Source of the DNA: an uncultured Actinomycetota bacterium
GTDB taxonomy: Bacteria; Actinomycetota; Acidimicrobiia; Spongiisociales; UBA4744
Reading direction: 5' to 3'
Assembly (NCBI GenBank): GCA_963718995.1
Contig: CAVRAP010000006.1
Span: 5,795 to 69,794, forward strand
Length of the DNA: 64,000 nt
Shown one piece after another: positions 1 through 64,000 of this stretch. The notes beneath the pieces were generated by a model. It saw nothing but the letters and a program-made list of their open reading frames with translations. It had not been told where the DNA came from and ran no database searches. The stretch's first letter is position 1; the number at the start of each line of letters is the position of its first letter. Position numbers and translations under genes: made by a program.

Positions 1-61
1 GTCGGCGGAGAGTATAGGAAAGTCCGGGTACCCCGGAGCTCTGAGGGCATCCGCCAAAGGT

Positions 62-649
62 TTAAGTCCCCGGTACCCCGAACCGGGCCAACCCCTCTTC
101 AATCGCCGCTTCGGAATCGACGCTGAACCACGAGCGACCGTCCTCACCCCACGTTTGCCACTCGGCTGCTTCGATGGGGCTGAGGAGCATCTCATCGAGG
201 AGGGACTGGATCGATCCGCCGGCGGCATCCTCGGCCTCCGCCCGTTCCGCCCAGGACCCCGGGTAGACCGCGCACGTTACCTGCCGGGCAGGGCCGGCAA
301 TAGGTACGACGGCGTGCAGCGGTCCGGCCTGCTCGAGGAGACTGCGGAGGGTTGCCGTGCGAACCCACGGTTGGTCGACCGCCACCACCAGAACCGGTTC
401 ACCATCGGCGATGCGCAAGGCAGTGGCCAGTCCGGCCAGCGGGCCGCGCCGGGCCGGATGGTCGTCCGGCACGCACGCGATTCCGGCCAGGGTCCCGGAC
501 CTGCCCAGCACCACCAATTGGCTTGTCACAGGCCTCATCGCCTCGGCCACCCACTCGATCATCGGCCGGCCCGCTACCTCAACCAGTGCTTTGTCGCGCC
601 CCATACGGGCGGCGCCGCCGCCCGCCAAAATGACACCAAGATGGTTCAT
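62..649 (-). CDS. MobA-like NTP transferase (molybdenum cofactor guanylyltransferase family)
   Basis: ORF 62..973 trimmed to the internal ATG (minus-strand codon at 649..647). N-terminus 'MNHLGVILAGGGAARMGRDKAL' is the typical nucleotidyl-transferase glycine loop. The upstream 108 codons look like high-GC read-through. Confidence 0.5.
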   Translation of the reverse strand: MNHLGVILAGGGAARMGRDKALVEVAGRPMIEWVAEAMRPVTSQLVVLGRSGTLAGIACVPDDHPARRGPLAGLATALRIADGEPVLVVAVDQPWVRTATLRSLLEQAGPLHAVVPIAGPARQVTCAVYPGSWAERAEAEDAAGGSIQSLLDEMLLSPIEAAEWQTWGEDGRSWFSVDSEAAIEEGLARFGVPGT

Positions 650-825
650 AGTTGCCACGGTAATTGCTCCCGGCGTATCCCCGTCATCTTCGTGGTTTTG
701 GCCGCCGGCAGGGGAGTTGTCTCTCCATTCGCCGTGCCGCCCTTCACTACCTTTGTCATCCGTGCTGGTGACTAAGGTTTCACGACGGGGGACCATTCTT
801 GACGGGTCAGTTTTGATGAGGCGGC

Positions 826-1914
826 ATGAAGTTCGACATTCAGATAATCCCGTACCGACCGGAGTTTCGCGGGCGGGTAGCGGAATTGCGGAGTTCGGTG
901 CTCGGCCACTCACCTGCAGAGAATGAGCTGTATATCGATTGGAAATACGAAAGAAATCCTTTTCCTGACGCAACGGTCCTGTACCTGGCGGTCGCGGGAG
1001 AGCGGGTTATCGGTATGCGCGGCATGTTCGGGACGAAGTGGGAATTCGCCTCCAGCAACGTCATCGCGATGTCACAAGACGCGGACGTTATCGTCGTTCC
1101 GGACCATCGCGGCCAGGGGATATACCGGGCTATGGACAAAGCCGCACTGGCGCACATGGCCGAGAAGGGTGTCTCCCACATGATCTCGATGAGCTCCAAT
1201 GCTGTCAATCGCGCGGCGGCTGCTCACCTGGGTTGGACAACGGTGGCCGGGTACGAGTTCGCCAGGAGGAAGGTGCGGGGATGGCCGTTCCGACCAGAAC
1301 TCACCGGCCGTTTGGACGTTGCCATTCGCCGCAGGCTGCACTCCGGACTGCTCGGCAAAGGCCAATTTCACTATTTCGACCGACGGGGGAACGCGAACTC
1401 TGGATCAACCTGGAGCGGATCCCAGGTGGACCCGGACAGCTTGTCCCAGGTGTTCGAACGATCGACCAGAACCCGTCCGATCCGCCCGATCCAAAGCTCT
1501 GAATATCTCACCTGGCGGTACCGGAACCCGATCGCAGAGTATCGGTTCCTGTATTCGGGGCGGGACCCGGTTGACGGCTACCTGGTGCTGGGCAAGGCCA
1601 ATCCATGGCATCTGTGGATCGTCGACATGCAGGCGAACGACGCCGACGTCGCCCGCGACCTACTCGCGAGCGCAATCAAACGCGCCTCGTGGGCTGCCCT
1701 GGACCTGTGGACGGTTTCACTGGCCAAGCCTCAGGCAGATTTGCTCGAGGAGTTTGCCTTCCGAAAGCTCCAGCCCAACACATCGCCCGCCACGGAGGGT
1801 GTCTTCATGGTGCGCCCGACTGCCGTAGGTGACATGTCACTCATGCTCGGCGGCGTTTCCTTGAAGGACATCGACAACTGGGATCTCCGCATGATCACGT
1901 CGGACGCCTACTGA
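826..1914 (+). CDS. GNAT-family acetyltransferase domain protein (362 aa)
   Basis: Motif 'VIVVPDHRGQGIYRAMDKAA' resembles the GNAT acetyl-CoA binding Q/RxxGxG/A segment. No closer family assignment is possible from sequence alone. Confidence 0.4.
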   Translation: MKFDIQIIPYRPEFRGRVAELRSSVLGHSPAENELYIDWKYERNPFPDATVLYLAVAGERVIGMRGMFGTKWEFASSNVIAMSQDADVIVVPDHRGQGIYRAMDKAALAHMAEKGVSHMISMSSNAVNRAAAAHLGWTTVAGYEFARRKVRGWPFRPELTGRLDVAIRRRLHSGLLGKGQFHYFDRRGNANSGSTWSGSQVDPDSLSQVFERSTRTRPIRPIQSSEYLTWRYRNPIAEYRFLYSGRDPVDGYLVLGKANPWHLWIVDMQANDADVARDLLASAIKRASWAALDLWTVSLAKPQADLLEEFAFRKLQPNTSPATEGVFMVRPTAVGDMSLMLGGVSLKDIDNWDLRMITSDAY

Positions 1915-1970
1915 AGCAGTTCGCCGCTCGCAAGATTCACGGGCGGTCATCGCGACCATATTGTTCCGGT

Positions 1971-2474
1971 TCAAGGCTCCCGGATCTCGACGTTGAGGGT
2001 CATGTCGCCTGCATTCTGAAACTGGAGGGTGAGTTCCAGTTCGCCGCCTTCGACGAAGTCCTCGATCTTGTCGATACACATCACGTGGAGTCCGCCTTGT
2101 TCGAGAACCGCAGAGCCTCCCGCCGGGACCGTGATTCTGCCGTCTTCCGCAGGTCGCATGGCCATGGCTCCCTCGTCGTTCATGTAGGACTCGTGCAGTT
2201 CGACCGTTTCGCACGCAGGCGAACTGGCGTTGATGAGGGCGTCATCATCAGCTCCGTTGTTCTTGATGGTCATGAAGAACGCTCCGGTGGTTGCAACCGT
2301 CGGCGACGGCCGTCCCCACGCGTCTGAGATCTCAATGCCGGTGTCGCCGCTACAGGACACGGTCGTCGTAACCACCACCATGGCCACCATGGCCAAGACC
2401 AAACGTGTCGTTGTCCGTTTCACTCTTTTTCCTCCGGGTAGACGTTTCCGTCCTCCCTCCCAGACCTTGTTCAC
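1971..2474 (-). CDS. copper chaperone PCu(A)C (DUF461/YcnI-like) lipoprotein
   Basis: Hydrophobic signal with lipobox 'TTTVSCSG'. Conserved PCuAC-like segments 'FFMTIKNNG', 'MAMRP' and 'HVMCIDK' (Met/His Cu ligands). True start may be an internal ATG near 2390. Confidence 0.65.
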   Translation of the reverse strand: MNKVWEGGRKRLPGGKRVKRTTTRLVLAMVAMVVVTTTVSCSGDTGIEISDAWGRPSPTVATTGAFFMTIKNNGADDDALINASSPACETVELHESYMNDEGAMAMRPAEDGRITVPAGGSAVLEQGGLHVMCIDKIEDFVEGGELELTLQFQNAGDMTLNVEIREP

Positions 2475-3100
2475 CGCAGCATGTATTCGAGGTCGGCGGC
2501 GATGGCATCGGCGCCGGTTCCGTAGCCGATGACCAGCTTGAGGCGCCCTTCCCTGTCGATCACATTGAGGGTGGCGACGTGATCAACGAGATAGTTTGAT
2601 GCGCCTTCTTCTTCGTGCGCCTCGTACCAGATGCCGTAGGGCGTCGCGGCGCTGCGCACCTCGTCGTCGGTGCCGGTCACCCCGACAAACGTGGGGTTGA
2701 AAAACTCAACGTATTCGGCCAGTTTGGCGGGGTCATCGCGGGCGGGATCGACCGAGATCATGATCAGCTGCACGTCGTCGGCATCATTCCCCAGTTGAGC
2801 AAGGGCCTTGTTGACATCCGAGAGGGTGGTCGGGCACACGTCCGGGCAGAATGTGTAACCGAAGTAGAGCACAACCAGTTTGCCCCGATAGTCGCTGAGG
2901 CTGACCGGCCCGTTGGCCGAGGTGAGGGTGAAATCAACCGCAGGCATCTCCGACTGGAGCACGGTCCCGCTGAATTGGTGGGGACGCAAGCGGGGCAGGA
3001 TCAACCAGGCGAACAGAGCCAGGACGACCGTGACCCCCAGGACAATCGGGAGGAGGAGGCCGACAGATTTGGCGCGAGGCGTGTCTTGGAGATCGGTCAT
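2471..3100 (-). CDS. SCO1/SenC family copper-binding thioredoxin-fold protein
   Basis: N-terminal TM helix, CxxxC motif 'CPDVCP' and the 'DH' copper ligand region of the SCO family. 4-nt overlap with the upstream gene. Confidence 0.8.
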   Translation of the reverse strand: MTDLQDTPRAKSVGLLLPIVLGVTVVLALFAWLILPRLRPHQFSGTVLQSEMPAVDFTLTSANGPVSLSDYRGKLVVLYFGYTFCPDVCPTTLSDVNKALAQLGNDADDVQLIMISVDPARDDPAKLAEYVEFFNPTFVGVTGTDDEVRSAATPYGIWYEAHEEEGASNYLVDHVATLNVIDREGRLKLVIGYGTGADAIAADLEYMLR

Positions 3101-3909
3101 GGTGAATAGCAGAGGAATAGGTGGGCAGCCTCGTAGGCGAGGGTAGTGGCGCCGGTGCTCTTCTCGACCTCCTCGGCGATGACGCCGAGGTGACGAACGA
3201 TGCGATCGACATCAGGCGAAACGGTCTTGTACCTGTACTCGTTGCGGATGATCCCGTACCCGTCGACGAGGACAAAGCCGGGGTCGAGGATGAACGTCCC
3301 GTCGTCCTGCTGTTCATAGAACGTGCGAAACCCTCCGCCGACGATATCTTTGAGCGCCCCCTGGTTATCGGTTGTGGCAAATCGCCAGTTCGGCCCTGCC
3401 CCGAGTTCCGCGGCGTGGGCGGCCATAGTCTGCGGTGTGTCGCGCTCCGGGTCGACCGAGATGGTCACAAACTCGACCTGGTTGCCGTACAACTCGACTT
3501 CCGAGAGCCGGCTCTGCACAGCCTGCATCGTGGCGTCGACGTCCCCACATGGTGGCGGGCAGTTGGTGTAGGTAAAGCTGTAGAGCACGAATGTGCCCCG
3601 GAGGTCTTCACTGGTGAGGCGTTGACCGGATTGATCGGTCATGGTGAATCCCGGCGCCAGACGGATCCGGGGCAACACTTGCACCGGCTGGAACACGACG
3701 AAAGCGAATACGGATGCGAAGACAATGACCGCAAAGCTGATAAGCCCGATTTTCCAACCGCGGCTCAACATGCGGGGTTCCCGGTCGGTGCCTGCGGTGG
3801 AAGCTCGTAATCCAGCCATATCGTCATCAGCCGGTTCATGGTAGCTGTGCTCTGCGCGAGCAAATCCGGGCCCGGCCGGCGTCTGAACGACCAGGGCTAC
3901 ACTGCCCAT
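3097..3909 (-). CDS. SCO1/SenC family protein (second paralogue)
   Basis: TM helix 'IGLISFAVIVFASVFAFVVF', CxxxC 'CPPPCG' and the SCO fold. Start more likely the internal ATG at 3771 ('MLSRGWKIG'). Confidence 0.75.
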   Translation of the reverse strand: MGSVALVVQTPAGPGFARAEHSYHEPADDDMAGLRASTAGTDREPRMLSRGWKIGLISFAVIVFASVFAFVVFQPVQVLPRIRLAPGFTMTDQSGQRLTSEDLRGTFVLYSFTYTNCPPPCGDVDATMQAVQSRLSEVELYGNQVEFVTISVDPERDTPQTMAAHAAELGAGPNWRFATTDNQGALKDIVGGGFRTFYEQQDDGTFILDPGFVLVDGYGIIRNEYRYKTVSPDVDRIVRHLGVIAEEVEKSTGATTLAYEAAHLFLCYSP

Positions 3910-3914
3910 TCGTC

Positions 3915-4337
3915 ATGCGTCGCCCACTCCTCGCCCTGGTTGTTGCCCTGGTGCTCCTGTCGGGTTGTGGAGAGGACGAAGGCAGCAATCTGGCCCCCGA
4001 CGCGGTCCCCGGCAGTATTCCGAACCTTTTCGGAAGCTACGTCGTCAACGGTTTCGACCCCCTCGGAACCGAGTACGGCGGACACCTGACCATCACCGAA
4101 GGCGAGGGCCTCAACCGCTTCCACCTCCAGTGGATCATCACCGGCAGCGTCCAGGAGGGGATCGCCAGCCTCGACGGCAACAAGCTGCTCGTCGAGTGGA
4201 GAACGGTCGATGGGCTCAACGCCGAGGCTTCCGGAACGGCCGAATACACAGTGACCGAAGCGGGCGAGCTGTATGGGACCCGCACCGTGGTCGGCAGCGA
4301 CGAGGTCGGCACGGAAGAAGCGTTCCCGAACCCCTAG
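3915..4337 (+). CDS. small secreted lipoprotein, unknown function
   Basis: Signal peptide plus lipobox 'LVLLSGCGEDE'. 140 aa with no recognisable catalytic motif. Confidence 0.55.
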   Translation: MRRPLLALVVALVLLSGCGEDEGSNLAPDAVPGSIPNLFGSYVVNGFDPLGTEYGGHLTITEGEGLNRFHLQWIITGSVQEGIASLDGNKLLVEWRTVDGLNAEASGTAEYTVTEAGELYGTRTVVGSDEVGTEEAFPNP

Positions 4338-4346
4338 GTTTCAAAC

Positions 4347-4411
4347 CGTTCTTGCGTGAGTTTCCTGCGGATATTCGCGGTTTCTCACGCAAGAACGGGA
4401 TTTTCCGCCGT
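4347..4411. terminator. perfect 15-bp inverted repeat (ccgttcttgcgtgag ... ctcacgcaagaacgg) with 22-nt spacer
   Basis: Read directly from the sequence. It lies immediately after the stop of the lipoprotein gene. It could be a terminator or an operator. Confidence 0.5.
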
Positions 4412-4453
4412 TCCTCCCCTAAAGGTGTGCCGTTGAGATATCGATATATCCAC

Positions 4454-4804
4454 ATGCCTCATTTCAACGGGACGATTCAACTCGACGACGGTGACGGTCT
4501 TGAGACGATCCTGACGGTCGACTCCGGTCGACTCATCGCGAAAGCGGGAGAACACGAAATCGGCAACTGGGCCGTCGGAGAACTCGAGATGGAACGTCGC
4601 AACGGTGAGTTCCACATCAAGGTGGAAGGCGAAGAGCTAGTCGTCGGGGTTGAAGACGCGGTCGGCTTCACGGAGATCCTCGGGATCAAAGAAGCGAAGG
4701 TGAAGGAAGGTCGACAGAAGAAAGTCCAGGGCCCCCGAGGGTCAAGCGGAAGGAGCGCAATCAGGCAGAGGCGAACCCGCCCGCCGCATCTCCCGCTCCC
4801 GTAG
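4454..4804 (+). CDS. hypothetical protein (116 aa)
   Basis: Internal ATG of ORF 3965..4804. The region upstream of the ATG is Arg/Pro-rich read-through. Acidic, no motif. Confidence 0.35.
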   Translation: MPHFNGTIQLDDGDGLETILTVDSGRLIAKAGEHEIGNWAVGELEMERRNGEFHIKVEGEELVVGVEDAVGFTEILGIKEAKVKEGRQKKVQGPRGSSGRSAIRQRRTRPPHLPLP

Positions 4805-4815
4805 TTGCGGCACCC

Positions 4816-5142
4816 GTGGCCGTGACCGAACCCCCGCCCCCGTCGATCGCCGACGCCGACGCGGCCTCCGAAAAGGGACCATCTCTGTGGGCCCGGATCC
4901 CGGCACGCGGGAAGCTGGCCGGCCTCGGTGTGATCGGTCTCGTCGTGTTCTTCTTTCTCGCCCCCAACTTGCTGGCCCTCCTGCTCCTCCTCGTCGGGGT
5001 TGCGACCCTGTTCCTGGCGATCGCCGCCAAGAGCGAGAGCGGGACGGGTGTGCTTCCGCCGCCCTTCTTCGCGACCAACGCAGCCATTGCCGGTGGTATC
5101 GGGAGTGCGGTGTTGGCGCTGATCATCATGGTGATCACCTAG
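4816..5142 (+). CDS. small membrane protein (2 TM helices)
   Basis: Two hydrophobic stretches: 'LAGLGVIGLVVFFFLAPNLLALLLLLVGVATLFLAIAA' and 'IAGGIGSAVLALIIMVIT'. Confidence 0.4.
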   Translation: MAVTEPPPPSIADADAASEKGPSLWARIPARGKLAGLGVIGLVVFFFLAPNLLALLLLLVGVATLFLAIAAKSESGTGVLPPPFFATNAAIAGGIGSAVLALIIMVIT

Positions 5143-5226
5143 CTCGACCACGCGGTCGAAAGCGCTGAACCCTTCTTTTTGCCGGCGTCGCGATATGCGC
5201 GATAGTTGTAGCCCGACCATCGCGAG

Positions 5227-6243
5227 GTGTCCGCCGTGTACCAGCCTTCCGACAACCGTTACGACAGTATGACCTTTGCCCGTTGCGGCCGCAGCGGCCT
5301 CGACCTGCCGAGGCTCTCGCTGGGCTTGTGGCATAACTTCGGTGGTGAGGGACTCTCGAAAAACGCTCGCACCATGCTGCTCAACTCCTTCGATCACGGC
5401 ATCACTCACTTCGACCTGGCCAACAACTACGGGCCGCCTCCAGGATCAGCAGAAGAGAACTTCGGCAAGATCATGGCCTCCGACCTGGCTCCGTACCGGG
5501 ACGAGCTGGTCATCTCGACCAAGGCCGGCTACCTGATGTGGGACGGACCCTACGGTGAATGGGGATCGCGCAAGTACCTGATCTCGAGCCTCGATCAGAG
5601 CCTGAAACGAATGGGTCTCGAATACGTCGACATCTTCTATTCGCATCGTTTCGATCCGGCAACGCCTCTCGAGGAAACGATGGCGGCTCTCGACTCGGCG
5701 GTGCGGTCGGGCAAGGCTCTCTATGCCGGCATCTCGTCCTACGGCCCGGACCAGACCCGGGAAGCTGCGGCCATTCTCAAGTCGCTTGGCACCCCGTGTC
5801 TGATCCATCAGCCGTCGTACTCCATGCTCAACCGCTGGGTTGAAGAGGGACTGCTCAACGTTCTCGAAGAGGAGGGCATCGGCTGCATTGCGTTCTCGCC
5901 GCTCGCCCAGGGTTTGCTGACGGACAAGTACCTCAAAGGTGTTCCGAAACGGTCCCGGGCCGCCCTCGGTGACTCGTTCAGCACCGAGCTTCTCACCGAA
6001 CAGAACCTGGCCAACGTCAGGGGACTCCACGAGATTGCGGCCGAACGCGGACAAACCCTGGCGCAGATGGCTATCGCCTGGGTTCTGCGTGACTCGCGGG
6101 TGACCTCGGCCCTGGTCGGCGCCAGCCGCTGGAAACAGATCGAGGACCTCCTCCAGGCCCTGGAACGCCCGGCTTTCAGCGACGAGGAGTTGGCCGCCAT
6201 CGACCGGTTCGCCCTGGACGGAGGCATCAACATCTGGGGGTAG
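5227..6243 (+). CDS. aldo/keto reductase (Tas/YghZ-like, L-glyceraldehyde-3-phosphate reductase type)
   Basis: AKR signatures: 'LGLWHNFG', 'FDLANNYGPPPGSAEENFG', 'ISTKAGY', 'YVDIFYSHRFDP' and 'ALVGASRWKQIEDLL'. Confidence 0.85.
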   Translation: MSAVYQPSDNRYDSMTFARCGRSGLDLPRLSLGLWHNFGGEGLSKNARTMLLNSFDHGITHFDLANNYGPPPGSAEENFGKIMASDLAPYRDELVISTKAGYLMWDGPYGEWGSRKYLISSLDQSLKRMGLEYVDIFYSHRFDPATPLEETMAALDSAVRSGKALYAGISSYGPDQTREAAAILKSLGTPCLIHQPSYSMLNRWVEEGLLNVLEEEGIGCIAFSPLAQGLLTDKYLKGVPKRSRAALGDSFSTELLTEQNLANVRGLHEIAAERGQTLAQMAIAWVLRDSRVTSALVGASRWKQIEDLLQALERPAFSDEELAAIDRFALDGGINIWG

Positions 6244-6400
6244 CCCCCCTCCGCTTCTCGCCTTTTGGCGAGAACCACCTCCCCCCTTCTCGTCGAGCTT
6301 CGCTCGCACGTTTGGTTGGTGGGAGCGAGCCCCCCTCCGCTTCTCGCCTTTTGGCGAGAACCACCTCCCCCCTTCTCGTCGAGCTTCGCTCGCCAGGGGG
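6244..6400. repeat. tandem duplication (2 x ~88 bp) of a GC-rich palindromic element
   Basis: Unit 'cccccctccgcttctcgccttttggcgagaaccacctccccccttctcgtcgagcttcgctcgc' occurs twice. It contains the hairpin ttctcgcc-tttt-ggcgagaa. Sits between the convergent AKR and cbaA genes. Confidence 0.8.
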
Positions 6401-6409
6401 GAGGTTGGG

Positions 6410-8104
6410 CTACCAGGGGCGGATGGTGGGGGCCCGGCCGGAGCTGAGGTCGATATTGGCGATCTGATCTACCAGTTGCGGGCCGTAGGCGACCAGGATC
6501 AGGAGGACGGTTGCCACGATCCACGGTACCCAGCGGTCGAGCCAGAGGGGGGTGAGCTGGGGGTCCTGCTCGGATTCGGCCACGGGGATCTCGATCGCCT
6601 GTCCCGACCCGAGGCGCTCCTTGCCCCAGGCGGTGCGGGCCATGATCACGAAGTACATGATGGCGGACACCATGAGGATGGTGCCGCCCAAACCGACCCG
6701 CAGGAGGTGGCCGGTCCACTCCTCAGGAACGTACGGGGCTACCCCGAGCGGGGTCCGGCGCGGTGCGCCGAGCAATCCGAGTACATGCATGGCGTTGGAG
6801 AAAATGAGCATGCCGATGAACCAGGTCCAGGCCTGGATGACCGCCATCCGGGGTTTCCACAGCGGTTTGCCGGTGATCCACGGCACCAGCCAGTAGGAGA
6901 TGCCCATGAAGGAGAGGGTGGTGGCCGTGGCCACGGTCAAGTGAAAATGCCCGGGCACCCAGGTGGTGTTGTGGATCACGAGGTTGACGTTGTACGACGC
7001 GTTGGTGAGTCCGCCGATCCCACCGAACATGAACAGGATCCCGGCCAGGAGCTGCGCGGTGACCGACCCATCGCTCCACGGGAGCGCGCGCACCCAGCCC
7101 AGCAGGCCCTTCCCGCCCCGCCGGCGAGCCGCACGTTCGAGTGAGGCAATCACGGTGAAGGCGGTGAGCATCGACGGCAGGAACACCGAGTAGGTGAGCA
7201 CGGCGTGGATGTATTTCCATGCAGCCGGGACGCCCGGATCGGCGAACTGATGGTGGAAACCGAGTGGTACCGACAGCAACAGGAAGAGCCACATGGCCAG
7301 GCGGGCCAGCGAATCAGAGAACAGCTTTCCGCCCGCCTGTTTCGGCAGCATCCCGTACCAGGACACGTAGGCAGGGAGCAGCCAGAAGTAGACCAGCGGG
7401 TGGCCCGTGAACCAGAAATAGGTGCGGGCCAGTTGCGGGTCGGTACCTTCGATCAGTCCCAGCGACCAGGGCAGCAGCATGGTGAGGATCTCCACGGCGA
7501 TCCCCAGGGTGGCGAACTGCCACATGGCCATCGTGACCAAACCACCGAAAGCAATGAAGGGGGTCCTGGTGTCCGGATTGTCCTTGCGCCACGCCCGGTA
7601 GGTGAAGAAGAAGCCGTATCCCTCGATCCAGCTTCCGACCACCACCAGCGTCAGCCCGGCATAGAACGCCCAGTTGGCCTGGAGCGGCGGGTAGAAGGTG
7701 TAGAGGACCGATGCTTCGTCCAGAAGGATCGGAACGGCCGCCGTGACCAGACCGACCACCATGGTCCAGAAGCCGACCCGGTTGAGCCTGGGGAAGCGGA
7801 GCCCCCGCTTGAACCCGATCAACGTGGTCAGGGTGAAGAACCCGGTGATGAAGAAGGTCGTCCAGATCAGGGCGTTGAGCACCCCGTGAATCGTGAGACC
7901 CTGGTAGTAGGTCTTGAAGACGGGTTGCAGATACGGATAGAGATCTACCCCGGAGAACTGGAAGGCTTGCAAGGGACCAAAGAAGGTGCCGATCGACAGA
8001 GCGATAATGGCGACGAGAATATGGGCGCCAATGAACCGCTTGTCCTTCCTGGTCACCTCGTAGGTGGCCGGCTCGTCTCTTCCTATCTCTTCGCGAGTCG
8101 CCAT
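6410..8104 (-). CDS. cbaA: cytochrome c oxidase subunit I, ba3 (B-family) type
   Basis: 564 aa with 13 or more TM helices. The N-terminal region, overall length and the accompanying subunit II/IIa pair match the Thermus-type ba3 oxidase. Confidence 0.85.
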   Translation of the reverse strand: MATREEIGRDEPATYEVTRKDKRFIGAHILVAIIALSIGTFFGPLQAFQFSGVDLYPYLQPVFKTYYQGLTIHGVLNALIWTTFFITGFFTLTTLIGFKRGLRFPRLNRVGFWTMVVGLVTAAVPILLDEASVLYTFYPPLQANWAFYAGLTLVVVGSWIEGYGFFFTYRAWRKDNPDTRTPFIAFGGLVTMAMWQFATLGIAVEILTMLLPWSLGLIEGTDPQLARTYFWFTGHPLVYFWLLPAYVSWYGMLPKQAGGKLFSDSLARLAMWLFLLLSVPLGFHHQFADPGVPAAWKYIHAVLTYSVFLPSMLTAFTVIASLERAARRRGGKGLLGWVRALPWSDGSVTAQLLAGILFMFGGIGGLTNASYNVNLVIHNTTWVPGHFHLTVATATTLSFMGISYWLVPWITGKPLWKPRMAVIQAWTWFIGMLIFSNAMHVLGLLGAPRRTPLGVAPYVPEEWTGHLLRVGLGGTILMVSAIMYFVIMARTAWGKERLGSGQAIEIPVAESEQDPQLTPLWLDRWVPWIVATVLLILVAYGPQLVDQIANIDLSSGRAPTIRPW

Positions 8105-8608
8105 CTACTTCTCCACCACCGTAAGGCTCCCGAACATGAAGGCATGTCCGGTGCCGCAATACTCGGTGCAGACATAGGGGTAGTCGCCAACCTTGTCGAA
8201 GGTGTGGGTCAATTTGGATACTTGCCCGGGGAGGATCTGCATGTTGATGTTGGTGTTCTGGAGTTTGAATCCGTGCTGAATGTCCAGGCTGGTGACGTAG
8301 AAAGTGACCGTGGAGTTGACCGGGACTTCAACTTCTCTGGGCTCGAACTGCCAGGTGGTTGAATTGCCGATGATGTAGAGCTCGTAGACGCCGGGGGAGA
8401 GTTCCCGCAGGCCCGGGTTCTCCCACGGACCGGTGAGGTTGTTGGGATCTACCCGCTCCTCGGGAGAGGGGACCTGAAACCCGAGGGCAAAACCGGCGAC
8501 GGTGACGGCGGCGGCGAAGACGATCACCAGGATGATCGAGACCCGCATCCAGTTCTTCTCATACGGGTCGATGTGCAAGGTCTCTTTGGTTGCGCCTGAT
8601 TCGCTCAT
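8105..8608 (-). CDS. cbaB: cytochrome c oxidase subunit II, ba3 type (CuA)
   Basis: 167 aa with one TM helix and the CuA motif 'HGF...CTEYCGTGHAFM'. Start 'MSESGATKE' overlaps the stop of the IIa gene (ATGA). Confidence 0.85.
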   Translation of the reverse strand: MSESGATKETLHIDPYEKNWMRVSIILVIVFAAAVTVAGFALGFQVPSPEERVDPNNLTGPWENPGLRELSPGVYELYIIGNSTTWQFEPREVEVPVNSTVTFYVTSLDIQHGFKLQNTNINMQILPGQVSKLTHTFDKVGDYPYVCTEYCGTGHAFMFGSLTVVEK

Positions 8609-8751
8609 ACCGTGACACCTCGCGAGAGCAGGATCACATAAACGGATCCCCACAGGATGATGATCGCCAGCACGAACATCACCAGGATCGCCACCGTCCC
8701 TCGCGGTTGAAACTCCTCTTCCTCAATTTCGGTTCGCGCCTCGTCGGCCAT
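8605..8751 (-). CDS. cbaD: cytochrome ba3 oxidase subunit IIa (48-aa single-TM peptide)
   Basis: Translated by hand from the minus strand: MADEARTEIEEEEFQPRGTVAILVMFVLAIIILWGSVYVILLSRGVTV. This is the same single-helix architecture as Thermus subunit IIa. Not in the supplied ORF list because it is under 60 aa. Confidence 0.6.
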   Translation of the reverse strand: MADEARTEIEEEEFQPRGTVAILVMFVLAIIILWGSVYVILLSRGVTV

Positions 8752-8954
8752 TCGTATCCCCTCGGCGGTGGCCCGCACGCTCGGACCGAATCGGTGTGAT
8801 TCCGGGCGAGCTTAGGAAACGAATCCGCCTGCTGCAATGTCATGAAGAAAGTGAATTTGTGCACCGCTTTGGATTGAGCCGTCGGCGCGTCGGTTTAAGA
8901 TGAGGCCGCCTTCACGCTGGAGGGGTTTTGACTTCCGGAAACTCGAAGAGACTC

Positions 8955-9644
8955 ATGCGAACGGCGCTGGGGATGATCGTCGCCGGGTTGCTGATGGTGC
9001 TGATGGCTCCGATGGCGACCGCCCAGGAGGATCTGGGTGAAGACGTCTACGGACGCAACTGCGTGGGCTGCCATCAACCTGATGGGAGCGGCATAGCCGG
9101 GAACTTCCCGCCCCTGGCCGGCAACGCCAACGTTCAAGACGCTACTTATGTCGAAGAAGTCATTCGCAACGGCAAGCAAGGTGAGCTGGTGGTAGACGGC
9201 GTCACCTATGACGGGGTGATGCCGGCTTTTGGTCAGCTCTCCGATGAGGAGATCACCGCCGTCATCGACTACGTACAAAACCGGCTGGGTGTCTCGGGTG
9301 GCGGCGACGCCGGTACTCCCGCTGAGGAGGGTACGACCTTTCCCTGGAACCTCGTCATGCTTGGTTCGGCCCAGACCATCCTTGTCGTCGGTGCGGTGTT
9401 CCTCCTGACCTCACCCCGCAAGAAGAAGGAGCTGACCTGGTGGAACGCCTACGGCCGGGCTGTCTTGATCTTCTTGTTCTTTGCGCTGGCCACTACGTGG
9501 CTTCCCTCCTGGACGATGACCCAGGAGATCATCGCCGGAGCGCCGCGGCTCGTCGGTGATCTGATCGGATCCGGCTTGTGGATGGTGATGCTGGCGGCCG
9601 GTATCGGCGGCCTGATCTGGCTGCAGAGGACGGAACGGATCTGA
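8955..9644 (+). CDS. membrane-anchored mono-haem cytochrome c
   Basis: Signal peptide, 'CVGCHQPDG' haem site, 'GVMPAF' Met-ligand region and two C-terminal TM helices. Stop overlaps the next start (TGATG at 9642-9646). ORF list starts at TTG 8928. Confidence 0.8.
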   Translation: MRTALGMIVAGLLMVLMAPMATAQEDLGEDVYGRNCVGCHQPDGSGIAGNFPPLAGNANVQDATYVEEVIRNGKQGELVVDGVTYDGVMPAFGQLSDEEITAVIDYVQNRLGVSGGGDAGTPAEEGTTFPWNLVMLGSAQTILVVGAVFLLTSPRKKKELTWWNAYGRAVLIFLFFALATTWLPSWTMTQEIIAGAPRLVGDLIGSGLWMVMLAAGIGGLIWLQRTERI

Positions 9645-11445
9645 TGGCAGGCGATCTCGTGTTCCGCCAGGAGCTGCAGTTCTACGACGAAAATATTCCC
9701 TGCCTGGCCGCTTGTCCGGTCCATACCAACGCCGGGATGTACGTGGCCGCCATCGCCGACGGGAAGGATGAGCTGGCCTATTTGACGGCCCGGTTGCCGA
9801 ATCCGTTCGCTTCGGTATGCGGACGGGTCTGCGCAGCACCTTGTGAAGATGCCTGCCGGCGCGGCGAGATTGACCGCCCCATCGCCATCCGGGCTCTCAA
9901 ACGCTTCGTCACCGAGCAGTTTGGGCCGGAGACCGAGGGCAGCGACGTTTGGAAACAGGTGGCGGCACCGCCCGAGGTCGAGCGACCGGAAAGTGTCGGG
10001 ATCGTCGGGGGTGGTCCGGCCGGGCTGGCGGCCGCGCACGACCTGCGCCGTCTCGGCTATCAGGTAACCGTGTACGAAGCCACCCGGCAGCTGGGCGGGA
10101 TGATGTTGCTCGGCATTCCCGAGTACCGGCTCGATCGGACCCTGCTGGCCAACGAGATCAAGGTCATCGTGGATCTGGGTGTTGACGTGCACCTCAATAC
10201 CAAGCTCGGGTCGGACGTCATCGTTGGACTGAATTGCGGGAGAAGCACGACGCCCTGTTCGTGGCGATCGGCGCCAACCTCGGTCGCGGTCTCGACATCG
10301 AAGGCCATGAAGCCGATGGAGTGCTGCGGGCCATCGAGTTTCTCATCAACGCCAATCAAGGATTCCAGGTCGACGTCGGAGAACGGGTGGTCGTGATCGG
10401 AGGCGGAGACGTCGCTATGGACGCAGCCCGTACCGCCTTGCGCGCCGCCGAGTACGAAGAGATAGCTCTGGGCGGCTACGTGGAGGCGGAGGAACGGGCC
10501 CACATGACCGAAGCGATGGACGTGGCCCGCACCGCCGCCCGGTCCGGCGCCCAGCACATCACGGTCATGACACTCGAGTCCCGGGAGGAAATGCCCGCCT
10601 CTGAGTTCGAGGTCGAGGAAGCGATGCACGAGGGGATCGAGTTCTTCAACCGCCGCGGTCCGGCCAGGATCGTCACGGAGAATGGCAAGGTGACCGGACT
10701 CGAGACCATCAAGGTGCTGTCGGTTTTCGACGACGAAGGGCGGTTCAGCCCCACGTTCGATCAAGACGATCGGGCAACCGTCGACGCCGACACGATCATT
10801 CTGGCCATCGGCCAGGCCATCGACGTCGAAGCCCTCGGCGACAACGGACCGGAGATAAGCCCGCGCAAAACCATCCAGGTTGGTGCCGACAGCCTGGCCA
10901 CCTCGCTGCCGATGGTGTGGTCGGGCGGCGACGCCGCTCGCGGTCCCCGCACCCTCATCGACGCCATTGCCGATGGACGCAAGGCCGCCGCCGAGATCCA
11001 TCAGGCATTTGGTGGTGCGGTTGAGGAGCGGCAACCGGGCACCATGGTGCAACTCCAGCAGTTCCACCGCCTCGACGACATCTACGACAGGATCGGACGG
11101 GTGGACGTGCCGACGCTGCCGACCGATCGTCGGATCGGTCTGGCCGAGGTCGAGACCGGTTTCACCCCGGACCAGGCGCGCTGCGAAGCCAAACGGTGTC
11201 TGCGTTGTTTCGCCAACATCCTGCTGGACACCTCGATATGTGTGCTGTGCGCTCTGTGTGCCGATGTTTGCCCCCTGGACCTGATCGACCTGGTTCCCTC
11301 CGATGAAGTGGCGCCGGGTCTCCCGATCGGGACCGCTTTGACGCTGGATGAAACAAGCTGTATTCGTTGTGCGCTCTGTATCGAGCGCTGTCCCACCGAC
11401 GCCCTGTCGATGGGGCTCTGGACAGGAGTAGGAGTGCCTGTATGA
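9644..11445 (+). CDS. GltD-like NAD(P)H-dependent FAD/Fe-S oxidoreductase with C-terminal 2x[4Fe-4S] ferredoxin domain (apparent -1/+1 frameshift near 10230)
   Basis: N-terminal GltD-type cysteines 'CLAACPVH...CGRVCAAPCEDAC', FAD site 'IVGGGPAGLAAA', NAD(P) site 'VVVIGGGDVAMDAA' and C-terminal 'CLRCFANILLDTSICVLCALCADVCP...CIRCALCIERCP'. The two ORFs 9578..10396 and 10234..11445 join as '...SDVIVGLN/ELREKHDALFVAIGA'. Confidence 0.7.
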
Positions 11446-12173
11446 AGGTCATGGATCGAGTGAGGGAGACCACGGTCGGCCGGTCGATCTGGCGGGCTCC
11501 CGACCGGGCAACGGAACGAGACCGGGCCGCCGGGCACTGGGCCAACTTCTTCCTGCACATCTACCCGGTGAAGATGCGCCGCAAGGAAATGACCTTCCGT
11601 TACACCTGGTTCCTCGGGGTGGCATCGGTCGTGTTGTTCGGATCGCTGGTCGTGTCCGGGATCTACTTGATGTTCTTCTATGTGCCGTCCCCGGCCTCTG
11701 CCTACGGCAATATCCAGAACCTCCAAACCCAGGTGGCCTTCGGGCAATACATGCGCAACGTGCACCGCTGGTCGGCCCATCTCATGGTGCTCGTGGTGGC
11801 CGCCCACATGGCGAGAGTCTTCTATCGCGGTTCCTATAAGGCGCCGAAAGAGTTCAACTGGGTGATCGGGGTCATTCTGCTCGTGCTCACGCTGCTGCTG
11901 TCGTTCACCGGCTATCTGCTCCCGTGGGATCAGCTGGCCTACTGGGCCGTAACCGTCGGAGCGGCGATGGCCGGCTTCGTGCCGCTGCTCGGAGAGACCA
12001 TCAAAGGCATCCTGATCGGCGGCGATACCGTCGGGTCGGCCACGCTGCTGCGGTTCTACGTTCTGCATGTGGCCGTCCTGCCGGTGGCGGTGGTCGTCCT
12101 GCTGACGATCCATTTGTGGCGCTGGAGAAAAGACGCCATGCTCGACACCAGGGAAGGAGGCGATGATGAGTAG
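11442..12173 (+). CDS. cytochrome b6-type (N-terminal di-haem half of cytochrome b)
   Basis: Four TM helices with His pairs 14 residues apart (HRWSAHLMVLVVAAH) and 15 apart (HVAVLPVAVVVLLTIH). ATGA overlap with the upstream gene at 11442-11445. Confidence 0.85.
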   Translation: MKVMDRVRETTVGRSIWRAPDRATERDRAAGHWANFFLHIYPVKMRRKEMTFRYTWFLGVASVVLFGSLVVSGIYLMFFYVPSPASAYGNIQNLQTQVAFGQYMRNVHRWSAHLMVLVVAAHMARVFYRGSYKAPKEFNWVIGVILLVLTLLLSFTGYLLPWDQLAYWAVTVGAAMAGFVPLLGETIKGILIGGDTVGSATLLRFYVLHVAVLPVAVVVLLTIHLWRWRKDAMLDTREGGDDE

Positions 12174-12687
12174 TCAAGAACCCGTCATCGTCGACGGGAA
12201 GCGGGTGCTTGGTGTGGTCCCCGGGAAACCCCCGGGTGGCGAGCGCAAGGTTCTCGATGAGCAAGAACCGGTGATGGTGTGGCCCCACCTCCTGATTCGC
12301 CACGGGGTGGCCGCGTTGGTCGTGATGGTCACCGTGCTCTTGCTGGCGTTGTTCTTCAACGCCCCTCTGCGCGAAATTGCCAACCCGTTGGTTACTCCCA
12401 ACCCGGAGAAGGCCCCGTGGTACTTCGCAGCGTTGCAGGAGTTGTTGAGTCATTTCCATCCGATGGTGGCCGGCGTACTCGTACCCGGCGCCATCATCAT
12501 CGGCCTCGCTGCCCTGCCCTACATGGACAGGAACCCGCAGTTGTCGCTGCGGTTCCGCAAGGTGGCGGTGGCGACCTTCACGGTGTTCATGGTGGTGTGG
12601 ATCATCCTGACGTTGATCGGCTTCATGTTTCGCGGTCCCAATTGGGGCTGGGTGTGGCCCTGGCAAGAGTGGTACGGAGAGCTATGA
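12163..12687 (+). CDS. cytochrome b C-terminal half / b6f subunit IV-like protein
   Basis: Three TM helices and a PEWY-box variant 'EKAPWYFAALQELL'. 11-nt overlap with the b6 gene. Confidence 0.75.
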   Translation: MMSSQEPVIVDGKRVLGVVPGKPPGGERKVLDEQEPVMVWPHLLIRHGVAALVVMVTVLLLALFFNAPLREIANPLVTPNPEKAPWYFAALQELLSHFHPMVAGVLVPGAIIIGLAALPYMDRNPQLSLRFRKVAVATFTVFMVVWIILTLIGFMFRGPNWGWVWPWQEWYGEL

Positions 12688-13190
12688 GCGAAGAAATCGA
12701 ACGCAGAGAGTTTCTGAAACGAGGCTGGATGACCGGCGCCGGTTTGATCGGCGTGGCCGGAGCATGGACCACGTGGGATATCTTGCAGCCTGGTGAGACC
12801 GCTGGTTTCGGCGGAGAAGTACGCACCATTGCTGCAGACGCCGTTCCCGAAACCGACGTGGTGGCGGTGCCTGCCGCCCGGGCCTACCTGACCAAGGTGG
12901 AGGGGGAGGTCGTCGCCATCTCGGAGACCTGTCCCCATCTCGGCTGTCGGGTGCCATGGTGTGAGTCCTCGGGCCAGTTCGAATGTCCCTGTCACGGGTC
13001 GATCTTCAACCGCAAGGGAGAAGCCCGGGAAGGGCCAACCCCTCGCTCCATGAGCCAGTATCCGGTCGAGATCATCGACGGTCTGGTCATCGTCAACACC
13101 GGGGCTCCGATCGAGGGCGAGCCGATCGGCACCCCGGAAACCATCGACGAGCCCGTCCGGGGCCCGTCGTGTGAGGAGGGAAGCCACTGA
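12684..13190 (+). CDS. Rieske [2Fe-2S] protein with twin-arginine signal
   Basis: 'RREFLKRG' TAT motif and Rieske boxes 'CPHLGC' and 'CPCHGS'. ATGA overlap at 12684-12687. ORF 12279..13190 trimmed to this ATG. Confidence 0.85.
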   Translation: MSEEIERREFLKRGWMTGAGLIGVAGAWTTWDILQPGETAGFGGEVRTIAADAVPETDVVAVPAARAYLTKVEGEVVAISETCPHLGCRVPWCESSGQFECPCHGSIFNRKGEAREGPTPRSMSQYPVEIIDGLVIVNTGAPIEGEPIGTPETIDEPVRGPSCEEGSH

Positions 13191-13651
13191 TGCCCGAACG
13201 GCCCCCGGATCCCGCCCTGGAGGAATCGACTAACAAGTGGATGCAGTGGGGTCTGGTGCTGATGGTCATCATGGTGCTGGCGTTCCCCATCTACCGGATC
13301 ATCGAGCCGGACCGCCGCGCCGATGCCGCCGAGGGTCGGGTGACCGAACTGGCCGCCCAGGGTGATGAGTTGTTTGCTCTCACCTGTTCGGGTTGCCACG
13401 GCCAGGAAGGTCGCGGCGGCGCCACCGCTCCGACCCTCAACGCCAAGGAATTCCTCCAGGCGGCGGTTGACCTGCAGATCGAGTCGCTGATCGCCACCGG
13501 CGTCCCCGGTTCGCAGATGAGCCCTTACTCGTTGGACTTCGGCGGTCCGTTCACCCAGGAACAGATCGTCGCCCTCACCACGTACCTGCGGTCACTCGAA
13601 CCCGACGCCCCGAGCGTGCCCGACTGGAGAGACGGCGTCCCGGCCGGCTAG
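13190..13651 (+). CDS. membrane-anchored mono-haem cytochrome c
   Basis: N-terminal TM helix, 'CSGCHGQEG' haem motif and 'GSQMSPY' Met ligand. TGATG overlap at 13188-13192. Confidence 0.8.
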   Translation: MPERPPDPALEESTNKWMQWGLVLMVIMVLAFPIYRIIEPDRRADAAEGRVTELAAQGDELFALTCSGCHGQEGRGGATAPTLNAKEFLQAAVDLQIESLIATGVPGSQMSPYSLDFGGPFTQEQIVALTTYLRSLEPDAPSVPDWRDGVPAG

Positions 13652-13768
13652 AAGGGGTAGGGCGCTGCGGGAGGAGAGGGAGCGAATACCGCGGGCCGGT
13701 CGGCGGTGGTAGTAACTCTCGATGTTTGCCCGGTCCGGCAGTCGTCGGCGGGCATGGCCAGAAAGTTC

Positions 13769-14077
13769 CTAGACCGGGGAGTCCTCGTAGTGCATGGCCA
13801 TGACCTGGCGGAGCAGGTCGACGGCTTCCACGATCTTCATCGTGGTCAATGAATAGAAGACGAACTGGCCGTCCTTGCGGGCTTTGACCAAACCCCGTTC
13901 TCGCATGATCGCCAGGTGCTGAGAGACATTGGCCTGAGGAAGGTCGAGCTCCTCACAGATCTCACCGACCGACATCTCGCCGTTACGAAGCACATTGATG
14001 ATCAGAAGGCGTTTTGGATCGGCGAGTCCCTTGCAGACGCTGGCGTGCAGTTGGTTGAGTTCGTGGGCAATCGACAT
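13769..14077 (-). CDS. ArsR/SmtB-family transcriptional regulator
   Basis: 102-aa winged HTH: 'LADPKRLLIINVL...MSVGEICEELDLPQANVSQHLAIMRERGLV'. Confidence 0.8.
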   Translation of the reverse strand: MSIAHELNQLHASVCKGLADPKRLLIINVLRNGEMSVGEICEELDLPQANVSQHLAIMRERGLVKARKDGQFVFYSLTTMKIVEAVDLLRQVMAMHYEDSPV

Positions 14078-14244
14078 TGCTGGTCACTATGCCACAAGCC
14101 AGAAGGAAAACAAAGATGTATTCATCTCGTGGCATATGTTGCTTTGGCCGGGGTCTGGGAAACGGCTGGGGAGGACGGAATACTGTTTGTCCTATCTCCG
14201 TAGTGCTAATAGCCTGCAGCAACACTGTCTGTTCAGGTGAGGTC

Positions 14245-15087
14245 ATGGCTGCATTTCTGGTGATGTTGCGCGAGGGCGTCGAGGCGGCGTTGATCGTCGG
14301 GATTCTGCTCGCCTACGTCAATCGCGTGGGGCGGCGGCGGGAATGGCAGTGGGTGTGGGCAGGAACGATCTCCGCGTCCGTGCTCTCGGTGATTGCCGGC
14401 ATTGTGATCTTCTCAACGATTGGTGCACTCGACGATCGCGCCGAGGAGATAGCCGAAGGCATCGTGGCCTGGGTAGCGGCAGGTCTCCTGACCTGGATGA
14501 TCTTCTGGATGGGTTCTCAAGCCCGGCACATTCGGGGGAGACTCGAAGGTGAGGTCGACACCGCGATCGCTTCGGGCGGAGGAGGAGCGCTGGCTGCCAT
14601 TGCCTTCTTCGCCGTCCTCCGTGAGGGACTGGAGTCGGCGTTGTTCTTGATATCGACCACGGTCGGTACGGAAGCCGACGGGCTGCAACTTCTCGGCGGG
14701 ATGCTCGGCTTGGCAGCTGCGGTGGTGATTGGCTACCTCATCTATCGCGGTGGCACCAGGATCGACATACGCGCCTTCTTCCGGGTTACCGGAGTGCTCA
14801 TTATCCTGTTCGCAGCCGGTCTCGTCGCCAAAGGCATTCATGAATTCCAGGTTGTTGGCCTCCTCCCCACGGTGGTCGACCCTCTATGGAGCCTGGACAT
14901 CCTCGATCCCGACTCGAATCTGGCCGGCCAGTTCGCCAAGTCCCTGTTCGGCTGGCGTCCGGACCCGTCTCTGTTGATGGTGGTCGGATACCTTGCCTAC
15001 CTGATTCCGATCGGGGGAGCCTTCCTGTCGATGACTCGAAAGACCGCCCCCAAACCCGCCTCCACCTCCGGGGTTACCCCCGCCTAG
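14245..15087 (+). CDS. FTR1/EfeU-family high-affinity iron permease
   Basis: Two RExxE motifs ('LREGVEAALIVGILLAY' and 'LREGLESALFLISTT') in a 7-TM protein. Trimmed from ORF 14077..15087 to the ATG at 14245. Confidence 0.75.
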   Translation: MAAFLVMLREGVEAALIVGILLAYVNRVGRRREWQWVWAGTISASVLSVIAGIVIFSTIGALDDRAEEIAEGIVAWVAAGLLTWMIFWMGSQARHIRGRLEGEVDTAIASGGGGALAAIAFFAVLREGLESALFLISTTVGTEADGLQLLGGMLGLAAAVVIGYLIYRGGTRIDIRAFFRVTGVLIILFAAGLVAKGIHEFQVVGLLPTVVDPLWSLDILDPDSNLAGQFAKSLFGWRPDPSLLMVVGYLAYLIPIGGAFLSMTRKTAPKPASTSGVTPA

Positions 15088-15127
15088 CCCCCGCTCAACT
15101 GCCGGCAGCCGGGTACTGAGTACGGCT

Positions 15128-15916
15128 TCACCTTTTCCTCGCCACCCACACGGACCAGGTCAGGTGCCGGCGGTCCCGCTCGAAATCCTCCATCCACGAG
15201 GCTGCCAGGTGCCGGTAGTCGGCGTCAGGGTGCTCGCGCGCGTACGCATCTGCTGAGGCTACGACCGTTCGGTGATAGCCCTCCCAGGCCTCGTCGGGAG
15301 CGACCACCTCGGTGATCACTTCCAGATCGAGCCGGGTCAGGATCGCGTTCTGTTCCCCCCTGGTCAGCGTTGCCGCTTCGGGGGCGCCGGCCTCCTGGAG
15401 GCCCGGGCGAGCGGCTGCGGTGCGAAGCCGCAAGTCTCCGATGGCTAGCCGTCCACCCGGCCGAAGGCGAGCCGCCAGTGCCCGGGTGGTCCCGGCAAAG
15501 CCGTGCCAGATCCACGAGCCGCCCAGGCAGGTGGCTATGTCCCAACGTGGTTGGCGCGGGACCGATCGGCCGTCGCCCAGCCACCACTCCAGGGTTCCCG
15601 CCGGTTCGGCATTCAAGGCTCTTTCCCTGGCTCGTAGGAGGACCCAGGGCGAGAGGTCGACGCCTACGCCGGAGACCGGAGTCCGGCGAGCCATGTCGAG
15701 CAGGAGGTCGCCATGACCGCAGGCGATATCGACCGCATGCGAGCGATCTGTCGGGCCGAGGCCGTCGAGAACCGCCGACAATTCCGTGCGCCGCATCGGA
15801 TTGCAGATCTCGTGAAGATGGTGGAGCGCCTCAAACGGATAGAAACGTTCCCAGGCCCCCTCCACATCGGTAGCGGGGAGCACGAGAATGTCCGATGGCA
15901 GGGGAGGGTGGTCCAT
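15128..15916 (-). CDS. class I SAM-dependent methyltransferase
   Basis: Motif I 'VDIACGHGDLLLDMA' and post-I acidic 'GVDLS'. Confidence 0.7.
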   Translation of the reverse strand: MDHPPLPSDILVLPATDVEGAWERFYPFEALHHLHEICNPMRRTELSAVLDGLGPTDRSHAVDIACGHGDLLLDMARRTPVSGVGVDLSPWVLLRARERALNAEPAGTLEWWLGDGRSVPRQPRWDIATCLGGSWIWHGFAGTTRALAARLRPGGRLAIGDLRLRTAAARPGLQEAGAPEAATLTRGEQNAILTRLDLEVITEVVAPDEAWEGYHRTVVASADAYAREHPDADYRHLAASWMEDFERDRRHLTWSVWVARKR

Positions 15917-15937
15917 GGGTCCAGGGTAGAGGTGACC

Positions 15938-16123
15938 GGTTTCCAGTTTCCAGTTTCCAGTTCGTCCAGTAACCAGTTTCCAGTTATCAGTTATCAGTTA
16001 TCGGGTATCGGTATCAGAGAGTGGTATGCCGTTCGCTGGCTACTGGCTACTGGCTACCGGCTACTGGCTACTGGCTACTGGCTGACTGGCTGCTGGCTGC
16101 TGGCTACTGGCTACTGGCTACTG
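15938..16123. repeat. CAGT-core heptanucleotide tandem repeat array, inverted two-arm organisation
   Basis: Left arm (ccagttt)x3 then (tcagtta)x3 on the top strand. Right arm (ctggcta/ctggctg)x~12, which is (ccagtag)n on the bottom strand. Runs up to the stop codon of the MmpL gene. Confidence 0.9.
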
Positions 16124-18661
16124 TCCGCTTCCGACCAGCTCCCGCTCGACGGGAGCTTCGCCCCGGTTTCGATGCCAGCGGTCCCACAGGATCAACATGC
16201 TCGGGAGAACGCCGACCGAGGCAACCAGTGAGAACCCGATCGCCATGGCGGTCACCGCCCCGAACTGCTGAAAGGGGATCAGGCTCGAAGTCATCAGAAC
16301 GCCGAACCCGGCCAGAGTGGTGAAAGCCGAGCCGGCCAGGGCTCCGCCCGTATGGCCCGTGGTTGAGCGCATCGCTGCTTCAGGATCGTCGAACCGTTGC
16401 CGGTCTTCCAGATACCGGTGAGTCACGTGGATTGAGTAGGGGACGCCGATGCCGATAGCGAGGGCGGCGGTCATGGCGGTGACCGGCCCGAAGGGTATGT
16501 CCAGGACCGCCATCATCCCGTAGGTCCAGAGGACGACCATGACCACCGGGAGGATCGTGATGATGCCCAGGAACGGTCGGCGCGATTCGTACCAGAACGT
16601 TGCAACGAGCAACAGCATCGCAGCCGACAGGGTGATGATCAGCGATAGGTTCTGCGAGTCTTGCAGCGCTCCGACCACCGAGGCAGTCATGATGTTGACG
16701 TTGGTGGCGGTGGCGGTGACCTCGGGGAGCGCGGTTACGGGCGCGAAGTCGGCCGCCAGGTCGTCGGCCAGCTGCGCAGCGAATTCCTCTCCGGCCTGCG
16801 TCGAGACCTCGACCCTGGCGTAGCGGAGCAAACCCGCATCGTCGGCCGCCAGGACTGTCGGCATGATCGTTGGAGCCGCTTGCAGGGCGGACCGGTAGAT
16901 GGCTTCTACATTGGCGTCGTCGCTCATCGTCAAATCGGAGGTCATGCCCAACGTCCGGGCACGTTCGGCGAACTCGGGGTCGGCAGGCTGACCGCTCGCG
17001 TCGGGTCTGACCAGAGAAGCAATGACAGAGATGGGACTCTGCGCGGCGGCGTAGCCGTCGAGCGTTACGACGTGGTCGGTGCCTGCCAGGTTGGCGATGG
17101 CCGCCAGCAGGGCATTGTGGGACCGGGGTGTTGCCAGGTCGCCCTCGATGAGTATGTCGACGGTTTCGCCGAACCCACCACTGAATTCTTCCGCCAGAGT
17201 CTCGTACGACGTGCGGAGCGGGTCTTCGGCCGGCACGAAGTCGGTCGAACTGAATTCGGTGGTGAGTCGTGACATGCCGAAAGCACCGAGGCCGGTGAGG
17301 GCCAGCGCCAGTACCAGGGTGGGTATGGCCAGGTGCTCGGCAACGAGGGCCGTCTTGCTCATGACCTTCGGCATCAATCGTTGCTCGGGACGCTCGAACT
17401 CGCGGCGCGGCAGGGAATCCGCCCGTTCGGCACGTTGATCGAGCAGGACCCGGACGGCGGGGAGGAAGGTCAGGGTGATCAGGAAGGCCCCGACGATTCC
17501 AATCGCAGCCACGATGCCAAAGTCCCGGAGCGGCGGGATGGGATTGGCGACGTTGGTGAGGAAGCCGACCGCTGTGGTGGCGGTAGCCAGGATCAGGGCG
17601 ATCCCAACGGTCGTAGTCGCCCGCTCGGCCCCGGCCTTGACCTCCCGGCCCGCTCCCAGTTCCTCCCGGTAACGGGCCGTCACGTGGATGGCGAAGTCAA
17701 CTCCCAATCCGACCAGGAGCACGGGTAACACCTGGAGCAGCGGACTGAAGTCCCCGATCACGTGCAGGTACTTGGGGCCGAGCAGCACTCCGATACCAAT
17801 GACCCAGACAATCGACATGCCGATGGCTGCCAGGGTGAGACCCAGGTCTGCGAACGTCCGGCGGACGGCTGCAGCACCGTTGCGTCTTTCCTTCGGCCGG
17901 ATCCAATACACCGTGGCGAGGATGGCGGCGATGGTGGCTCCGGCGATGAGAAAAAGCCGGATGAGTTCATCGGAGAGCGGATCGACGGTGAGCAGCAGCT
18001 CGGCGCTGAACGCGGTAGCCGTGGTTGACCCCACGCCCGCGCCCGACACAACGCCGGTGATTGCGGTCTGCAGCGTCTGGAGCGCACTGAGGTCCAATCC
18101 GGAGGTGTCGAGGAACACGACCATCAGTCCGGTCCCCGACGTGACCGCCGCCAGGTCCGTACTGGTTGAGGAGAGGAGGCCCTCGAAGAGCTGCCGCTGT
18201 TCCCGGGGTACCCGGGCAAGCGAACCGGTGAAGGCGGCCTTCACGGCCTGGTCGTCGAGTGCGGAAATCGGATAGGCCATCGCCTGGACTGCCTGCAGGG
18301 TCGGTGTTAGGTAGCCGACGACGGGACCGTCCGGGCGGTCACTGAGTGCCACGGCGGGTTCCAGCCCGCGAATGGCCTGTTCGACGGCCAGCACCGTTTG
18401 CAGGCCTTCCGCCGTAATGACATCTCCTCCCGCTGACTCGATGAGGACCTGGACGGTGTTTTCGGAGCTTCCGAACCGCTCGTCGATGGTGGTGAGGGCG
18501 CGCAGCTCGGCGTTGTCGGGGACGAAGACCTCGATGCCGCTGGTCTGGACGAGTTGGGGGGCGAAGGCCCCGAATAGAGCGGTCAGCGTCAGGATGACGA
18601 TGATGACGGCGACGGGTGCTTTCCGTACGATGGCAGCCAGGAACATGACGAGGGTCTTCAC
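16118..18661 (-). CDS. MMPL-family RND-type membrane transporter
   Basis: 847 aa with two 6-TM bundles and large periplasmic loops (MmpL architecture). Divergent from a TetR gene. Confidence 0.85.
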   Translation of the reverse strand: MKTLVMFLAAIVRKAPVAVIIVILTLTALFGAFAPQLVQTSGIEVFVPDNAELRALTTIDERFGSSENTVQVLIESAGGDVITAEGLQTVLAVEQAIRGLEPAVALSDRPDGPVVGYLTPTLQAVQAMAYPISALDDQAVKAAFTGSLARVPREQRQLFEGLLSSTSTDLAAVTSGTGLMVVFLDTSGLDLSALQTLQTAITGVVSGAGVGSTTATAFSAELLLTVDPLSDELIRLFLIAGATIAAILATVYWIRPKERRNGAAAVRRTFADLGLTLAAIGMSIVWVIGIGVLLGPKYLHVIGDFSPLLQVLPVLLVGLGVDFAIHVTARYREELGAGREVKAGAERATTTVGIALILATATTAVGFLTNVANPIPPLRDFGIVAAIGIVGAFLITLTFLPAVRVLLDQRAERADSLPRREFERPEQRLMPKVMSKTALVAEHLAIPTLVLALALTGLGAFGMSRLTTEFSSTDFVPAEDPLRTSYETLAEEFSGGFGETVDILIEGDLATPRSHNALLAAIANLAGTDHVVTLDGYAAAQSPISVIASLVRPDASGQPADPEFAERARTLGMTSDLTMSDDANVEAIYRSALQAAPTIMPTVLAADDAGLLRYARVEVSTQAGEEFAAQLADDLAADFAPVTALPEVTATATNVNIMTASVVGALQDSQNLSLIITLSAAMLLLVATFWYESRRPFLGIITILPVVMVVLWTYGMMAVLDIPFGPVTAMTAALAIGIGVPYSIHVTHRYLEDRQRFDDPEAAMRSTTGHTGGALAGSAFTTLAGFGVLMTSSLIPFQQFGAVTAMAIGFSLVASVGVLPSMLILWDRWHRNRGEAPVERELVGSGQ

Positions 18662-18721
18662 GGGATAGTCTCCTTGGGAACCTTTAGCAACAAATGATAC
18701 ACTTCATGTAAAGATCGTAAC

Positions 18722-19307
18722 ATGGCTGAAAACACCAACACAACTCGCGAACGGATCCTGGAGGCCGCTCTCGAGCTGTTCATCCGCCAGGGGATCCGCA
18801 AGACGTCGATCGACGATGTTGCCGATCGGGCGGGCGTAACGAGGGTCACGGTGTACCGGCACTTCTCGGATCGGCAACAGTTGATTGGAGAGTCGTTCCG
18901 TCTGGTCAACGCAACGTTCGACCGGATCCGGGCGGCTCTCGAAGACGAACCGGACCTCGACGGCTACCTGAACCGAATGGCGACCGAGCTGACTTCGGTA
19001 CCGCTCGGAATCATGTCGGGCTTGGCTGAACTGGAAACGCTGCATCCGGACATCCACGCCGACCTGCGCAAAGGCAGACGCAAGCTTCTCCGTGCGATCT
19101 TTGACCAGCTCTACGCCCGGGCGCAAGAACGAGGGCAGACTGCGATCTGGTCTCGACAAAGACGTGGTTGAAGCCTTGTTCTGGGAGGTCGTGATGACCC
19201 TCCCGGAGAGCTCGGTGCTTTCGTCGCGCGGGCTGACGCCTGCCGAGATATACGCAACGCTCAGCGGCTTGCTACTGCACGGTCTCCTGAAAGAGTCGGA
19301 CCGCTAG
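18722..19307 (+). CDS. TetR-family transcriptional regulator (apparent frameshift near 19133)
   Basis: N-terminal 'RERILEAALELFIRQGIRKTSIDDVADRAGVTRVTVYRHF'. ORFs 18722..19171 and 19092..19307 join as '...YARAQERG/RLRSGLDKDVVEALFWEVV'. Confidence 0.7.
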
Positions 19308-20038
19308 CGGGCGGTCCCTCGCATCGAACCGGTCAGAAGTGACCCGTTGAGATCGTAGAGGACGCACGTGATGGCGTGATCCCCCTCGCCCCAGCCTTCC
19401 TCACTTGGATAGAAGTAGCCAAAATCGAGGACGGAGTCCTCATAGGCAATCGAAACGAAAGTGTCGAAGGCAGTGAGACAGAACTGATCGGCGAAATCCC
19501 AGATGGCTGTTTCCCCCGGAAATGACTCGGAGGTCGTGTAGTTGGTCGTCACGTAGACCTCGTTTTCGTGCGGCTCGTTGCAGGGGATCGCGTCGACGTC
19601 CTTGATTTCGACGGCATCCTCAGATCCGGACGGCATGTCAAAACAATCGCCGGCCCGCAGCTCGGTAACTTCGAGATCCCCGGCTTCCACAATGACGCCG
19701 GAGTCGGTCCGGTCGGCGCCGTTGAGGGCTCCATCGATCAAGCCCCACGCAGTGGGGGCGAGGACGAGCAGCAGGAAGCCACCCCGCAGGACGTTCTTGA
19801 GGGGAAAGCCGCGCCCGGGGGGTGCGGTGACGGGTGGAGGTGGTATCTCCTGAGCGGCCACATAGGTTTCGGCATCCTGGCCTTCGAGGGTGTACGGGTC
19901 GGCCTCCCGGTCGAACTCGATGCCGGGCGGTGGCGGGGGGAGGTCCCTTCGCTGACCGAGCAGCGGGCCCCGGCAGGTCGGGCAATACGCGGGCGATGCG
20001 TCACCGACGTCGGCGCTGCAATGCGGGCACGGTTTCAT
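19304..20038 (-). CDS. membrane protein with N-terminal zinc ribbon and Pro-rich linker
   Basis: 'CPHCSADV...CPTCRG' zinc ribbon, a 'PPPPPG'/'PPPPVTAPPG' linker, one TM helix and a C-terminal extracytoplasmic domain of about 130 aa. Confidence 0.5.
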   Translation of the reverse strand: MKPCPHCSADVGDASPAYCPTCRGPLLGQRRDLPPPPPGIEFDREADPYTLEGQDAETYVAAQEIPPPPVTAPPGRGFPLKNVLRGGFLLLVLAPTAWGLIDGALNGADRTDSGVIVEAGDLEVTELRAGDCFDMPSGSEDAVEIKDVDAIPCNEPHENEVYVTTNYTTSESFPGETAIWDFADQFCLTAFDTFVSIAYEDSVLDFGYFYPSEEGWGEGDHAITCVLYDLNGSLLTGSMRGTAR

Positions 20039-20097
20039 GGGAGCTCCCGGAACGATTCCTTCAGTTTTCGGCGAGTCGCGCTGAGTACTTGAGCGGG

Positions 20098-21198
20098 TCA
20101 GGTACCGGCAACGAGAAGCGGAACCTGAAGCTCCTCCTTTGCCAGCCCGCCGTGATAGCCGGTCAGCCGCTTGTCCATGAAGCGGGGGATCAACAGGCGG
20201 CCCGGATCGGCAAGCAGGACCTTGTCCGGCAGTCGTCCGGCCAGGTCCGGATGGTCCCGGCCGGGCCCCAACCAGGTCCGGTACTCCGATGTCTCAACGA
20301 CCCGGCATGGCAGGCCGACGAGCGCCTTCGAGAGCTCGGCGTCGAACCGGCGCACCAGCACCGCTCGGGGGTCGCCGTAGAATTCTGGTCCCATCCGGTG
20401 CGGGATGAACGCCTTGTCGCCTTCGGCGTAGTCGATGTGCCCGTGATCGGCAGTTCCCACCATCACCGCGTGAGCCGGGAGGGCCGAGGCAATGCGGTCC
20501 CAGACGGCGGCCGCCGTCGAGATGGCTGCGGCGTACTCATCAGAGCCCTGGCCACCCACGTGGGCGGCCACGTCAACATTCGGGAAGTACGTGAAGATGA
20601 ACCGGCCGGGCACCGCAGCCAGCTGGGCGGTGGCGTCGATGATCTCGTTGATGGTCCACACGGCTTCATTGCGACATCCTCGATAGAGAACCCGGCTGAG
20701 CGGACTGTCCTGAAAGTTGCCGGGCTGCACGGTGATCGGCTCAATGTCATGGGCTCGCAAGCGCTGCCACAGGTTGGGGGCCGGCAGGAAGGAATCGTGG
20801 TCGAGGCGTACGGCTTCCCCCCAGGGTGTCGTCCACTTCAAGGTGTTCACGACCTGACCGGCGGCGGGAACATACAGTTGGTGCCCGATCAGACCGTGGG
20901 TCCCGGGCGCCAGCCCGGTGGCGATGGTCGCCAGGTTGGCGCTGGTCGTGGTGGGAAAGACCGCGTCGAGAGCCGCGGTCCGGGCGTTGCGGAGGGAAGC
21001 CGCCCCGGGGTGCTGGAGCTGGGCATCGCCCAAGCCGTCGAAAAGGACGAGCACGTAGGTGGCGGCCTCCGGGATGTGCCCGGCGAGGTGAGCGTGCAGC
21101 CGCTCGGCCGGGGCAGATCCGGTCAGGCGATGTTCGAGCTCCGCCATCAGGTTGAGCAGGCTGCCGCCGGCGTAGTCGGGAATGGAGGGTTCAATCAC
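20098..21198 (-). CDS. alkaline phosphatase-family (nucleotide pyrophosphatase/phosphodiesterase-like) metalloenzyme
   Basis: Metal-ligand pattern 'FDGLGD...T(T)(S)...DHGH' typical of the AP superfamily. GTG start at 21198. Confidence 0.6.
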   Translation of the reverse strand: MIEPSIPDYAGGSLLNLMAELEHRLTGSAPAERLHAHLAGHIPEAATYVLVLFDGLGDAQLQHPGAASLRNARTAALDAVFPTTTSANLATIATGLAPGTHGLIGHQLYVPAAGQVVNTLKWTTPWGEAVRLDHDSFLPAPNLWQRLRAHDIEPITVQPGNFQDSPLSRVLYRGCRNEAVWTINEIIDATAQLAAVPGRFIFTYFPNVDVAAHVGGQGSDEYAAAISTAAAVWDRIASALPAHAVMVGTADHGHIDYAEGDKAFIPHRMGPEFYGDPRAVLVRRFDAELSKALVGLPCRVVETSEYRTWLGPGRDHPDLAGRLPDKVLLADPGRLLIPRFMDKRLTGYHGGLAKEELQVPLLVAGT

Positions 21199-21307
21199 AG
21201 TTTCCAGTTTCCAGTTATCAGTTGTCAGTTATCAGTCATCAGTCATCAGTCATGAGTCATGAGTTATCAGTTGCCAGTTGCCAGTTGCCAGTTGCCAGTT
21301 GCCAGTC
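21197..21307. repeat. CAGT-core heptanucleotide tandem repeat array (unidirectional)
   Basis: (ccagttt)(ccagtta)(tcagttg)(tcagtta)(tcagtca)x3(tgagtca)x2...(gccagtt)x5. Lies in the divergent promoter region between 21198(-) and 21455(+). Confidence 0.9.
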
Positions 21308-21454
21308 AAGCACTCTCGCTATGCGCGAGATGCCGAATGACGGCTGTCGACCGAACCGGGGATTCGCCTAAATGTGACCTTTTGGCCTAGCTTGACGGGC
21401 CTATGGGACCCGTGTGTAACCACCGGTCATCTATAGCGTTTCATCACATAAACC

Positions 21455-22597
21455 TTGAGGGAGGTTCCTATGCGACACAAGCGTGTCGTTTTTTCTGTAA
21501 TCACCGTCCTCGCCTTGTTGCTGACCGCCTGCGGCGGCGGCGAAGCGGAGACGACCACCACTGCAGCCCCTGCTGCTACTACCACCACGGAAGCGCCAAC
21601 GACCACGGAAGCGCCTACCACCACCGAAGCCCCGTTTGAGGCTCCGGACGGTGCGCTGGTTTCCTATCCGGCCGATGCGGCTCCTGCACTCGACGGCGTT
21701 GCCGACGATGCGGCATGGGCCGATGCCCCCGAAGTCAACGTCAGTGTCTCCGGCGGGTCCAACAGCGGTGCGGCCGATGTGACGCTGAAGTCGGTGCATT
21801 CCGGCGACATGGTGTATTTCCTGGTCAGCTGGGATGACCCGACCGAGAGCTACCTGCGCTCCCCTTGGGAGAAGCTGGCCGACGGCACCTGGGCCCAGAA
21901 GTCGGACCCGGATGACAAGGGTGGCGACAACAACGTGTGGTACGAGGACAAGATGTCGATGATCTGGAATATCGGCAACACCATCCCCGACTTCGACACC
22001 GTTGGTTGTTTCACCGCTTGCCATGCGGGTGAAGACTCCGACGCCAAGCCATACGGAAACAAGTACACCGACGAAGAAGGACAGCTGGGCGACATCTGGC
22101 ACTGGAAGTCGGTTCGTAACCTGAACCAGGTTGACGACCAGTACCTGGACTCCACCCGCTATTCCGCCGACACGCCCGGCGCCGGACGCCACGGCGACCC
22201 CAGCGACGGTGGCGGTTATACCAACAACAAGACCGAGGACGGCTCGTTGCCTGCCTTCATGGCTCCCGACGGCGGGTCGAAGGACGGCGCTCCCGGCTAC
22301 ATCCTCGATTCCGAGAAGGTTGAGTTCGACGACTCGCTGTTCGCCGTTGGTGACCTGCTGCCCGGCATTTACAAGACCGAGTTCACCGGTGATCGTGGAG
22401 ATCTCACGGCCGGATTCGCCTACGCCGGCGGTACCTGGACTGTGGAAATCGGTCGCAAGCTTGTGACCGGATCTGAGTTTGACGTCCAGTTCGACGACAT
22501 GGCCGGGCTCTACCACTTCGGGGTAGCCACGTTTGACAATGCCCAGGTGCGGCATTCGTTCCAGACGGGTGTCGTTCCGTTCGTGTTCAAGCCGTAA
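21455..22597 (+). CDS. secreted lipoprotein with Thr-rich linker and a putative haem-binding EB_dh/DOMON-like domain
   Basis: Lipobox 'LLLTACGG', linker 'TTTEAPTTTEAPTTTEAP', and similarity in architecture to the ethylbenzene-dehydrogenase-gamma/DOMON fold ('GCFTACHAG'). Assignment is tentative. Confidence 0.4.
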   Translation: MREVPMRHKRVVFSVITVLALLLTACGGGEAETTTTAAPAATTTTEAPTTTEAPTTTEAPFEAPDGALVSYPADAAPALDGVADDAAWADAPEVNVSVSGGSNSGAADVTLKSVHSGDMVYFLVSWDDPTESYLRSPWEKLADGTWAQKSDPDDKGGDNNVWYEDKMSMIWNIGNTIPDFDTVGCFTACHAGEDSDAKPYGNKYTDEEGQLGDIWHWKSVRNLNQVDDQYLDSTRYSADTPGAGRHGDPSDGGGYTNNKTEDGSLPAFMAPDGGSKDGAPGYILDSEKVEFDDSLFAVGDLLPGIYKTEFTGDRGDLTAGFAYAGGTWTVEIGRKLVTGSEFDVQFDDMAGLYHFGVATFDNAQVRHSFQTGVVPFVFKP

Positions 22598-22613
22598 GCA
22601 ACATCTAGCTCAA

Positions 22614-22650
22614 AGGGCCCGTGGCGGAAGCCGCGGGCCCTTTTTGTTTG
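22614..22650. terminator. bidirectional rho-independent terminator
   Basis: 'aaagggcccgtggcggaagccgcgggccctttttgttt': a 7-bp GC stem followed by a T-run. Sits between convergent genes. Confidence 0.75.
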
Positions 22651-22784
22651 GGTTGGATCTCCCCCCTGCGACCGAAGCGAGTGGGTTGGGGGGAGTACCG
22701 CCGCAGGCGGGGAGGGGGGCCGGTTCTCACCAACTAGGCCTGATGCCGCCACGCAGCGGAGCGGAGAGGAGAGGGTGGAACTCT

Positions 22785-23648
22785 CTAGAGCTCTCGGTGC
22801 CACTCAGCAATGGCCCGGCCGATCTCGTCGGGGGAATCTTCCTGAATGAAGTGGATTCCGGGGACGGTCGCCTCGGTCTGGTTCGGCCACGTGCGGCAGA
22901 ACTCGCGCTGGGGGCCGATCAGAATCGAGCCGGGGTCGGCGTTGATAAACAACTTGGGCAGGTCGCTGGTTGCCAGCCATTGCGAGTAGCCGTCGACGAT
23001 ACGGTGCACGTCGGCCGGCGAGCCGTTGATGGGGATCTCCCGGGGCCAGGTGAGCATCGGGCGCCGGGCTTCGCCCGCCTCGAGATAGGGCTTGCGATAT
23101 TCGGTCATCTCCGCCTCAGTCAGATCCCGCATGATGGATCCGGGTAGCACCCGCTCGATGAAGAGATTGCGGGCGAGGATCATCTCTTCACCCGCCTCGG
23201 ACCGGAGCCCCGCGAAGAACTGGCGGGCCGAGGCTGGCCACTCTTCCCACGTCACCGGTCGGACGATGGCCTCCATGTAGGCGATCCCTTTCACAGAATC
23301 CCGGTGACGGTTGGCCCAATCGAAGCCGAGTCCCGACCCCCAGTCGTGGAGGACCAGGGTGACGTTCGCATCGACGCCGAGTACGTCGAGCAGAGTATCG
23401 AGGTAGGAACTGTGTTCCAGGAAGCGGTAGGTGCCTGCGCCGCTCGGGGTTTGCTTTTGCGAGTCGCCCATGCCGAGGAGATCCGGGGCGATGCAGCGGC
23501 CGTGCTCCTGGAGGTGGGGGATCACGTTGCGCCACAGATACGAAGAGGTCGGATTGCCGTGCAGGAACACAATGGGGTCGCCCCGGCCCGTCTCGACATA
23601 GGCCATGGAGTGGCCGAGCACCTCGACCCGCTTCTTCTCGTATGCCAT
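22785..23648 (-). CDS. haloalkane dehalogenase-like alpha/beta hydrolase
   Basis: 'VFLHGNPTSSYLWRNVIPHL' oxyanion/HGxP region, nucleophile 'VLHDWGSGLGF' and 'IHFIQEDSPDEI' His region. Trimmed from ORF 22785..23777 to the ATG at 23648. Confidence 0.75.
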   Translation of the reverse strand: MAYEKKRVEVLGHSMAYVETGRGDPIVFLHGNPTSSYLWRNVIPHLQEHGRCIAPDLLGMGDSQKQTPSGAGTYRFLEHSSYLDTLLDVLGVDANVTLVLHDWGSGLGFDWANRHRDSVKGIAYMEAIVRPVTWEEWPASARQFFAGLRSEAGEEMILARNLFIERVLPGSIMRDLTEAEMTEYRKPYLEAGEARRPMLTWPREIPINGSPADVHRIVDGYSQWLATSDLPKLFINADPGSILIGPQREFCRTWPNQTEATVPGIHFIQEDSPDEIGRAIAEWHREL

Positions 23649-23791
23649 CCCGCCTCCCCGATCGCTTTCCCCGAACGCTACCCCGCACTCCCGTGGAAAA
23701 CGCAGGAACTTTGGGGCGCCATCCGGACTTCCTATACTTCCGGCACTGCGGGGCGCAGGCGTCCCGGCTTCGAGCACGAGGGGTAGGTCGG

Positions 23792-24157
23792 GTGAGTCCG
23801 TACTTTCAGGACTACGTGACGGTGGCAGCGTTTGGAGCGCTGGGCGTCGTGCTGGTGCTCGCCCTGCTGGGGATAGCTTCCATCTTTCGCCCTTCTCATC
23901 CGCATCCCGCCAAGCTCCTGACGTACGAGTGCGGAGTCGATCCGGTCGGGGGGGATTGGAGCCAGTCGCAGGTCAGGTACTACATCTTTGGCCTGCTGTT
24001 CGTGATCTTCGACGTCGAAGCGGTGTTCATTTTTCCGTGGGCCATCATCCTCGAGCGACTCGGTGTGTTCGGCCTGGTTGAGATGGTGATCTTCATATTC
24101 ATCCTGCTCCTGGGCCTGATCTATGCCATCCGCAAAGGAGTGCTCAAGTGGGAGTGA
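23792..24157 (+). CDS. nuoA: NADH-quinone oxidoreductase subunit A
   Basis: 3-TM protein with 'YECGVDP' and '[15 protein letters not shown]' motifs. GTG start. Confidence 0.85.
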
Positions 24158-24645
24158 TCGAACGATTCGGGATGCCAAAACCGGTGTCCTGGCTGCTCAA
24201 CTGGGGTCGTAAGTACTCGCTGTGGATGTATCAGTTCGGGTTGGCTTGCTGTGCCATCGAAATGATCGCTGCCGCCGGTCCCCGCTTCGACATGATGAGG
24301 TTCGGGATCATCCCGCTGCCCGCTTCTCCCCGGCAGGCCGACCTGATGATCGTGGCCGGCACCGTGACCGACAAGATGGCACCCGCCGTGCGCCGCCTGT
24401 ACGAGCAGATGCCTGATCCCAAGTATGTGATCTCGATGGGATCGTGCGCCAACTGCGGCGGTCCGTACTGGGACTCGTACTCGGTGACGAAAGGAGTCGA
24501 TCAGATCATCCCCGTTGACGTGTACGTACCCGGTTGCCCGCCCCGACCGGAAGCCTTGATGGAAGGGATCGTTCTGCTCCAGAAGAAGATCCAAAACGAG
24601 AATCTCCAGGAGAAGTGGAAAGAGCGTGCCGAGCAACCCGTCTAA
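24148..24645 (+). CDS. nuoB: NADH-quinone oxidoreductase subunit B (N2 cluster)
   Basis: '[10 protein letters not shown]', '[10 protein letters not shown]' and 'VPGCPPRPE'. Confidence 0.9.
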
Positions 24646-25207
24646 TACCGCGGATTCTCAAGAGGTGCTCTTCGCCTATGCGGAGCACGTCGCCGACGTT
24701 CTCGACGCGGACCCGGTGGTAGCTCGTCATGGAACGGTCAAGGCGCACGTTCCGAGGGAGCGCTGGATCGAGGCCCTCACCAAGGCCCGGGACGATCTCG
24801 GTCTGGTTTTCTTCTCGTGGTTGTCCGCCATCGACTGGTCGAATCAGGTCGAGGTGGGGGATCCCCCTGCTGAGGAAGTCGACGAACGTCTCGAACTTCT
24901 GTGCACGATCAGCGACCTGTCCGAAGGCAAGCGGGTCACCATCTCCACCGAGGTTTCCAAGGACGACCCGACGATGCCGACGGCCACCGGCGTGTACCGG
25001 GGCGCCAACTGGCACGAACGGGAGACCTTCGAGATGTTCGGGATCGACTTCACCGGCCACCCCGACCTGAAAAAGCTCTACCTGGTTGAGGATTTCGAGG
25101 GGAACCCGCTTCGTAAGTCGTTCCCGTTGCTGAGCCGCGAAGTGAAACCGTGGCCCGGCACGGTGGATGTCGAGGCGATGCCGTCTACCGAAAATCCGGA
25201 GGCGTGA
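24626..25207 (+). CDS. nuoC: NADH-quinone oxidoreductase subunit C
   Basis: 30-kDa subunit fold: '[30 protein letters not shown]'. Confidence 0.85.
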
Positions 25208-26391
25208 TGGACCACGAAGCCGCCATGGCTCTCTCGGAAGTGTCCGTCTCCATCGAACTCGAAACTCCGGAGATGACGCTGAACATCGGACCACAGCACC
25301 CGTCAACGCACGGGGTTCTCCGCCTGGTTGCCCAGGTCGACGGCGAGCGGGTCCGCGATATCAAGCCGGTCATCGGGTACATGCACCGCGGGTACGAGAA
25401 GATCTCGGAAGTCCGTACGTACCCGCAGATCACCGCTCTGATCAATCGCCTCGACTGGGTCGCCGGGTACGCAAATGAAATCCCTTTCATCGTCGGCGCC
25501 GAGCGGCTGATGGAACTGGAAGTTCCCCCGCGCGCCCAGTACATCCGGCTGATCCTCACCGAGATGGCCCGGATCTCTTCCCATCTGATCTTTTGTGGTT
25601 CCTACCCGCTCGAGTTGGGGGCCGGGACCCCCATGTTCTTCGCTCTGCGGGAAAGGGAGCGGGTGCTCGATCTCATGGAGGCGGTCACCGGCGGCCGTTT
25701 CCACCTCAACTTCAACCGCCTGGGCGGTGTTAAACCGACAGCCGGGGCCGGTTCCAGCACCCGCAAGCAAATCCAGGACCTTCCCAAGGGTTTCTACGAG
25801 GGCACCCGGGCCGCCATGGGGCGGGTGCTCGGCGTGTGCGACGAACTGGACCAGCTCATCAGCGGCAACGAGATCCTCTTTGCGCGTACCAAAGGTGTCG
25901 GGGTGATGACACCGGAGCAAGCGGCCGCCTACGGGGTCTCCGGTCCCAATCTGCGCGGGTCGGGAGTTGCCTTCGATCTCCGCAAAGTCGAGCACTACCT
26001 GCCGTACGACCAGCTGGATTTCAACGTGATAACCCGCCAGGAAGGCGATTGCTACGCCCGGTACGCCGTGCGGGTCGACGAGGTCCGGGAGTCGGCCAAG
26101 ATGATCATCCAGGCGATCGATTCGATTCCCTCAGGACCGTTGCAGGCGAAGGTGCCGAAGATCATCAAGGTGCCAAAAGGCGAGACCTATATGCGGGCGG
26201 AGAACCCCAAAGGTGAGATGGGCTACTACATCGTCTCCGAGGGCGGCACCGGACCGTACCGCTTGAAGATCCGCACCGCCTCCTTCTCCAACATCTCCGT
26301 GCTGTCCGAACTCATGGAAGGTGCTTTGATCCCCGACATCGTTGCCATCATGGGCAGTTTCGACTTCGTCCTCGGCGAGGTGGATCGATGA
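25207..26391 (+). CDS. nuoD: NADH-quinone oxidoreductase subunit D (49-kDa)
   Basis: 'LNIGPQHPSTHGVLRL', 'YMHRGYEKI' and the C-terminal 'RTASF' region. ATGA overlap with nuoC. Confidence 0.9.
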   Translation: MDHEAAMALSEVSVSIELETPEMTLNIGPQHPSTHGVLRLVAQVDGERVRDIKPVIGYMHRGYEKISEVRTYPQITALINRLDWVAGYANEIPFIVGAERLMELEVPPRAQYIRLILTEMARISSHLIFCGSYPLELGAGTPMFFALRERERVLDLMEAVTGGRFHLNFNRLGGVKPTAGAGSSTRKQIQDLPKGFYEGTRAAMGRVLGVCDELDQLISGNEILFARTKGVGVMTPEQAAAYGVSGPNLRGSGVAFDLRKVEHYLPYDQLDFNVITRQEGDCYARYAVRVDEVRESAKMIIQAIDSIPSGPLQAKVPKIIKVPKGETYMRAENPKGEMGYYIVSEGGTGPYRLKIRTASFSNISVLSELMEGALIPDIVAIMGSFDFVLGEVDR

Positions 26392-26448
26392 TGCCTGCGA
26401 CCTACGGCCGCAGGTTGACGAACTTCGTTCGTCGCTCGCTGCGCTCGA

Positions 26449-26536
26449 TCAGTTTCCAGTTTCCAGTTTCCAGTTTCCAGCAAGGAGGCGGTCCTCGATT
26501 GCGGACTGGCTACTGGCAACTGGCTACTGGCTACTG
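26449..26536. repeat. CAGT-core heptanucleotide repeat array, inverted two-arm organisation, inside the nuo cluster
   Basis: (cagtttc)x4, then 'caaggaggcggtcctcgattgcgga', then (ctggcta/ctggcaa)x4. Fills most of the 163-bp nuoD-nuoH spacer. Confidence 0.9.
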
Positions 26537-26554
26537 CTTGCCTCCGCAGGAGGC

Positions 26555-27538
26555 GAGCGTATGAACTTCTGGCTCGAGCTGGCGATCAAGCTGGTCGTGA
26601 TCGGGGCCATGATCCCGCTGACGGCCTTGGTGCTCGGCTACGGAGAGTTGAAGATCTCGGCTCACATGCAGTCCCGGATCGGCCCGTATTTCGCCGGCGG
26701 CCGGTGGGGTTGGGCGCAGCTCCTGGCCGACGGGGTGAAGTTCATTCAGAAAGAAGACATCATCCCGGACAATGCCGACCGACCGGTCTTCAAGGTCGCC
26801 CCGGTGCTCGTGATGATCTCGACTGCCACGCTCTTCGTCATTCTCCCCTTCGGCCCGGGTGACGGGTTCATTGTCCGTGACCTCAACCTCGGCATCTTCT
26901 ACGCGCTGGCGATTTCCTCGGTCGGGACCATCGGGGTCTTGATGGCCGGGTGGTCGTCCGGGAACAAGTACTCCCTGATGGGGGGTCTCCGGGCGGCGGG
27001 CCAGTTGATCGCCTACGAGTTGCCGCTCGTGCTGGCCGTAGTCGGCGTCGTGATCCAGGCGGGCACCATGTCGATGCAGGGCATCGTCGATGCGCAGATC
27101 GCCCAGGGATGGCCGTATGTGTTCACCCAGTTCCTCGGGTTCTTCATCTTCCTCATTGCCGGACTGGCCGAGCTCAGTCGAACCCCGTTTGATATGCCGC
27201 TTGCCGAATCCGAGCTGATCTCCGGCTATCTGACCGAATACTCCGGTTTCCGGTTCCTCTTCTTCTACCTGGCCGAGTACGCCAGCATGTTCGCCGTTGC
27301 CGCCATCGCAACCACGTTGTTCCTCGGTGGCTATGCCTTCTGGGGCGTTTCGGCTTCCTGGACCGGGCCGATCTTCTTTGTTGGGAAGGTCTTGATGATC
27401 GGCTTCGTCATCATCTGGCTGCGCTGGACCTTCCCGCGTTTCCGTGAGGACCAACTGCAGACACTGGCCTGGAAATGGCTCATCCCGCTCGCCCTGGCCA
27501 ACATCCTCGTCACCGCGGTTCTCAAGGTGGTGTTCTGA
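26555..27538 (+). CDS. nuoH: NADH-quinone oxidoreductase subunit H
   Basis: 8-TM protein with the 'QSRIGPY...GLLQ'-type motif. RBS 'aggagg' at 26542. Trimmed from ORF 26342..27538. Confidence 0.9.
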
Positions 27539-27996
27539 TGGAACTCCGCATCCCCGGGCTCGCCAGAGGCATGTGGGTCACGTTGAAGACCCTCTTCAAG
27601 AAGCCGGTCACCATCAACTACCCCAAGGTCAAGGAAACCCCGGTGCCCCGGGCCCGCGGCGTTATCGCCCTCGACCAGGAGGCCTGCACGGTGTGCATGT
27701 TGTGCGCCCGCAACTGTCCCGACTGGTGCATCTACATTGAGGGTCACAAGGAAGAGCAGGTACCGGACAAGCCGGGCGGCCGGGTCAAGGTACGAGCCGA
27801 ACTGGACCGTTTCGACATCGATTACGCCCTCTGCATGTACTGCGGCATCTGCGTTGAGGTGTGCCCGTTCGATGCCCTCTTCTGGACCCCCGAGTATGAG
27901 TACTCCGAGTATCAGATGGGCGAAATGATGCACGACATGGACCGCCTGCAGGACTGGCTGCAGACGGTGCCGGAACCGCCGGAGTTGGAGACCTAG
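27538..27996 (+). CDS. nuoI: NADH-quinone oxidoreductase subunit I (2x[4Fe-4S])
   Basis: '[12 protein letters not shown]' and '[12 protein letters not shown]'. ATGA overlap with nuoH. Confidence 0.9.
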
Positions 27997-28590
27997 ATGG
28001 CCGACTGGATTGCCGAACCGACGAATTGGGTGTTCCTGGTTCTGGCGCTGGTGATTGCCGTGTCCGCCGTGCGGGTGGTGACGAGCACCAACGTGGTGCA
28101 TGCCGCTCTGTTTCTGGTGCTCGCCCTCGGTGGCACGGCCGGTCTCTTCCTGCTGCTCTCGGCCGAGTTTGTTGCCTGGGTGCTGGTACTCGTGTACATC
28201 GGCGCGGTGATCGTGCTGTTCCTGTTCGGGATCATGATCACCCGCGCCCCTACCGGCCCGAATATCGAAGTCGACGGCCGGCGGGCGCCGGCGGCCATGG
28301 CCGCCTTCCTCATGTTCATCGTGACCGCCGGATCGGCGTTGACGGCGTTCGGTGACCAACAGATCGCCAATCTCGGCGGCGGAACCTCGACGGAAGTCAT
28401 CGGCGAACAGTTGCTGCAGCGCTTCGTGATTCCCTTCGAGGTCGTTTCGTTCGTGCTGCTGGCCGCCCTGATCGGCGGTATCACCCTGGCCCGCAAAGAC
28501 GCTTCTCCCGCCGAAGAAGAAGCGGCGGAAGAGGCCCGGGGTACGGGGCCCGGGCCGCGCGACGGCCAACTCCCGAAGGGAGTGAGCTGA
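27997..28590 (+). CDS. nuoJ: NADH-quinone oxidoreductase subunit J
   Basis: 5-TM protein, typical position and size. Confidence 0.85.
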   Translation: MADWIAEPTNWVFLVLALVIAVSAVRVVTSTNVVHAALFLVLALGGTAGLFLLLSAEFVAWVLVLVYIGAVIVLFLFGIMITRAPTGPNIEVDGRRAPAAMAAFLMFIVTAGSALTAFGDQQIANLGGGTSTEVIGEQLLQRFVIPFEVVSFVLLAALIGGITLARKDASPAEEEAAEEARGTGPGPRDGQLPKGVS

Positions 28591-28895
28591 TGTACCTCAA
28601 CCAGTTCCTCATCCTCGGCGCTCTGCTGTTCTCGCTCGGCATCTACGGTCTGCTGGTCCGCCGCAACGCGGTGATGGTGCTGCTATCCATCGAGCTGATG
28701 CTCAACGCGGTCAACATCAACCTGATCGCTTTCGAAGCCTTCCTGCAGAACGCCGAAGTAGGCGGGCAGATCTTCGCCATCTTCGTCATCACGGTGGCGG
28801 CGGCGGAAGTCGGGGTCGGCCTGGCCATCATCTTGATGATTTTCCGGAACCGGACCTCTGCCAATATCGACGAACTCGACCTGATGAAGTGGTAA
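28590..28895 (+). CDS. nuoK: NADH-quinone oxidoreductase subunit K
   Basis: 101-aa 3-TM protein with 'LSIELMLNAVNINL'. Confidence 0.9.
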   Translation: MYLNQFLILGALLFSLGIYGLLVRRNAVMVLLSIELMLNAVNINLIAFEAFLQNAEVGGQIFAIFVITVAAAEVGVGLAIILMIFRNRTSANIDELDLMKW

Positions 28896-28899
28896 CGGC

Positions 28900-30930
28900 A
28901 TGATCTCACTCACCAACTTCGCCATCGCCGCCGCAGAAGAGACCGGGCACGCCGTCGAGTACGGAGACGGCGGCTTCCTGGCCGAGTGGGCCTGGTTGCT
29001 GGTGATTGCGCCTTTCGTCGCTTTCCTGGCGATCGTGTTCTTCGGGAAGCGCCTGCCTCGCCAGGGTGGCGAGATCGCGGTCGGCGCCATGGCCTTCGTG
29101 GCTCTCTACGCCGCCGTCCTGTTCATCATGAACGTCACCGAAGGCGTCGTTTTCGAGCACTCGGTTGAGGTTGCGAGGTTCGGGAGCTTCGCGGTTGAGT
29201 GGGGGTGGGTCGTCGACGGGCTGTCCTCGATGATGTACCTGGTGGTCGGGTTGATGTCGGTCCTGATCTTCACCTACGCCCTCGGCTACATGGAAGGCGA
29301 CGTTCGCGTCACCTGGTTCTTTGCCGCTTTCAGTCTGTTTGCCGGGTCGATGCTGCTGCTGGTTTCCGCCCCCAACCTCATCCAGTTGATCGTCGGCTGG
29401 GAAGGGGTCGGGCTTTCTTCCTACCTGTTGATCGGCCACTACTGGGAACAGAAAGAGAACTCCTCGGCGGGAATGAAGGCCTTCTACGTCAACAAGGTGG
29501 CCGACATCGGTTTGATCATCGGCGCTTTCGTGCTGGCCATCCCGGTCGGATCGTTCAAGATTTCCGTCATCCTCGACGCCGTGGTCGGGGACTCCGAATC
29601 GATGAAGACCGTTGCCATCGCCGGTGCGGTCTTGCTGTTCATCGGGGCGATGGGCAAGAGCGCCCAGTTCCCCTTTCACGTGTGGTTGCCCGACGCGATG
29701 GCAGGCCCGACTCCGGTCTCGGCGCTGATGCACGCCGCCACCATGGTCACGGCCGGCGTCTACCTCCTGGGCCGGATGTTCCCTCTGTACGCAGAAATGG
29801 CCGCCGATGCCCGTGTCCTGGTGCTGGTTGTCGGAACGATCACGCTGATCATTGCCGGGTTGTTGGCCCTGGTACAGGACGACATCAAAAAGGTGCTGGC
29901 GTACTCAACGGTGAGCCAGTTGGGTTACATGGTGGCGGCTATGGGGGCCGGTGCCTACACGGCCGGTCTCTTCCACCTGTGGACCCATGCCTTCTTCAAG
30001 GGGTTGTTGTTCCTCGGAGCCGGTTCGGTGATCCACGGCGTCCACTCCAACAACATGAGTGACATGGGCGGCCTCCGCAAGAAGATGCCCATCACCTTCG
30101 GCACCTTCGTGGCCGGCACCCTGGCGCTGGCCGGCATCTTCCCCTTCGCCGGGTTCTTCTCCAAAGATGAGATCCTCGCCGCCTTCAACTACGAGGGGTA
30201 CACGGCGGTGCTGGCCATCGGCATCATCGGCGCCTTTATCACCGCCTTCTATATGGCCCGGACCGTGTTCCTCACGTTCTACGGCACGTACAAGGGTCAC
30301 GGCGAGCCCCACGAATCGCCCCGGCTGATGACCGTGCCGATGGTGATCCTGGCCGGTCTGGCTGTGGTAGGCGGTTGGGTCAACATCCCCGGGATCTACA
30401 CCGGTTTCACCACCTGGGTCGGTACCCGGGCGCACGTCTTTGAGGAGCACCATGCCGAGAGCTTCGACTGGCCGGTCTTGGCGATGGGCCTGACCGCCGG
30501 CCTCCTCGGCATCGGCCTCGGCTACTTGCTCTTCTTCAAGGACAAGCAGACCCAGCGCGAGCGCGACACCTTCCGGGTCCCCGTGCTGTATCCCTTGCTC
30601 GAACACAAGTACTACCTGGATGACCTCTACATGGGCGGCATCGTCAACCCCATCAAGGGACCCATCGCCAGGTTCGTCAACTGGACCAACTCGTACATTT
30701 TCGACGGGATCGTCAACGGGACCGGGTTCCTCGCCAGGGCTCTGGCGGGCGTGGTGTACGGCCTGTTCGATCAGCGGGGCATCGACCTCGCCTTCAACGG
30801 GATTGCGTTCACCGCCGACGGCGCCGGCGGCAAGACGCGGCTTCTCCAAACCGGCAAGGTGCAGCAGTACGCGGGCGCCACGGTGGTCGGCGCAGCATTG
30901 CTGGTCATCGGTTTCGTAATTTTCAGATAG
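28900..30930 (+). CDS. nuoL: NADH-quinone oxidoreductase subunit L
   Basis: 676-aa antiporter-like subunit with the long C-terminal amphipathic helix region. Confidence 0.9.
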   Translation: MISLTNFAIAAAEETGHAVEYGDGGFLAEWAWLLVIAPFVAFLAIVFFGKRLPRQGGEIAVGAMAFVALYAAVLFIMNVTEGVVFEHSVEVARFGSFAVEWGWVVDGLSSMMYLVVGLMSVLIFTYALGYMEGDVRVTWFFAAFSLFAGSMLLLVSAPNLIQLIVGWEGVGLSSYLLIGHYWEQKENSSAGMKAFYVNKVADIGLIIGAFVLAIPVGSFKISVILDAVVGDSESMKTVAIAGAVLLFIGAMGKSAQFPFHVWLPDAMAGPTPVSALMHAATMVTAGVYLLGRMFPLYAEMAADARVLVLVVGTITLIIAGLLALVQDDIKKVLAYSTVSQLGYMVAAMGAGAYTAGLFHLWTHAFFKGLLFLGAGSVIHGVHSNNMSDMGGLRKKMPITFGTFVAGTLALAGIFPFAGFFSKDEILAAFNYEGYTAVLAIGIIGAFITAFYMARTVFLTFYGTYKGHGEPHESPRLMTVPMVILAGLAVVGGWVNIPGIYTGFTTWVGTRAHVFEEHHAESFDWPVLAMGLTAGLLGIGLGYLLFFKDKQTQRERDTFRVPVLYPLLEHKYYLDDLYMGGIVNPIKGPIARFVNWTNSYIFDGIVNGTGFLARALAGVVYGLFDQRGIDLAFNGIAFTADGAGGKTRLLQTGKVQQYAGATVVGAALLVIGFVIFR

Positions 30931-30943
30931 GAGGGACGAGAGC

Positions 30944-32518
30944 ATGGGGTGGTTCGATAACGGGTGGGGCTTGAGCCTGATCGTGTTCCTGCCCCTGGTA
31001 GGCGCGGTCGCCGTGCTCTTCACCCCCAAGAAAAACGAAGCGGCCATCAAGGCGCTCTCGCTCGGGTTCACCGGAGTGACCCTGGTGCTTGCCACCCTCA
31101 TGGCCATCCGGTTCGATTTCGGAAACGCCGACATGTTCCAGTTCGGAACAAGTCTCACGTGGATCGAGTCGATCAACTCCGGCTATCACATCGGCATAGA
31201 CGGGATATCACTACCCCTCCTGGTGTTGTCCGCGTTCGTCACCGTGCTGGCCGTGATCTACTCGTTCAACCACTGGCCGGAACCGCACAACCCCAAAGGG
31301 TTCATGGCGTTGACGCTGGTGCTGGCCACCGGCATGAACGGCACCTTCGTGGCGCTCGACCTGGTGCTCTTCTTCGTGTTCTTCGAACTCGTGCTGCTTC
31401 CGATGTACTTCATGATCGGGATCTGGGGCGACAAGGCCGTTATGAAGATCCCCGGTTTCAACCGGGAGGTGGAGACCCGCCTGTACGCCTCCATCAAGTT
31501 CTTCCTGTTCACCCTGTTCGGGTCGGCCTTCATGCTGCTGGGCTTCCTGGCGCTCTACTACAAGTCGGGCGAGTTCGGGACCAAGACCTTCGACATCCCT
31601 GCCCTGATCGAACTCGCACCCAACTTCACCGGAACCTTCGGGTTCCTGGTGTTTGGAGCGCTGTTCCTGGGATTCGCAGTGAAGGTGCCGATGTGGCCCT
31701 TCCACACCTGGTTGCCCGACGCCCATACCGCCGCGCCGACCGTCGGGTCCGTGCTGCTGGCCGCCGTCCTCCTGAAGCTCGGTTCCTACGGGTTCATCAG
31801 GATCAGCATCCCGATCCTGCCGGAGATGGCGCGCGAGTGGGCCCCGGCCATCGCCATCCTGGCGGTGATCGGCATCATCTACGGGTCGCTGGCGTGTCTC
31901 GCCCAGACCGATATGAAACGGCTGATCGCGTTCTCCTCGGTCGGTCACATGGGTTTTGTGATGCTCGGCATCGCCTCGATGACCCCGGTCGGCATCAACG
32001 CGGCGATCATCGGCATGGTCGCTCACGGGGTCATCACCGGCCTCTTGTTCTTCGTCGCAGGTTCGATGTCGCACCGCTACCACACCCGCGACATGGCCCG
32101 CCTGGGCGGCAACATGAAGGTCATGCCGATCATGGGTGGCATCCTCGGGTTCACCGCCATGGCCTCCCTCGGCTTGCCCGGCCTGGCCGGGTTCTGGGGC
32201 GAATTCATGGCCCTCTTCGGTGCGTACAGTCCGCTGGCCGGCCTCAACACGACACTGTTCAGGACTGCCATGGTGCTCGGCGCGATCGGCACCGTGCTGA
32301 CGGCCGGCTACATGCTGTGGATGCTGCAGAAGGTCAACCTGGGCGAACCGTCCGCCGAATGGGAAGGCAAGTCCTTCCACGACGTCGACGCGTACGAACT
32401 GACGGCCTGGGTTCCGCTGGTGGTCGTGATCGTGGCGATCGGGGTGTTCCCCCGCCTGGTGCTGGGCGCCACCAACGACGCGGTGGTTTCCATGCTGACG
32501 ACAGCGTTTGGGGGCTGA
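30944..32518 (+). CDS. nuoM: NADH-quinone oxidoreductase subunit M
   Basis: 524-aa antiporter-like subunit. Confidence 0.9.
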   Translation: MGWFDNGWGLSLIVFLPLVGAVAVLFTPKKNEAAIKALSLGFTGVTLVLATLMAIRFDFGNADMFQFGTSLTWIESINSGYHIGIDGISLPLLVLSAFVTVLAVIYSFNHWPEPHNPKGFMALTLVLATGMNGTFVALDLVLFFVFFELVLLPMYFMIGIWGDKAVMKIPGFNREVETRLYASIKFFLFTLFGSAFMLLGFLALYYKSGEFGTKTFDIPALIELAPNFTGTFGFLVFGALFLGFAVKVPMWPFHTWLPDAHTAAPTVGSVLLAAVLLKLGSYGFIRISIPILPEMAREWAPAIAILAVIGIIYGSLACLAQTDMKRLIAFSSVGHMGFVMLGIASMTPVGINAAIIGMVAHGVITGLLFFVAGSMSHRYHTRDMARLGGNMKVMPIMGGILGFTAMASLGLPGLAGFWGEFMALFGAYSPLAGLNTTLFRTAMVLGAIGTVLTAGYMLWMLQKVNLGEPSAEWEGKSFHDVDAYELTAWVPLVVVIVAIGVFPRLVLGATNDAVVSMLTTAFGG

Positions 32519-34013
32519 TTTGTCACCGGACATCGACTACCTCGCGCTGGCGCCGGAGATCACTCTGGCGGTGACGGCCGTGGTCGTCCTGTTGCTCGAC
32601 CTGTTCCTGCCTCGGAGCCAGAAGTACTGGACGGCCATCGTCGCGGTACTGGGAGTCAGCTTTGCCGCTCTTCCGCTGATCGCCCTGGCCGTCAGCGACG
32701 TCGGGACGCGGAGCATGCTCGGCGGCAGCTTCGTCGTCGATGACTTCGCCCTCGTGCTCAAGGGACTGTTCGTGGTGGCCGGGTACCTGGTGCTGCTCAT
32801 GTCGGTCAGTTACATCGAGTCCGACCGTTACTACCAGGGCGAGTACTACTTCCTGATGCTCATGTCGATTCTCGGCACCGTGGTGCTGGCCTCGTCCCGT
32901 GATCTGATCACCATGTTCATCGCCATCGAATTGGTGTCCCAGCCGATGTACCTGCTGGCCGGATGGCGCAAGGGTGACCTGCGGTCCAACGAGGCGTCGC
33001 TCAAATACTTCCTGCTCGGGGTTCTGGCCTCGGCTCTCATGCTCTACGGCATGTCGTTCGTGTACGGCCTCACGGGTGAGCTGACGTTCGCGGGCATTGC
33101 CGCAGCCGGAGCCGGAATGGCAGGCGACCCGGGATTCATCATGGCGATCCTCTTCATGATCGCCGGGTTCGGCTTCAAGGTGTCGGCCGTGCCGTTCCAC
33201 TTCTGGGCGCCGGATACGTATGAAGGCGCACCAACCCCGGTGACCGCCTACCTGTCGGTATCGTCGAAGGCGGCGGGGTTCGTGGCTTTGCTGGTGGTGC
33301 TCTATTCGGCGTTCCCGGACGCGGCCGGGGTGTGGGGCCCGGCCATCTGGATCCTGGCGGCCCTGTCGATGACGCTGGCCAACCTGACCGCTTTGCGGCA
33401 AACCAACATCGTCCGGCTGCTGGCCTACTCGTCGGTCGCCCAGGCGGGGTTCATGCTGGTGCCGTTCGCGGCGGCCGCCACGACGGATCAGATCGGGCTG
33501 GGGGAGGCCTTTGCCGCCACCGTCACCTACATCGTGATCTACGCCTTCATGAACCTGGGCGCCTTTGCGGTGGTCATTGCCGGTGCCCGCAAGACCGGCA
33601 CGGGCGATATCGAAGGTTGGGGTGGGCTTGGTTCGTACGCCCCGGGTATCGGACTTCTGGCCGGGGCTTTCTTCTTCTCCCTGGCCGGCATCCCGCCCCT
33701 GGCGGGCTGGATCGCCAAACTGGTCATGTTCAGTGCGGCTATGGGGGCCGGATCGGCCTGGATGGTGGCCCTGGCCGCGATCGCCGCAGTGAACGCGGTG
33801 ATCGCCCTCTTCTACTACGCACGGGTCGTCAAGACGATCTGGATGGACCCGGTCCCGGCCACGGCCCCCGACGAAGAGGTGCGGACCGGTCCGGTGGCGG
33901 GGTCGCTTGGCCTCGCTCTCGGACTGTCGGTGGCGGTGGTGGTGGCGGCCGGTTTCTTCCCCTCCCTCGTCACCTTCTTCTCCGATGCCACCAAGGTGCT
34001 CGCCGGCGGTTAG
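32508..34013 (+). CDS. nuoN: NADH-quinone oxidoreductase subunit N
   Basis: 501-aa antiporter-like subunit. TTG start overlaps the end of nuoM. Confidence 0.85.
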   Translation: MGADLSPDIDYLALAPEITLAVTAVVVLLLDLFLPRSQKYWTAIVAVLGVSFAALPLIALAVSDVGTRSMLGGSFVVDDFALVLKGLFVVAGYLVLLMSVSYIESDRYYQGEYYFLMLMSILGTVVLASSRDLITMFIAIELVSQPMYLLAGWRKGDLRSNEASLKYFLLGVLASALMLYGMSFVYGLTGELTFAGIAAAGAGMAGDPGFIMAILFMIAGFGFKVSAVPFHFWAPDTYEGAPTPVTAYLSVSSKAAGFVALLVVLYSAFPDAAGVWGPAIWILAALSMTLANLTALRQTNIVRLLAYSSVAQAGFMLVPFAAAATTDQIGLGEAFAATVTYIVIYAFMNLGAFAVVIAGARKTGTGDIEGWGGLGSYAPGIGLLAGAFFFSLAGIPPLAGWIAKLVMFSAAMGAGSAWMVALAAIAAVNAVIALFYYARVVKTIWMDPVPATAPDEEVRTGPVAGSLGLALGLSVAVVVAAGFFPSLVTFFSDATKVLAGG

Positions 34014-34043
34014 CCCGGGCGATGCTCGGGACGCGTAGTCTCC

Positions 34044-34538
34044 TTGTCAGGCAAACGGAGGGGAGAGATGAACCAGATCGAGACAGAGTTCTTCGGGTTG
34101 CTGGACATGACCCACGGAATACGGGACAGCGCCGTTGCCCTCATCGGCGGCGCCGACCTGGCCTTCAGGATCGAGGGCTGCAAGTCGCTGGGCGAGGTGC
34201 TGCAGGACCTGGGCGATATCGAAACCATGTACACAGGTTCCTTCCAGACGATGAAGATGGATTTCGCCGCACAAGCACCCGGGCGCGACGACATCGCGTC
34301 GGGCGCGGCGGCGGTCGCCTGGCTGCACGGATTGGACGGCGACCTCAAGGCTGCCCTGGCCGCCCTGAGCGACGATGACCTCGCCAAGCCCATCGATCGG
34401 GGTGGATGGCACATGCCGGCGTTGGTTCAGTTCCACACGTACCGGGAGGCCATGCTGATCCAGTTCGGCAAGCTCGACTGCTATCTGCGGGCCCTCGGCA
34501 AGGAGCTGCCCGAAGAGTGGGTGGCCTGGGTCGGGTAG
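34044..34538 (+). CDS. hypothetical protein (164 aa)
   Basis: ORF with consistent codon usage directly downstream of nuoN. No diagnostic motif. Confidence 0.4.
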   Translation: MSGKRRGEMNQIETEFFGLLDMTHGIRDSAVALIGGADLAFRIEGCKSLGEVLQDLGDIETMYTGSFQTMKMDFAAQAPGRDDIASGAAAVAWLHGLDGDLKAALAALSDDDLAKPIDRGGWHMPALVQFHTYREAMLIQFGKLDCYLRALGKELPEEWVAWVG

Positions 34539-34628
34539 TCCCGATCGGGCGGAATGAGTGGTCCCAACCCGCCGGGGGGATGGTCCGGGCAGCTAGCCTC
34601 CGCTGCACACCCGAGAAACGGTTGATCC

Positions 34629-36703
34629 ATGCCGGTAGACGAAGACAAGTCCCCGCAACGCAAGGCCGCCAAGAAACCCGCCGCCAAGAAACCGGCGGCG
34701 CCGCCCGCCTCTCCGGCCTCCCCGGCGAAACCAACCGCCGGAACGCCGGCCGCCCAACCACCTGCGGAGGCAGCCTCCGCCGATCTGCCCTATTTCAGCC
34801 TGCTCACCGAAGACGACCTGTTCCTGTTCAACGAAGGCTCGCACTTCCGGCTCTACGAGAAGCTGGGTTGTCATCTCGTCGAGGTAGAAGGCGTGGCCGG
34901 GGCCTATTTCGCTGTGTGGGCGCCGGACGCCGAGTACGTGTCGGTGATCGGGGACTTCAACTTCTACAACCCGGGCGAGCACCCGCTCAAGCCGAAAGGA
35001 GCCTCGGGGATCTGGGAGGGGTTCATCCCCGGGATCGAACAAGGCGAGACGTACAAGTTCCACATCGGCTCCAAGTTCAACGTGTACCGGGTGGACAAAG
35101 CCGACCCCTTCGCGACCTACTCCGAGGTGCCGCCCAAGACGGCCTCTCGCGTCTGGGATCTCGCTTACGAGTGGGGTGACGCTGACTGGATGAAGGTCAG
35201 AGAGGTCCATAACGCCCACAACGCCCCCATATCGATCTACGAGATGCACCTGGGCTCGTGGCGGCGGGTTCCCGAGGAGGGCAACCGGTCGCTCACGTAC
35301 CGGGAGACCGCTCCTCTGCTGGTCGAACACCTCCAGAAGATGAACTTCACGCATGTGGAGTTCCTGCCGGTCATGGAGTATCCGTTCGGTGGTTCGTGGG
35401 GATACCAGTCGACCGGCTACTTCGGTCCGACCTCCCGATTCGGTAGCCCGGAGGACTTCATGTTCCTCATCGACACGCTGCACCAGGCGGGGATCGGCGT
35501 GATCGTCGACTGGGTGCCTTCGCACTTCGCCACCGACGAGCACGGCCTCGGCTATTTCGACGGCACGCACCTGTACGAGCATTCGGACGAGCGCGAAGGG
35601 CTTCCATCCCGACTGGGGGAGCTGGATCTTCAACTACGGCCGCAACGAGGTGCGCAGCTTCCTCATCTCCAGCGCCATCTCCTGGCTGGACCGGTATCAC
35701 ATCGACGGGATCCGGGTTGATGCGGTCGCCTCGATGCTGTACCTCGACTACTCCCGCGAAGACGGCGAGTGGATCCCCAACGAGTACGGCGGCAACGAGA
35801 ACATCGAAGCGATCACTCTGCTGCGGCGGTTCAACGAGGAGGTCTACCGCCAGTTCCCGGACGTGCAGACCTTCGCCGAGGAATCGACCGCCTGGCCGTC
35901 GGTGTCCCGGCCCGACCTACATCGGCGGACTCGGGTTCGGCTTCAAGTGGGACATGGGATGGATGCACGACACCCTGGCCTACATGCAACTCGATCCGCT
36001 GTTCCGTCAGTACCACCACAACGACCTGACGTTCCGGGGTCTGTACGCCTTCACGGAGAGTTTCACGCTGCCGCTCTCCCACGACGAGGTGGTGCACGGC
36101 AAGGGTTCGCTGGCCGCCAAGATGCCGGGCGACGACTGGCAGAAGTTCGCCAACCTGCGCCTGCTCTACGCCTACATGTTCGCCCAGCCCGGCAAGAAGC
36201 TGCTGTTCATGGGCGGCGAGATCGCCCAGTGGGCCGAGTGGAACCACGACGGTTCGCTGGCCTGGGACCTGCTGGATTGGGAACCGCACCGCGGCATCCT
36301 CAAGCTGGTCGGCGACCTCGGCCGGGTCTACCGGGATGAGCCGGCGCTCTACGAGTGGGACACCGACGACCGCGGCTTCGAATGGGTGGAGGCCAACGAC
36401 TGGCAGGCGAGCACCCTCTCATGGTTGCGACGGGGCGGGTCGACCGACGACATCATCCTGGCCATCTTCAACTTCACCCCGGTCGCCCGGTACAACTACC
36501 GCATGGGCGTGCCGCGCGAGGGCCACTGGGAGGAGATCCTCAACACCGACGCCGCCGATTACGGTGGCAGCGGTCTGGGCAACCTCGGAGGGGTGGAAGC
36601 TCACAAGACCGGCGCCCACGGCCGGCCGTTCTCGGTGAATCTGACGTTGCCTCCCCTGGGGGCGGTGTTCCTGAAGAGTTCTCAGGAGCTGAGTTCCCCG
36701 TAA
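34629..36703 (+). CDS. glgB: 1,4-alpha-glucan branching enzyme with Ala/Lys/Pro-rich N-terminal extension (two apparent frameshifts near 35595 and 35915)
   Basis: GH13 motifs '[13 protein letters not shown]', '[17 protein letters not shown]', 'FAEESTAWP' and '[13 protein letters not shown]'. The three ORFs 34629..35720, 35650..36339 and 35717..36703 are successive frames of one gene. Confidence 0.8.
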
Positions 36704-36746
36704 CCAGTTGCCAGTAACCAGTAATTGGCAGTTCCAGTTGCCAGAA
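36699..36746. repeat. short CAGT-core heptamer array
   Basis: 'aaccagttgccagtaaccagtaattggcagttccagttgccag' overlaps the glgB stop. Confidence 0.7.
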
Positions 36747-36761
36747 TGTGCTGGATGACTG

Positions 36762-38154
36762 ATGACTGATGGCTTTTCTCTGAAGCAGCGACTGATCGAA
36801 CAGATCCGGGTTGAGGGTCCGATGCCGTTCGAGGATTTCATGGCGGCAGCCCTCTATGACCCCGAGGATGGGTTCTTCACGTCCAAGTCTCTGCGGTCCG
36901 TCAAGTCCGGCGATTTCCTGACCAGCCCCGAAGTAAGCCCCCTCTTCGGCGAAACCCTCGCCAAGTTCGTAGACCAGGAACTCTCCACCCTCCCCCTCAC
37001 CCCCTCCCGCCGGCGGGAGGGGGAAAGAGAAACGACGCCCCGCCGCCCACGCCGGGGCAGGTGCCCTGACCGCGCGGGTCGATGCGCAGAACTCCCTCTC
37101 CCGCTGGCGGGAGAGGGTTGGGGAGAGGGTGGAAGAGGCCGCACGGAAGAAGACAGTCTCCAGCCAGGAAGACACCCCAGACTACGTCCTCCCCCGGCTC
37201 TGCCGGGGGAGGTGGCCCGGCCCAAAGGGCCGGGTCGGAGGGGGCAGGTCCCCGAACAGTCCGATCGAGAGCAGGACTCCCTCTCCCGCTGGCGGGAGAG
37301 GGTTGGGGAGAGGGTGGAACCAACCCCGCTCCTCGTCGAGGTCGGAGCCGGTTCCGGGTCGCTCCTCAAACCCCTCCTCGCCACCCTCGAGACCCCGATC
37401 GAGCCCTGGGCCGTCGAGGCATCCCCGGCCGCTCGTGAGGCTCTGGGAGAGCTGATCGATCCCGACCACATCGTCCGCACCCTCGACGATCTGCCCGACC
37501 ACTTCTCCGGCGTCGTGGTCGCCAACGAACTCCTGGACAATCTGCCGGTCGCCATCGCCGTCCGCACCGGTCATGGCTGGACGGAACGCTGGGTAGGAGT
37601 CCAAGACGATGATCTGGTCCTCGTCCCCGTCGACGCTCGCCCCGAGGTCGCCGACATGGGCCGAGCAATTCGGCCTCCCCGCCCCCGAACGAGGCCTGGT
37701 CGAGGTGCAACTGGCCGCAGCGGAGTGGCTGCAATCGATCCTGACCCGTCTCGACTCGGGAACGATCCTGTTGATCGACTACGGCGACACCGCCGAGAAC
37801 CTGGAGAAGCGGCGGGTGGAGGGAACCCTCCGCACCTACCGGGCCCACCACCTCGGCCCCCACCCCCTCGACGAACCGGGAGAGACCGACATCACCGCCG
37901 ACGTCAACTTCACGGCGCTGATCGATCGAGCCGTGCAACTGGGAGCGAGCATCGAGTACCACCGCCAGGACGACTTCCTCGACCAGTTCGGGTTGCGAGC
38001 CCGCCTCAGCAAACTCCGCCACCAAGAACTGGACCTGGCCCGCGACGGCGACCCGATGGAGCGATTGAAGGTGCGGTCCACCCGGACCGAAGCCGAGACG
38101 CTGCTCCACCCGCGTGGCCTGGGCGACTTCCGTGTCCTGGTGGTCCGAAAGTGA
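36762..38154 (+). CDS. MidA/NDUFAF7-like SAM-dependent methyltransferase (DUF185), interrupted in frame by a repeat insertion and carrying an apparent frameshift near 37660
   Basis: N-terminal 'PMPFEDFMAAALYDPEDGFFTSK...GDFLTSPEVSPLFGE', SAM site 'LVEVGAGSGSL' and a C-terminal part in ORF 37609..38154. The 606-aa ORF 36762..38582 is the N-terminal part followed by an out-of-frame run-on. Confidence 0.65.
36990..37330. repeat. three copies of a GC-rich palindromic element (core cctctcccgc-tg-gcgggagagg) inserted in frame in the MidA-like gene
   Basis: 'ctccctctcccgctggcgggagagggttggggagagggtggaa' occurs at about 37086 and about 37270. A variant 'ccctcccgccggcgggaggggg' occurs at about 37005. 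The insert translates to 'LPLPLAGEGWGEGG'. Confidence 0.8.
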
Positions 38155-38204
38155 GGGGCCGCCCAACTGGGCGGCCCCTCGACGATTGTTGGTTTGAGCG
38201 ATGC

Positions 38205-40430
38205 TTACGGCGTAAGCAACAGGGCTGCGTCGGCGGTGATGAACCCTGCACCGTCGGCGTCGCCAGCGTCACCTTTGGCAACACCCCAACAAATCTCCTC
38301 CGAAGCCCCCGAAGGTTCGAGGAGCACGGTCCTGCAACCATATTCCATCCCAATGGCAGCCTCCTCAAGGATGGTTTCGACCTCCCACTGTTCGAGTCCC
38401 GGGTTCTTCTGCAGCATGAGGGCTGCGATGCCGGCAACGTGGGGGCTGGCCATCGACGTGCCTCCGAGGAAGAAGTAATTCGTCTTTCCCCGGTTCAGTT
38501 GGTAGGGGCCGACGACCCACGACCCGGGGAGCGGCCACATCCAGATCCTGACCATCTAGCTCCCGACTGGAGAAGTCGGTGATGTAGTAGTCGCCAACGT
38601 CCGTCGGGTCCGCAACGTTCACGTTCCACCACCAGGAGCGATTCCCATCTGGCCACTCGCCAACCCAGCCGCTGGCCGCGACCGAGATCACCGGTTCGTA
38701 GGCACCCGGATAACCCATTCCGAGGTTGCCCTCGTTGCCTGCCGATGTGACGACAATCACTCCGTTCTCAATGGCGTAGTCGTTGGCTGCCCTCTCTACG
38801 GGCTCCTGGACAGGACCGCCGAGACTCATGTTGATGACGACTGGGCCGTCGAGGACACCATCCTTCTTCAAGTTGGCGACGTAGGTAATGCCAGCCGCTA
38901 CCACCGATGACCCCCATCCGGAGCCATTGTCGCGGCACTGTGACCGGGATGACCGTCGCCATCGGGGCTACGCCGTTGATCGGCGTGCCGCCCAGGCTGT
39001 AGCCCAGGATGGTGCTGGTCACGTGGGTGCCATGCGAGTTGGTGTCATGTTCCCACTTATTGGGCTGTTCGGAGATGTTTCCCTGCCCTCCTCCACCGCC
39101 GCCAAATGACTTCGCCAGGTCGGTCGCGATCCGCTCTTCGGGGAGGTTGCCCCACGTGTGCCATATACCACCGGTGTCGATCACGGACGTCAACGGCGTT
39201 GACCACGACTGGAATAACGCTTGGTAGAGCCCTGCGATTCCTTCAGGGGCGGTACGTTCCATCAGAGGAAGGAAGTCGCTGGGGACTGCCGTCTGCGCCA
39301 CCGATAGAGCCGTTCGCGACCTGATGATTGACCCTCAATGAACGGCTTGTCACCACCGTTGCTGCGAAGAAACCGTCAGATCCCGAAGGATGCTGCAGCA
39401 TTCACAGCGGCGGAGAGGTCATCGTCGATGGCTGACCGTAGCTCGAACCGAGGGACATGTTGATGGTGTCGATCAGGTCCTTGGCTTTACGGTCCACGTC
39501 GGGTCGACTGCGAACTCCATGCCCTGGATGAGCGCAATTCCCGAGCAAGATGTCGAAACGGACGAGCAAACCTTCACGGCGTACAGCTCGACTCCTGGAG
39601 CAACGCCGTTTTCGCCGCCGATGATGTCGGCGACATGGGTTCCGTGTCCGCCTCCGGGTCCGTCATCCGGCGGATAACGTCATCTGGTTCCTCGAGCGCG
39701 TTGCCCCTACCAACCCAGTTGGATCCAACGAAGTCGTAGCCTCCGACAACCTTGGCGGTCGGGAACGTGCCATCTTCGACCACTGTCGGGTTGTCGTTGG
39801 CGAAGTCGATACATCAGCTGGATTGCCAATGGGGTGCCACCGAGGGCGGCGTGGTAGTAGTCGATGCCGCTGTCGAGCACCGCGACCTTGACTCCAGATC
39901 CGTCGACGCCAGCGTTCTGAACGGCTGCTGCCGCCGATATAGGGAACCGTTTCGCTCAGGTCGAGTTCGTAATTGCCAACTTCCTTGATTCGCAGCAGAC
40001 CGATGAGTCGGAAGCCAGGTCGGTGAGCTGAGCAGCGTCGATCTTACGAACACTGCGTTTAGGACTCTCTGCGTACCGGCGAGCTCCTTGGCACCTGTCG
40101 CCGTCTCAGGCTGGCCAGGAATTGGTCTGCTCTTGCTGGGACCTCAACGAGGGCTTGCCGCGGCCACGGCTTGCCGCACTCGGCCACGGAGGCCGGTGAG
40201 CGCTCAACCTGATGCTGACGTCAATCTCGCCCGCGTCGCTCGACTCGAGAACGTCTTGTCGGCGGCGCTGGCCGTTATCGGCGAGTCCAGTTTGAGACCT
40301 CATCGAATCTGGCTCGATCGACTCGATCGGTGCTGCCTCTTCGCTCCGACGGTACGGCGAGTGCCAACATGGTCAAGAGCGCGACGATCAGTACAACGAA
40401 ACGTTTCACGAGATGCCCTCCTCGTATCTC
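38205..40430 (-). pseudogene. subtilisin-like (S8) serine protease, disrupted by multiple frameshifts
   Basis: The catalytic triad is split across frames: 'VIDTGG' and 'HGTHVTS' in 38768..39301, and 'GTSMASPHVAG' in 38205..38555. A putative signal peptide 'KRFVVLIVALLTMLALAVPSE' sits in 40275..40553. At least four frame changes. Confidence 0.55.
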
Positions 40431-40576
40431 TTCCCCGATTTCCGGGGGCCCTCCCAGGCCCACTTTTTTCACCCTAGTCCAAGAAATCGATGGCTGCTTT
40501 CTGCGTTTTCGCGACCACCCATTCACAAAGGCGCATGCGATATCCCATCGCACAATCTCGCCATCTCATTACCATC

Positions 40577-41440
40577 ATGGGCACGATGAACAACTTGAAA
40601 ACCTTTGGATTGTTGGCCTTCATGAGCGCCCTGGTGGTGCTCGTTGCCCAGGCATTCGGGGCCACGTGGTGGATCGGGCTTGGCTTCGCCGGCGTCCTCA
40701 ACTTCTTCGTCTACTTCTTCTCGGCCAAGATGGCGCTGGCCGCCAGCCGGGCCAAACCGGTCGAAGAGCACGAACTGCCGCAGGTGTACGCCATTGTGCG
40801 GAACCTGGCCACGCAGACCAACATGCCGATGCCGAAGATCTACGTGATCGACTCCCCGCAGCCCAACGCCTTCGCCACCGGCCGCAACCCCAAGAACGCC
40901 GCCGTGGCCGTCACCTCCGGCATCCTGCAGCTGATGACCTACGAGGAACTCGAAGGCGTGCTCGCCCACGAACTGGCCCACGTCCGCAACCGCGACATCC
41001 TGATCTCGTCGATCGCCGCGATGCTGGCGGCCGCTCTCTCGATCTTCGCCCGGATGGCTTTCTGGGGTGGGATGGGACGGCGGCGGGGTAATGACGCGCT
41101 CAGCGGGATCGTCACCATCCTCAGCCTGATCCTCGCTCCGATCGCCGCCATGCTGATCAGGTTGGCGATCTCCCGGGCCCGCGAGTACCAGGCCGATGCC
41201 TCCGGGGTAGCCATCACCGGACAGCCGCTCAACCTGGCCAGCGCTCTCCGCAAACTGGAGATCGGTACCTCCCGGATCCCGATGAACGTCAACCCGGCCG
41301 TCAGCCAGCTGTTCATCGCCGACCCGCTCAAAGCGTTCGGCAAGCGCGGGGGCGGTGGGGGATTGGGTCGCATGTTCGCCACCCACCCGCCGATCGAGGA
41401 TCGGGTACGGCGTCTCGAAGAGATGCAGTACAACATCTAG
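40577..41440 (+). CDS. htpX: zinc metalloprotease HtpX (M48)
   Basis: 'HELAHVRNRD' zinc motif, four TM segments and the C-terminal 'ATHPPIEDRVRRL'. Confidence 0.85.
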   Translation: MGTMNNLKTFGLLAFMSALVVLVAQAFGATWWIGLGFAGVLNFFVYFFSAKMALAASRAKPVEEHELPQVYAIVRNLATQTNMPMPKIYVIDSPQPNAFATGRNPKNAAVAVTSGILQLMTYEELEGVLAHELAHVRNRDILISSIAAMLAAALSIFARMAFWGGMGRRRGNDALSGIVTILSLILAPIAAMLIRLAISRAREYQADASGVAITGQPLNLASALRKLEIGTSRIPMNVNPAVSQLFIADPLKAFGKRGGGGGLGRMFATHPPIEDRVRRLEEMQYNI

Positions 41441-41463
41441 GGGCCCCGTTAGGGTCTCGGGAC

Positions 41464-41988
41464 ATGGCTGCATTTGAGGTCTCTCTCGAAACCGGAGCGG
41501 TGATCGCCGCGTTCGCCGGAGTGCTGGGCGGCCTCTGGGGAGGACTGATCAGTGTGCGGGCTGCCACCCGCGGACCGCAATGGGCTCTCGACCATTTGAA
41601 GAAGTGGAATCCGATTCTGCTTGCACTCGTCGTGGTCAGTGTCGCCGTGATGTTCCTGGTGTCGCCCGGTTGGGTCGGGGTCAGCCTTGTCTATGTCACC
41701 GGGATCATTGCCTGGATGGCCCGCAGCGTCTCCAAGAGCTTGGCAAGGGTGCGGGCCGCCGGAGCGTTCGAGCCGATTCCGGCCGACCGTCAGGCGGCCA
41801 TCCTCCTCCGGGCGGCTCGATGGTTGCTGATCGGCGGCGCCGCCATCGTGGTGGTAGCGATCGTCGACTACACCTGGCGGGGTTGGCCGGCCGCCTTCGA
41901 CCTCATCCTGGCCGCGGCCCTCCTGGTGCCGGGATTCCGGATCAAAAAACAGGGGGAAGAGCTGGCGGGTCAGGTGGAGGGGGAGTAG
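41464..41988 (+). CDS. hypothetical membrane protein (4 TM helices)
   Basis: Hydrophobic helices. No motif. Confidence 0.4.
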   Translation: MAAFEVSLETGAVIAAFAGVLGGLWGGLISVRAATRGPQWALDHLKKWNPILLALVVVSVAVMFLVSPGWVGVSLVYVTGIIAWMARSVSKSLARVRAAGAFEPIPADRQAAILLRAARWLLIGGAAIVVVAIVDYTWRGWPAAFDLILAAALLVPGFRIKKQGEELAGQVEGE

Positions 41989-42039
41989 GGCGCGTCGAAC
42001 GCGGTCGTGCTCTGTTCATTCCCCGACCCCAGTGGTTGC

Positions 42040-42350
42040 GCCGCTGCGGTACTTGCCACCCTCTCCGCGTCGCCGCCTGTGGCAGCGACGCGCCTCTCCC
42101 GCTTGCGGGAGAGGCTGGGAAGGCGTGGTGTGTGTTGGTTGGGTGGGGCGGTCTCGCGGGAGGATGTCTTGCCACCCTCTCCGCTTCGCCGCCTGTGGCA
42201 GCGACGCGCCTCTCCCGCTTGCGGGAGAGGCTGGGAAGGCGGGGTGTGTGTTGGTTGGGTGGGGCGGTCTCGCGGGAGGATGTCTTTTCACCCTCTCCGC
42301 TTCGCCGCCTGTGGCAGCGACGTGCCTCTCCCGCCGGCGGGAGAGGCAAG
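42040..42350. repeat. tandem array (~2.7 x 118 bp) of GC-rich palindromic element containing cctctcccgc-tt-gcgggagagg
   Basis: Unit 'caccctctccgc.tcgccgcctgtggcagcgacgcgcctctcccgcttgcgggagaggctgggaaggcg.ggtgtgtgttggttgggtggggcggtctcgcgggaggatgtctt' is repeated. Confidence 0.85.
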
Positions 42351-42364
42351 GCAATGGGCTGTTG

Positions 42365-43100
42365 TTACCTGGTGGGGACTTCGATGGTGTAGGTGCCGTT
42401 GCCGGGGATGAACCAGGCCGCCTGGGCTCCGTATTGACGGAGTCCTTCGACCAGCACCCGGGCGCCGGGTGTTCCGTCGGCTCCAACAATGAGCAAGTCT
42501 CCCCTCGGTGTCGGAGACCAGGACCCAGGCGCCGTCTGGCGACCATTGCGCCTCGACGAAGCTGTAGTCGGCTGGAGCACCCTCGACGGAGAGAATGGTC
42601 TGATCGGAGCCGTCGACGCGCACGATCACCGACGTTGCTCCATCCCGGCTGCCTTCGATGCGAACCCGGGCGCCGTCGGGGCGTTCTGTCCTCGTATCCG
42701 ACGGATAGGGGAGTGGTACCGTCGGGTCGGGTTGATTGCCCTGGGGAACCCGGTCAACCTCCGTTCCGGTGCTCGGGTCGATCAGCAGGTAGGTGGGTTC
42801 TGCGTTGTAGTCGAGGACTACGAGCAGGCCGTCGGCGGTCCAGGAGGGGTACTCAACGTAGTTCATGCTGCACCAGACTTCCCGGGTGTCGCCCCCGGAA
42901 GCGGGCACAGTCGTCAAACACTGCGTGTCGCCGAATTCCACATACGCAACGGTGCCGGGAATCGACGGGTCGGGTTGGTCGGTGAGGGACGGGAAATCGG
43001 GCAGCGGGATGACGCCGAAAACGAAGATGACCGCCGTCACCACGGCCAGCACCGACACAGCCCCCACGATCGAAACGATGGCCCGTCGCTCCGGTTTCAT
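42365..43100 (-). CDS. membrane-anchored beta-propeller (TolB/WD40-like) protein, apparent frameshift near 42500
   Basis: N-terminal TM helix and repeated 'DG' beta-strand segments. ORFs 42288..43100 and 42365..42580 join as '...LVSDTEGRL/LIVGADGTPGARVLVEGL'. Confidence 0.45.
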
Positions 43101-44051
43101 GACTGTTCCTCCATGTCGGGTTCAGCAACGACTTCGGTGCGTAAGCGGGCAACCAGCAGGGCCGCACCCAGGAGCACGACACCGGTCAAGAAGAGCGCCA
43201 GGGGAACTCCGATCGTGTCGCCGAAATACTCGAAGATGATCTGGGGCACGAAGATGAAGAGGCTACCGGCGCCGAAGCCCAGCAGGACGGTGTTCCGCAA
43301 ACCGACACTGAAGGCAAGAAGGGCGCCGGCCGTCGCCAGACCCAGCAACAAGGGCCAGGCGTTGTCACCGGAACGCATGACCTGCGGGCCGATCACTGCG
43401 GCGAACGACCCGAGCGCATAGGCGGTGATCTGCGGCTTGAGGTGATTGCCCCAGGCCAGGAACAGCCAGGCGATTCCGATTGCCCAGACGGCCAGGCCGT
43501 AGTACTCCTGAGGCGGTTGGTCGAGGTGAGCCAGCAGGGTCAGCGAGGTGGCCGACGGCGGCCCCGCCCAGGAGGATCTGCTGCAGGCTGCGAGGGGACA
43601 GGCGGTAGAGGACGTAGCCGATCGCCAGGCCGGACGCCGACGCTATGAGCGCGGTGGTCTCTTCCTTCATGTCGAGAACGTCGTTGGCCAGCAAGCCAAA
43701 GAAGAACGCCACGCCAACCGTTGCCAGAGCCCACGAGAAGCTCGCCAGGCGGTGGATGGCTTCGTTCTGGTTGTCCTTGACGAACCAACCGGCCGCGAGA
43801 AACGCGATGGTGCCGGCACCGACCAACAACAAACGGGCCCAGGTCTCGAGGTCCGGCCAGAACTCGCCGGCCAGAATGAAGGCGGCGATCAGGGCCAGGG
43901 AACCGCCCAGGTATCCGAGTACCTCTGCGATCAAAGGGACCCGACGTTCGTCGGTCGGTGCCGCCTCGTGAGAACGGATCGCCGTTGCCTGGTCTTGGTC
44001 GATCAGTCCAGCTGCGACCCACTCGCGAAGGCTGGTAACAAGATCTTTCAC
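43097..44051 (-). CDS. polytopic membrane protein, apparent frameshift near 43560
   Basis: ORFs 43365..44051 and 43097..43396 are both strongly hydrophobic and contiguous. The N-terminal cytoplasmic domain is followed by 8 or more TM helices. Confidence 0.45.
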
Positions 44052-44240
44052 GGGTGCCCTCCGATGTGGTGGTCTTTTCTCTCCTCATGGTTCCACCAAA
44101 GGACGAGTCCAACCATCGGGGAGTACCCTGATATCGAAAGCGGTGGAAAGGACGCAGCGGAACACGGCGGAGGTGGTCTGCATTTGGGGAGAGCGCCGGT
44201 GGCGCTAATCTACCTGCCGCCTGAAGTGCGCTTCGGGCAT

Positions 44241-44322
44241 GCCGGGATGCCCGAGCGGCCAAAGGGAGCAGACTGTAAATCTGCCGGCAATGCCTTCGGA
44301 GGTTCAAATCCTTCTCCCGGCA
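44241..44322 (+). tRNA. tRNA-Tyr (GTA), long variable arm
   Basis: Acceptor gccggga/tctcccggc, D-arm 'cccgagcggccaaaggg', anticodon loop 'gactgtaaatc', extra arm 'gccggcaatgccttcgga' and T-loop 'ggttcaaatcc'. Confidence 0.85.
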
Positions 44323-44415
44323 CCTGGCGCCCAGCGCCTCCTTGAGCCAGGCTCAAGTAAGTTAAAAAAGGCGGAGAATCGCTTGCGATTCTCCAACCTG
44401 AACTCGAAGGTTCAG

Positions 44416-44488
44416 GCCCCCTTAGCTCAGCTGGCAGAGCGCCGCCATGGTAAGGCGGAGGTCTCCGGTTCAATTCCGGAAGGGGGCT
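44416..44488 (+). tRNA. tRNA-Thr (GGT)
   Basis: Acceptor gccccct/agggggc, D-arm 'gctcagctggcagagc', anticodon loop 'ccatggtaagg' and T-arm 'tccggttcaattccgga'. Confidence 0.85.
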
Positions 44489-44582
44489 CGAAGCGGCGAC
44501 CGAAACTCGTCGTGACACGGGCTTGGCCAAGGGCGACGAAGCGCCGCAGGCGGTTCGTCCAACCTGAAGCGAAGCTTCAGGC

Positions 44583-44656
44583 GGCGGCGTAGCTCAGTTG
44601 GTAAGAGCGCTCGACTCATAATCGAGAGGTCGGCAGTTCAAGTCTGCCCGCCGCTA
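44583..44656 (+). tRNA. tRNA-Met (CAT), elongator type
   Basis: Acceptor ggcggcg/cgccgct, anticodon loop 'gactcataatc' and T-arm 'ggcagttcaagtctgcc'. The anticodon stem lacks three consecutive G-C pairs, so it is not an initiator. Confidence 0.8.
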
Positions 44657-44696
44657 CGACAGGAACTGACGGGAACGGAAGAAGGAAGGTACCCCC

Positions 44697-45887
44697 ATGG
44701 GCAAGGCGAAGTTTGAGCGGACGAAGCCGCATGTGAATGTTGGGACGATGGGTCATATTGATCATGGGAAGACGACGTTGACGGCGGCGATTACGAAGGT
44801 TTTGCATGAGGCGAATGATTCGGTTGCGTTTACGTCGTTTGATGAGATTGATAAGGCGCCGGAGGAGCGTGAGCGGGGGATCACGATTCAGATTGCTCAT
44901 GTTGAGTATGAGACGGATGCTCGTCATTACGCGCATGTGGATATGCCGGGTCATGCTGATTACATCAAGAACATGATTACGGGTGCTGCTCAGATTGATG
45001 GGGCGATTTTGGTGGTGTCGGCGGCGGATGGTCCGATGCCCCAGACGCGGGAGCATGTGTTGTTGGCCCGTCAGGTTGGGGTGCCTTATATCGTGGTGTA
45101 TTTGAATAAGGTCGATCAGGTTGATGATCCGGAGTTGTTGGATTTGGTTGAGTTGGAGGTTCGGGATTTGTTGACGGAGTATGAGTTCCCCGGGGATGAG
45201 ATTCCGGTGGTGCGGGGTTCGGCTTTGGCGGCGTTGACGGGTGGTGATGATGCGGCGGTTGCTTCGATTATGGAGTTGATGGCGGCGGTTGATGATTATG
45301 TGCCGACGCCGGAGCGTCCTTTGGATCGTCCGTTCCAGATGCCGATTGAGGATGTGTTCTCGATTACGGGTCGGGGGACGGTGGTGACGGGTCGGATTGA
45401 GCAGGGGGTTGTGAAGGTTGGTGAAGAGGTTGAGATTGTGGGGATCCGGCCGACTCGCAAGACCGTAGCGACGGGTGTGGAGATGTTCCGCAAGCTTTTG
45501 GATGAGGGTCGTGCGGGTGACAATGTTGGGGTGTTGTTGCGGGGGGTTGGGAAGGATGATGTGGAGCGGGGTCAGGTGTTAGCGAAGCCTGGTTCGATTA
45601 CTCCGCATACGACGTTTGAGGCAACGGTGTATGTGTTGACTCGGGAGGAGGGTGGTCGTCATAACCCGTTTTTCCCGGGGTATCGCCCGCAGTTTTATTT
45701 CCGGACGACGGATGTGACTGGGTCGGTGACGTTACCGGAGGGTACGGAGATGGTGATGCCGGGTGATAACACGACGATGACGGTTGAGTTGATTACGACT
45801 ATCGCGATGGATGAGGGTCAGAAGTTCGCGATTCGTGAAGGAGGCCGCACCGTCGGCGCCGGAACCGTAACCAAAATCATCGCCTAG
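44697..45887 (+). CDS. tuf: elongation factor Tu
   Basis: '[10 protein letters not shown]', 'DMPGHADY' and 'NKVD'. 396 aa. Confidence 0.97.
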
Positions 45888-45980
45888 GTCCCGCCGCCGG
45901 GCGGCGGGGCGTACTTCGTACGGATCGAAGTACCAGGTACGAAGTACAAGATACGTGAACGAGCGAAGCGAGCGAACCTT

Positions 45981-46142
45981 ATGGCTTCTGACAAACGACC
46001 GCCTTTGACTCTTGCTTGTGAAGAGTGCAAGCGGCGCAACTACGTGACAACCAAGAGCAAGTCGAACACCAGAGACCGGTTGGAACTGAACAAGTTCTGT
46101 CCCTGGTGCCGATCACACACCAAGCACAGGGAGACTCGCTGA
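45981..46142 (+). CDS. rpmG: 50S ribosomal protein L33
   Basis: 53 aa '[53 protein letters not shown]' with four Zn-ribbon cysteines. Below the ORF-list length threshold. Confidence 0.85.
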
Positions 46143-46218
46143 CGTCTCCGGCGGAAGGGCCCCGTCGGGCTGCTAGCGTGCAGCTTCGAAGTTCCTGCGG
46201 GTGGAGTAGCGGACCTTT

Positions 46219-46250
46219 GACTTCAGGGTGGGCGTTGCCCACCCTGAAGC
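46219..46250. terminator. 12-bp perfect stem-loop (cttcagggtgggc-gttg-cccaccctgaag)
   Basis: Read directly. Lies between rpmG and the dehydratase gene. No T-run follows, so it may be an attenuator or processing site. Confidence 0.45.
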
Positions 46251-46266
46251 TTTGAGGAGGGAAGTG

Positions 46267-47130
46267 ATGCCACTCGAGTCTTTGGTGGGGAGAACTTTCG
46301 GTCCCCATCCCTTCCGGGTCTGTTCCGACAAGGTCGCCGAGTTCGTGGTGGCCACCGGAGACGATCCGAAACGTTGGACTCGCTTCGCTCCTCCTGCCTT
46401 TGCAGCGGTTGCGCTGTTCGCTGTGGCGCCGGCTTTTCTCGACGATGACGATGTTGTGCCTTACACGCGGGTACTCGTCCACACAGACCAGACGTTTCGC
46501 TGGCATCTTCCCTGGTCCATCGAGGATCCCATGTCTGTGCAGGGAAGCGTCGAACAGGTGCGGACGCGCAGCGCAGGGAGCTTCGTCTCCTTCGCTATGA
46601 CGGTCGACAACGACACAAGCGAGCGAGTCCTCGACTCGCGATCAACGTTCCTGATGTCCTCGCAGACCCCGGACGCAGCCCCGGCGGACGAACCGGAGCC
46701 ACCGGTCCGTAGCAAGTCCCGCGACAAACCTCCGGGTCGGATTCCACTTCCGGCGATAGGTGAGTCCTTTCCGGCTCTCGAAAAGTCGGCCAGTCGGGCA
46801 GACCTCGTGCGTTACGCCGGAGCGACCCGGGATTGGAACCCGATCCACTTTGACCACAATGCCGCCCGTGGCGCCGGACTTCCCGGTATGGTCGTGCACG
46901 GATTGCTGATGGCGGCGTGGGCTACCCAGGCCGGCACCCGGATGGTCGACCATCCCTTGCCGCTTGCCGAAGCCCGGTTCCGGTTCCGAACTCCCCTCCG
47001 TCCGGGCGAACCGGCCACCGTCATCGGTGTCGTCGAAAGCGACGACGACAAAACGGTCGGGCTCAAGGTGCAGGTCGTTGCGGATCAGATCGAGCGGGTC
47101 GGATCCACGATGTTCCTGCGAAAGGCGTAA
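46267..47130 (+). CDS. MaoC-like (R)-specific hydratase/dehydratase, fused double hot-dog (HadAB-like)
   Basis: N-terminal pseudo-hotdog plus C-terminal catalytic hotdog 'DWNPIHFDHNAARGAGLPGMVVHG'. Its position between rpmG and tRNA-Trp/secE matches the actinobacterial had locus. Confidence 0.75.
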   Translation: MPLESLVGRTFGPHPFRVCSDKVAEFVVATGDDPKRWTRFAPPAFAAVALFAVAPAFLDDDDVVPYTRVLVHTDQTFRWHLPWSIEDPMSVQGSVEQVRTRSAGSFVSFAMTVDNDTSERVLDSRSTFLMSSQTPDAAPADEPEPPVRSKSRDKPPGRIPLPAIGESFPALEKSASRADLVRYAGATRDWNPIHFDHNAARGAGLPGMVVHGLLMAAWATQAGTRMVDHPLPLAEARFRFRTPLRPGEPATVIGVVESDDDKTVGLKVQVVADQIERVGSTMFLRKA

Positions 47131-47134
47131 CGCA

Positions 47135-47710
47135 ATGAAGCCGCAAAGGGTCGAAAGCGATGACATGGAAGAACTCGTTGCGCGGGCCCGAGCGGGCAGC
47201 AGCGAGGCTTTCGAGAAACTGGTAGAAGCTCACCAACACGAGGTGTTTGGTTTGGCCCTGCGACTGGTCGTCGACCGTGAACTTGCCGCCGACGTCTCTC
47301 AGGAGGCGTTCATCAGGGCGTGGCGTGCCCTCCCCAATTTCCGGGGCGATGCCGCCTTTTCCACCTGGCTTCACCGAATCACGGTCAACGCCGCGTGGAC
47401 CTTGAAGAAGCGGAAAGCGCGTCATGCCGCTCTACCCATCGACGAGTCACCGGAGCCGGCGGATCTCCGGCGGAGCTCCAATCCGGAACACGCCGGCGAG
47501 AATACGGAACTCAGAGCAAAACTGGCCGGGGCCCTCAATGATCTCCAACCCGCTCAACGGTCGGTTGTGGTTCTCAAGGACGTCTACGGATGGACCCACC
47601 ATGAGGTGGCCGAGTCGCTGGGGATCACCGTGACCGCGGCGAAAGTCCGCCTGCATCGAGCCCACCTCAAGCTGCGCGAGCAGCTACGCGACGTCGAGGA
47701 GTCAAGGTGA
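47135..47710 (+). CDS. ECF-type RNA polymerase sigma factor
   Basis: Sigma-70 region 2 'FEKLVEAHQHEVFGLALRLV...DVSQEAFIRAW' and region 4 'QRSVVVLKDVYGWTHHEVAESLGITVTAAKVRLHRA'. Confidence 0.85.
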   Translation: MKPQRVESDDMEELVARARAGSSEAFEKLVEAHQHEVFGLALRLVVDRELAADVSQEAFIRAWRALPNFRGDAAFSTWLHRITVNAAWTLKKRKARHAALPIDESPEPADLRRSSNPEHAGENTELRAKLAGALNDLQPAQRSVVVLKDVYGWTHHEVAESLGITVTAAKVRLHRAHLKLREQLRDVEESR

Positions 47711-48048
47711 ACACCCGTCTCCACCATTCACTCGTTCGCTGGCGCATCCCGGAACATGTGATGGGCGGCCGACCCTTCGGGGCTACCGATCAACAACATG
47801 TGGATGCCTGCTTGCGTTGTCAGGCGGAGGCCGCCAATTTCCGGGCCATCGCCAGGGCTTTGCGTTCGATGCGAGACCCCGAAGAGTCCGCCCCGCCCGG
47901 GCTCGTGATGCGAGTCATGGCCAACCTCAGCAGGCCGCTGACCGAAGCCCATCAGGGACCCGATCGGGTCGTTGTGGTGGCTTCAGTCGTGGTTGTTGCC
48001 GCGGCTATGGCATTATTGGGTCGTCACCGGCTACGGCCGGCTAGTTGA
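47707..48048 (+). CDS. putative anti-sigma factor (zinc-finger, single C-terminal TM)
   Basis: Overlaps the sigma gene stop by 4 nt. 'HVDACLRCQ' HxxxCxxC motif and C-terminal helix 'VVVASVVVVAAAMALL'. GTG start. Confidence 0.55.
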   Translation: MNTRLHHSLVRWRIPEHVMGGRPFGATDQQHVDACLRCQAEAANFRAIARALRSMRDPEESAPPGLVMRVMANLSRPLTEAHQGPDRVVVVASVVVVAAAMALLGRHRLRPAS

Positions 48049-48109
48049 TCGGAGTTTTACAGCCGATTTCGCGGGACCGTATACTTGCCCGTCACGTTGG
48101 ACCCCTCTT

Positions 48110-48185
48110 AGGGGTGTAGCTCGAAGTTGGTTAGAGCGCCGGTCTCCAAAACCGGAGGTTGTGGGTTCGAGTCCCTCCACCCCTG
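48110..48185 (+). tRNA. tRNA-Trp (CCA)
   Basis: Acceptor aggggtg/cacccct, D-arm 'gctcgaagttggttagagc' and anticodon loop 'ctccaaa'. Conserved position directly upstream of secE. Confidence 0.8.
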
Positions 48186-48210
48186 CTGATCGATACGAAA
48201 AGGTGTTGGC

Positions 48211-48510
48211 ATGAATCGAGAGATGCGCCGCCTCCAGGAGCGCGAAGAGCGCCTGCAGAAAAAGCAGGGAAAGCGGCGACCCCAAAAACGACCCCAAAAA
48301 GGTCAGGAGCAGCTGAACTTCTTCGCCCGTGTGCGGAAGTTCCTGAAGGAAGTCCGGGTCGAGCTGAAACGAGTTTCGTGGCCGTCGCGCGAGCAGATGG
48401 TTGCTTTCACGACCGTTACGATCATCACCAGTGCCGCCGTGACGGTGTTCGTATTCGGATTGGACTTCCTCTTCAAAGAGGGCATTCTCTTACTCCTGGC
48501 GAGGAATTGA
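48211..48510 (+). CDS. secE: preprotein translocase subunit SecE
   Basis: Basic N-terminus and a single C-terminal TM helix 'FTTVTIITSAAVTVFVFGLDFLF'. Synteny with nusG. Confidence 0.85.
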   Translation: MNREMRRLQEREERLQKKQGKRRPQKRPQKGQEQLNFFARVRKFLKEVRVELKRVSWPSREQMVAFTTVTIITSAAVTVFVFGLDFLFKEGILLLLARN

Positions 48511-48515
48511 TCGAC

Positions 48516-49145
48516 ATGGCCAAAGTGGTTGAGGAACAGCAAGAAGAAGAGACCGGAGCGGACGAGGAGAAGGTTGAAGAAGCCCCCCGTCCGGTCAGTC
48601 CATTCGATCTGCCCGGCGACTGGTATGTGATCCATTCGTACTCCGGGTACGAGAACAAGGTGAAAGTCAACCTCGAGACGCGAACCCGATCAATGCACAT
48701 GGAGGACCGCATCTTCGAGGTGGCGATCCCGATGGAAGATGTTGTCGAGTTCAAGGGTGGTAAGAAAGTCACCACCCCGAAGAAGGTATTCCCCGGGTAC
48801 ATCCTCGTCAGGATGTACCTCGACGATGACTCCTGGTACGCGGTGCGCAACACTCCCGGTGTGACGGGTTTCGTCGGATCCGGCATCAAGCCGACACCTC
48901 TGGCCAGACGCGAAGTTGAGCGATTCCTGGGAGTCCAGGAAGAGGAAGAAACCAAGAAGGCCCCACGGTTCAAGCCGGCGTGGGAGATCGGGGAAAGCGT
49001 GCGGGTGGTAACCGGCCCGTTCGCCGATTTCAACGGCGTGATCGAAGACATGAACATCGATCAGCAGAAGGTGACCGTGCTGGTGAACATCTTCGGTCGG
49101 GATACCCCGGTCGAATTGGGATTCGGCGACATCCAGAAGCAATAG
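48516..49145 (+). CDS. nusG: transcription termination/antitermination factor NusG
   Basis: NGN domain '[14 protein letters not shown]' and KOW '[22 protein letters not shown]'. Acidic N-terminal tail. Confidence 0.9.
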
Positions 49146-49240
49146 GAGTTATCAGTCTTCCGAACAAACGGATGACTGAGGAACTGAGAGGGCGGCCGCA
49201 GGCCGACCGACTGAAGACTGAAATACTGAGGACTGAAATC
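49146..49240. repeat. degenerate CAGT/ACTG heptamer cluster with central palindrome gggcggccgcaggccgacc
   Basis: 'tcagtcttc...gactgaggaactgag...gactgaagactgaaatactgaggactgaaatc' in the nusG-rplK spacer. Confidence 0.6.
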
Positions 49241-49669
49241 ATGGGACGAAAACGACTAGCAGCCATCTTGAAGCTTCAAATCCCGGCCGGCCAGGCCAGC
49301 CCGGCGCCGCCGGTCGGTCCCGCACTCGGCCAGCACGGGGTGAACATCATGGACTTCGTGAAGGCGTACAACGCTGCCACGGAGAGCCAAACGGGCACCA
49401 TCGTTCCCGTCGAGATCTCGATCTATGAGGATCGCAGTTTCACCTTCATCACCAAGACCCCCCCGGCGGCGGTCTTGCTTCGGCAGGCCGCCCGGTTGGA
49501 GAAAGGTTCGCCGGAACCCCACAAGGAAAAAGTCGGGTCGGTCACCAGCGATCAGGTCCGTCAGATCGCCGAAACGAAGATGGTCGACCTGAACGCCAAC
49601 GATATCGAAGGGGCGATGAAGATCATCGCCGGAACCGCCCGTTCGATGGGGATTGTTGTCAAGGGTTGA
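49240..49669 (+). CDS. rplK: 50S ribosomal protein L11
   Basis: '[30 protein letters not shown]'. Confidence 0.95.
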
Positions 49670-49752
49670 TGCCTTTGGCAGTGATCAGTACTCAGTCTTC
49701 AGTCGTCAGTACTGATAACTGGCAACTGACAACTGCGGCACGAAGTGCCGCT
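49670..49752. repeat. CAGT-core heptamer array plus 7-bp GAAG-loop hairpin (gcggcac-gaag-gtgccgc)
   Basis: (cagtgat)(cagtact)(cagtctt)(cagtcgt)(cagtact)(gataact)(ggcaact)(gacaact), then the hairpin. Lies in the rplK-rplA spacer. Confidence 0.8.
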
Positions 49753-49810
49753 CTAGGAATTGGGAGGCTGCGGGCACAAAGTCCGGGCCGTTTGAACCAC
49801 AGGAGGAAAG

Positions 49811-50506
49811 ATGCCGAAGCACGGCAAGAAATACAACGATGCGTTGAAACTCTTCGACGCTACGACCGCCTATCCGGCCGCTGCGGCAGTTCAGCTGGTC
49901 AAGTCCATGTCCTTCGTCAAGTTCGATGAAACGGTCGAAGCTGTCTTCAAGCTCAGCATCGATCCCCGCAAGGCCGATCAGTTGGTGCGCGGCACCGTCA
50001 GCCTGCCACACGGCACCGGTAAAGATGTTCGGGTCGCAGTCTTTGCGCAAGGCGACAAAGTGCGCGAAGCCGAGGCGGCCGGGGCCGACCTCGTCGGCGG
50101 CGCCGAATTAGTTGCAGAATTCCAGGGCGGTCGAGCTCTCGAATTCGAAGTCGCCATCGCCACCCCCGATCTCATGGCCGAGGTCGGAAAGCTCGGGCGC
50201 GTGTTGGGCCCCCGCGGCCTGATGCCGAATCCCAAAGCCGGCACCGTCACGTTCGACGTGGGCAAGGCGGTCGAGGAGTTCAAGGCCGGCCGTATCGAGT
50301 ATCGCAACGATCGGTACGGCAATGTGCATGCTCCGATCGGCAAGGTCTCATTCACCGATGAGCAACTGGATGAGAATCTGGCGGCACTCACCGCCGAAAT
50401 TGTCCGGGCGCGTCCGGCGTCGGCCAAGGGGCGGTTCGTTCGCAACCTCTCGGTCTCGTCGACGATGGGTCCGGGGGTACGGGTCGACGTCGGCAAGATG
50501 CTGTAG
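49811..50506 (+). CDS. rplA: 50S ribosomal protein L1
   Basis: 231 aa with '[19 protein letters not shown]' and '[12 protein letters not shown]'. Confidence 0.95.
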
Positions 50507-50527
50507 ACAGTCTGGATCAGTTTTCAG

Positions 50528-50551
50528 TCGGGCGGCCCTCCGGGGCCGCCC
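50528..50551. terminator. stem-loop cgggcggccc-tccg-gggccgcccg followed by ctttgtt
   Basis: 10-bp perfect GC stem 22 nt after the rplA stop. Nearly identical to the hairpin after rplL. Confidence 0.6.
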
Positions 50552-50559
50552 GAGCTTTG

Positions 50560-51340
50560 TTGGTGGTGTGCCGGCCTGAGCTTTGTTGGTGGTGTGCCGT
50601 CCCCCCTCCGCCTCGCTGCGCTCGGCACCTCCCCCCTTCCTACTCACTTCGTTCGCAGGGGGGAGGGGTTCGCAGGGGGGAGGGCTTCGCAGGGCGGGGA
50701 GGGAGGTTGGGGAGAGGGCTTGGGGGTCCTCGTTCTCGAGCGAGGGCACGGTGGTTCCTTGGTGGGAACCTGGACTGACGGCGGTGCGAAGGCCGTCCCG
50801 CTGCCGCTCTTCTACGGCGATACGTCAGGGTAGGGGCTGTCGTATCGCCGGAGTGACACCGGTGCCCGTTCGTGCCTCGGTCTTGGGTGGGGGCGGTTGA
50901 CAACCACCCTTGGACAAGGACCCCCAAAGCAAAACGTTGAGTTGTCAACCGGAGTGTCGCGCAATGCGCGGCGTGTGTCTACTCGTTTTGGTGTTGAAGG
51001 TCTGCGGGTCTTTGTTGGTGGGAACCATCCCCCCTCCGCCTCGCTGCGCTCGGCACCTCCCCCCGTCTTGCTCACTTCGTTCGCCGGGGGGCGCGAGGCA
51101 TCCCCTCTCCGCCTGGCTGCGTCGGCACCTCCCCCCGTCTTGCTCACTTCGTTCGCCGGGGGGAGGGCGCGAGGCATCCCCTCTCCGCCTGGCTGCGCTC
51201 GGCACCTCCCCCCGTCTTGCTCACTTCGTTCGCCGGGGGGCGCGAGGCATCCCCTCTCCGCCTGGCTGCGTCGGCACCTCCCCCCGTCTTGCTCACTTCG
51301 TTCGCCGGGGGGAGGGGAGCGAGGCATCGACTTGGCGTTG
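50560..51340. repeat. ~0.8-kb block of GC-rich repeats in the rplA-rplJ leader (direct 22-bp duplication, inverted gttgacaac...gttgtcaac, and ~4.5 tandem ~64-bp units)
   Basis: Tandem unit 'ctcgctgcgctcggcacctccccccgtcttgctcacttcgttcgccggggggcgcgaggcatcccctctccgcctgg' from about 51030 to 51335. Related copies lie at 50600-50720. Confidence 0.85.
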
Positions 51341-51499
51341 ACCAACACCGATTGGTACTGTTTGGTTCACAACTCCAATACCTCGGCCGAAGACCGCCGG
51401 TGCCTCAGGGCTCAAAGGGAAATTCCCGCCTGCGCAGGTTGGACCTCACAAGGGGCCATTCGTCTTCGGCGAGGGCCCCCGTTTTGATGAGGAGGAGTA

Positions 51500-52609
51500 A
51501 TGCCAAGACCTGAGAAGGTCCAGGCAGTTGAAAAGATACGAGAGCAGTTCGGCGAAGCCCGGGCTACCTTCGTGACCGAGTATCGCGGTCTGACGGTCGG
51601 CGAGCAGCAAGAGTTGCGCCGGAGCGTGCGGAAGGCCCAGGGCGAGTACCAGGTTCTCAAAATGTCCCTGGCGCGCAGAGCTGTCGAGGACATGTCCCTC
51701 GAAAGCCTGTCGGAACTGCTCGTCGGACCGACCGCCCTTGCGTTTGCCAACCACGACGCGGTTTCGGTTGCGAAAGTCCTTCGGGATTTTGCATCCGAGC
51801 ATGACAAGCTGATCATCAAGGGAGGAATCCTCGGCGAGGTCTTTTTGCCGCCCGAGCAGATCTCTCGATTGGCCGACATTGAACCGCGAGACGTCTTGCT
51901 GTCCAAGATCGCCGGCGGTTTCAAGGCACCGTTGTCCAAGATGGCCGGATTGCTCGGCGCCAAGATACGTGACGCTGCATCGATGTTTTCTCAACTGCTG
52001 GAAAAGAAGGAAGCAGAAGCGCCGGAGGTTGAAGAGGCTCCCGTCGCGGTTGCCGTCCCAACCGACGTAGTGACTGAGGAGGCTCCTGCCGCTGTGGTTG
52101 AGGAGGTTGCCGAGGTTGTGACTGAGGAGGCTCCTGCCGCTGTGGTTGAGGAGGTTGCCGAGGTTGTGACTGAGGAGGCTCCTGCCGCTGTGGTTGAGGA
52201 GGTTGCCGAGGTTGTGACTGAGGAGGCTCCTGCCGCTGTGGTTGAGGAGGTTGCCGAGGTTGTGACTGAGGAGGCTCCTGCCGCTGTGGTTGAGGAGGTT
52301 GCCGAGGTTGTGACTGAGGAGGCTCCTGCCGCTGTGGTTGAGGAGGTTGCTGAGGTTGTGACTGAGGAGGCTCCTGCCGCTGTGGTTGAGGAGGTTGCTG
52401 AGGTTGTGACTGAGGAGGCTCCTGCCGCTAAGGCCGAAGCACCTAAGAAACCGGCACCAAAGAAATCGGCACCCAAGAAACCGGCACCAAAGAAACCGGC
52501 ACCAAAGAAGAAGCCCGCTCCCAAGGCCAAGGCCGAAACGAGTACGGCAACAGCAGATGCTGACACGGCACCTGCTGACGGATCCGACGACACCGCCAAG
52601 GAGGAATAG
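51500..52609 (+). CDS. rplJ: 50S ribosomal protein L10 with ~185-aa C-terminal extension (7 x 17-aa acidic repeats + PKK-rich basic tail)
   Basis: Canonical L10 core '[33 protein letters not shown]...'. Then ([16 protein letters not shown])x7, encoded by seven near-identical 51-bp units at 52069..52426. Then '[32 protein letters not shown]'. Confidence 0.9.
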
Positions 52610-52614
52610 ACACC

Positions 52615-52998
52615 ATGGCAAAGATGAAGACAGACGAGCTCCTTGCGGTCTTCGAAGAGATGACCGTGCTCGAGCTCAAGGAATTCCTCGACTCGTTCGA
52701 GGAGCGGTTCGATGTCACGGCAGCCGCCCCGATGGCCATGGCAATGCCTGCCGCGGCCGGAGCTGCCGCCCCTGTGGAGGAAGAGCAGGACGAATTCGAC
52801 GTCATGCTCATTGCCGCAGGCGACAAGAAGATCCAGACCATCAAAGAGGTTCGGTCTTTGACCAGCCTTGGTCTGAAAGAAGCCAAGGACGTGGTCGACA
52901 ACGCCCCGAGCGCCGTGCTCGAAGGCGTGGACAAAGAGACCGCCGAAAAGGCCAAGGCCCAACTCGAGGGCGCAGGCGCTACGGTCGAACTGAAGTAA
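52615..52998 (+). CDS. rplL: 50S ribosomal protein L7/L12
   Basis: Ala-rich hinge and C-terminal '[27 protein letters not shown]...ATVELK'. Confidence 0.95.
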
Positions 52999-53024
52999 TC
53001 GATTCGACTGCGTCGAATCTCAGT

Positions 53025-53052
53025 CAGGGCGGCCCTTCGGGGCCGCCCTGAC
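53025..53052. terminator. 12-bp stem / UUCG-loop hairpin (tcagggcggccc-ttcg-gggccgccctga), preceded by a second hairpin gattcgac-tgc-gtcgaatc at 53002..53020
   Basis: Read directly. Lies between rplL and rpoB, the classical attenuator position. Confidence 0.6.
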
Positions 53053-53165
53053 AGTTTCCAGTCGGTCGGCCTGCGGCCGACCTCTCAGTTTCCAGTATCC
53101 AGTATCTGGCTATCCCAGGCCCGGGTAACTGGTAACCGGCAACCGCCAACTGCCAACTGGCGACG
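53052..53165. repeat. CAGT-core heptamer array with internal palindrome ggtcggcctgcggccgacc
   Basis: 'cagtttccagtcggtcggcctgcggccgacctctcagtttccagtatccagtatctggctatccc...ggtaactggtaaccggcaaccgccaactgccaactgg'. Confidence 0.8.
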
Positions 53166-53328
53166 CTTACCCTTGACCTGGCCCTCCCGGATGCGGTAGG
53201 TTCTACTTCACAAGCCCCGCAGATGGGCAGCTGTTTGCGGATGCAAATCTTTAGTTGTCGCCTCGTTAGTCGCGTGCTAACCTGGCGTTTCGTCGTCTGC
53301 AGCCATCCCAGGGCCCAAGGAGCAACAC

Positions 53329-56300
53329 TTGACTTCGCGCGTCGCTGACCGCTTCTCTTTTGGCAAAATCCCCGAAGTACTACCACTACCCGACCTGCTT
53401 GCGGTTCAATACGAATCGTTTCAATGGTTCATCGAAGAAGGCCTGAAAGAGATTTTCGTTGGCATCTCGCCGATCGAGGACTTCACGGGCGAGCTTGCGT
53501 TGGAATTGACCGACCATCGCTTCGGCGACCCGCCGAGGACGTTGGAGGAATGCAAGGAACGGGACGCTCACTTCTCGCGACCGTTGTTCGTGACCGCCCG
53601 GTTCGTGAACCGCAAGACCGGTGAGATCAAGGAGCAGCAGGTATTCCTCGGCGACTTCCCGATCATGACCGAAAACGGCGTGTTCATCATCAACGGCACC
53701 GAGCGGGTGGTCGTCAGTCAGCTGGTTCGTTCGCCCGGCGTCTACTTCGACAGCACCCCCGACAAGACCTCTGACCGCGAGATCTTCACAACCAAACTGA
53801 TTCCTGGTCGGGGCGCCTGGCTGGAATTCGACACCGACAAGCGCGACACGATCGGGGTGCGCGTTGATCGCAAGCGCCGCCAGTACGTCAGCGCCTTCCT
53901 GCGCGCCCTGGGGATCGCAGATTCCGATGAAGAGATCCTCGAGTTGTTCAACGGTGCCGAGTCGATCCGCAACACGCTGGCGCGTGACACGGCGGCCGAC
54001 AAGGACGAGGCGCTGCTGGACTTGTACCGGAAGTTGCGGCCCGGCGAGCCAACCACGGTTGAGTCGGCGCGTGGTCTCATCCAAACGCTTTTCAAGAACC
54101 CGAAGCGGTACGACCTGACGCGAGTTGGCCGCTACAAGATGAATCAGAAGTTCGGATGGCCGATTCCCACGGACTACGACCCCGAATCCCAGGGCCTCCT
54201 CACCAACGACGACATCCTCGACTCGATTCGTTACCTCGTGCACTTGCACGCTGGTGCGAAGACGTTCCTGACGTCCGCGGGTACCGAGGTGCCCGTCCAG
54301 ACCGACGATATCGATCACTTCGGCAACCGGCGCATCCGGACGGTCGGAGAACTGATCCAGAATCAGGTACGCGTGGGTCTCACCCGACTCGAGCGGGTTG
54401 TGCGCGAGCGGATGACTACCCAGGATCCTGAGTCGATCACTCCGCAAAGCCTGATCAATATTCGTCCGGTGGTTTCCGCCATCAACGAGTTTTTCGGCTC
54501 CAGCCAGCTCAGCCAGTTCATGGATCAGCCCAACCCTCTGGCCGGCCTGACCCACCGACGTCGTCTCTCGGCGCTCGGTCCCGGCGGTCTTTCGCGGGAA
54601 CGGGCCGGATTCGAGGTACGCGACGTTCATCCTTCCCACTACGGGCGGATGTGTCCGATCGAAACCCCTGAGGGTCCCAACATTGGTCTCATCGGGTCAC
54701 TCGCGACATTCGCCCGGGTCAACCGGTACGGGTTCATCGAGACGCCGTATCGCAAGGTTGAAGGAGGGACGGTCACGAAGAAGATCGACTTCCTGACGGC
54801 GAGCGAGGAAGAGCGATTCGTGATTGCCCAGGCCAATGCGCCGCTGAAGGAGAACGGGGCGTTCCTCAACGACCGGGTGCTCGTGCGCAAGGCAGGTGGC
54901 GGCGGCGAGATCGATCAGGTGCCGCCCAAAGAAGTCGACTACATGGATGTGTCGCCGAAGCAGATCGTATCGGTCGCCACCGCCCTCATCCCGTTCCTCG
55001 AACACGACGATGCGAACCGGGCGCTCATGGGTTCCAATATGCAGCGTCAAGCCGTGCCGCTCCTTCGCGCCGAAGCGCCGCTGGTCGGGACCGGAGTGGA
55101 AGCCCGGGCCGCCAAGGATTCGGGTGACATGGTCATCAGCACGGTTGCTGGTGAAGTCGTCGATGTCGATGGCAACAGCATCGTCGTCAAAGAGACCGGC
55201 ACGAACGCCAAGCACACCTTCCCCGTGCTGAAGTTCATCCGCTCCAACCAGGGAACGTGCATGAACCAGAAGGCATTGGTGCGGGTCGGCGACAAGGTCA
55301 AGGTCGGCGACGTCCTGGCCGACGGGCACAGCACCGATCAGGGAGAGTTGGCCCTCGGGCGCAACTTGCTGGTTGCGTTCATGCCGTGGGAGGGCCACAA
55401 CTACGAAGACGCCATCATCATCTCCGAGCGTCTCGTCAAAGATGACGTGCTGACTTCGATTCACATCGAAGAGCACGAAATCGAGGCACGGGACACCAAA
55501 CTTGGAGCGGAGGAGATCACCCGCGACATTCCGAATGTTGCCGAAGAAGTCCTCCACGACCTCGACGAGAACGGCATCATCCGCATCGGAGCCGAAGTCG
55601 GACCGGGTGACTACCTGGTCGGCAAAGTGACCCCGAAGGGTGAGACCGAGCTGACCCCCGAAGAACGCCTGCTGCGCGCGATTTTCGGTGAGAAAGCCCG
55701 GGAAGTTCGCGACACGTCACTCAAAGTTCCTCACGGTGAGGCCGGCAAGGTCACCGACGTGAAGGTGCTGCGGCGTTCCGAGGGCTACGACCTCAAACCG
55801 GGTGTCAATGAGCTCGTGCGGGTCCATGTCGCTCAGCAGCGGAAGATCTCTGAAGGCGACAAACTGGCCGGACGCCACGGCAACAAGGGGGTCATCGCCA
55901 AGATCCTCCCTGAAGAGGATATGCCCTTCATGGAGGACGGGACCCCGGTCGACATCATCCTTTCGCCGCTGGGGGTTCCCTCTCGCATGAACCTCGGTCA
56001 GGTGCTCGAGACCCACTTGGGCTGGGCAGCCGGCCAGGGATGGGCTCCTTTCGAGTCCGATAGCCCGGCGGCGGTCGGGGCCAAGCCCTGGACCAGGGTG
56101 GCAACCCCGGTGTTCGACGGTGCCCGTGAAGGGGAGATCGCCGACGTCCTGGCGAACAGCTTCCCGAACCGGGACGGCCAGCAGCTGGTCGATGGGACGG
56201 GCAAGGCCTTTCTCACCGACGGGCGCAGCGGCCGGCGGTACGACCGTCGCATCACGATCGGGCAGATCTATATCTTGAAACTCGTCCACCTGGTTGACGA

Positions 56301-56715
56301 CAAGATTCACGCCCGGTCCACCGGCCCGTACTCAATGATCACGCAGCAGCCCCTCGGCGGTAAAGCCCAGTTCGGTGGCCAGCGCTTCGGAGAAATGGAA
56401 GTCTGGGCTCTCGAGGCTTACGGCGCTGCCTATGCCCTGCAAGAGCTCCTGACGATCAAATCCGACGACGTGGCCGGCCGTGTGAAGGTCTATGAGGCCA
56501 TCGTCAAGGGCGAAAACATCCCCGAACCCGGTATCCCGGAATCGTTCAAGGTGCTGGTCAAGGAAATGCAGAGTCTTTGCCTCAACGTCGAGATGCTCTC
56601 GGCCGGTGAGGAAATCGAACTGCGGGAGCTCGATGAGGATGTGTTCCGCACTGCGGAATCCCTCGGAATCGATCTCTCCCGGCCGGAACGCCGCGAATCA
56701 GAAATCGACGTATAA
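53329..56715 (+). CDS. rpoB: DNA-directed RNA polymerase subunit beta
   Basis: 1128 aa. TTG start with RBS 'aaggag'. Conserved blocks throughout, for example '[13 protein letters not shown]' and 'MNVGQ'-type regions. Confidence 0.97.
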
Positions 56716-56755
56716 CCAAAGTAAACAACGGCCGTGACCACCTGGAAGGAGCGCC

Positions 56756-60691
<3,936 letters not shown>

Positions 60692-60714
60692 CGACTATCG
60701 GCGCTATTGATGGA

Positions 60715-60740
60715 GAGCCCCGGGCGGTTGCCCGGGGCTC
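60715..60740. terminator. 11-bp perfect stem-loop (gagccccgggc-ggtt-gcccggggctc) followed by tctccgttcccc
   Basis: 24 nt after the rpoC stop. Confidence 0.6.
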
Positions 60741-60858
60741 TCTCCGTTCCCCTATAGTTCACCCGGTCGACCCGGCGGCAAGGGGCCTTCGACCCTACGC
60801 AAGATGCTGGAGCGTCTGCAAGAGTTACTGCAGAATTGGCAGCTTGACAAGAGGAGCG

Positions 60859-61992
60859 ATGATGACACGGAAATGGGCTTGGCTGGCCATCGTGCTGGTG
60901 TTAGCGCTGGTGGTAGCTGCGTGCGGCAGCACGGCGGACGAAACAACGACTACTGCGGACGGAGACACCGGGACTACAGCCTCATCGGAGGAGCCGCTCC
61001 GGGTGGCGTTTGTCTACGTTGGTCCGGTCGGTGATGCCGGGTGGACCTGGGCCCATGATCAGGGTCGGCTCTACCTCGAAGCCAACGTTCCCAACGTCGA
61101 GACGAGGTTCTTGGAGAGCATCCCGGAGGGGTCGGAGTCGCAACGCGTATTTGAAGAACTGGCCGCCGACGGAGTCGATCTGATCTTCGGTACTTCCTTC
61201 GGGTACATGGAACCGATGCTGGCTGCCGCCGAGAAATACCCGGATACCGTGTTCATGCACGCAACGGGATACAAAACCTCGGCGAACATGGGAACCTACT
61301 TCGGCGCCGCGGAGGAGGGCCGGTACCTGACCGGAATGGCGGCCGGGGATGTTACCGAATCCAACCTGGTCGGCTACGTTGCAGCGTTTCCGATCCCCGA
61401 GGTGCTGCGCGGCATCAATGCCTTCGCACTCGGCGTGAAAGAAGTGAATCCCGATGCCAAAGTACAGGTTGTCTGGTCGAACACGTGGCTCGATCCCAAC
61501 CTCGAACGGCAAGCGGCTGAAGCGCTGCTCGATGCTGGAGCCGATGTTCTGGCCATGCACCAGGACACTCCTGCCACCGGCCAGGCGGCAGAGGGCGTTG
61601 GTGCGAAGTGGGTCGGCTACAACTCTGACGGTGAACGGTTCGCCACAGACGCGTGGCTGACCGCGCCGGTCTGGGACTGGGGACCGTTCTACGTCATGAC
61701 CGCCGAGCAGGTACGCAACGGGACGTGGGTGTCCGAGCAGTTCTACGGCGACATGGCCGGCGGGATGGTCGACATTGCCCCCTTCGGGTCTTCGGTGCCT
61801 CAGGAAGTCCAGGATCTGATTCTGGAGAGGAAAGCACAGATCATCGACGGTTCCTTCGAGGAGTTCGCAGGTCCGATCGTTGATCAGGACGGCACCGAAC
61901 GATACGCAGACGGCGTCGTTGCGCCGCTCGGCGAACTCCTGGGAATGGACTACTTGGTCGACAACGTGATTGGGAGTCCAACTGGCGGCTAA
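60859..61992 (+). CDS. BMP-family (PnrA/Med-like) ABC transporter substrate-binding lipoprotein, likely nucleoside-binding
   Basis: Lipobox 'LALVVAACGS', Thr-rich linker and the BMP fold ('AFVYVGPVGDAGWTWAHD', 'LIFGTSFGY', 'KVQVVWSNTWLDP'). RBS 'gaggag'. Confidence 0.8.
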   Translation: MMTRKWAWLAIVLVLALVVAACGSTADETTTTADGDTGTTASSEEPLRVAFVYVGPVGDAGWTWAHDQGRLYLEANVPNVETRFLESIPEGSESQRVFEELAADGVDLIFGTSFGYMEPMLAAAEKYPDTVFMHATGYKTSANMGTYFGAAEEGRYLTGMAAGDVTESNLVGYVAAFPIPEVLRGINAFALGVKEVNPDAKVQVVWSNTWLDPNLERQAAEALLDAGADVLAMHQDTPATGQAAEGVGAKWVGYNSDGERFATDAWLTAPVWDWGPFYVMTAEQVRNGTWVSEQFYGDMAGGMVDIAPFGSSVPQEVQDLILERKAQIIDGSFEEFAGPIVDQDGTERYADGVVAPLGELLGMDYLVDNVIGSPTGG

Positions 61993-63568
61993 TACCGACG
62001 ATCGTCAGGGCGAGGAGCGGGACGTCCAACCGGACGCCCCGCCTCCTCCAGCCGTCCGTCTTGCTCTCGAAGCGCGCGGGATCGACAAGGAGTTCTACGG
62101 CGTCAAGGCCAACGAAGCGGTCGATTTCGAATTGCGGTGGGGCGAGGTCCACGCCCTCCTGGGTGAAAACGGCGCAGGGAAATCGACATTGTGCTCGGTG
62201 TTTGCCGGGCTTTACCACCCCGATGCAGGCGAACTGATCCTCGATGGTGAGCCGGTTTCTTTCCGATCACCAAGCGATGCGCTGGCCGCCGGCGTTGGCA
62301 TGGTCTACCAGCACTTCCGGTTGGTCGAAAACCTTACGGTGGCTGAGAACCTGGCGCTCGGACATCCCGAGCAGGGCTTTGTGCTCTCCAAACGGGAGAT
62401 CGAGACCCAGGCGGCCGAGCTCGCCAAGCGTTACAACCTGCCGGTGGATCCTTCGGCTCGCATCTGGCAGCTCTCGGTCGGAGAACAACAGCGGGTCGAG
62501 ATCCTCAAGATGCTCTACCGGCGGGCCCGGATTCTCATCCTCGACGAGCCGACCGCGGTGCTGACTCCTCAAGAATCCGAAGCTTTGTTCGACACGGTCC
62601 GGCTCCTCGCCGCCGAGGGCAAGTCGATCATCATCGTTTCGCACAAACTGAACGAGATCCAGGCGGTGACCGACCGGGTAACGGTCCTTCGGGACGGCAA
62701 GAGCGTCGGCACCGTCAACACTGCGGATACCGACCAGAAGGGCCTGGCCAAGATGATGGTCGGACGTGACCTGGAGCTGCCCAAGCGGCATTCGGCGTCG
62801 CAGCCGGGGAACGTGGTGCTGAAGGCCAACGGGGTCACGGTGGCGGGCGACCGGACCGACGAAGCGGTCGCCGCCGTCAGTTTCGAGGTGCGAGAGGGCG
62901 AGATCGTTGGAATCGCCGGCGTGTCCGGGAACGGCCAGCGAGAACTGGCGGAAGCCCTCGCCGGACTGCGAGTCATCAGGAAGGGATCGGTCGAAATCGG
63001 GGGAGTCCCCATGGTCGTCGGCGTCTTGGAGCGCATCGGGAGCGGTTTGAGCTACGTGCCGGGAGACCGACTCGGGCGAGGGTTGGCGCCGGGTTTGACG
63101 ATCGAAGAGAACAGCGCGCTGAAGGACTACCGGTATCCGCCTTTTTCGAAGGGGCCGATTCTGTCCACCCAGGCCTTCAGTGAGCACGCCAAAGACCTCA
63201 TCGAACGGTTCGACATTCGTGGCGTCCGCGAAGGTCTGCCCATTCGTTTGCTCTCGGGTGGCAATCTCCAGAAAGCCCTCGTAGCTCGCGAAGTGGCCCG
63301 CGATCCAAAGGTACTCATTGCAGCTTCGCCTACTCGCGGACTCGATGTGGGTGCAACCGAAGCGGTCAGGAACCTGCTGCTGGCGCAGCGGGACGCGGGA
63401 GTCGGAGTACTCATGATCTCCGAGGATCTCGATGAGGTTATGGCTCTTTCCGATCGGATCCTGGTGATGTTCGACGGCCGTGTCGTTGGTGAGGTATCCG
63501 GTGACGACGCACAGGTCGAACAGATCGGATTGATGATGGGTGGCACCGTGTCGGAGGCGACCGCATGA
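61970..63568 (+). CDS. ABC transporter ATP-binding protein with duplicated ATPase domains (sugar/nucleoside type)
   Basis: Walker A 'GENGAGKST' and signature 'LSVGEQQRVEI' in the first half. 'GVSGNGQRE' and 'LSGGNLQKA' in the second half. Start codon uncertain (TTG). Confidence 0.85.
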   Translation: MGVQLAANTDDRQGEERDVQPDAPPPPAVRLALEARGIDKEFYGVKANEAVDFELRWGEVHALLGENGAGKSTLCSVFAGLYHPDAGELILDGEPVSFRSPSDALAAGVGMVYQHFRLVENLTVAENLALGHPEQGFVLSKREIETQAAELAKRYNLPVDPSARIWQLSVGEQQRVEILKMLYRRARILILDEPTAVLTPQESEALFDTVRLLAAEGKSIIIVSHKLNEIQAVTDRVTVLRDGKSVGTVNTADTDQKGLAKMMVGRDLELPKRHSASQPGNVVLKANGVTVAGDRTDEAVAAVSFEVREGEIVGIAGVSGNGQRELAEALAGLRVIRKGSVEIGGVPMVVGVLERIGSGLSYVPGDRLGRGLAPGLTIEENSALKDYRYPPFSKGPILSTQAFSEHAKDLIERFDIRGVREGLPIRLLSGGNLQKALVAREVARDPKVLIAASPTRGLDVGATEAVRNLLLAQRDAGVGVLMISEDLDEVMALSDRILVMFDGRVVGEVSGDDAQVEQIGLMMGGTVSEATA

Positions 63569-64000
63569 AGAGCTTCACCCTCGGCAGCCGTCGGTTCACG
63601 ATCTCCCCTCGACCCAATCCCACGGGACTCAACTCGCTGGTGGTCTTCTTCATCGCGGTGATCGGCGCTCTTCTCGTCGGCGCCGTGTTTCTGGCGGTCA
63701 CGGGCTTCGCCCCATTCAAGGTATATGCCGAAATGGCCGATTCGGCCCTCGGCGGCAGCCGGGCCATTTCGGAGACACTGCTCGCGGCCGGCCCGTTGAT
63801 TCTGGTCGGTCTGGCGGCGGCAATCGCCTTCAAAATGCTGATCTGGAATATCGGCGGCGAAGGCCAGTTGCTGGTGGGGGCCATCGTGGCGGCAGGAGCC
63901 GGTATAGCGCTCGGTGACAGCTTTCCCGGATGGATCGGCATTCCCATCGTCCTGCTGGCCGGGGCGCTCGGCGGTGCTTTGTGGGCTTCGCTGTCAGCGG
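63565..64000 (+). CDS. ABC transporter permease (partial, runs off the window end)
   Basis: ATGA overlap with the ATPase gene. Hydrophobic helices 'LVVFFIAVIGALLVGAVFLAV' and so on. Not in the ORF list because it has no stop within the window. Confidence 0.7.
   Translation, partial: MKSFTLGSRRFTISPRPNPTGLNSLVVFFIAVIGALLVGAVFLAVTGFAPFKVYAEMADSALGGSRAISETLLAAGPLILVGLAAAIAFKMLIWNIGGEGQLLVGAIVAAGAGIALGDSFPGWIGIPIVLLAGALGGALWASLSA

Follow-up and report, generated by a model that had tools for sequence, protein, structure and literature searches.

An in-frame palindromic-repeat insert and a probable assembly frameshift in a MidA-family methyltransferase gene near the nuo cluster of an uncultured actinobacterium

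Rickettsia palindromic elements (RPE), as summarized in a review (PMC10969869), are short palindromic elements found in frame within unrelated protein-coding genes; the peptide that they add on translation sits where the protein fold can accommodate it, and the host gene is still functional (Ogata et al. 2000, Science 290:347). In-frame fusions are also described for the intragenic MITEs, including ERIC, BOX and the Anabaena MITEs (Delihas 2007; PMC10969869). REPs are GC-rich imperfect palindromes of 20-40 nt that are mobilised by RAYT transposases (Bertels and Rainey 2011, PMC3116915; PMC3337134). They are extragenic by definition and number from tens to hundreds in a genome, and two inverted units with a short spacer make up a REPIN (PMC3116915; PMC3337134). 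References for the host gene studied here are Dictyostelium MidA (PDB 5ztz/5zu0), human NDUFAF7 (PMC3829151) and the COG1565 proteins 4f3n and 1zkd. The substrate of eukaryotic NDUFAF7 is the 49-kDa subunit of complex I, a homologue of NuoD (PMC3829151); the account given in PMC8042128, citing Carroll 2013, reports the same arginine modification in Paracoccus denitrificans complex I.

We analysed a 64-kb stretch of DNA (the window) from an uncultured actinobacterium. A first-pass annotation had recognised a MidA/DUF185 methyltransferase gene in it, and this assignment was borne out by Pfam, PDB sequence and fold matches. When one base at 37655/37656 was removed, the gene encoded 463 aa, a 351-aa core plus an insert, and Pfam gave a single unbroken match to PF02636 (Methyltransf_28; 142 bits against a cut-off of 23.3, profile 21-240 of 249). 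In the uncorrected sequence, the ORF from 36762 matched PF02636 at aa 190-284 (profile 21-132, 58 bits), and ORF 37609-38154 gave a separate match (profile 145-242, 76 bits). PDB sequence matches were 4f3n (2e-36), 1zkd and Dictyostelium MidA (5ztz). Foldseek analysis of the model returned 4f3n (E 5e-20), 1zkd (3e-18) and 5zu0/5ztz (1e-17) with target-normalised TM of 0.67-0.76, followed by generic methyltransferases at E ~1e-4, and AlphaFold modelled the core with pLDDT >90. The N-terminal segment GDFLTSPEVSPLFGE occupies aa 50-64 of the ORF starting at 36762; the columns of VEVGAGSGSL, the class I SAM-methyltransferase motif I (GxGxG) at the end of beta-1, were nearly invariant in 35 sequences; and the C-terminal half was 90% identical to residues 213-387 of relative L001 (tblastn). 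The gene is a member of the PF02636 (MidA/DUF185/COG1565) methyltransferase family.

The protein was nearer to a Burkholderia COG1565 protein than to Dictyostelium MidA. Fold-alignment identity was 18-24% to the solved structures and 18-19% to Dictyostelium MidA, against which phmmer gave E 3e-15, limited to residues 12-112; no NCBIfam model or equivalog matched the protein. As far as sequence comparison can indicate, the gene may be an orthologue of eukaryotic NDUFAF7. Its core had a dN/dS of 0.11-0.14 in every pair, the window included (0.12 against L001), and as judged by these ratios purifying selection acts on the core. A promoter and terminator scan gave nothing informative for MidA; the hairpin directly behind the stop codon has no T tail, for which reason the terminator scan passed over it. 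The only repeats detected with Tandem Repeats Finder were of 7 and 14 nt and lie 5' of the MidA start codon. The features of the locus are collected in Table 1.

Table 1. Coordinates of the MidA gene, its insert and neighbouring features in the 64-kb window.
Feature	Position	Strand	Basis or remark
nuoD, homologue of the substrate of eukaryotic NDUFAF7	25150..26391	+	Pfam Complex1_49kDa, 1.6e-83
nuoN, last gene of the nuo cluster	32508..34013	+	Pfam Proton_antipo_M, 1e-65
glgB, between nuoN and MidA	34629..36703	+	two private +1 insertions, ~35595 and ~35914
Whole MidA/PF02636 methyltransferase gene	36762..38154	+	Pfam, PDB sequence and fold matches
N-terminal MidA segment, to helix end FVDQEL	36762..36983	+	translation; alignment with 34 homologues
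Repeat-derived insert, aa 75-186, flanked by inverted copies A and C	36984..37318	+	repeats, translation, spacing, folding
Palindromic unit copy A, inverted; read as STLPLTPSRRREGE	36984..37024	-	41 nt, 85% complementary to B and C
Palindromic unit copy B; read as LPLPLAGEGWGEGG	37093..37133	+	part of a second, window-specific 'spacer + unit' composite
Two further hairpins, CCTCCCCCGGCTCTGCCGGGGGAGG and GGCCCGGCCCAAAGGGCCGGG	37188..37253	+	fold prediction
Palindromic unit copy C; read as SLSRWRERVGERVE	37278..37318	+	repeat comparison
SAM-binding motif I VEVGAGSGSL, strand beta-1	37335..37364	+	alignment; strand E190-195 in the AlphaFold model
Extra base, probable +1 frameshift error	37655..37656	+	one of the two bases is the insertion; DNA alignment
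C-terminal half of MidA, +1 frame	37657..38154	+	stop codon 38152-38154; Pfam profile 145-242
GC-rich hairpin directly 3' of the stop codon, GGGGCCGCCC AACT GGGCGGCCCC	38155..38178	+	read from the sequence; without a T run

An insert of ~335 nt lies between the helix end FVDQEL and the SAM motif VEVGAGSGS. The spacer from GDFLTSPEVS to VEVGAGSGS measured 396 nt in the window versus 72 nt in 54 of 66 related loci; relative to the ancestral 72 nt, the spacing has a net gain of 324 nt (108 codons), so the earlier estimate of 330 bp and about 110 codons was accurate. The same annotation derived these codons from three copies of a palindrome. All three 41-nt copies (A, B and C) are present, but they make up only ~125 of the ~335 inserted bases, and the remainder consists of other hairpin modules. 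Copies B and C are 98% identical over 49 nt; the 24-nt palindrome core is CCCTCTCCCGCTGGCGGGAGAGGG, which had 0 matches in 100 shuffles. Inverted units stand at the two ends of the insert, and the three copies differ in the frame and orientation in which they are read. As single-stranded DNA the insert folded with z = -6.4 against shuffles. An Rfam scan of 36600-37500 (E <= 1) returned sub-threshold miRNA/IRES noise alone and no known RNA family, and Pfam matched nothing inside the insert. An intein or intron was ruled out: the insert is made of short hairpins and has no intein blocks and no Pfam match.

The insert preserves the reading frame, as had been claimed, with frame 0 open from 36984 to 37318. 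By itself this is weak evidence, because four of the six frames are open there and 28% of dinucleotide shuffles had no stop in frame 0; the chance of an in-frame, stop-free insert for the window alone is ~0.09. The predicted peptide includes stretches such as GEGWGEGGR and ERVGERVEPTPLLVEVGAGSGSLLK. AlphaFold gave pLDDT <50 and coil for aa 82-174, with most of the insert at 31-40, and predicted a helix at aa 169-180, in the region of copy C. The model thus shows a confidently predicted MidA fold from which the insert extends as a disordered loop.

Copies A and C were found at the same site in relatives L001, L004 and L030, and also in the short-read contigs L105/L106 and L108, whose genes are intact (408 and 399 aa). 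Close relatives with these units at this site have intact ORFs of 370-413 aa, short-read assemblies among them. The hairpin module at 37188-37253 recurred in L107 (94%) and L004 (88%), and partly in L002 and L030. In the clade of the window the spacer ranged from 99 to 396 nt, and the frame was retained in seven of nine expanded loci (binomial P = 0.008), the two exceptions being error-rich assemblies. We regard it as exceedingly improbable that the assembly itself produced the insert, by chimerism or duplication around hairpin-forming repeats. The assembly does have indel errors, and the copy-B block (~120 nt) is private to the window, no relative having a counterpart; however, four other assemblies, including two from short reads, have units A and C and the hairpin module at this site, and the spacers of the two composite blocks differ strongly, unlike those of a spurious duplication. 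Since the spacer of the copy-B composite has diverged while its unit is 98% identical to C, copy B is not an assembly duplication. The relatives have MidA at this locus, and the insert is common to independent assemblies. This comparison indicates that the insert is real and old.

The unit was then followed beyond MidA. Its 33-nt core was identical, with sharp borders, in 35 metagenome contigs of 46-73% GC, which have unrelated flanks and none of which is MidA, and a hairpin of family 2 was present outside MidA in five loci. The 41-nt unit had no other site in the 64-kb window or in ~60 kb of close-relative flanks; within the window and 69 related loci it is confined to MidA. Looser relatives of the palindrome lie at 42092-42347 in the window. 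Local slippage or expansion of a low-complexity loop, with no repeat element inserted, might account for this confinement and for the simple tandem peptide repeats that some homologues have at the site (for example, FPSPSGGDIERP in P0025). We consider such an origin very improbable, since an identical core is shared by unrelated contigs, the family-2 hairpin occurs at loci other than MidA, and A, being inverted against B and C, is not a slippage product. No direct (target-site) duplication was seen at the insert borders in the window and L001. The element may have arrived by transposition.

Among the best 120 of roughly 3300 homologues, ~44 had inserts of 28-110 aa at this site. These derive from no fewer than three repeat families and are spread over four or more clades, among which insert-free sisters are interspersed, and different repeat families occupied the same MidA site in other clades. 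These data indicate that the loop between the helix and beta-1 of MidA is a hot spot for inserts. The idea that an ancestral loop, RERERIG, mimics and so attracts the unit (RERVGERV) was set aside because the nearest insert-free relatives, P0014 and P0050, do not have the RERERIG motif. One option of the first-pass annotation, an unusual tolerated insert, agrees with the relatives, in whose intact ORFs, under purifying selection, this site is occupied by the same units or by different ones.

The conservation of the unit raises the question of whether the insert or its RNA hairpins were recruited for a function, as a disordered tether, a helix before beta-1 or an mRNA structure setting MidA expression relative to nuo. 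Copy C was 95-100% identical to the copies in L001, L004, L105 and L108, versus 74-87% for the next 300 nt of coding DNA, and the unit is kept while the adjacent spacer diverges. Copy C is read in the same frame in P0001, P0002, P0005 and P0006, the peptide SLSR(R/W)RERVGERVE appears in that frame in at least five orthologues, and the unit is predicted to be helical. On the other hand, other clades have unrelated repeat families or none at the site, the same hairpin module is read in differing frames among orthologues (in P0003 that of 37188-37253 is read as SSPGSAGGGGPAHGAGSEGAG), and the model shows the insert as largely disordered. The unit could instead have been conserved through gene conversion or by constraints on the hairpins. 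Recruitment strikes us as improbable.

At the frameshift the window reads GCC GAC A TGG, where five of five relatives (L030, L001, L004, L003 and L002) have GA-NTGG. A GC3 frame plot was too noisy at 63% GC, and the frame was analysed by tblastn against relatives and a codon-usage frame scan; tblastn placed the change at 37627-37655. A frameshift had been announced near 37660, and one extra base is indeed found at 37655/37656, but the part shifted to ORF 37609-38154 is larger than the C-terminal third, amounting to 47% of the 351-aa core. We rejected programmed frameshifting and transcriptional slippage, as the site GCCGACATGG lacks a slippery motif and no motif is common to the other breaks.

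The window holds at least seven further such breaks, in five other genes; they lie at ~10200, 35595, 35914, ~38500, ~38850, ~42500 and 43558. Besides glgB, which is intact (685-727 aa) in L001-L004 and L106, the S8 peptidase and GltD-like genes are split, and the TolB-like and DUF2157-like genes are broken within 35.6-43.6 kb. All five alignable breaks (35595, 35914, 37656, ~42500 and ~43558) are +1 insertions private to the window and absent from all five relatives. They cluster at 35.6-43.6 kb, and 8.6 kb of nuo genes are clean; such clustering might also arise from local decay of the region. The assembly of L030, the closest relative, is error-rich, with eight private insertions and no deletions, and that of L004 shows 21 indels of lengths not divisible by three, some of them in nuoL and nuoM.

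These observations bear on the other option of the first-pass annotation, that MidA was inactivated very recently, perhaps with its neighbours, the repeat insert marking a gene being lost. The frame change does stand in the sequence, and glgB and the S8 peptidase, TolB-like and DUF2157-like genes are broken while the nuo genes and EF-Tu are intact. However, the broken genes are functionally unrelated, another break lies outside the cluster, at ~10.2 kb, and the assembly errors of L030 and L004 have the same signature and split even nuoL and nuoM. Moreover, the dN/dS between the window and L001 is not above that of other pairs, and short-read assemblies hold intact orthologues that bear the insert. 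With at least eight breaks in the window, and the alignable ones private single-base insertions like those of the L030 assembly, inactivation is unlikely. Because the alignable breaks are all private +1 insertions and the core keeps its low dN/dS, the frameshift at 37655/37656 is probably an assembly or sequencing error and not the death of the gene. Assembly frameshifts of this kind should not be called pseudogenes unless reads support them.

The proximity of MidA to nuoN, given earlier as 2.7 kb, was confirmed: nuoN ends 2.75 kb upstream, with glgB in between. The order nuoL-M-N, glgB, MidA was conserved in five of five close relatives. The link to complex I appears stronger than first seen, as seven loci of more distant relatives (L005, L019, L028, L043, L061, L062 and L069) have MidA immediately 3' of nuoN, on the same strand; in ~50 other Acidimicrobiia loci no nuo gene lies within 10 kb of MidA. 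NDUFAF7 symmetrically dimethylates a conserved Arg of NDUFS2, the counterpart of NuoD. A motif search found the substrate motif GPQHPSTHGVLR in NuoD, and its Arg presumably corresponds to NDUFS2 Arg-85. By analogy with the eukaryotic enzyme, MidA may methylate NuoD. The adjacency of nuoN and MidA in several Acidimicrobiia lineages suggests that arginine methylation of NuoD may also take place in Actinomycetota.

Taken together, the evidence favours a joint explanation that we regard as probable, namely a functional MidA gene with an in-frame palindromic element, a translated loop and a frameshift introduced by assembly. The locus would encode a functional MidA/COG1565 SAM-dependent methyltransferase close to the nuo genes of an uncultured actinobacterium of Acidimicrobiia type. 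A palindromic element, GC-rich and free of stop codons, REPIN/MITE-like in form with two inverted 41-nt units, would have colonised the loop between the FVDQEL helix and beta-1 of the Rossmann fold, and a second 'hairpin spacer + unit' block would have enlarged it to ~335 nt in the lineage of the window. Since the gain in length is a multiple of three and the units are stop-free, the insert would be translated and tolerated as a loop of ~110 disordered residues, without disturbing the catalytic fold. The frameshift would be a single-base insertion error of the assembly, the organism itself having no such mutation. Translation of the insert would mean that a SAM-methyltransferase tolerates from 10 to 110 extra, mostly disordered residues just before its cofactor-binding strand, and that selfish palindromic DNA can add protein sequence beyond Rickettsia. 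More tentatively, with a chance that we put slightly short of even, this loop may be a recurrent landing pad in a broad uncultured Acidimicrobiia group, which at least three REP-like families entered independently or nested and in which they are translated, the SLSR(R/W)RERVGERVE unit being more constant than the surrounding gene. Such a landing pad would mean RPE-like protein evolution by selfish DNA in free-living, high-GC Actinomycetota, with an element that has an identical 33-nt core in unrelated bacteria ranging from 46 to 73% GC.

Compared with the described systems, the gene shares PF02636, the fold and SAM motif I with MidA/NDUFAF7 and lies near genes of complex I; it differs in its 18-24% identity to the solved structures, and its activity and substrate are putative. 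The solved homologues are all without an insert in this loop, which spans three residues in 4f3n. The element resembles REP/REPIN sequences in its short GC-rich imperfect palindrome, its inverted pair (a 111-nt doublet in L001) and the absence of a visible target-site duplication. Unlike the dispersed extragenic REPs, its units are intragenic, with no second site in 64 kb and none outside MidA across the window and 69 loci. With MITEs it has in common a small, non-autonomous form, terminal inverted repeats and an open frame able to extend the host ORF; however, it is much shorter, is made of nested hairpins and has no target-site duplication or known parent IS. The closest analogue is the RPE. 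As RPEs are summarized in the review, the sequences are unrelated: GC-rich 41-nt units here versus AT-rich elements of ~150 bp in Rickettsia. In the same account the hosts also differ, a free-living high-GC actinobacterial lineage here versus a reduced intracellular genome, as does the pattern, one loop of one gene struck repeatedly by several families versus many genes struck once. Unlike in RPE, the elements encode no conserved peptide across the MidA site, because several frames are in use among the units. As with RPE, the MidA insert is in frame and keeps the ORF (in 7/9 loci, and in ~44 of the best 120 homologues), and it is placed, as modelled, in a disordered loop just before beta-1.

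In the window, a spacer of 396 nt separated the GDFLTSPEVS and VEVGAGSGS motifs of the MidA gene; 54 of the 66 related loci had a 72-nt spacer. The first-pass annotation had described an in-frame insert built of palindromic repeats, and the 324-nt excess and its three 41-nt units bore this out. Two units in inverted orientation (copies A and C) formed the two ends of the extra DNA, and a third (copy B) was also present. Each unit consisted of a 10-bp hairpin followed by its right arm once more, and other hairpins separated the units. The whole stretch folded much better than its shuffles (z = -6.4). Units A, B and C were translated three ways, as STLPLTPSRRREGE, LPLPLAGEGWGEGG and SLSRWRERVGERVE. 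Four of the six frames were open across the insert; the open frame in this window alone is weak evidence (chance ~0.09). Alignment with two related loci, L004 and L030, indicated that a composite of hairpin spacer plus unit occurred twice in the window. The two composite spacers had diverged to ~60-70% identity and their units were still nearly identical, so the extra copy is not an assembly duplication.

Coordinates of the features in the window
Feature	Position	Strand	Description
MidA gene	36762-38154	+	PF02636 methyltransferase
Extra DNA	36984-37318		A and C at its ends
Copy A	36984-37024		inverted relative to C; TCCACCCTCCCCCTCACCCCCTCCCGCCGGCGGGAGGGGGA
Copy B	37093-37133		98% identical to C over 49 nt
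Hairpin between units (example)	37188-37253		
Copy C	37278-37318		inverted relative to A; TCCCTCTCCCGCTGGCGGGAGAGGGTTGGGGAGAGGGTGGA
glgB (CBM_48, Alpha-amylase, Alpha-amylase_C)	34629-36703		three frames; two private single-base insertions, ~35595 and ~35914
TolB-like secreted protein gene	~42500	-	one private +1 insertion vs five relatives
DUF2157-like membrane-protein gene	~43558	-	one private +1 insertion vs five relatives
Subtilase (Peptidase_S8) gene	38205-39301	-	three overlapping ORFs, three frames: His motif 38768-39301; middle 38365-38904; Ser motif GTSMASPHVAG 38205-38555
GltD-like gene (Fer4_20, Pyr_redox_2, Fer4)	9560-11442	+	split over ORFs 9560-10393 and 10186-11442
Cytochrome b	11352-12684	+	N-terminal domain ORF 11352-12170, C-terminal domain ORF 12106-12684; frames differ
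116-nt array	42052-42399		three tandem units, each with palindrome GCCTCTCCCGCTTGCGGGAGAGGC; looser relative of the MidA unit
(CCAGTTN)n arrays	15929-16153, 21197-21320, 26449-26559, 36690-36740, 49678-49710, 53121-53175		7-nt period, intergenic
GC-rich repeat clusters	6242-6393, 50597-51314		66 nt x2 at 100% identity; 67-149-nt units x4-5
24-nt-period array	51966-52513		tandem, 14 copies in register, then 15-nt GCACCNAAGAAACCG-type repeats

A scan of species-representative genomes yielded 69 loci, all MAGs, labelled mostly Acidimicrobiia/Actinomycetota with a minority of other labels. Within the window's clade and its neighbours, expanded spacers of 99 (L005), 120 (L002), 171 (L001), 210 (L061), 276 (L030), 321 (L003) and 396 nt (window) were in frame, and those of 125 (L062) and 247 nt (L004) were out of frame. 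Seven of nine in frame exceeds the one-third expectation (P = 0.008). Both out-of-frame loci came from one long-read sample, MFD09964; the quality of L004 was judged by counting private indels, and L062 is presumably poor, judging from its source sample. The L001 insert was the inverted doublet A + C alone, which spans 37 codons (111 nt) and is REPIN-like, and those of L004 and L030 were the doublet plus a hairpin spacer. At exactly the same site, ~44 of the 120 best database homologues had 28-110 additional residues, composed of recurring repeat-derived motifs (SLSRRRERVGERVE, VPPASGASVGGKVPQPERSEGWGRGA, FPSPSGGDIERP, GGKYRSGEAAGVGG). In a neighbour-joining tree of the core, proteins with the insert formed at least four clades, and sister lineages lacking it lay between them, so the loop was struck repeatedly or inserts were lost repeatedly. 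In another clade, four homologues (P0032, P0036, P0040, P0067) had a second insertion site after 'AL..LPP' (columns 368-438 of protein alignment A1), filled with PYPRPSGAAVLSPQGGDR-type repeats on top of the first-site insert.

The 33-nt core of the unit, TCTCCCGCTGGCGGGAGAGGGTTGGGGAGAGGG, had exact matches in 35 metagenome contigs (L070-L104; GC 46-73%), all with unrelated flanks and none carrying MidA. Homology ended sharply at the unit borders, and a related unit in opposite orientation was often close by. A family-2 hairpin (GTCCCCCCAGCGAGCG...TGGGGGG) was found outside MidA in five Acidimicrobiia loci. By the distribution of core and hairpin, the units are dispersed sequences, and the sharply bordered copies in unrelated contigs make an origin by local slippage very unlikely. 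As counter-evidence, neither the rest of the 64-kb window nor the flanking DNA of close relatives contained a further copy of the 41-nt unit. No target-site duplication was seen. That the units work like REPIN/MITE elements is supported; membership of a REPIN/MITE family is not.

Several unrelated families of short repeats are abundant in the genome. L001 had only ~50 nt at the place of the 116-nt array, so this array grew in the window's lineage. The start codon of MidA follows glgB by 58 nt, and one (CCAGTTN)n array lay in this gap. The 24-nt-period array is probably a lysine/alanine/proline-rich repeat protein.

The frame in which one hairpin module of the insert was translated differed between orthologues (PPPALPGEVARPKGPGRRGQ in the window, SSPGSAGGGGPAHGAGSEGAG in homologue P0003), so what is kept over most of the insert is not its peptide sequence. 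Unit C was the exception, with 95-100% identity in five orthologues, against 74-87% over the next 300 nt of coding DNA; it had a single reading frame in the orthologues, with a helix predicted. Selection on the protein, a constraint on the hairpin or gene conversion may keep it constant.

Downstream of the insert, the MidA frame broke at 37655/37656, where frame 0 read ...DARPEVAD/MGRAI and the +1 frame ...T/WAEQFGLPAPERG (slash, break). The homologues all showed ARPEVxxWAEQFGLPAPERG here in the protein alignment, and in the DNA alignment one base in GCCGACATGG was absent from all five closest loci. At least eight breaks were found in the window, across six unrelated genes. Those in glgB, the TolB-like gene and the DUF2157-like gene were each +1, window-private and outside homopolymers, and glgB was unbroken in L001-L004 and L106. 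The subtilase ORFs imply two further frameshifts; this region is not conserved in relatives, so its breaks could not be aligned. Pyr_redox_2 profile positions 3-42 and 99-291 lay in the first and second GltD-like ORFs, respectively, and the gene is probably frameshifted near 10110-10243. In cytochrome b, the frame change may reflect either a natural petB/petD-like split or one more frameshift. The closest relative, L030 (DNA identity 91-96%), had eight private insertions and no deletions in a 10-kb block, and L004 had 21 non-multiple-of-three indels, with nuoL and nuoM split; by the type of contig name, both seem to come from long-read assemblers. In short-read contigs of relatives, glgB (685 aa) and MidA were both intact, and dN/dS between the window and L001 was 0.12, equal to other pairs. 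Because of the breaks in unrelated genes, the error-rich related assemblies, the intact short-read orthologues and this dN/dS, the MidA frameshift is most likely an assembly error. The same private +1 breaks, intact relatives and dN/dS make recent inactivation, one of two readings offered by the first-pass annotation, unlikely.

The ORF starting at 36762 had a typical MidA/DUF185 N-terminus (...SGDFLTSPEVSPLFGETLAKFVDQEL) and a match to Pfam PF02636 (Methyltransf_28) at aa 190-284 (profile 21-132), and ORF 37609-38154 had its own (profile 145-242). Deleting one base at 37655/37656 gave a 463-aa protein with a single match (profile 21-240, 142 bits). Its sequence matched two COG1565/DUF185 proteins of solved structure, 4f3n (E 2e-36) and 1zkd, as well as 5ztz, the MidA of Dictyostelium. 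These were also the top fold matches (target-normalised TM 0.67-0.76) of an AlphaFold model built from 35 sequences (mean pLDDT 76, core >90). Since the Pfam, PDB sequence and fold matches agree, the product is established as a MidA family member, as first annotated. Orthology with eukaryotic NDUFAF7 is not established, because identity to the solved homologues was 18-24% and NCBIfam gave no equivalog match.

The insert (aa 82-174) was modelled as a coil (pLDDT 31-49) that connects helix 60-75 to strand 190-195, where the SAM motif lies; the remainder of the fold was modelled confidently. The equivalent loop in 4f3n has three residues. Lineages whose MidA carried between 16 and 108 additional codons had a core dN/dS of 0.11-0.14. 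A tolerated, translated loop would be the simplest reading, and comparison with intact insert-bearing orthologues supports this other early alternative well.

The order nuoL-M-N, glgB, MidA was kept in all five close relatives. More telling, MidA lay immediately 3' of nuoN on the same strand, without glgB and with a gap of ~150-280 nt, in seven more distant Acidimicrobiia loci of different sub-clades (L005, L019, L028, L043, L061, L062, L069; 51-62% identical to the query; MidA at ~10001 in most). In ~50 other loci, no nuo genes were found within 10 kb of MidA. A motif search found GPQHPSTHGVLR in the window's NuoD, and we take its arginine to be the residue that NDUFAF7 dimethylates in human NDUFS2. 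The MidA-complex I association is suggestive, and MidA may act on NuoD here. Human NDUFAF7 dimethylates an NDUFS2 arginine (PMC3829151), and PMC8042128 likewise reports this modification in Paracoccus complex I.

Among known phenomena, the Rickettsia palindromic element comes closest; according to PMC10969869 (citing Ogata 2000), many genes carry it as an in-frame insertion at sites compatible with the protein fold. The doublet architecture of the MidA units resembles that of REPINs (PMC3116915). Unlike in either system, the host is a free-living organism with a high GC content, the unit is GC-rich and 41 nt long, a single loop has been struck by several repeat families, and the units are translated in several frames.

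Follow-up and report, generated by a model that had tools for sequence, protein, structure and literature searches.

An acidic, repeat-built C-terminal extension of ribosomal protein L10 of a kind widespread in the class Acidimicrobiia

Ribosomal protein L10 serves as scaffold for the stalk that recruits translation factors, and few bacterial ribosomal proteins are normally as conserved in length. In the 64-kb stretch of DNA analysed here (the window), the frame that encodes it runs on for about as many codons again as the core protein requires, which raises the question of whether this extension is real, how it came about and what it might do on the ribosome.

The rplJ frame at 51500-52609 (+ strand, as are its parts and the features downstream of it given below; coordinates include the stop codon) is a single open frame encoding 369 residues (~38.9 kDa, pI 4.5) and, judged by its domain matches and gene order, it is a genuine rplJ encoding a bacterial L10. 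The canonical core comprises residues 1-172 (51500-52015), as delimited by Pfam and NCBIfam matches, alignment to M. smegmatis uL10 and AF2 prediction. PF00466 (Ribosomal_L10) matched residues 1-98 (91.6 bits, cutoff 22.8); NF000955, the 168-position NCBIfam equivalog model of L10, matched residues 5-171 on model positions 2-168 (157.6 bits, cutoff 85). Residues 2-173 aligned to residues 2-172 of M. smegmatis uL10 (PDB 5O60 chain I, 175 aa; E = 2.6e-35), and residues 3-170 to residues 5-178 of Thermotoga maritima L10 (1ZAV). The L12-docking helix, alpha8, is complete at residues 130-172, where AF2 predicts a helix and the region is covered by NF000955, and AF2 pLDDT values over the core are 78-97. 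Domains of L11, L1, L12 and RpoB surround the gene in the cluster order rplK-rplA-rplJ-rplL-rpoB. Rfam searches of the whole window at gathering thresholds, and of 50480-53350 in E-value mode, found no L10 leader and no other RNA within or near rplJ, and an exact look-up of the 369-residue protein returned no identical protein on record.

An earlier note, made from the letters of the DNA, had described an L10 with a long extension past ...SQLLEKK, and this description was borne out, with the Pfam and NCBIfam matches followed by open frame onward. The extension begins at about residue 172-173 and occupies residues 173-369, so that its length is ~197 residues rather than the 185 first proposed (the NCBIfam match ends at residue 171). 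It opens with a non-repeated acidic linker (residues 173-190, 52016-52069), followed by a tandem array at 52070-52429, resolved both by TRF and by listing it unit by unit. The unit had been read as 51 bp and 17 residues; it is in fact 48 bp and 16 residues. Seven full units, which the earlier note had correctly counted as near-identical and had placed at 52069-52426, lie in frame at 52070-52405, and a partial eighth (VTEEAPAA) extends the array to 52429, giving ~7.5 units. TRF reported this array at 52062-52429 (period 48, 7.7 copies, 99% matches, score 708) as the top-scoring array of the window. The units differ solely by a synonymous GCC to GCT change in units 6 and 7, and the repeat segment (residues 191-311) carries a net charge of -36; the acidic block contains neither Lys nor Arg. 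The PKK-rich basic run and the acidic end that were said to follow are both present: the basic Lys/Pro/Ala block (residues 311-345, 52430-52534) consists of about five PKK(P/S)A units, detected by TRF as 15-bp units with 91% matches at 52439-52509, and has a net charge of +12 over 34 residues (13 basic, 1 acidic); the acidic end spans residues 346-369 (52535-52606), with its last ~11 codons conserved in nucleotides among close relatives. Searches of Pfam, NCBIfam and PDB sequences gave no match to the tail, and in the PDB search no solved chain spanned it.

The AKP-rich N-terminus that had been noted for a GlgB-like gene (34629-34790) is also there; together with the L10 tail it forms the only Lys/Pro/Ala-rich stretches, in any frame, within the window. 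The glgB-like gene itself is split across three frames by what appear to be indel errors.

Those apparent errors bear on one objection to the extension, that the repeat number is wrong or that a stop or frameshift has been lost and the real protein is an L10 of ~19 kDa, all the more as 360 bp of perfect repeats are hard to assemble. Both alternative reading frames, however, contain stop codons in every repeat unit, so the open frame through the repeats is not an artefact of composition. The tail after the repeats and the context of the stop agree, codon by codon, with those found in independent relatives, and the nearest relative (L001), on a 150-kb contig, carries 8.5 units. Dozens of independent genomes are tailed, including some on Mb-scale contigs. 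One 387-residue L10 is identical on at least two independent contigs of this size (1.71 and 2.09 Mb; a longest contig of 5.86 Mb is recorded as well), and tails of this kind are therefore not products of assembly. We consider an artefact extremely unlikely, with doubt confined to the exact number of units.

The array appears to be young. L001 has a core that is 96% identical in protein and 96.5% in nucleotides, yet codon 2 of every unit is ACT (Thr) in the array studied here and GCT (Ala) in L001, and the copy number differs (7.5 against 8.5). A difference that is fixed in all units on both sides points to recent expansion or concerted evolution, which had been proposed at the outset from the likeness of the units and which their homogenisation within the genome supports. 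The units also use rare T-ending codons (GC3 is 0.55, compared to 0.76 for the reference genes), which would be expected of a young array. Three further loci with identical cores have 3, 2 or 1 units (P0005, P0008 and P0017), to which short-read collapse may contribute; contigs of 22,900 and 22,904 nt resemble re-assemblies of one sample, and such copy variants could in part be assembly artefacts. With a unit length divisible by three, near-identical nucleotides, variable copy number and homogenised units, the array has the properties of a coding, VNTR-like tandem repeat. Two metagenome scans with the repeat unit had as their sole match the contig of P0005.

To place the tail among its relatives, rplJ was compared across 80 species-level genome loci, ranked by the core alone, all of them of Acidimicrobiia type and derived from metagenomes. 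Checking rplJ length in relatives was a step that the earlier note had proposed, and it showed that the tail is not peculiar to this genome: acidic tails of 12-242 residues were present in 67 of the 80. Among the 150 best cluster representatives, at 36-87% identity, most were proteins of 220-387 residues with acidic tails, and all of the 120 best relatives of an Acidimicrobiales-type L10 were 221-296 residues long. A precomputed PF27436.1 assignment is found on many relatives. Across the genomes compared, acidic L10 tails are the rule in the class Acidimicrobiia, and the example studied here is a recently expanded case and not a one-off. Nine of the 80 relatives are tail-less; they formed a single clade in 49 of 50 bootstraps, and this clade was nested within the tree when it was rooted on M. 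smegmatis. The loss of the tail in one whole clade indicates that it is dispensable in some backgrounds. In the literature searched, we found no description of an L10 tail, or of Acidimicrobiia in that context.

Relatives retain the composition of the tail and not its sequence, as comparison of the translated genes shows. Pooled tails consist of 27.6% Ala, 25.1% Glu, 11.1% Asp and 9.1% Pro; Ala, Glu, Asp, Pro and Val make up ~81% of residues, with aromatic residues, Leu, Ile, Met and Arg almost absent. The units from which tails are built differ between relatives and include the 8-residue VVEEVPEA, units of 19, 33 and 34 residues, SPD/SAD repeats and Pro-rich PEAEAE runs. Throughout the massive changes in tail length among the 80 relatives the reading frame has been maintained, and the aligned genes show acidic tails evolving fast by in-frame gain, loss and homogenisation of repeats. 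The dN/dS ratio was mostly 0.15-0.8 in the tail compared to 0.01-0.2 in the core, reaching about 0.7-1.4 in the tail in some pairs. The KPAPKKKAAPKAKA motif, whose local form is the basic block, was conserved in amino acids across L001-L007 despite synonymous changes of Pro and Lys codons; conservation at the protein level was limited to this nearest subclade.

Such data might also be expected of neutral growth, in which the ancestral rplJ stop was lost, the frame read through the rplJ-rplL spacer as far as the Shine-Dalgarno (SD) region, and slippage-prone DNA rich in GAG and GCC then expanded and contracted, with only harmless tails surviving. The hypervariable length and sequence of the tail even on identical cores, its several-fold higher dN/dS than the core, its loss in one clade, the unoptimised codon usage of the units and two 178-residue intermediates (L032 and L034) that read through directly to the SD are all consistent with this. 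The narrow composition, too, could reflect a purely negative filter for tails that stay soluble and do not adhere to rRNA, without any positive role. Against neutral growth, the tail has been kept class-wide, even where core identity falls below 45%, most pairs have a dN/dS under 1 and the basic motif is conserved as protein in one subclade. A further ~197 residues on a one-per-ribosome protein amount to a few percent of ribosomal protein mass; on so abundant a protein this would be a substantial biosynthetic cost, and one that would be hard to sustain across a class if the tail were useless. Neutral growth is in our view a possible but rather doubtful account of the tail as a whole.

The end of the gene is bound to the gene that follows. 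rplL (L7/L12, 127 aa; 52615-52998, with Pfam matches Ribosomal_L12_N and Ribosomal_L12) starts 5 nt past the rplJ stop, and its SD, AAGGAGG, lies within the last rplJ codons at 52598-52604, 10 nt ahead of the rplL start codon. The rplJ genes of nearly all tailed relatives likewise end in GAGGAGGAA plus a stop, and their rplL ATG lies at -4 to +6 nt, whereas tail-less 173-residue genes have a spacer of 25-38 nt with an SD of its own. As the rplJ frame stops inside the rplL initiation region, its last codons double as the SD of rplL, and the conservation of the acidic end is mostly explained by this. The last 11 rplJ codons are conserved even at third positions among close relatives, and part of the terminal conservation is, on this comparison, at the level of RNA (the rplL initiation region) and not of protein. 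Downstream of rplL, a GC-rich hairpin read from the sequence, CAGGGCGGCCCTTCGGGGCCGCCCTG (53025-53050), is probably a terminator or attenuator before rpoB.

This coupling invites the thought that the tail acts as mRNA, with an array of GAGGAGG motifs serving as a landing pad for ribosomes that raises translation of rplL over that of rplJ, and with the peptide as a by-product. L12 is required at several times the amount of L10, the end of rplJ and the start of rplL are closely linked, and GGAGG occurs 17 times in the tail against once in the core (19 and 18 times in L001 and L007, respectively). Most tailed relatives, however, have 0-5 GGAGG motifs, usually the terminal SD alone, and several tails rich in Asp, Ser and Pro have none; as a general explanation the SD array was rejected for this scarcity. 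GAG GAG GNN is moreover the expected coding of Glu-Glu-(Val/Ala/Gly/Asp/Glu), and GAG, used for 40 of the 45 Glu codons of the tail, is also the commoner Glu codon in reference genes (62%). We consider such a role of the mRNA highly improbable.

Structure prediction gave two different pictures of the tail. In an alignment-based AF2 model residues 173-369 were without secondary structure, with block-mean pLDDT of 34-51, while single-sequence AF2 produced seven 14-residue helices separated by Ala-Pro (pLDDT 66-75). The latter could suggest that the repeats are amphipathic helices that bind further L7/L12 dimers, or a helical-repeat domain, with changed stoichiometry or architecture of the stalk; L12 dimers are reported to bind an amphipathic helix of L10. 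An 11-residue stretch of the unit would be amphipathic if helical, with a high helical hydrophobic moment that was matched by 3% of shuffles, and a charge-hydropathy plot places the Val/Ala-rich acidic block on its 'folded' side. In Foldseek the single-sequence tail model packed like designed alpha-solenoids (TM 0.4-0.5, none at E <= 0.001); these weak matches were not counted as evidence. AF2 is, however, prone to turn perfect repeats into idealised helices, and the alignment-based model is coil in the units (pLDDT about 40). The only hydrophobic residues of the units are Val and Ala, as opposed to the Leu, Ile, Met and Phe of alpha8, and the units of relatives are quite different, which leaves no conserved docking surface. 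That the tail alters L7/L12 stoichiometry, as had been suggested, was not upheld: alpha8 is intact and equal in length to that of M. smegmatis uL10, a protein that ends at residue 175, the alignment between them is almost free of gaps, and the tail sequence is unconserved among relatives. From its length, alpha8 would be expected to give six L12 per ribosome. The tail would leave the number of L12 docking segments unchanged, and docking of extra dimers by the repeats seems to us very unlikely.

The extension is, we conclude, probably a real, translated and lineage-typical part of L10, best explained as a polyanionic stalk appendage selected for its composition. The tail would be anchored at the distal tip of alpha8, so that, flexible, strongly negative and ~19 kDa in mass, it would project from the end of the stalk beside the L12 arms. 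Charge and bulk, rather than a specific fold, would most likely act: repulsion would keep the tail off rRNA, and the tail would influence the electrostatic environment where translation GTPases are captured. For the subclade-specific KPAPKKKAAPKAKA block, a role as a short binding motif is possible, in which it would fold back on the acidic block or touch RNA. The tail could alternatively be trimmed after translation and be absent from mature ribosomes.

With a polyanionic, fast-evolving appendage doubling L10 in a poorly cultured but environmentally abundant class, and doing so at a functional centre, the ribosomes of Acidimicrobiia would differ from the textbook bacterial ribosome. The tail offers a natural experiment in how factor capture responds to charge and bulk close to the GTPase-associated centre. 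Its overlap with the rplL ribosome-binding site illustrates that a coding extension can become locked to the initiation signal of a downstream gene. There is a practical side, as rplJ is a phylogenetic marker gene whose alignments the tail will disturb, and perfect repeats are prone to collapse in assembly.

Compared to known systems, the core, alpha8 and operon are the same as those of canonical bacterial uL10 (M. smegmatis 5O60, T. maritima 1ZAV); these solved proteins stop 2-8 residues past EKK, whereas the protein studied here runs 197 residues further. The uL10 of archaea and eukaryotes (P0) has a flexible, acidic Ala/Glu/Pro-rich C-terminal arm that projects from the P-stalk; it ends in a conserved hydrophobic-acidic peptide that is shared with P1/P2 and binds GTPases, and P0 carries additional helices for the P1/P2 dimers. 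Like the P0 arm, the tail is acidic and rich in Ala, Glu and Pro, and in the alignment-based model its pLDDT is mostly under 50. Unlike P0, it ends in DDTAKEE, a sequence that lacks hydrophobic residues and that L12 (...GATVELK) does not share, and relatives end in AEEE, PAAE or GAAD; membership of the P0 group was rejected on this C-terminal peptide. Extra dimer-docking helices of the P0 type are lacking in the alignment-based AF2 model, the single-sequence model having its seven short helices. That the tail is a functional extra stalk arm convergent with that of P0, recruiting or pre-concentrating translation factors (or, by way of amphipathic repeat helices, further L12 dimers), with rapid repeat turnover tuning translation kinetics between closely related Acidimicrobiia populations, would be an improbable reading.

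Lys/Ala/Pro-rich tails of PAKK/KAAK repeats are found in HupB and H1-like nucleic-acid-binding proteins of actinobacteria, and the five short PKK(P/S)A repeats of the basic block resemble these in composition only, with no evidence of homology. TonB has an acidic-then-basic Pro-rich spacer with Pro at every second residue; the order of acidic and basic blocks is the same here, again a likeness of composition alone, and a rigid EP/KP rod of the TonB type was rejected because the acidic block is only about 9-11% Pro. Both the ribosomal proteins of bacteria (Xue et al. 2022, PMC9534751) and IF2 (Fer et al. 2026, bioRxiv 10.64898/2026.02.08.704698) can have lineage-specific, mostly disordered extensions; such terminal extensions of core translation proteins, predicted to be disordered and of largely unknown function, are widespread in bacteria. 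The L10 tail differs from both in doubling its protein, in sitting on the factor-recruiting stalk and in being made of perfect tandem repeats. Disordered regions that arise from perfect in-frame tandem repeats are known elsewhere, for example as the aaTRs of Borgs (PMC9879509). The array in rplJ resembles them in its multiple-of-three unit, near-perfect nucleotide identity, rapid lineage-specific turnover and low-complexity product, but Borgs are extrachromosomal elements, whereas the rplJ array is part of a bacterial chromosome and sits in an essential housekeeping gene.

The rplJ gene of the window is a single open frame of 369 codons (51500-52609, forward strand) within the usual cluster of EF-Tu, a tRNA, NusG, L11, L1, L10, L7/L12, RpoB and a long ORF at the rpoC position. 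Its product belongs to the L10 family of bacteria and shows every testable defining feature of it: Pfam Ribosomal_L10 matched residues 1-98 (91.6 bits), and the NCBIfam L10 equivalog matched residues 5-171 over all 168 of its positions (157.6 bits, cutoff 85). The closest solved protein, M. smegmatis uL10 (175 aa), was aligned from its residues 2-172 to query residues 2-173 with one single-residue gap, and residues 5-178 of T. maritima L10 (1ZAV) were aligned with query residues 3-170. These family matches and alignments indicate that the canonical L10, including the L12-docking helix alpha8, is complete by approximately residue 172 (residues 1-172 are hereafter the core), and that the remainder is extra. 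The remainder is a tail of 197 residues, where the earlier note had 185, of ~19 kDa and with a pI of about 4.1, anchored on the distal end of alpha8.

The tail is encoded by two tandem arrays. The main one (52062-52429, forward strand; TRF period 48, 7.7 copies, 99% matches, score 708) is unsurpassed by any other array in the window and, as assembled, comprises seven full in-frame units of 48 bp or 16 aa at 52070-52405, with a partial eighth up to 52429. The seven repeats reported earlier are thus real, but their unit had been mis-measured as 51 bp or 17 aa and the partial eighth was additional; their near-identity was confirmed, with a single synonymous change (GCC to GCT) in units 6 and 7. 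The second array (52439-52509, forward strand) is of 15-bp units encoding PKK(P/S)A five times. Both other frames of the tail region contain stops in every unit. Across all frames of the window, K/P/A-rich segments occur only in this tail and at the N-terminus of the GlgB-like gene, as had been remarked of the latter. The NusG gene (48504-49145) encodes an acidic N-terminal extension of ~38 aa ahead of the NusG domain, so that L10 is not alone among the transcription and translation proteins of the window in having an acidic tail.

Structure prediction by AF2 with a 39-sequence alignment gave a confident model for residues 1-172 (pLDDT 78-97; alpha8 at 130-172) and coil for residues 173-369 (block-mean pLDDT 34-51). 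When the tail alone was predicted from its single sequence, seven 14-residue helices with Ala-Pro separators were returned (pLDDT 66-75), with coil for the basic block and the end; these helices are the sole point in favour of the earlier idea that the tail could change the stoichiometry of the L12 stalk. The number of L12-docking segments in the window L10 is the same as in M. smegmatis and T. maritima-type L10, which carry three-dimer stalks. The repeat unit would be amphipathic if helical (hydrophobic moment 2.29, equalled by 3% of shuffles), the Val/Ala-rich acidic block did not fall clearly on the disordered side of a charge-hydropathy plot, and a Foldseek search with the tail model gave weak likeness to designed alpha-solenoids, with no matches at E <= 0.001. 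As AF2 tends to idealise perfect repeats, and as the differing and often Pro-rich units of relatives cannot share this helical fold, the tail is probably flexible with transient helical propensity.

Tails of this kind are widespread among relatives. In a full-protein search the best 120 matches, of 220-409 aa, all exceeded a canonical L10 in length, and AEEE was the ending of nearly every one; because such a search is biased towards tailed proteins, the survey was repeated with the core alone. A scan of a single genome for each species gave 374 relatives, and the best 80 loci were kept (core identity 56-96%; all 80 from metagenome-assembled genomes, whose record titles supplied the taxonomy: mostly Acidimicrobiia, the others Actinomycetota, Actinomycetes or unclassified bacterium). 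Of these 80 loci, 67 encode acidic tails of 12-242 aa and nine encode none (seven genes of 173 aa, two of 178 aa); of the other four, three were apparently frameshifted and one was truncated where its contig stops. When 1.84 billion cluster representatives were searched exhaustively with the core (HMMER), proteins of 220-387 aa with Ala/Glu/Pro/Asp-rich tails made up the greater part of the best 150 (36-87% identity). A search seeded with one of these representatives, P0218, from a more distant branch, gave as its best 120 matches L10s of 221-296 aa with tails of 47-118 aa (A 40%, E 24%, P 12.5%), those with an organism name being labelled 'Acidimicrobiales bacterium' (NCBI). No cultured tailed species was identified among the relatives surveyed. 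Many Acidimicrobiia L10s have a precomputed match to the Pfam family PF27436.1 (P0006, P0012, P0016, and nearly all of the set made up of P0218 and P0273-P0390), which may model either alpha8 or part of the tail.

A 387-aa L10 is encoded with the same sequence on two or more independent contigs of Mb scale (1.71 and 2.09 Mb; a longest contig of 5.86 Mb is recorded too), which rules out the tails being an assembly artefact. The tail region is error-prone in assemblies: in several public L10 calls the acidic tail gives way to Arg-rich nonsense (RRLRR...) or the protein is fused to L12 (loci L008, L044 and L057; proteins P0124, P0130, P0140, P0145, P0148, P0173 and P0223), probably through frameshift errors within the repeat-rich tail. 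In the window, the rplJ frame and its conserved end context are intact despite probable indel errors elsewhere. One such case is the GlgB-like gene (34629-36703), which begins with a ~54-aa K/A/P-rich extension and lies in three frames (CBM48 and the alpha-amylase start in frame 0, the middle in +1, Alpha-amylase_C in +2), reflecting either long-read-type indels or a pseudogene. The long ORF at 36762-38582 encodes stretches of Arg/Pro-rich nonsense and peptides resembling repeat elements (LPLPLAGEGWGEGG), and is probably a real gene with frameshifts or repeat insertions.

Repeats also fill the ~1 kb rplA-rplJ spacer (50507-51499), which is rich in C-run/G-run elements, with arrays at 50548-50694 and 51026-51328. 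Within its 72/149-bp tandem array CCCCCCGTCTTGCTCACTTCGTTCGCCGGGGGG occurs four times without a mismatch, and this exact motif was found in none of 83 fetched loci; the nearest relative genome, L001, aligns through the spacer but without ~157 nt of the array. The Rfam L10-leader gave no match at the rplJ upstream region. A 116-bp unit repeated 2.6 times at 42052-42347 (96% matches), with similar CCCTCTCC...GGGAGAGG arms, may be the same REP- or MITE-like kind of element as those in this spacer. Heptanucleotide arrays (CAGTTNC, CTGGCTA, GTTTCCA) occur at 15939-16123, 21198-21306 and 26450-26480, with a similar run at ~53080-53160 between the rplL hairpin and rpoB.

The end of the tail appears to serve the next gene. 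rplL (Pfam L12_N and L12, forward strand) starts at 52615, 5 nt past the rplJ stop, and AAGGAGG at 52598-52604 (forward strand) lies inside the final rplJ codons. In nearly all tailed relatives the last codons of rplJ are GCC GAG GAG GAA and a stop, and the rplL ATG lies at -4 to +6 nt. Where rplJ is tail-less and 173 aa long, a spacer of 25-38 nt carries a separate Shine-Dalgarno site, and in both 178-aa genes the frame runs on without a break to the Shine-Dalgarno site. As third positions are also conserved in the last ~11 rplJ codons of close relatives, the constraint on these codons would act at the RNA level and come from rplL initiation, and the conserved tail end would largely be the rplL ribosome-binding site. 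Extending an RNA-level role to the whole tail-coding mRNA, as an array of Shine-Dalgarno sites, would suit the 17 GGAGG sites of the window tail, but is rejected as a general explanation since most relatives hold just 0-5.

The window's subclade (L001-L007) shares one order of parts: SQLLEKKE, variable acidic repeats, KPAPKKKAAPKAKA and then the 11 residues with which the window L10 ends; L009 and L022 have a divergent Lys-rich block only. KPAPKKKAAPKAKA has persisted although its Pro and Lys codons have changed synonymously in many places, which indicates protein-level constraint. The repeat unit is of 16 aa in the window and P0001-P0005, 8 aa (VVEEVPEA) in L007, and 19, 33 or 34 aa in other relatives; more distant lineages have SPD/SAD repeats or acidic sequence without repeats. 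Pooled tails are composed of A 27.6%, E 25.1%, D 11.1%, P 9.1%, V 8.5%, S 6.1% and T 5.0%, with hardly any aromatic, Leu, Ile, Met or Arg residues. Over the first 190 codons L001 and the window are 96.5% identical in nucleotides (14 synonymous and 6 non-synonymous codon differences), yet the 8.5 units of L001 are mutually identical and differ from all window units at one shared base (GCT Ala in L001, ACT Thr in the window). This fixed difference, read from sequence comparison, is the signature of concerted evolution or independent recent expansion, bearing out what had been proposed. The unit's T-ending codons are rare in highly expressed genes of the same genome, and GC3 is 0.55 in the tail against 0.76 in those genes, marking the array as young on codon usage. 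Among proteins whose cores are identical the number of units is 3, 2 or 1, a spread that may partly be short-read collapse. The window L10 shows, in a young and striking form, a trait of the whole class.

The main rival to a functional tail is its near-neutral, tolerated growth. The tail is hypervariable and is absent from one clade: in a neighbour-joining tree of only 170 residues rooted on M. smegmatis, tail-less L10s form one clade (49/50 bootstraps) nested among tailed ones, which suggests secondary loss. Pairwise dN/dS is mostly 0.15-0.8 for tails and 0.01-0.2 for cores and, the low-complexity tail alignment being uncertain, would mean that constraint is relaxed yet present. Some function is favoured by the persistence of the tail throughout a class, by dN/dS values under 1, by conservation of the basic motif and by the expense of ~197 residues per ribosome, and hypervariability and the probable loss argue that any such function would be weak. 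The tail is most likely a polyanionic ~19-kDa appendage adjoining the L12 arms, with selection acting on its charge and solubility and not on its sequence, and its charge could plausibly contribute to factor capture; L12-IF2 charge complementarity has reportedly been described (Ge et al. 2018, as cited in PMC10931766).

Full-text literature searches, in which most subscription journals were not covered, turned up no paper on L10 tails in Acidimicrobiia. Among known systems, the tail is somewhat like the C-terminal arm of P0 in archaeal and eukaryotic stalks, which is also an acidic flexible arm on an L10 homologue, but the window L10 lacks the terminal hydrophobic-acidic peptide, common to P0 and the small stalk proteins, that defines the P0 system. 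The tail falls within a general phenomenon in which translation proteins of bacteria bear extensions that are lineage-specific and mostly disordered (PMC9534751; IF2 preprint), and its array groups with perfect in-frame tandem repeats from which low-complexity regions arise (PMC9879509).
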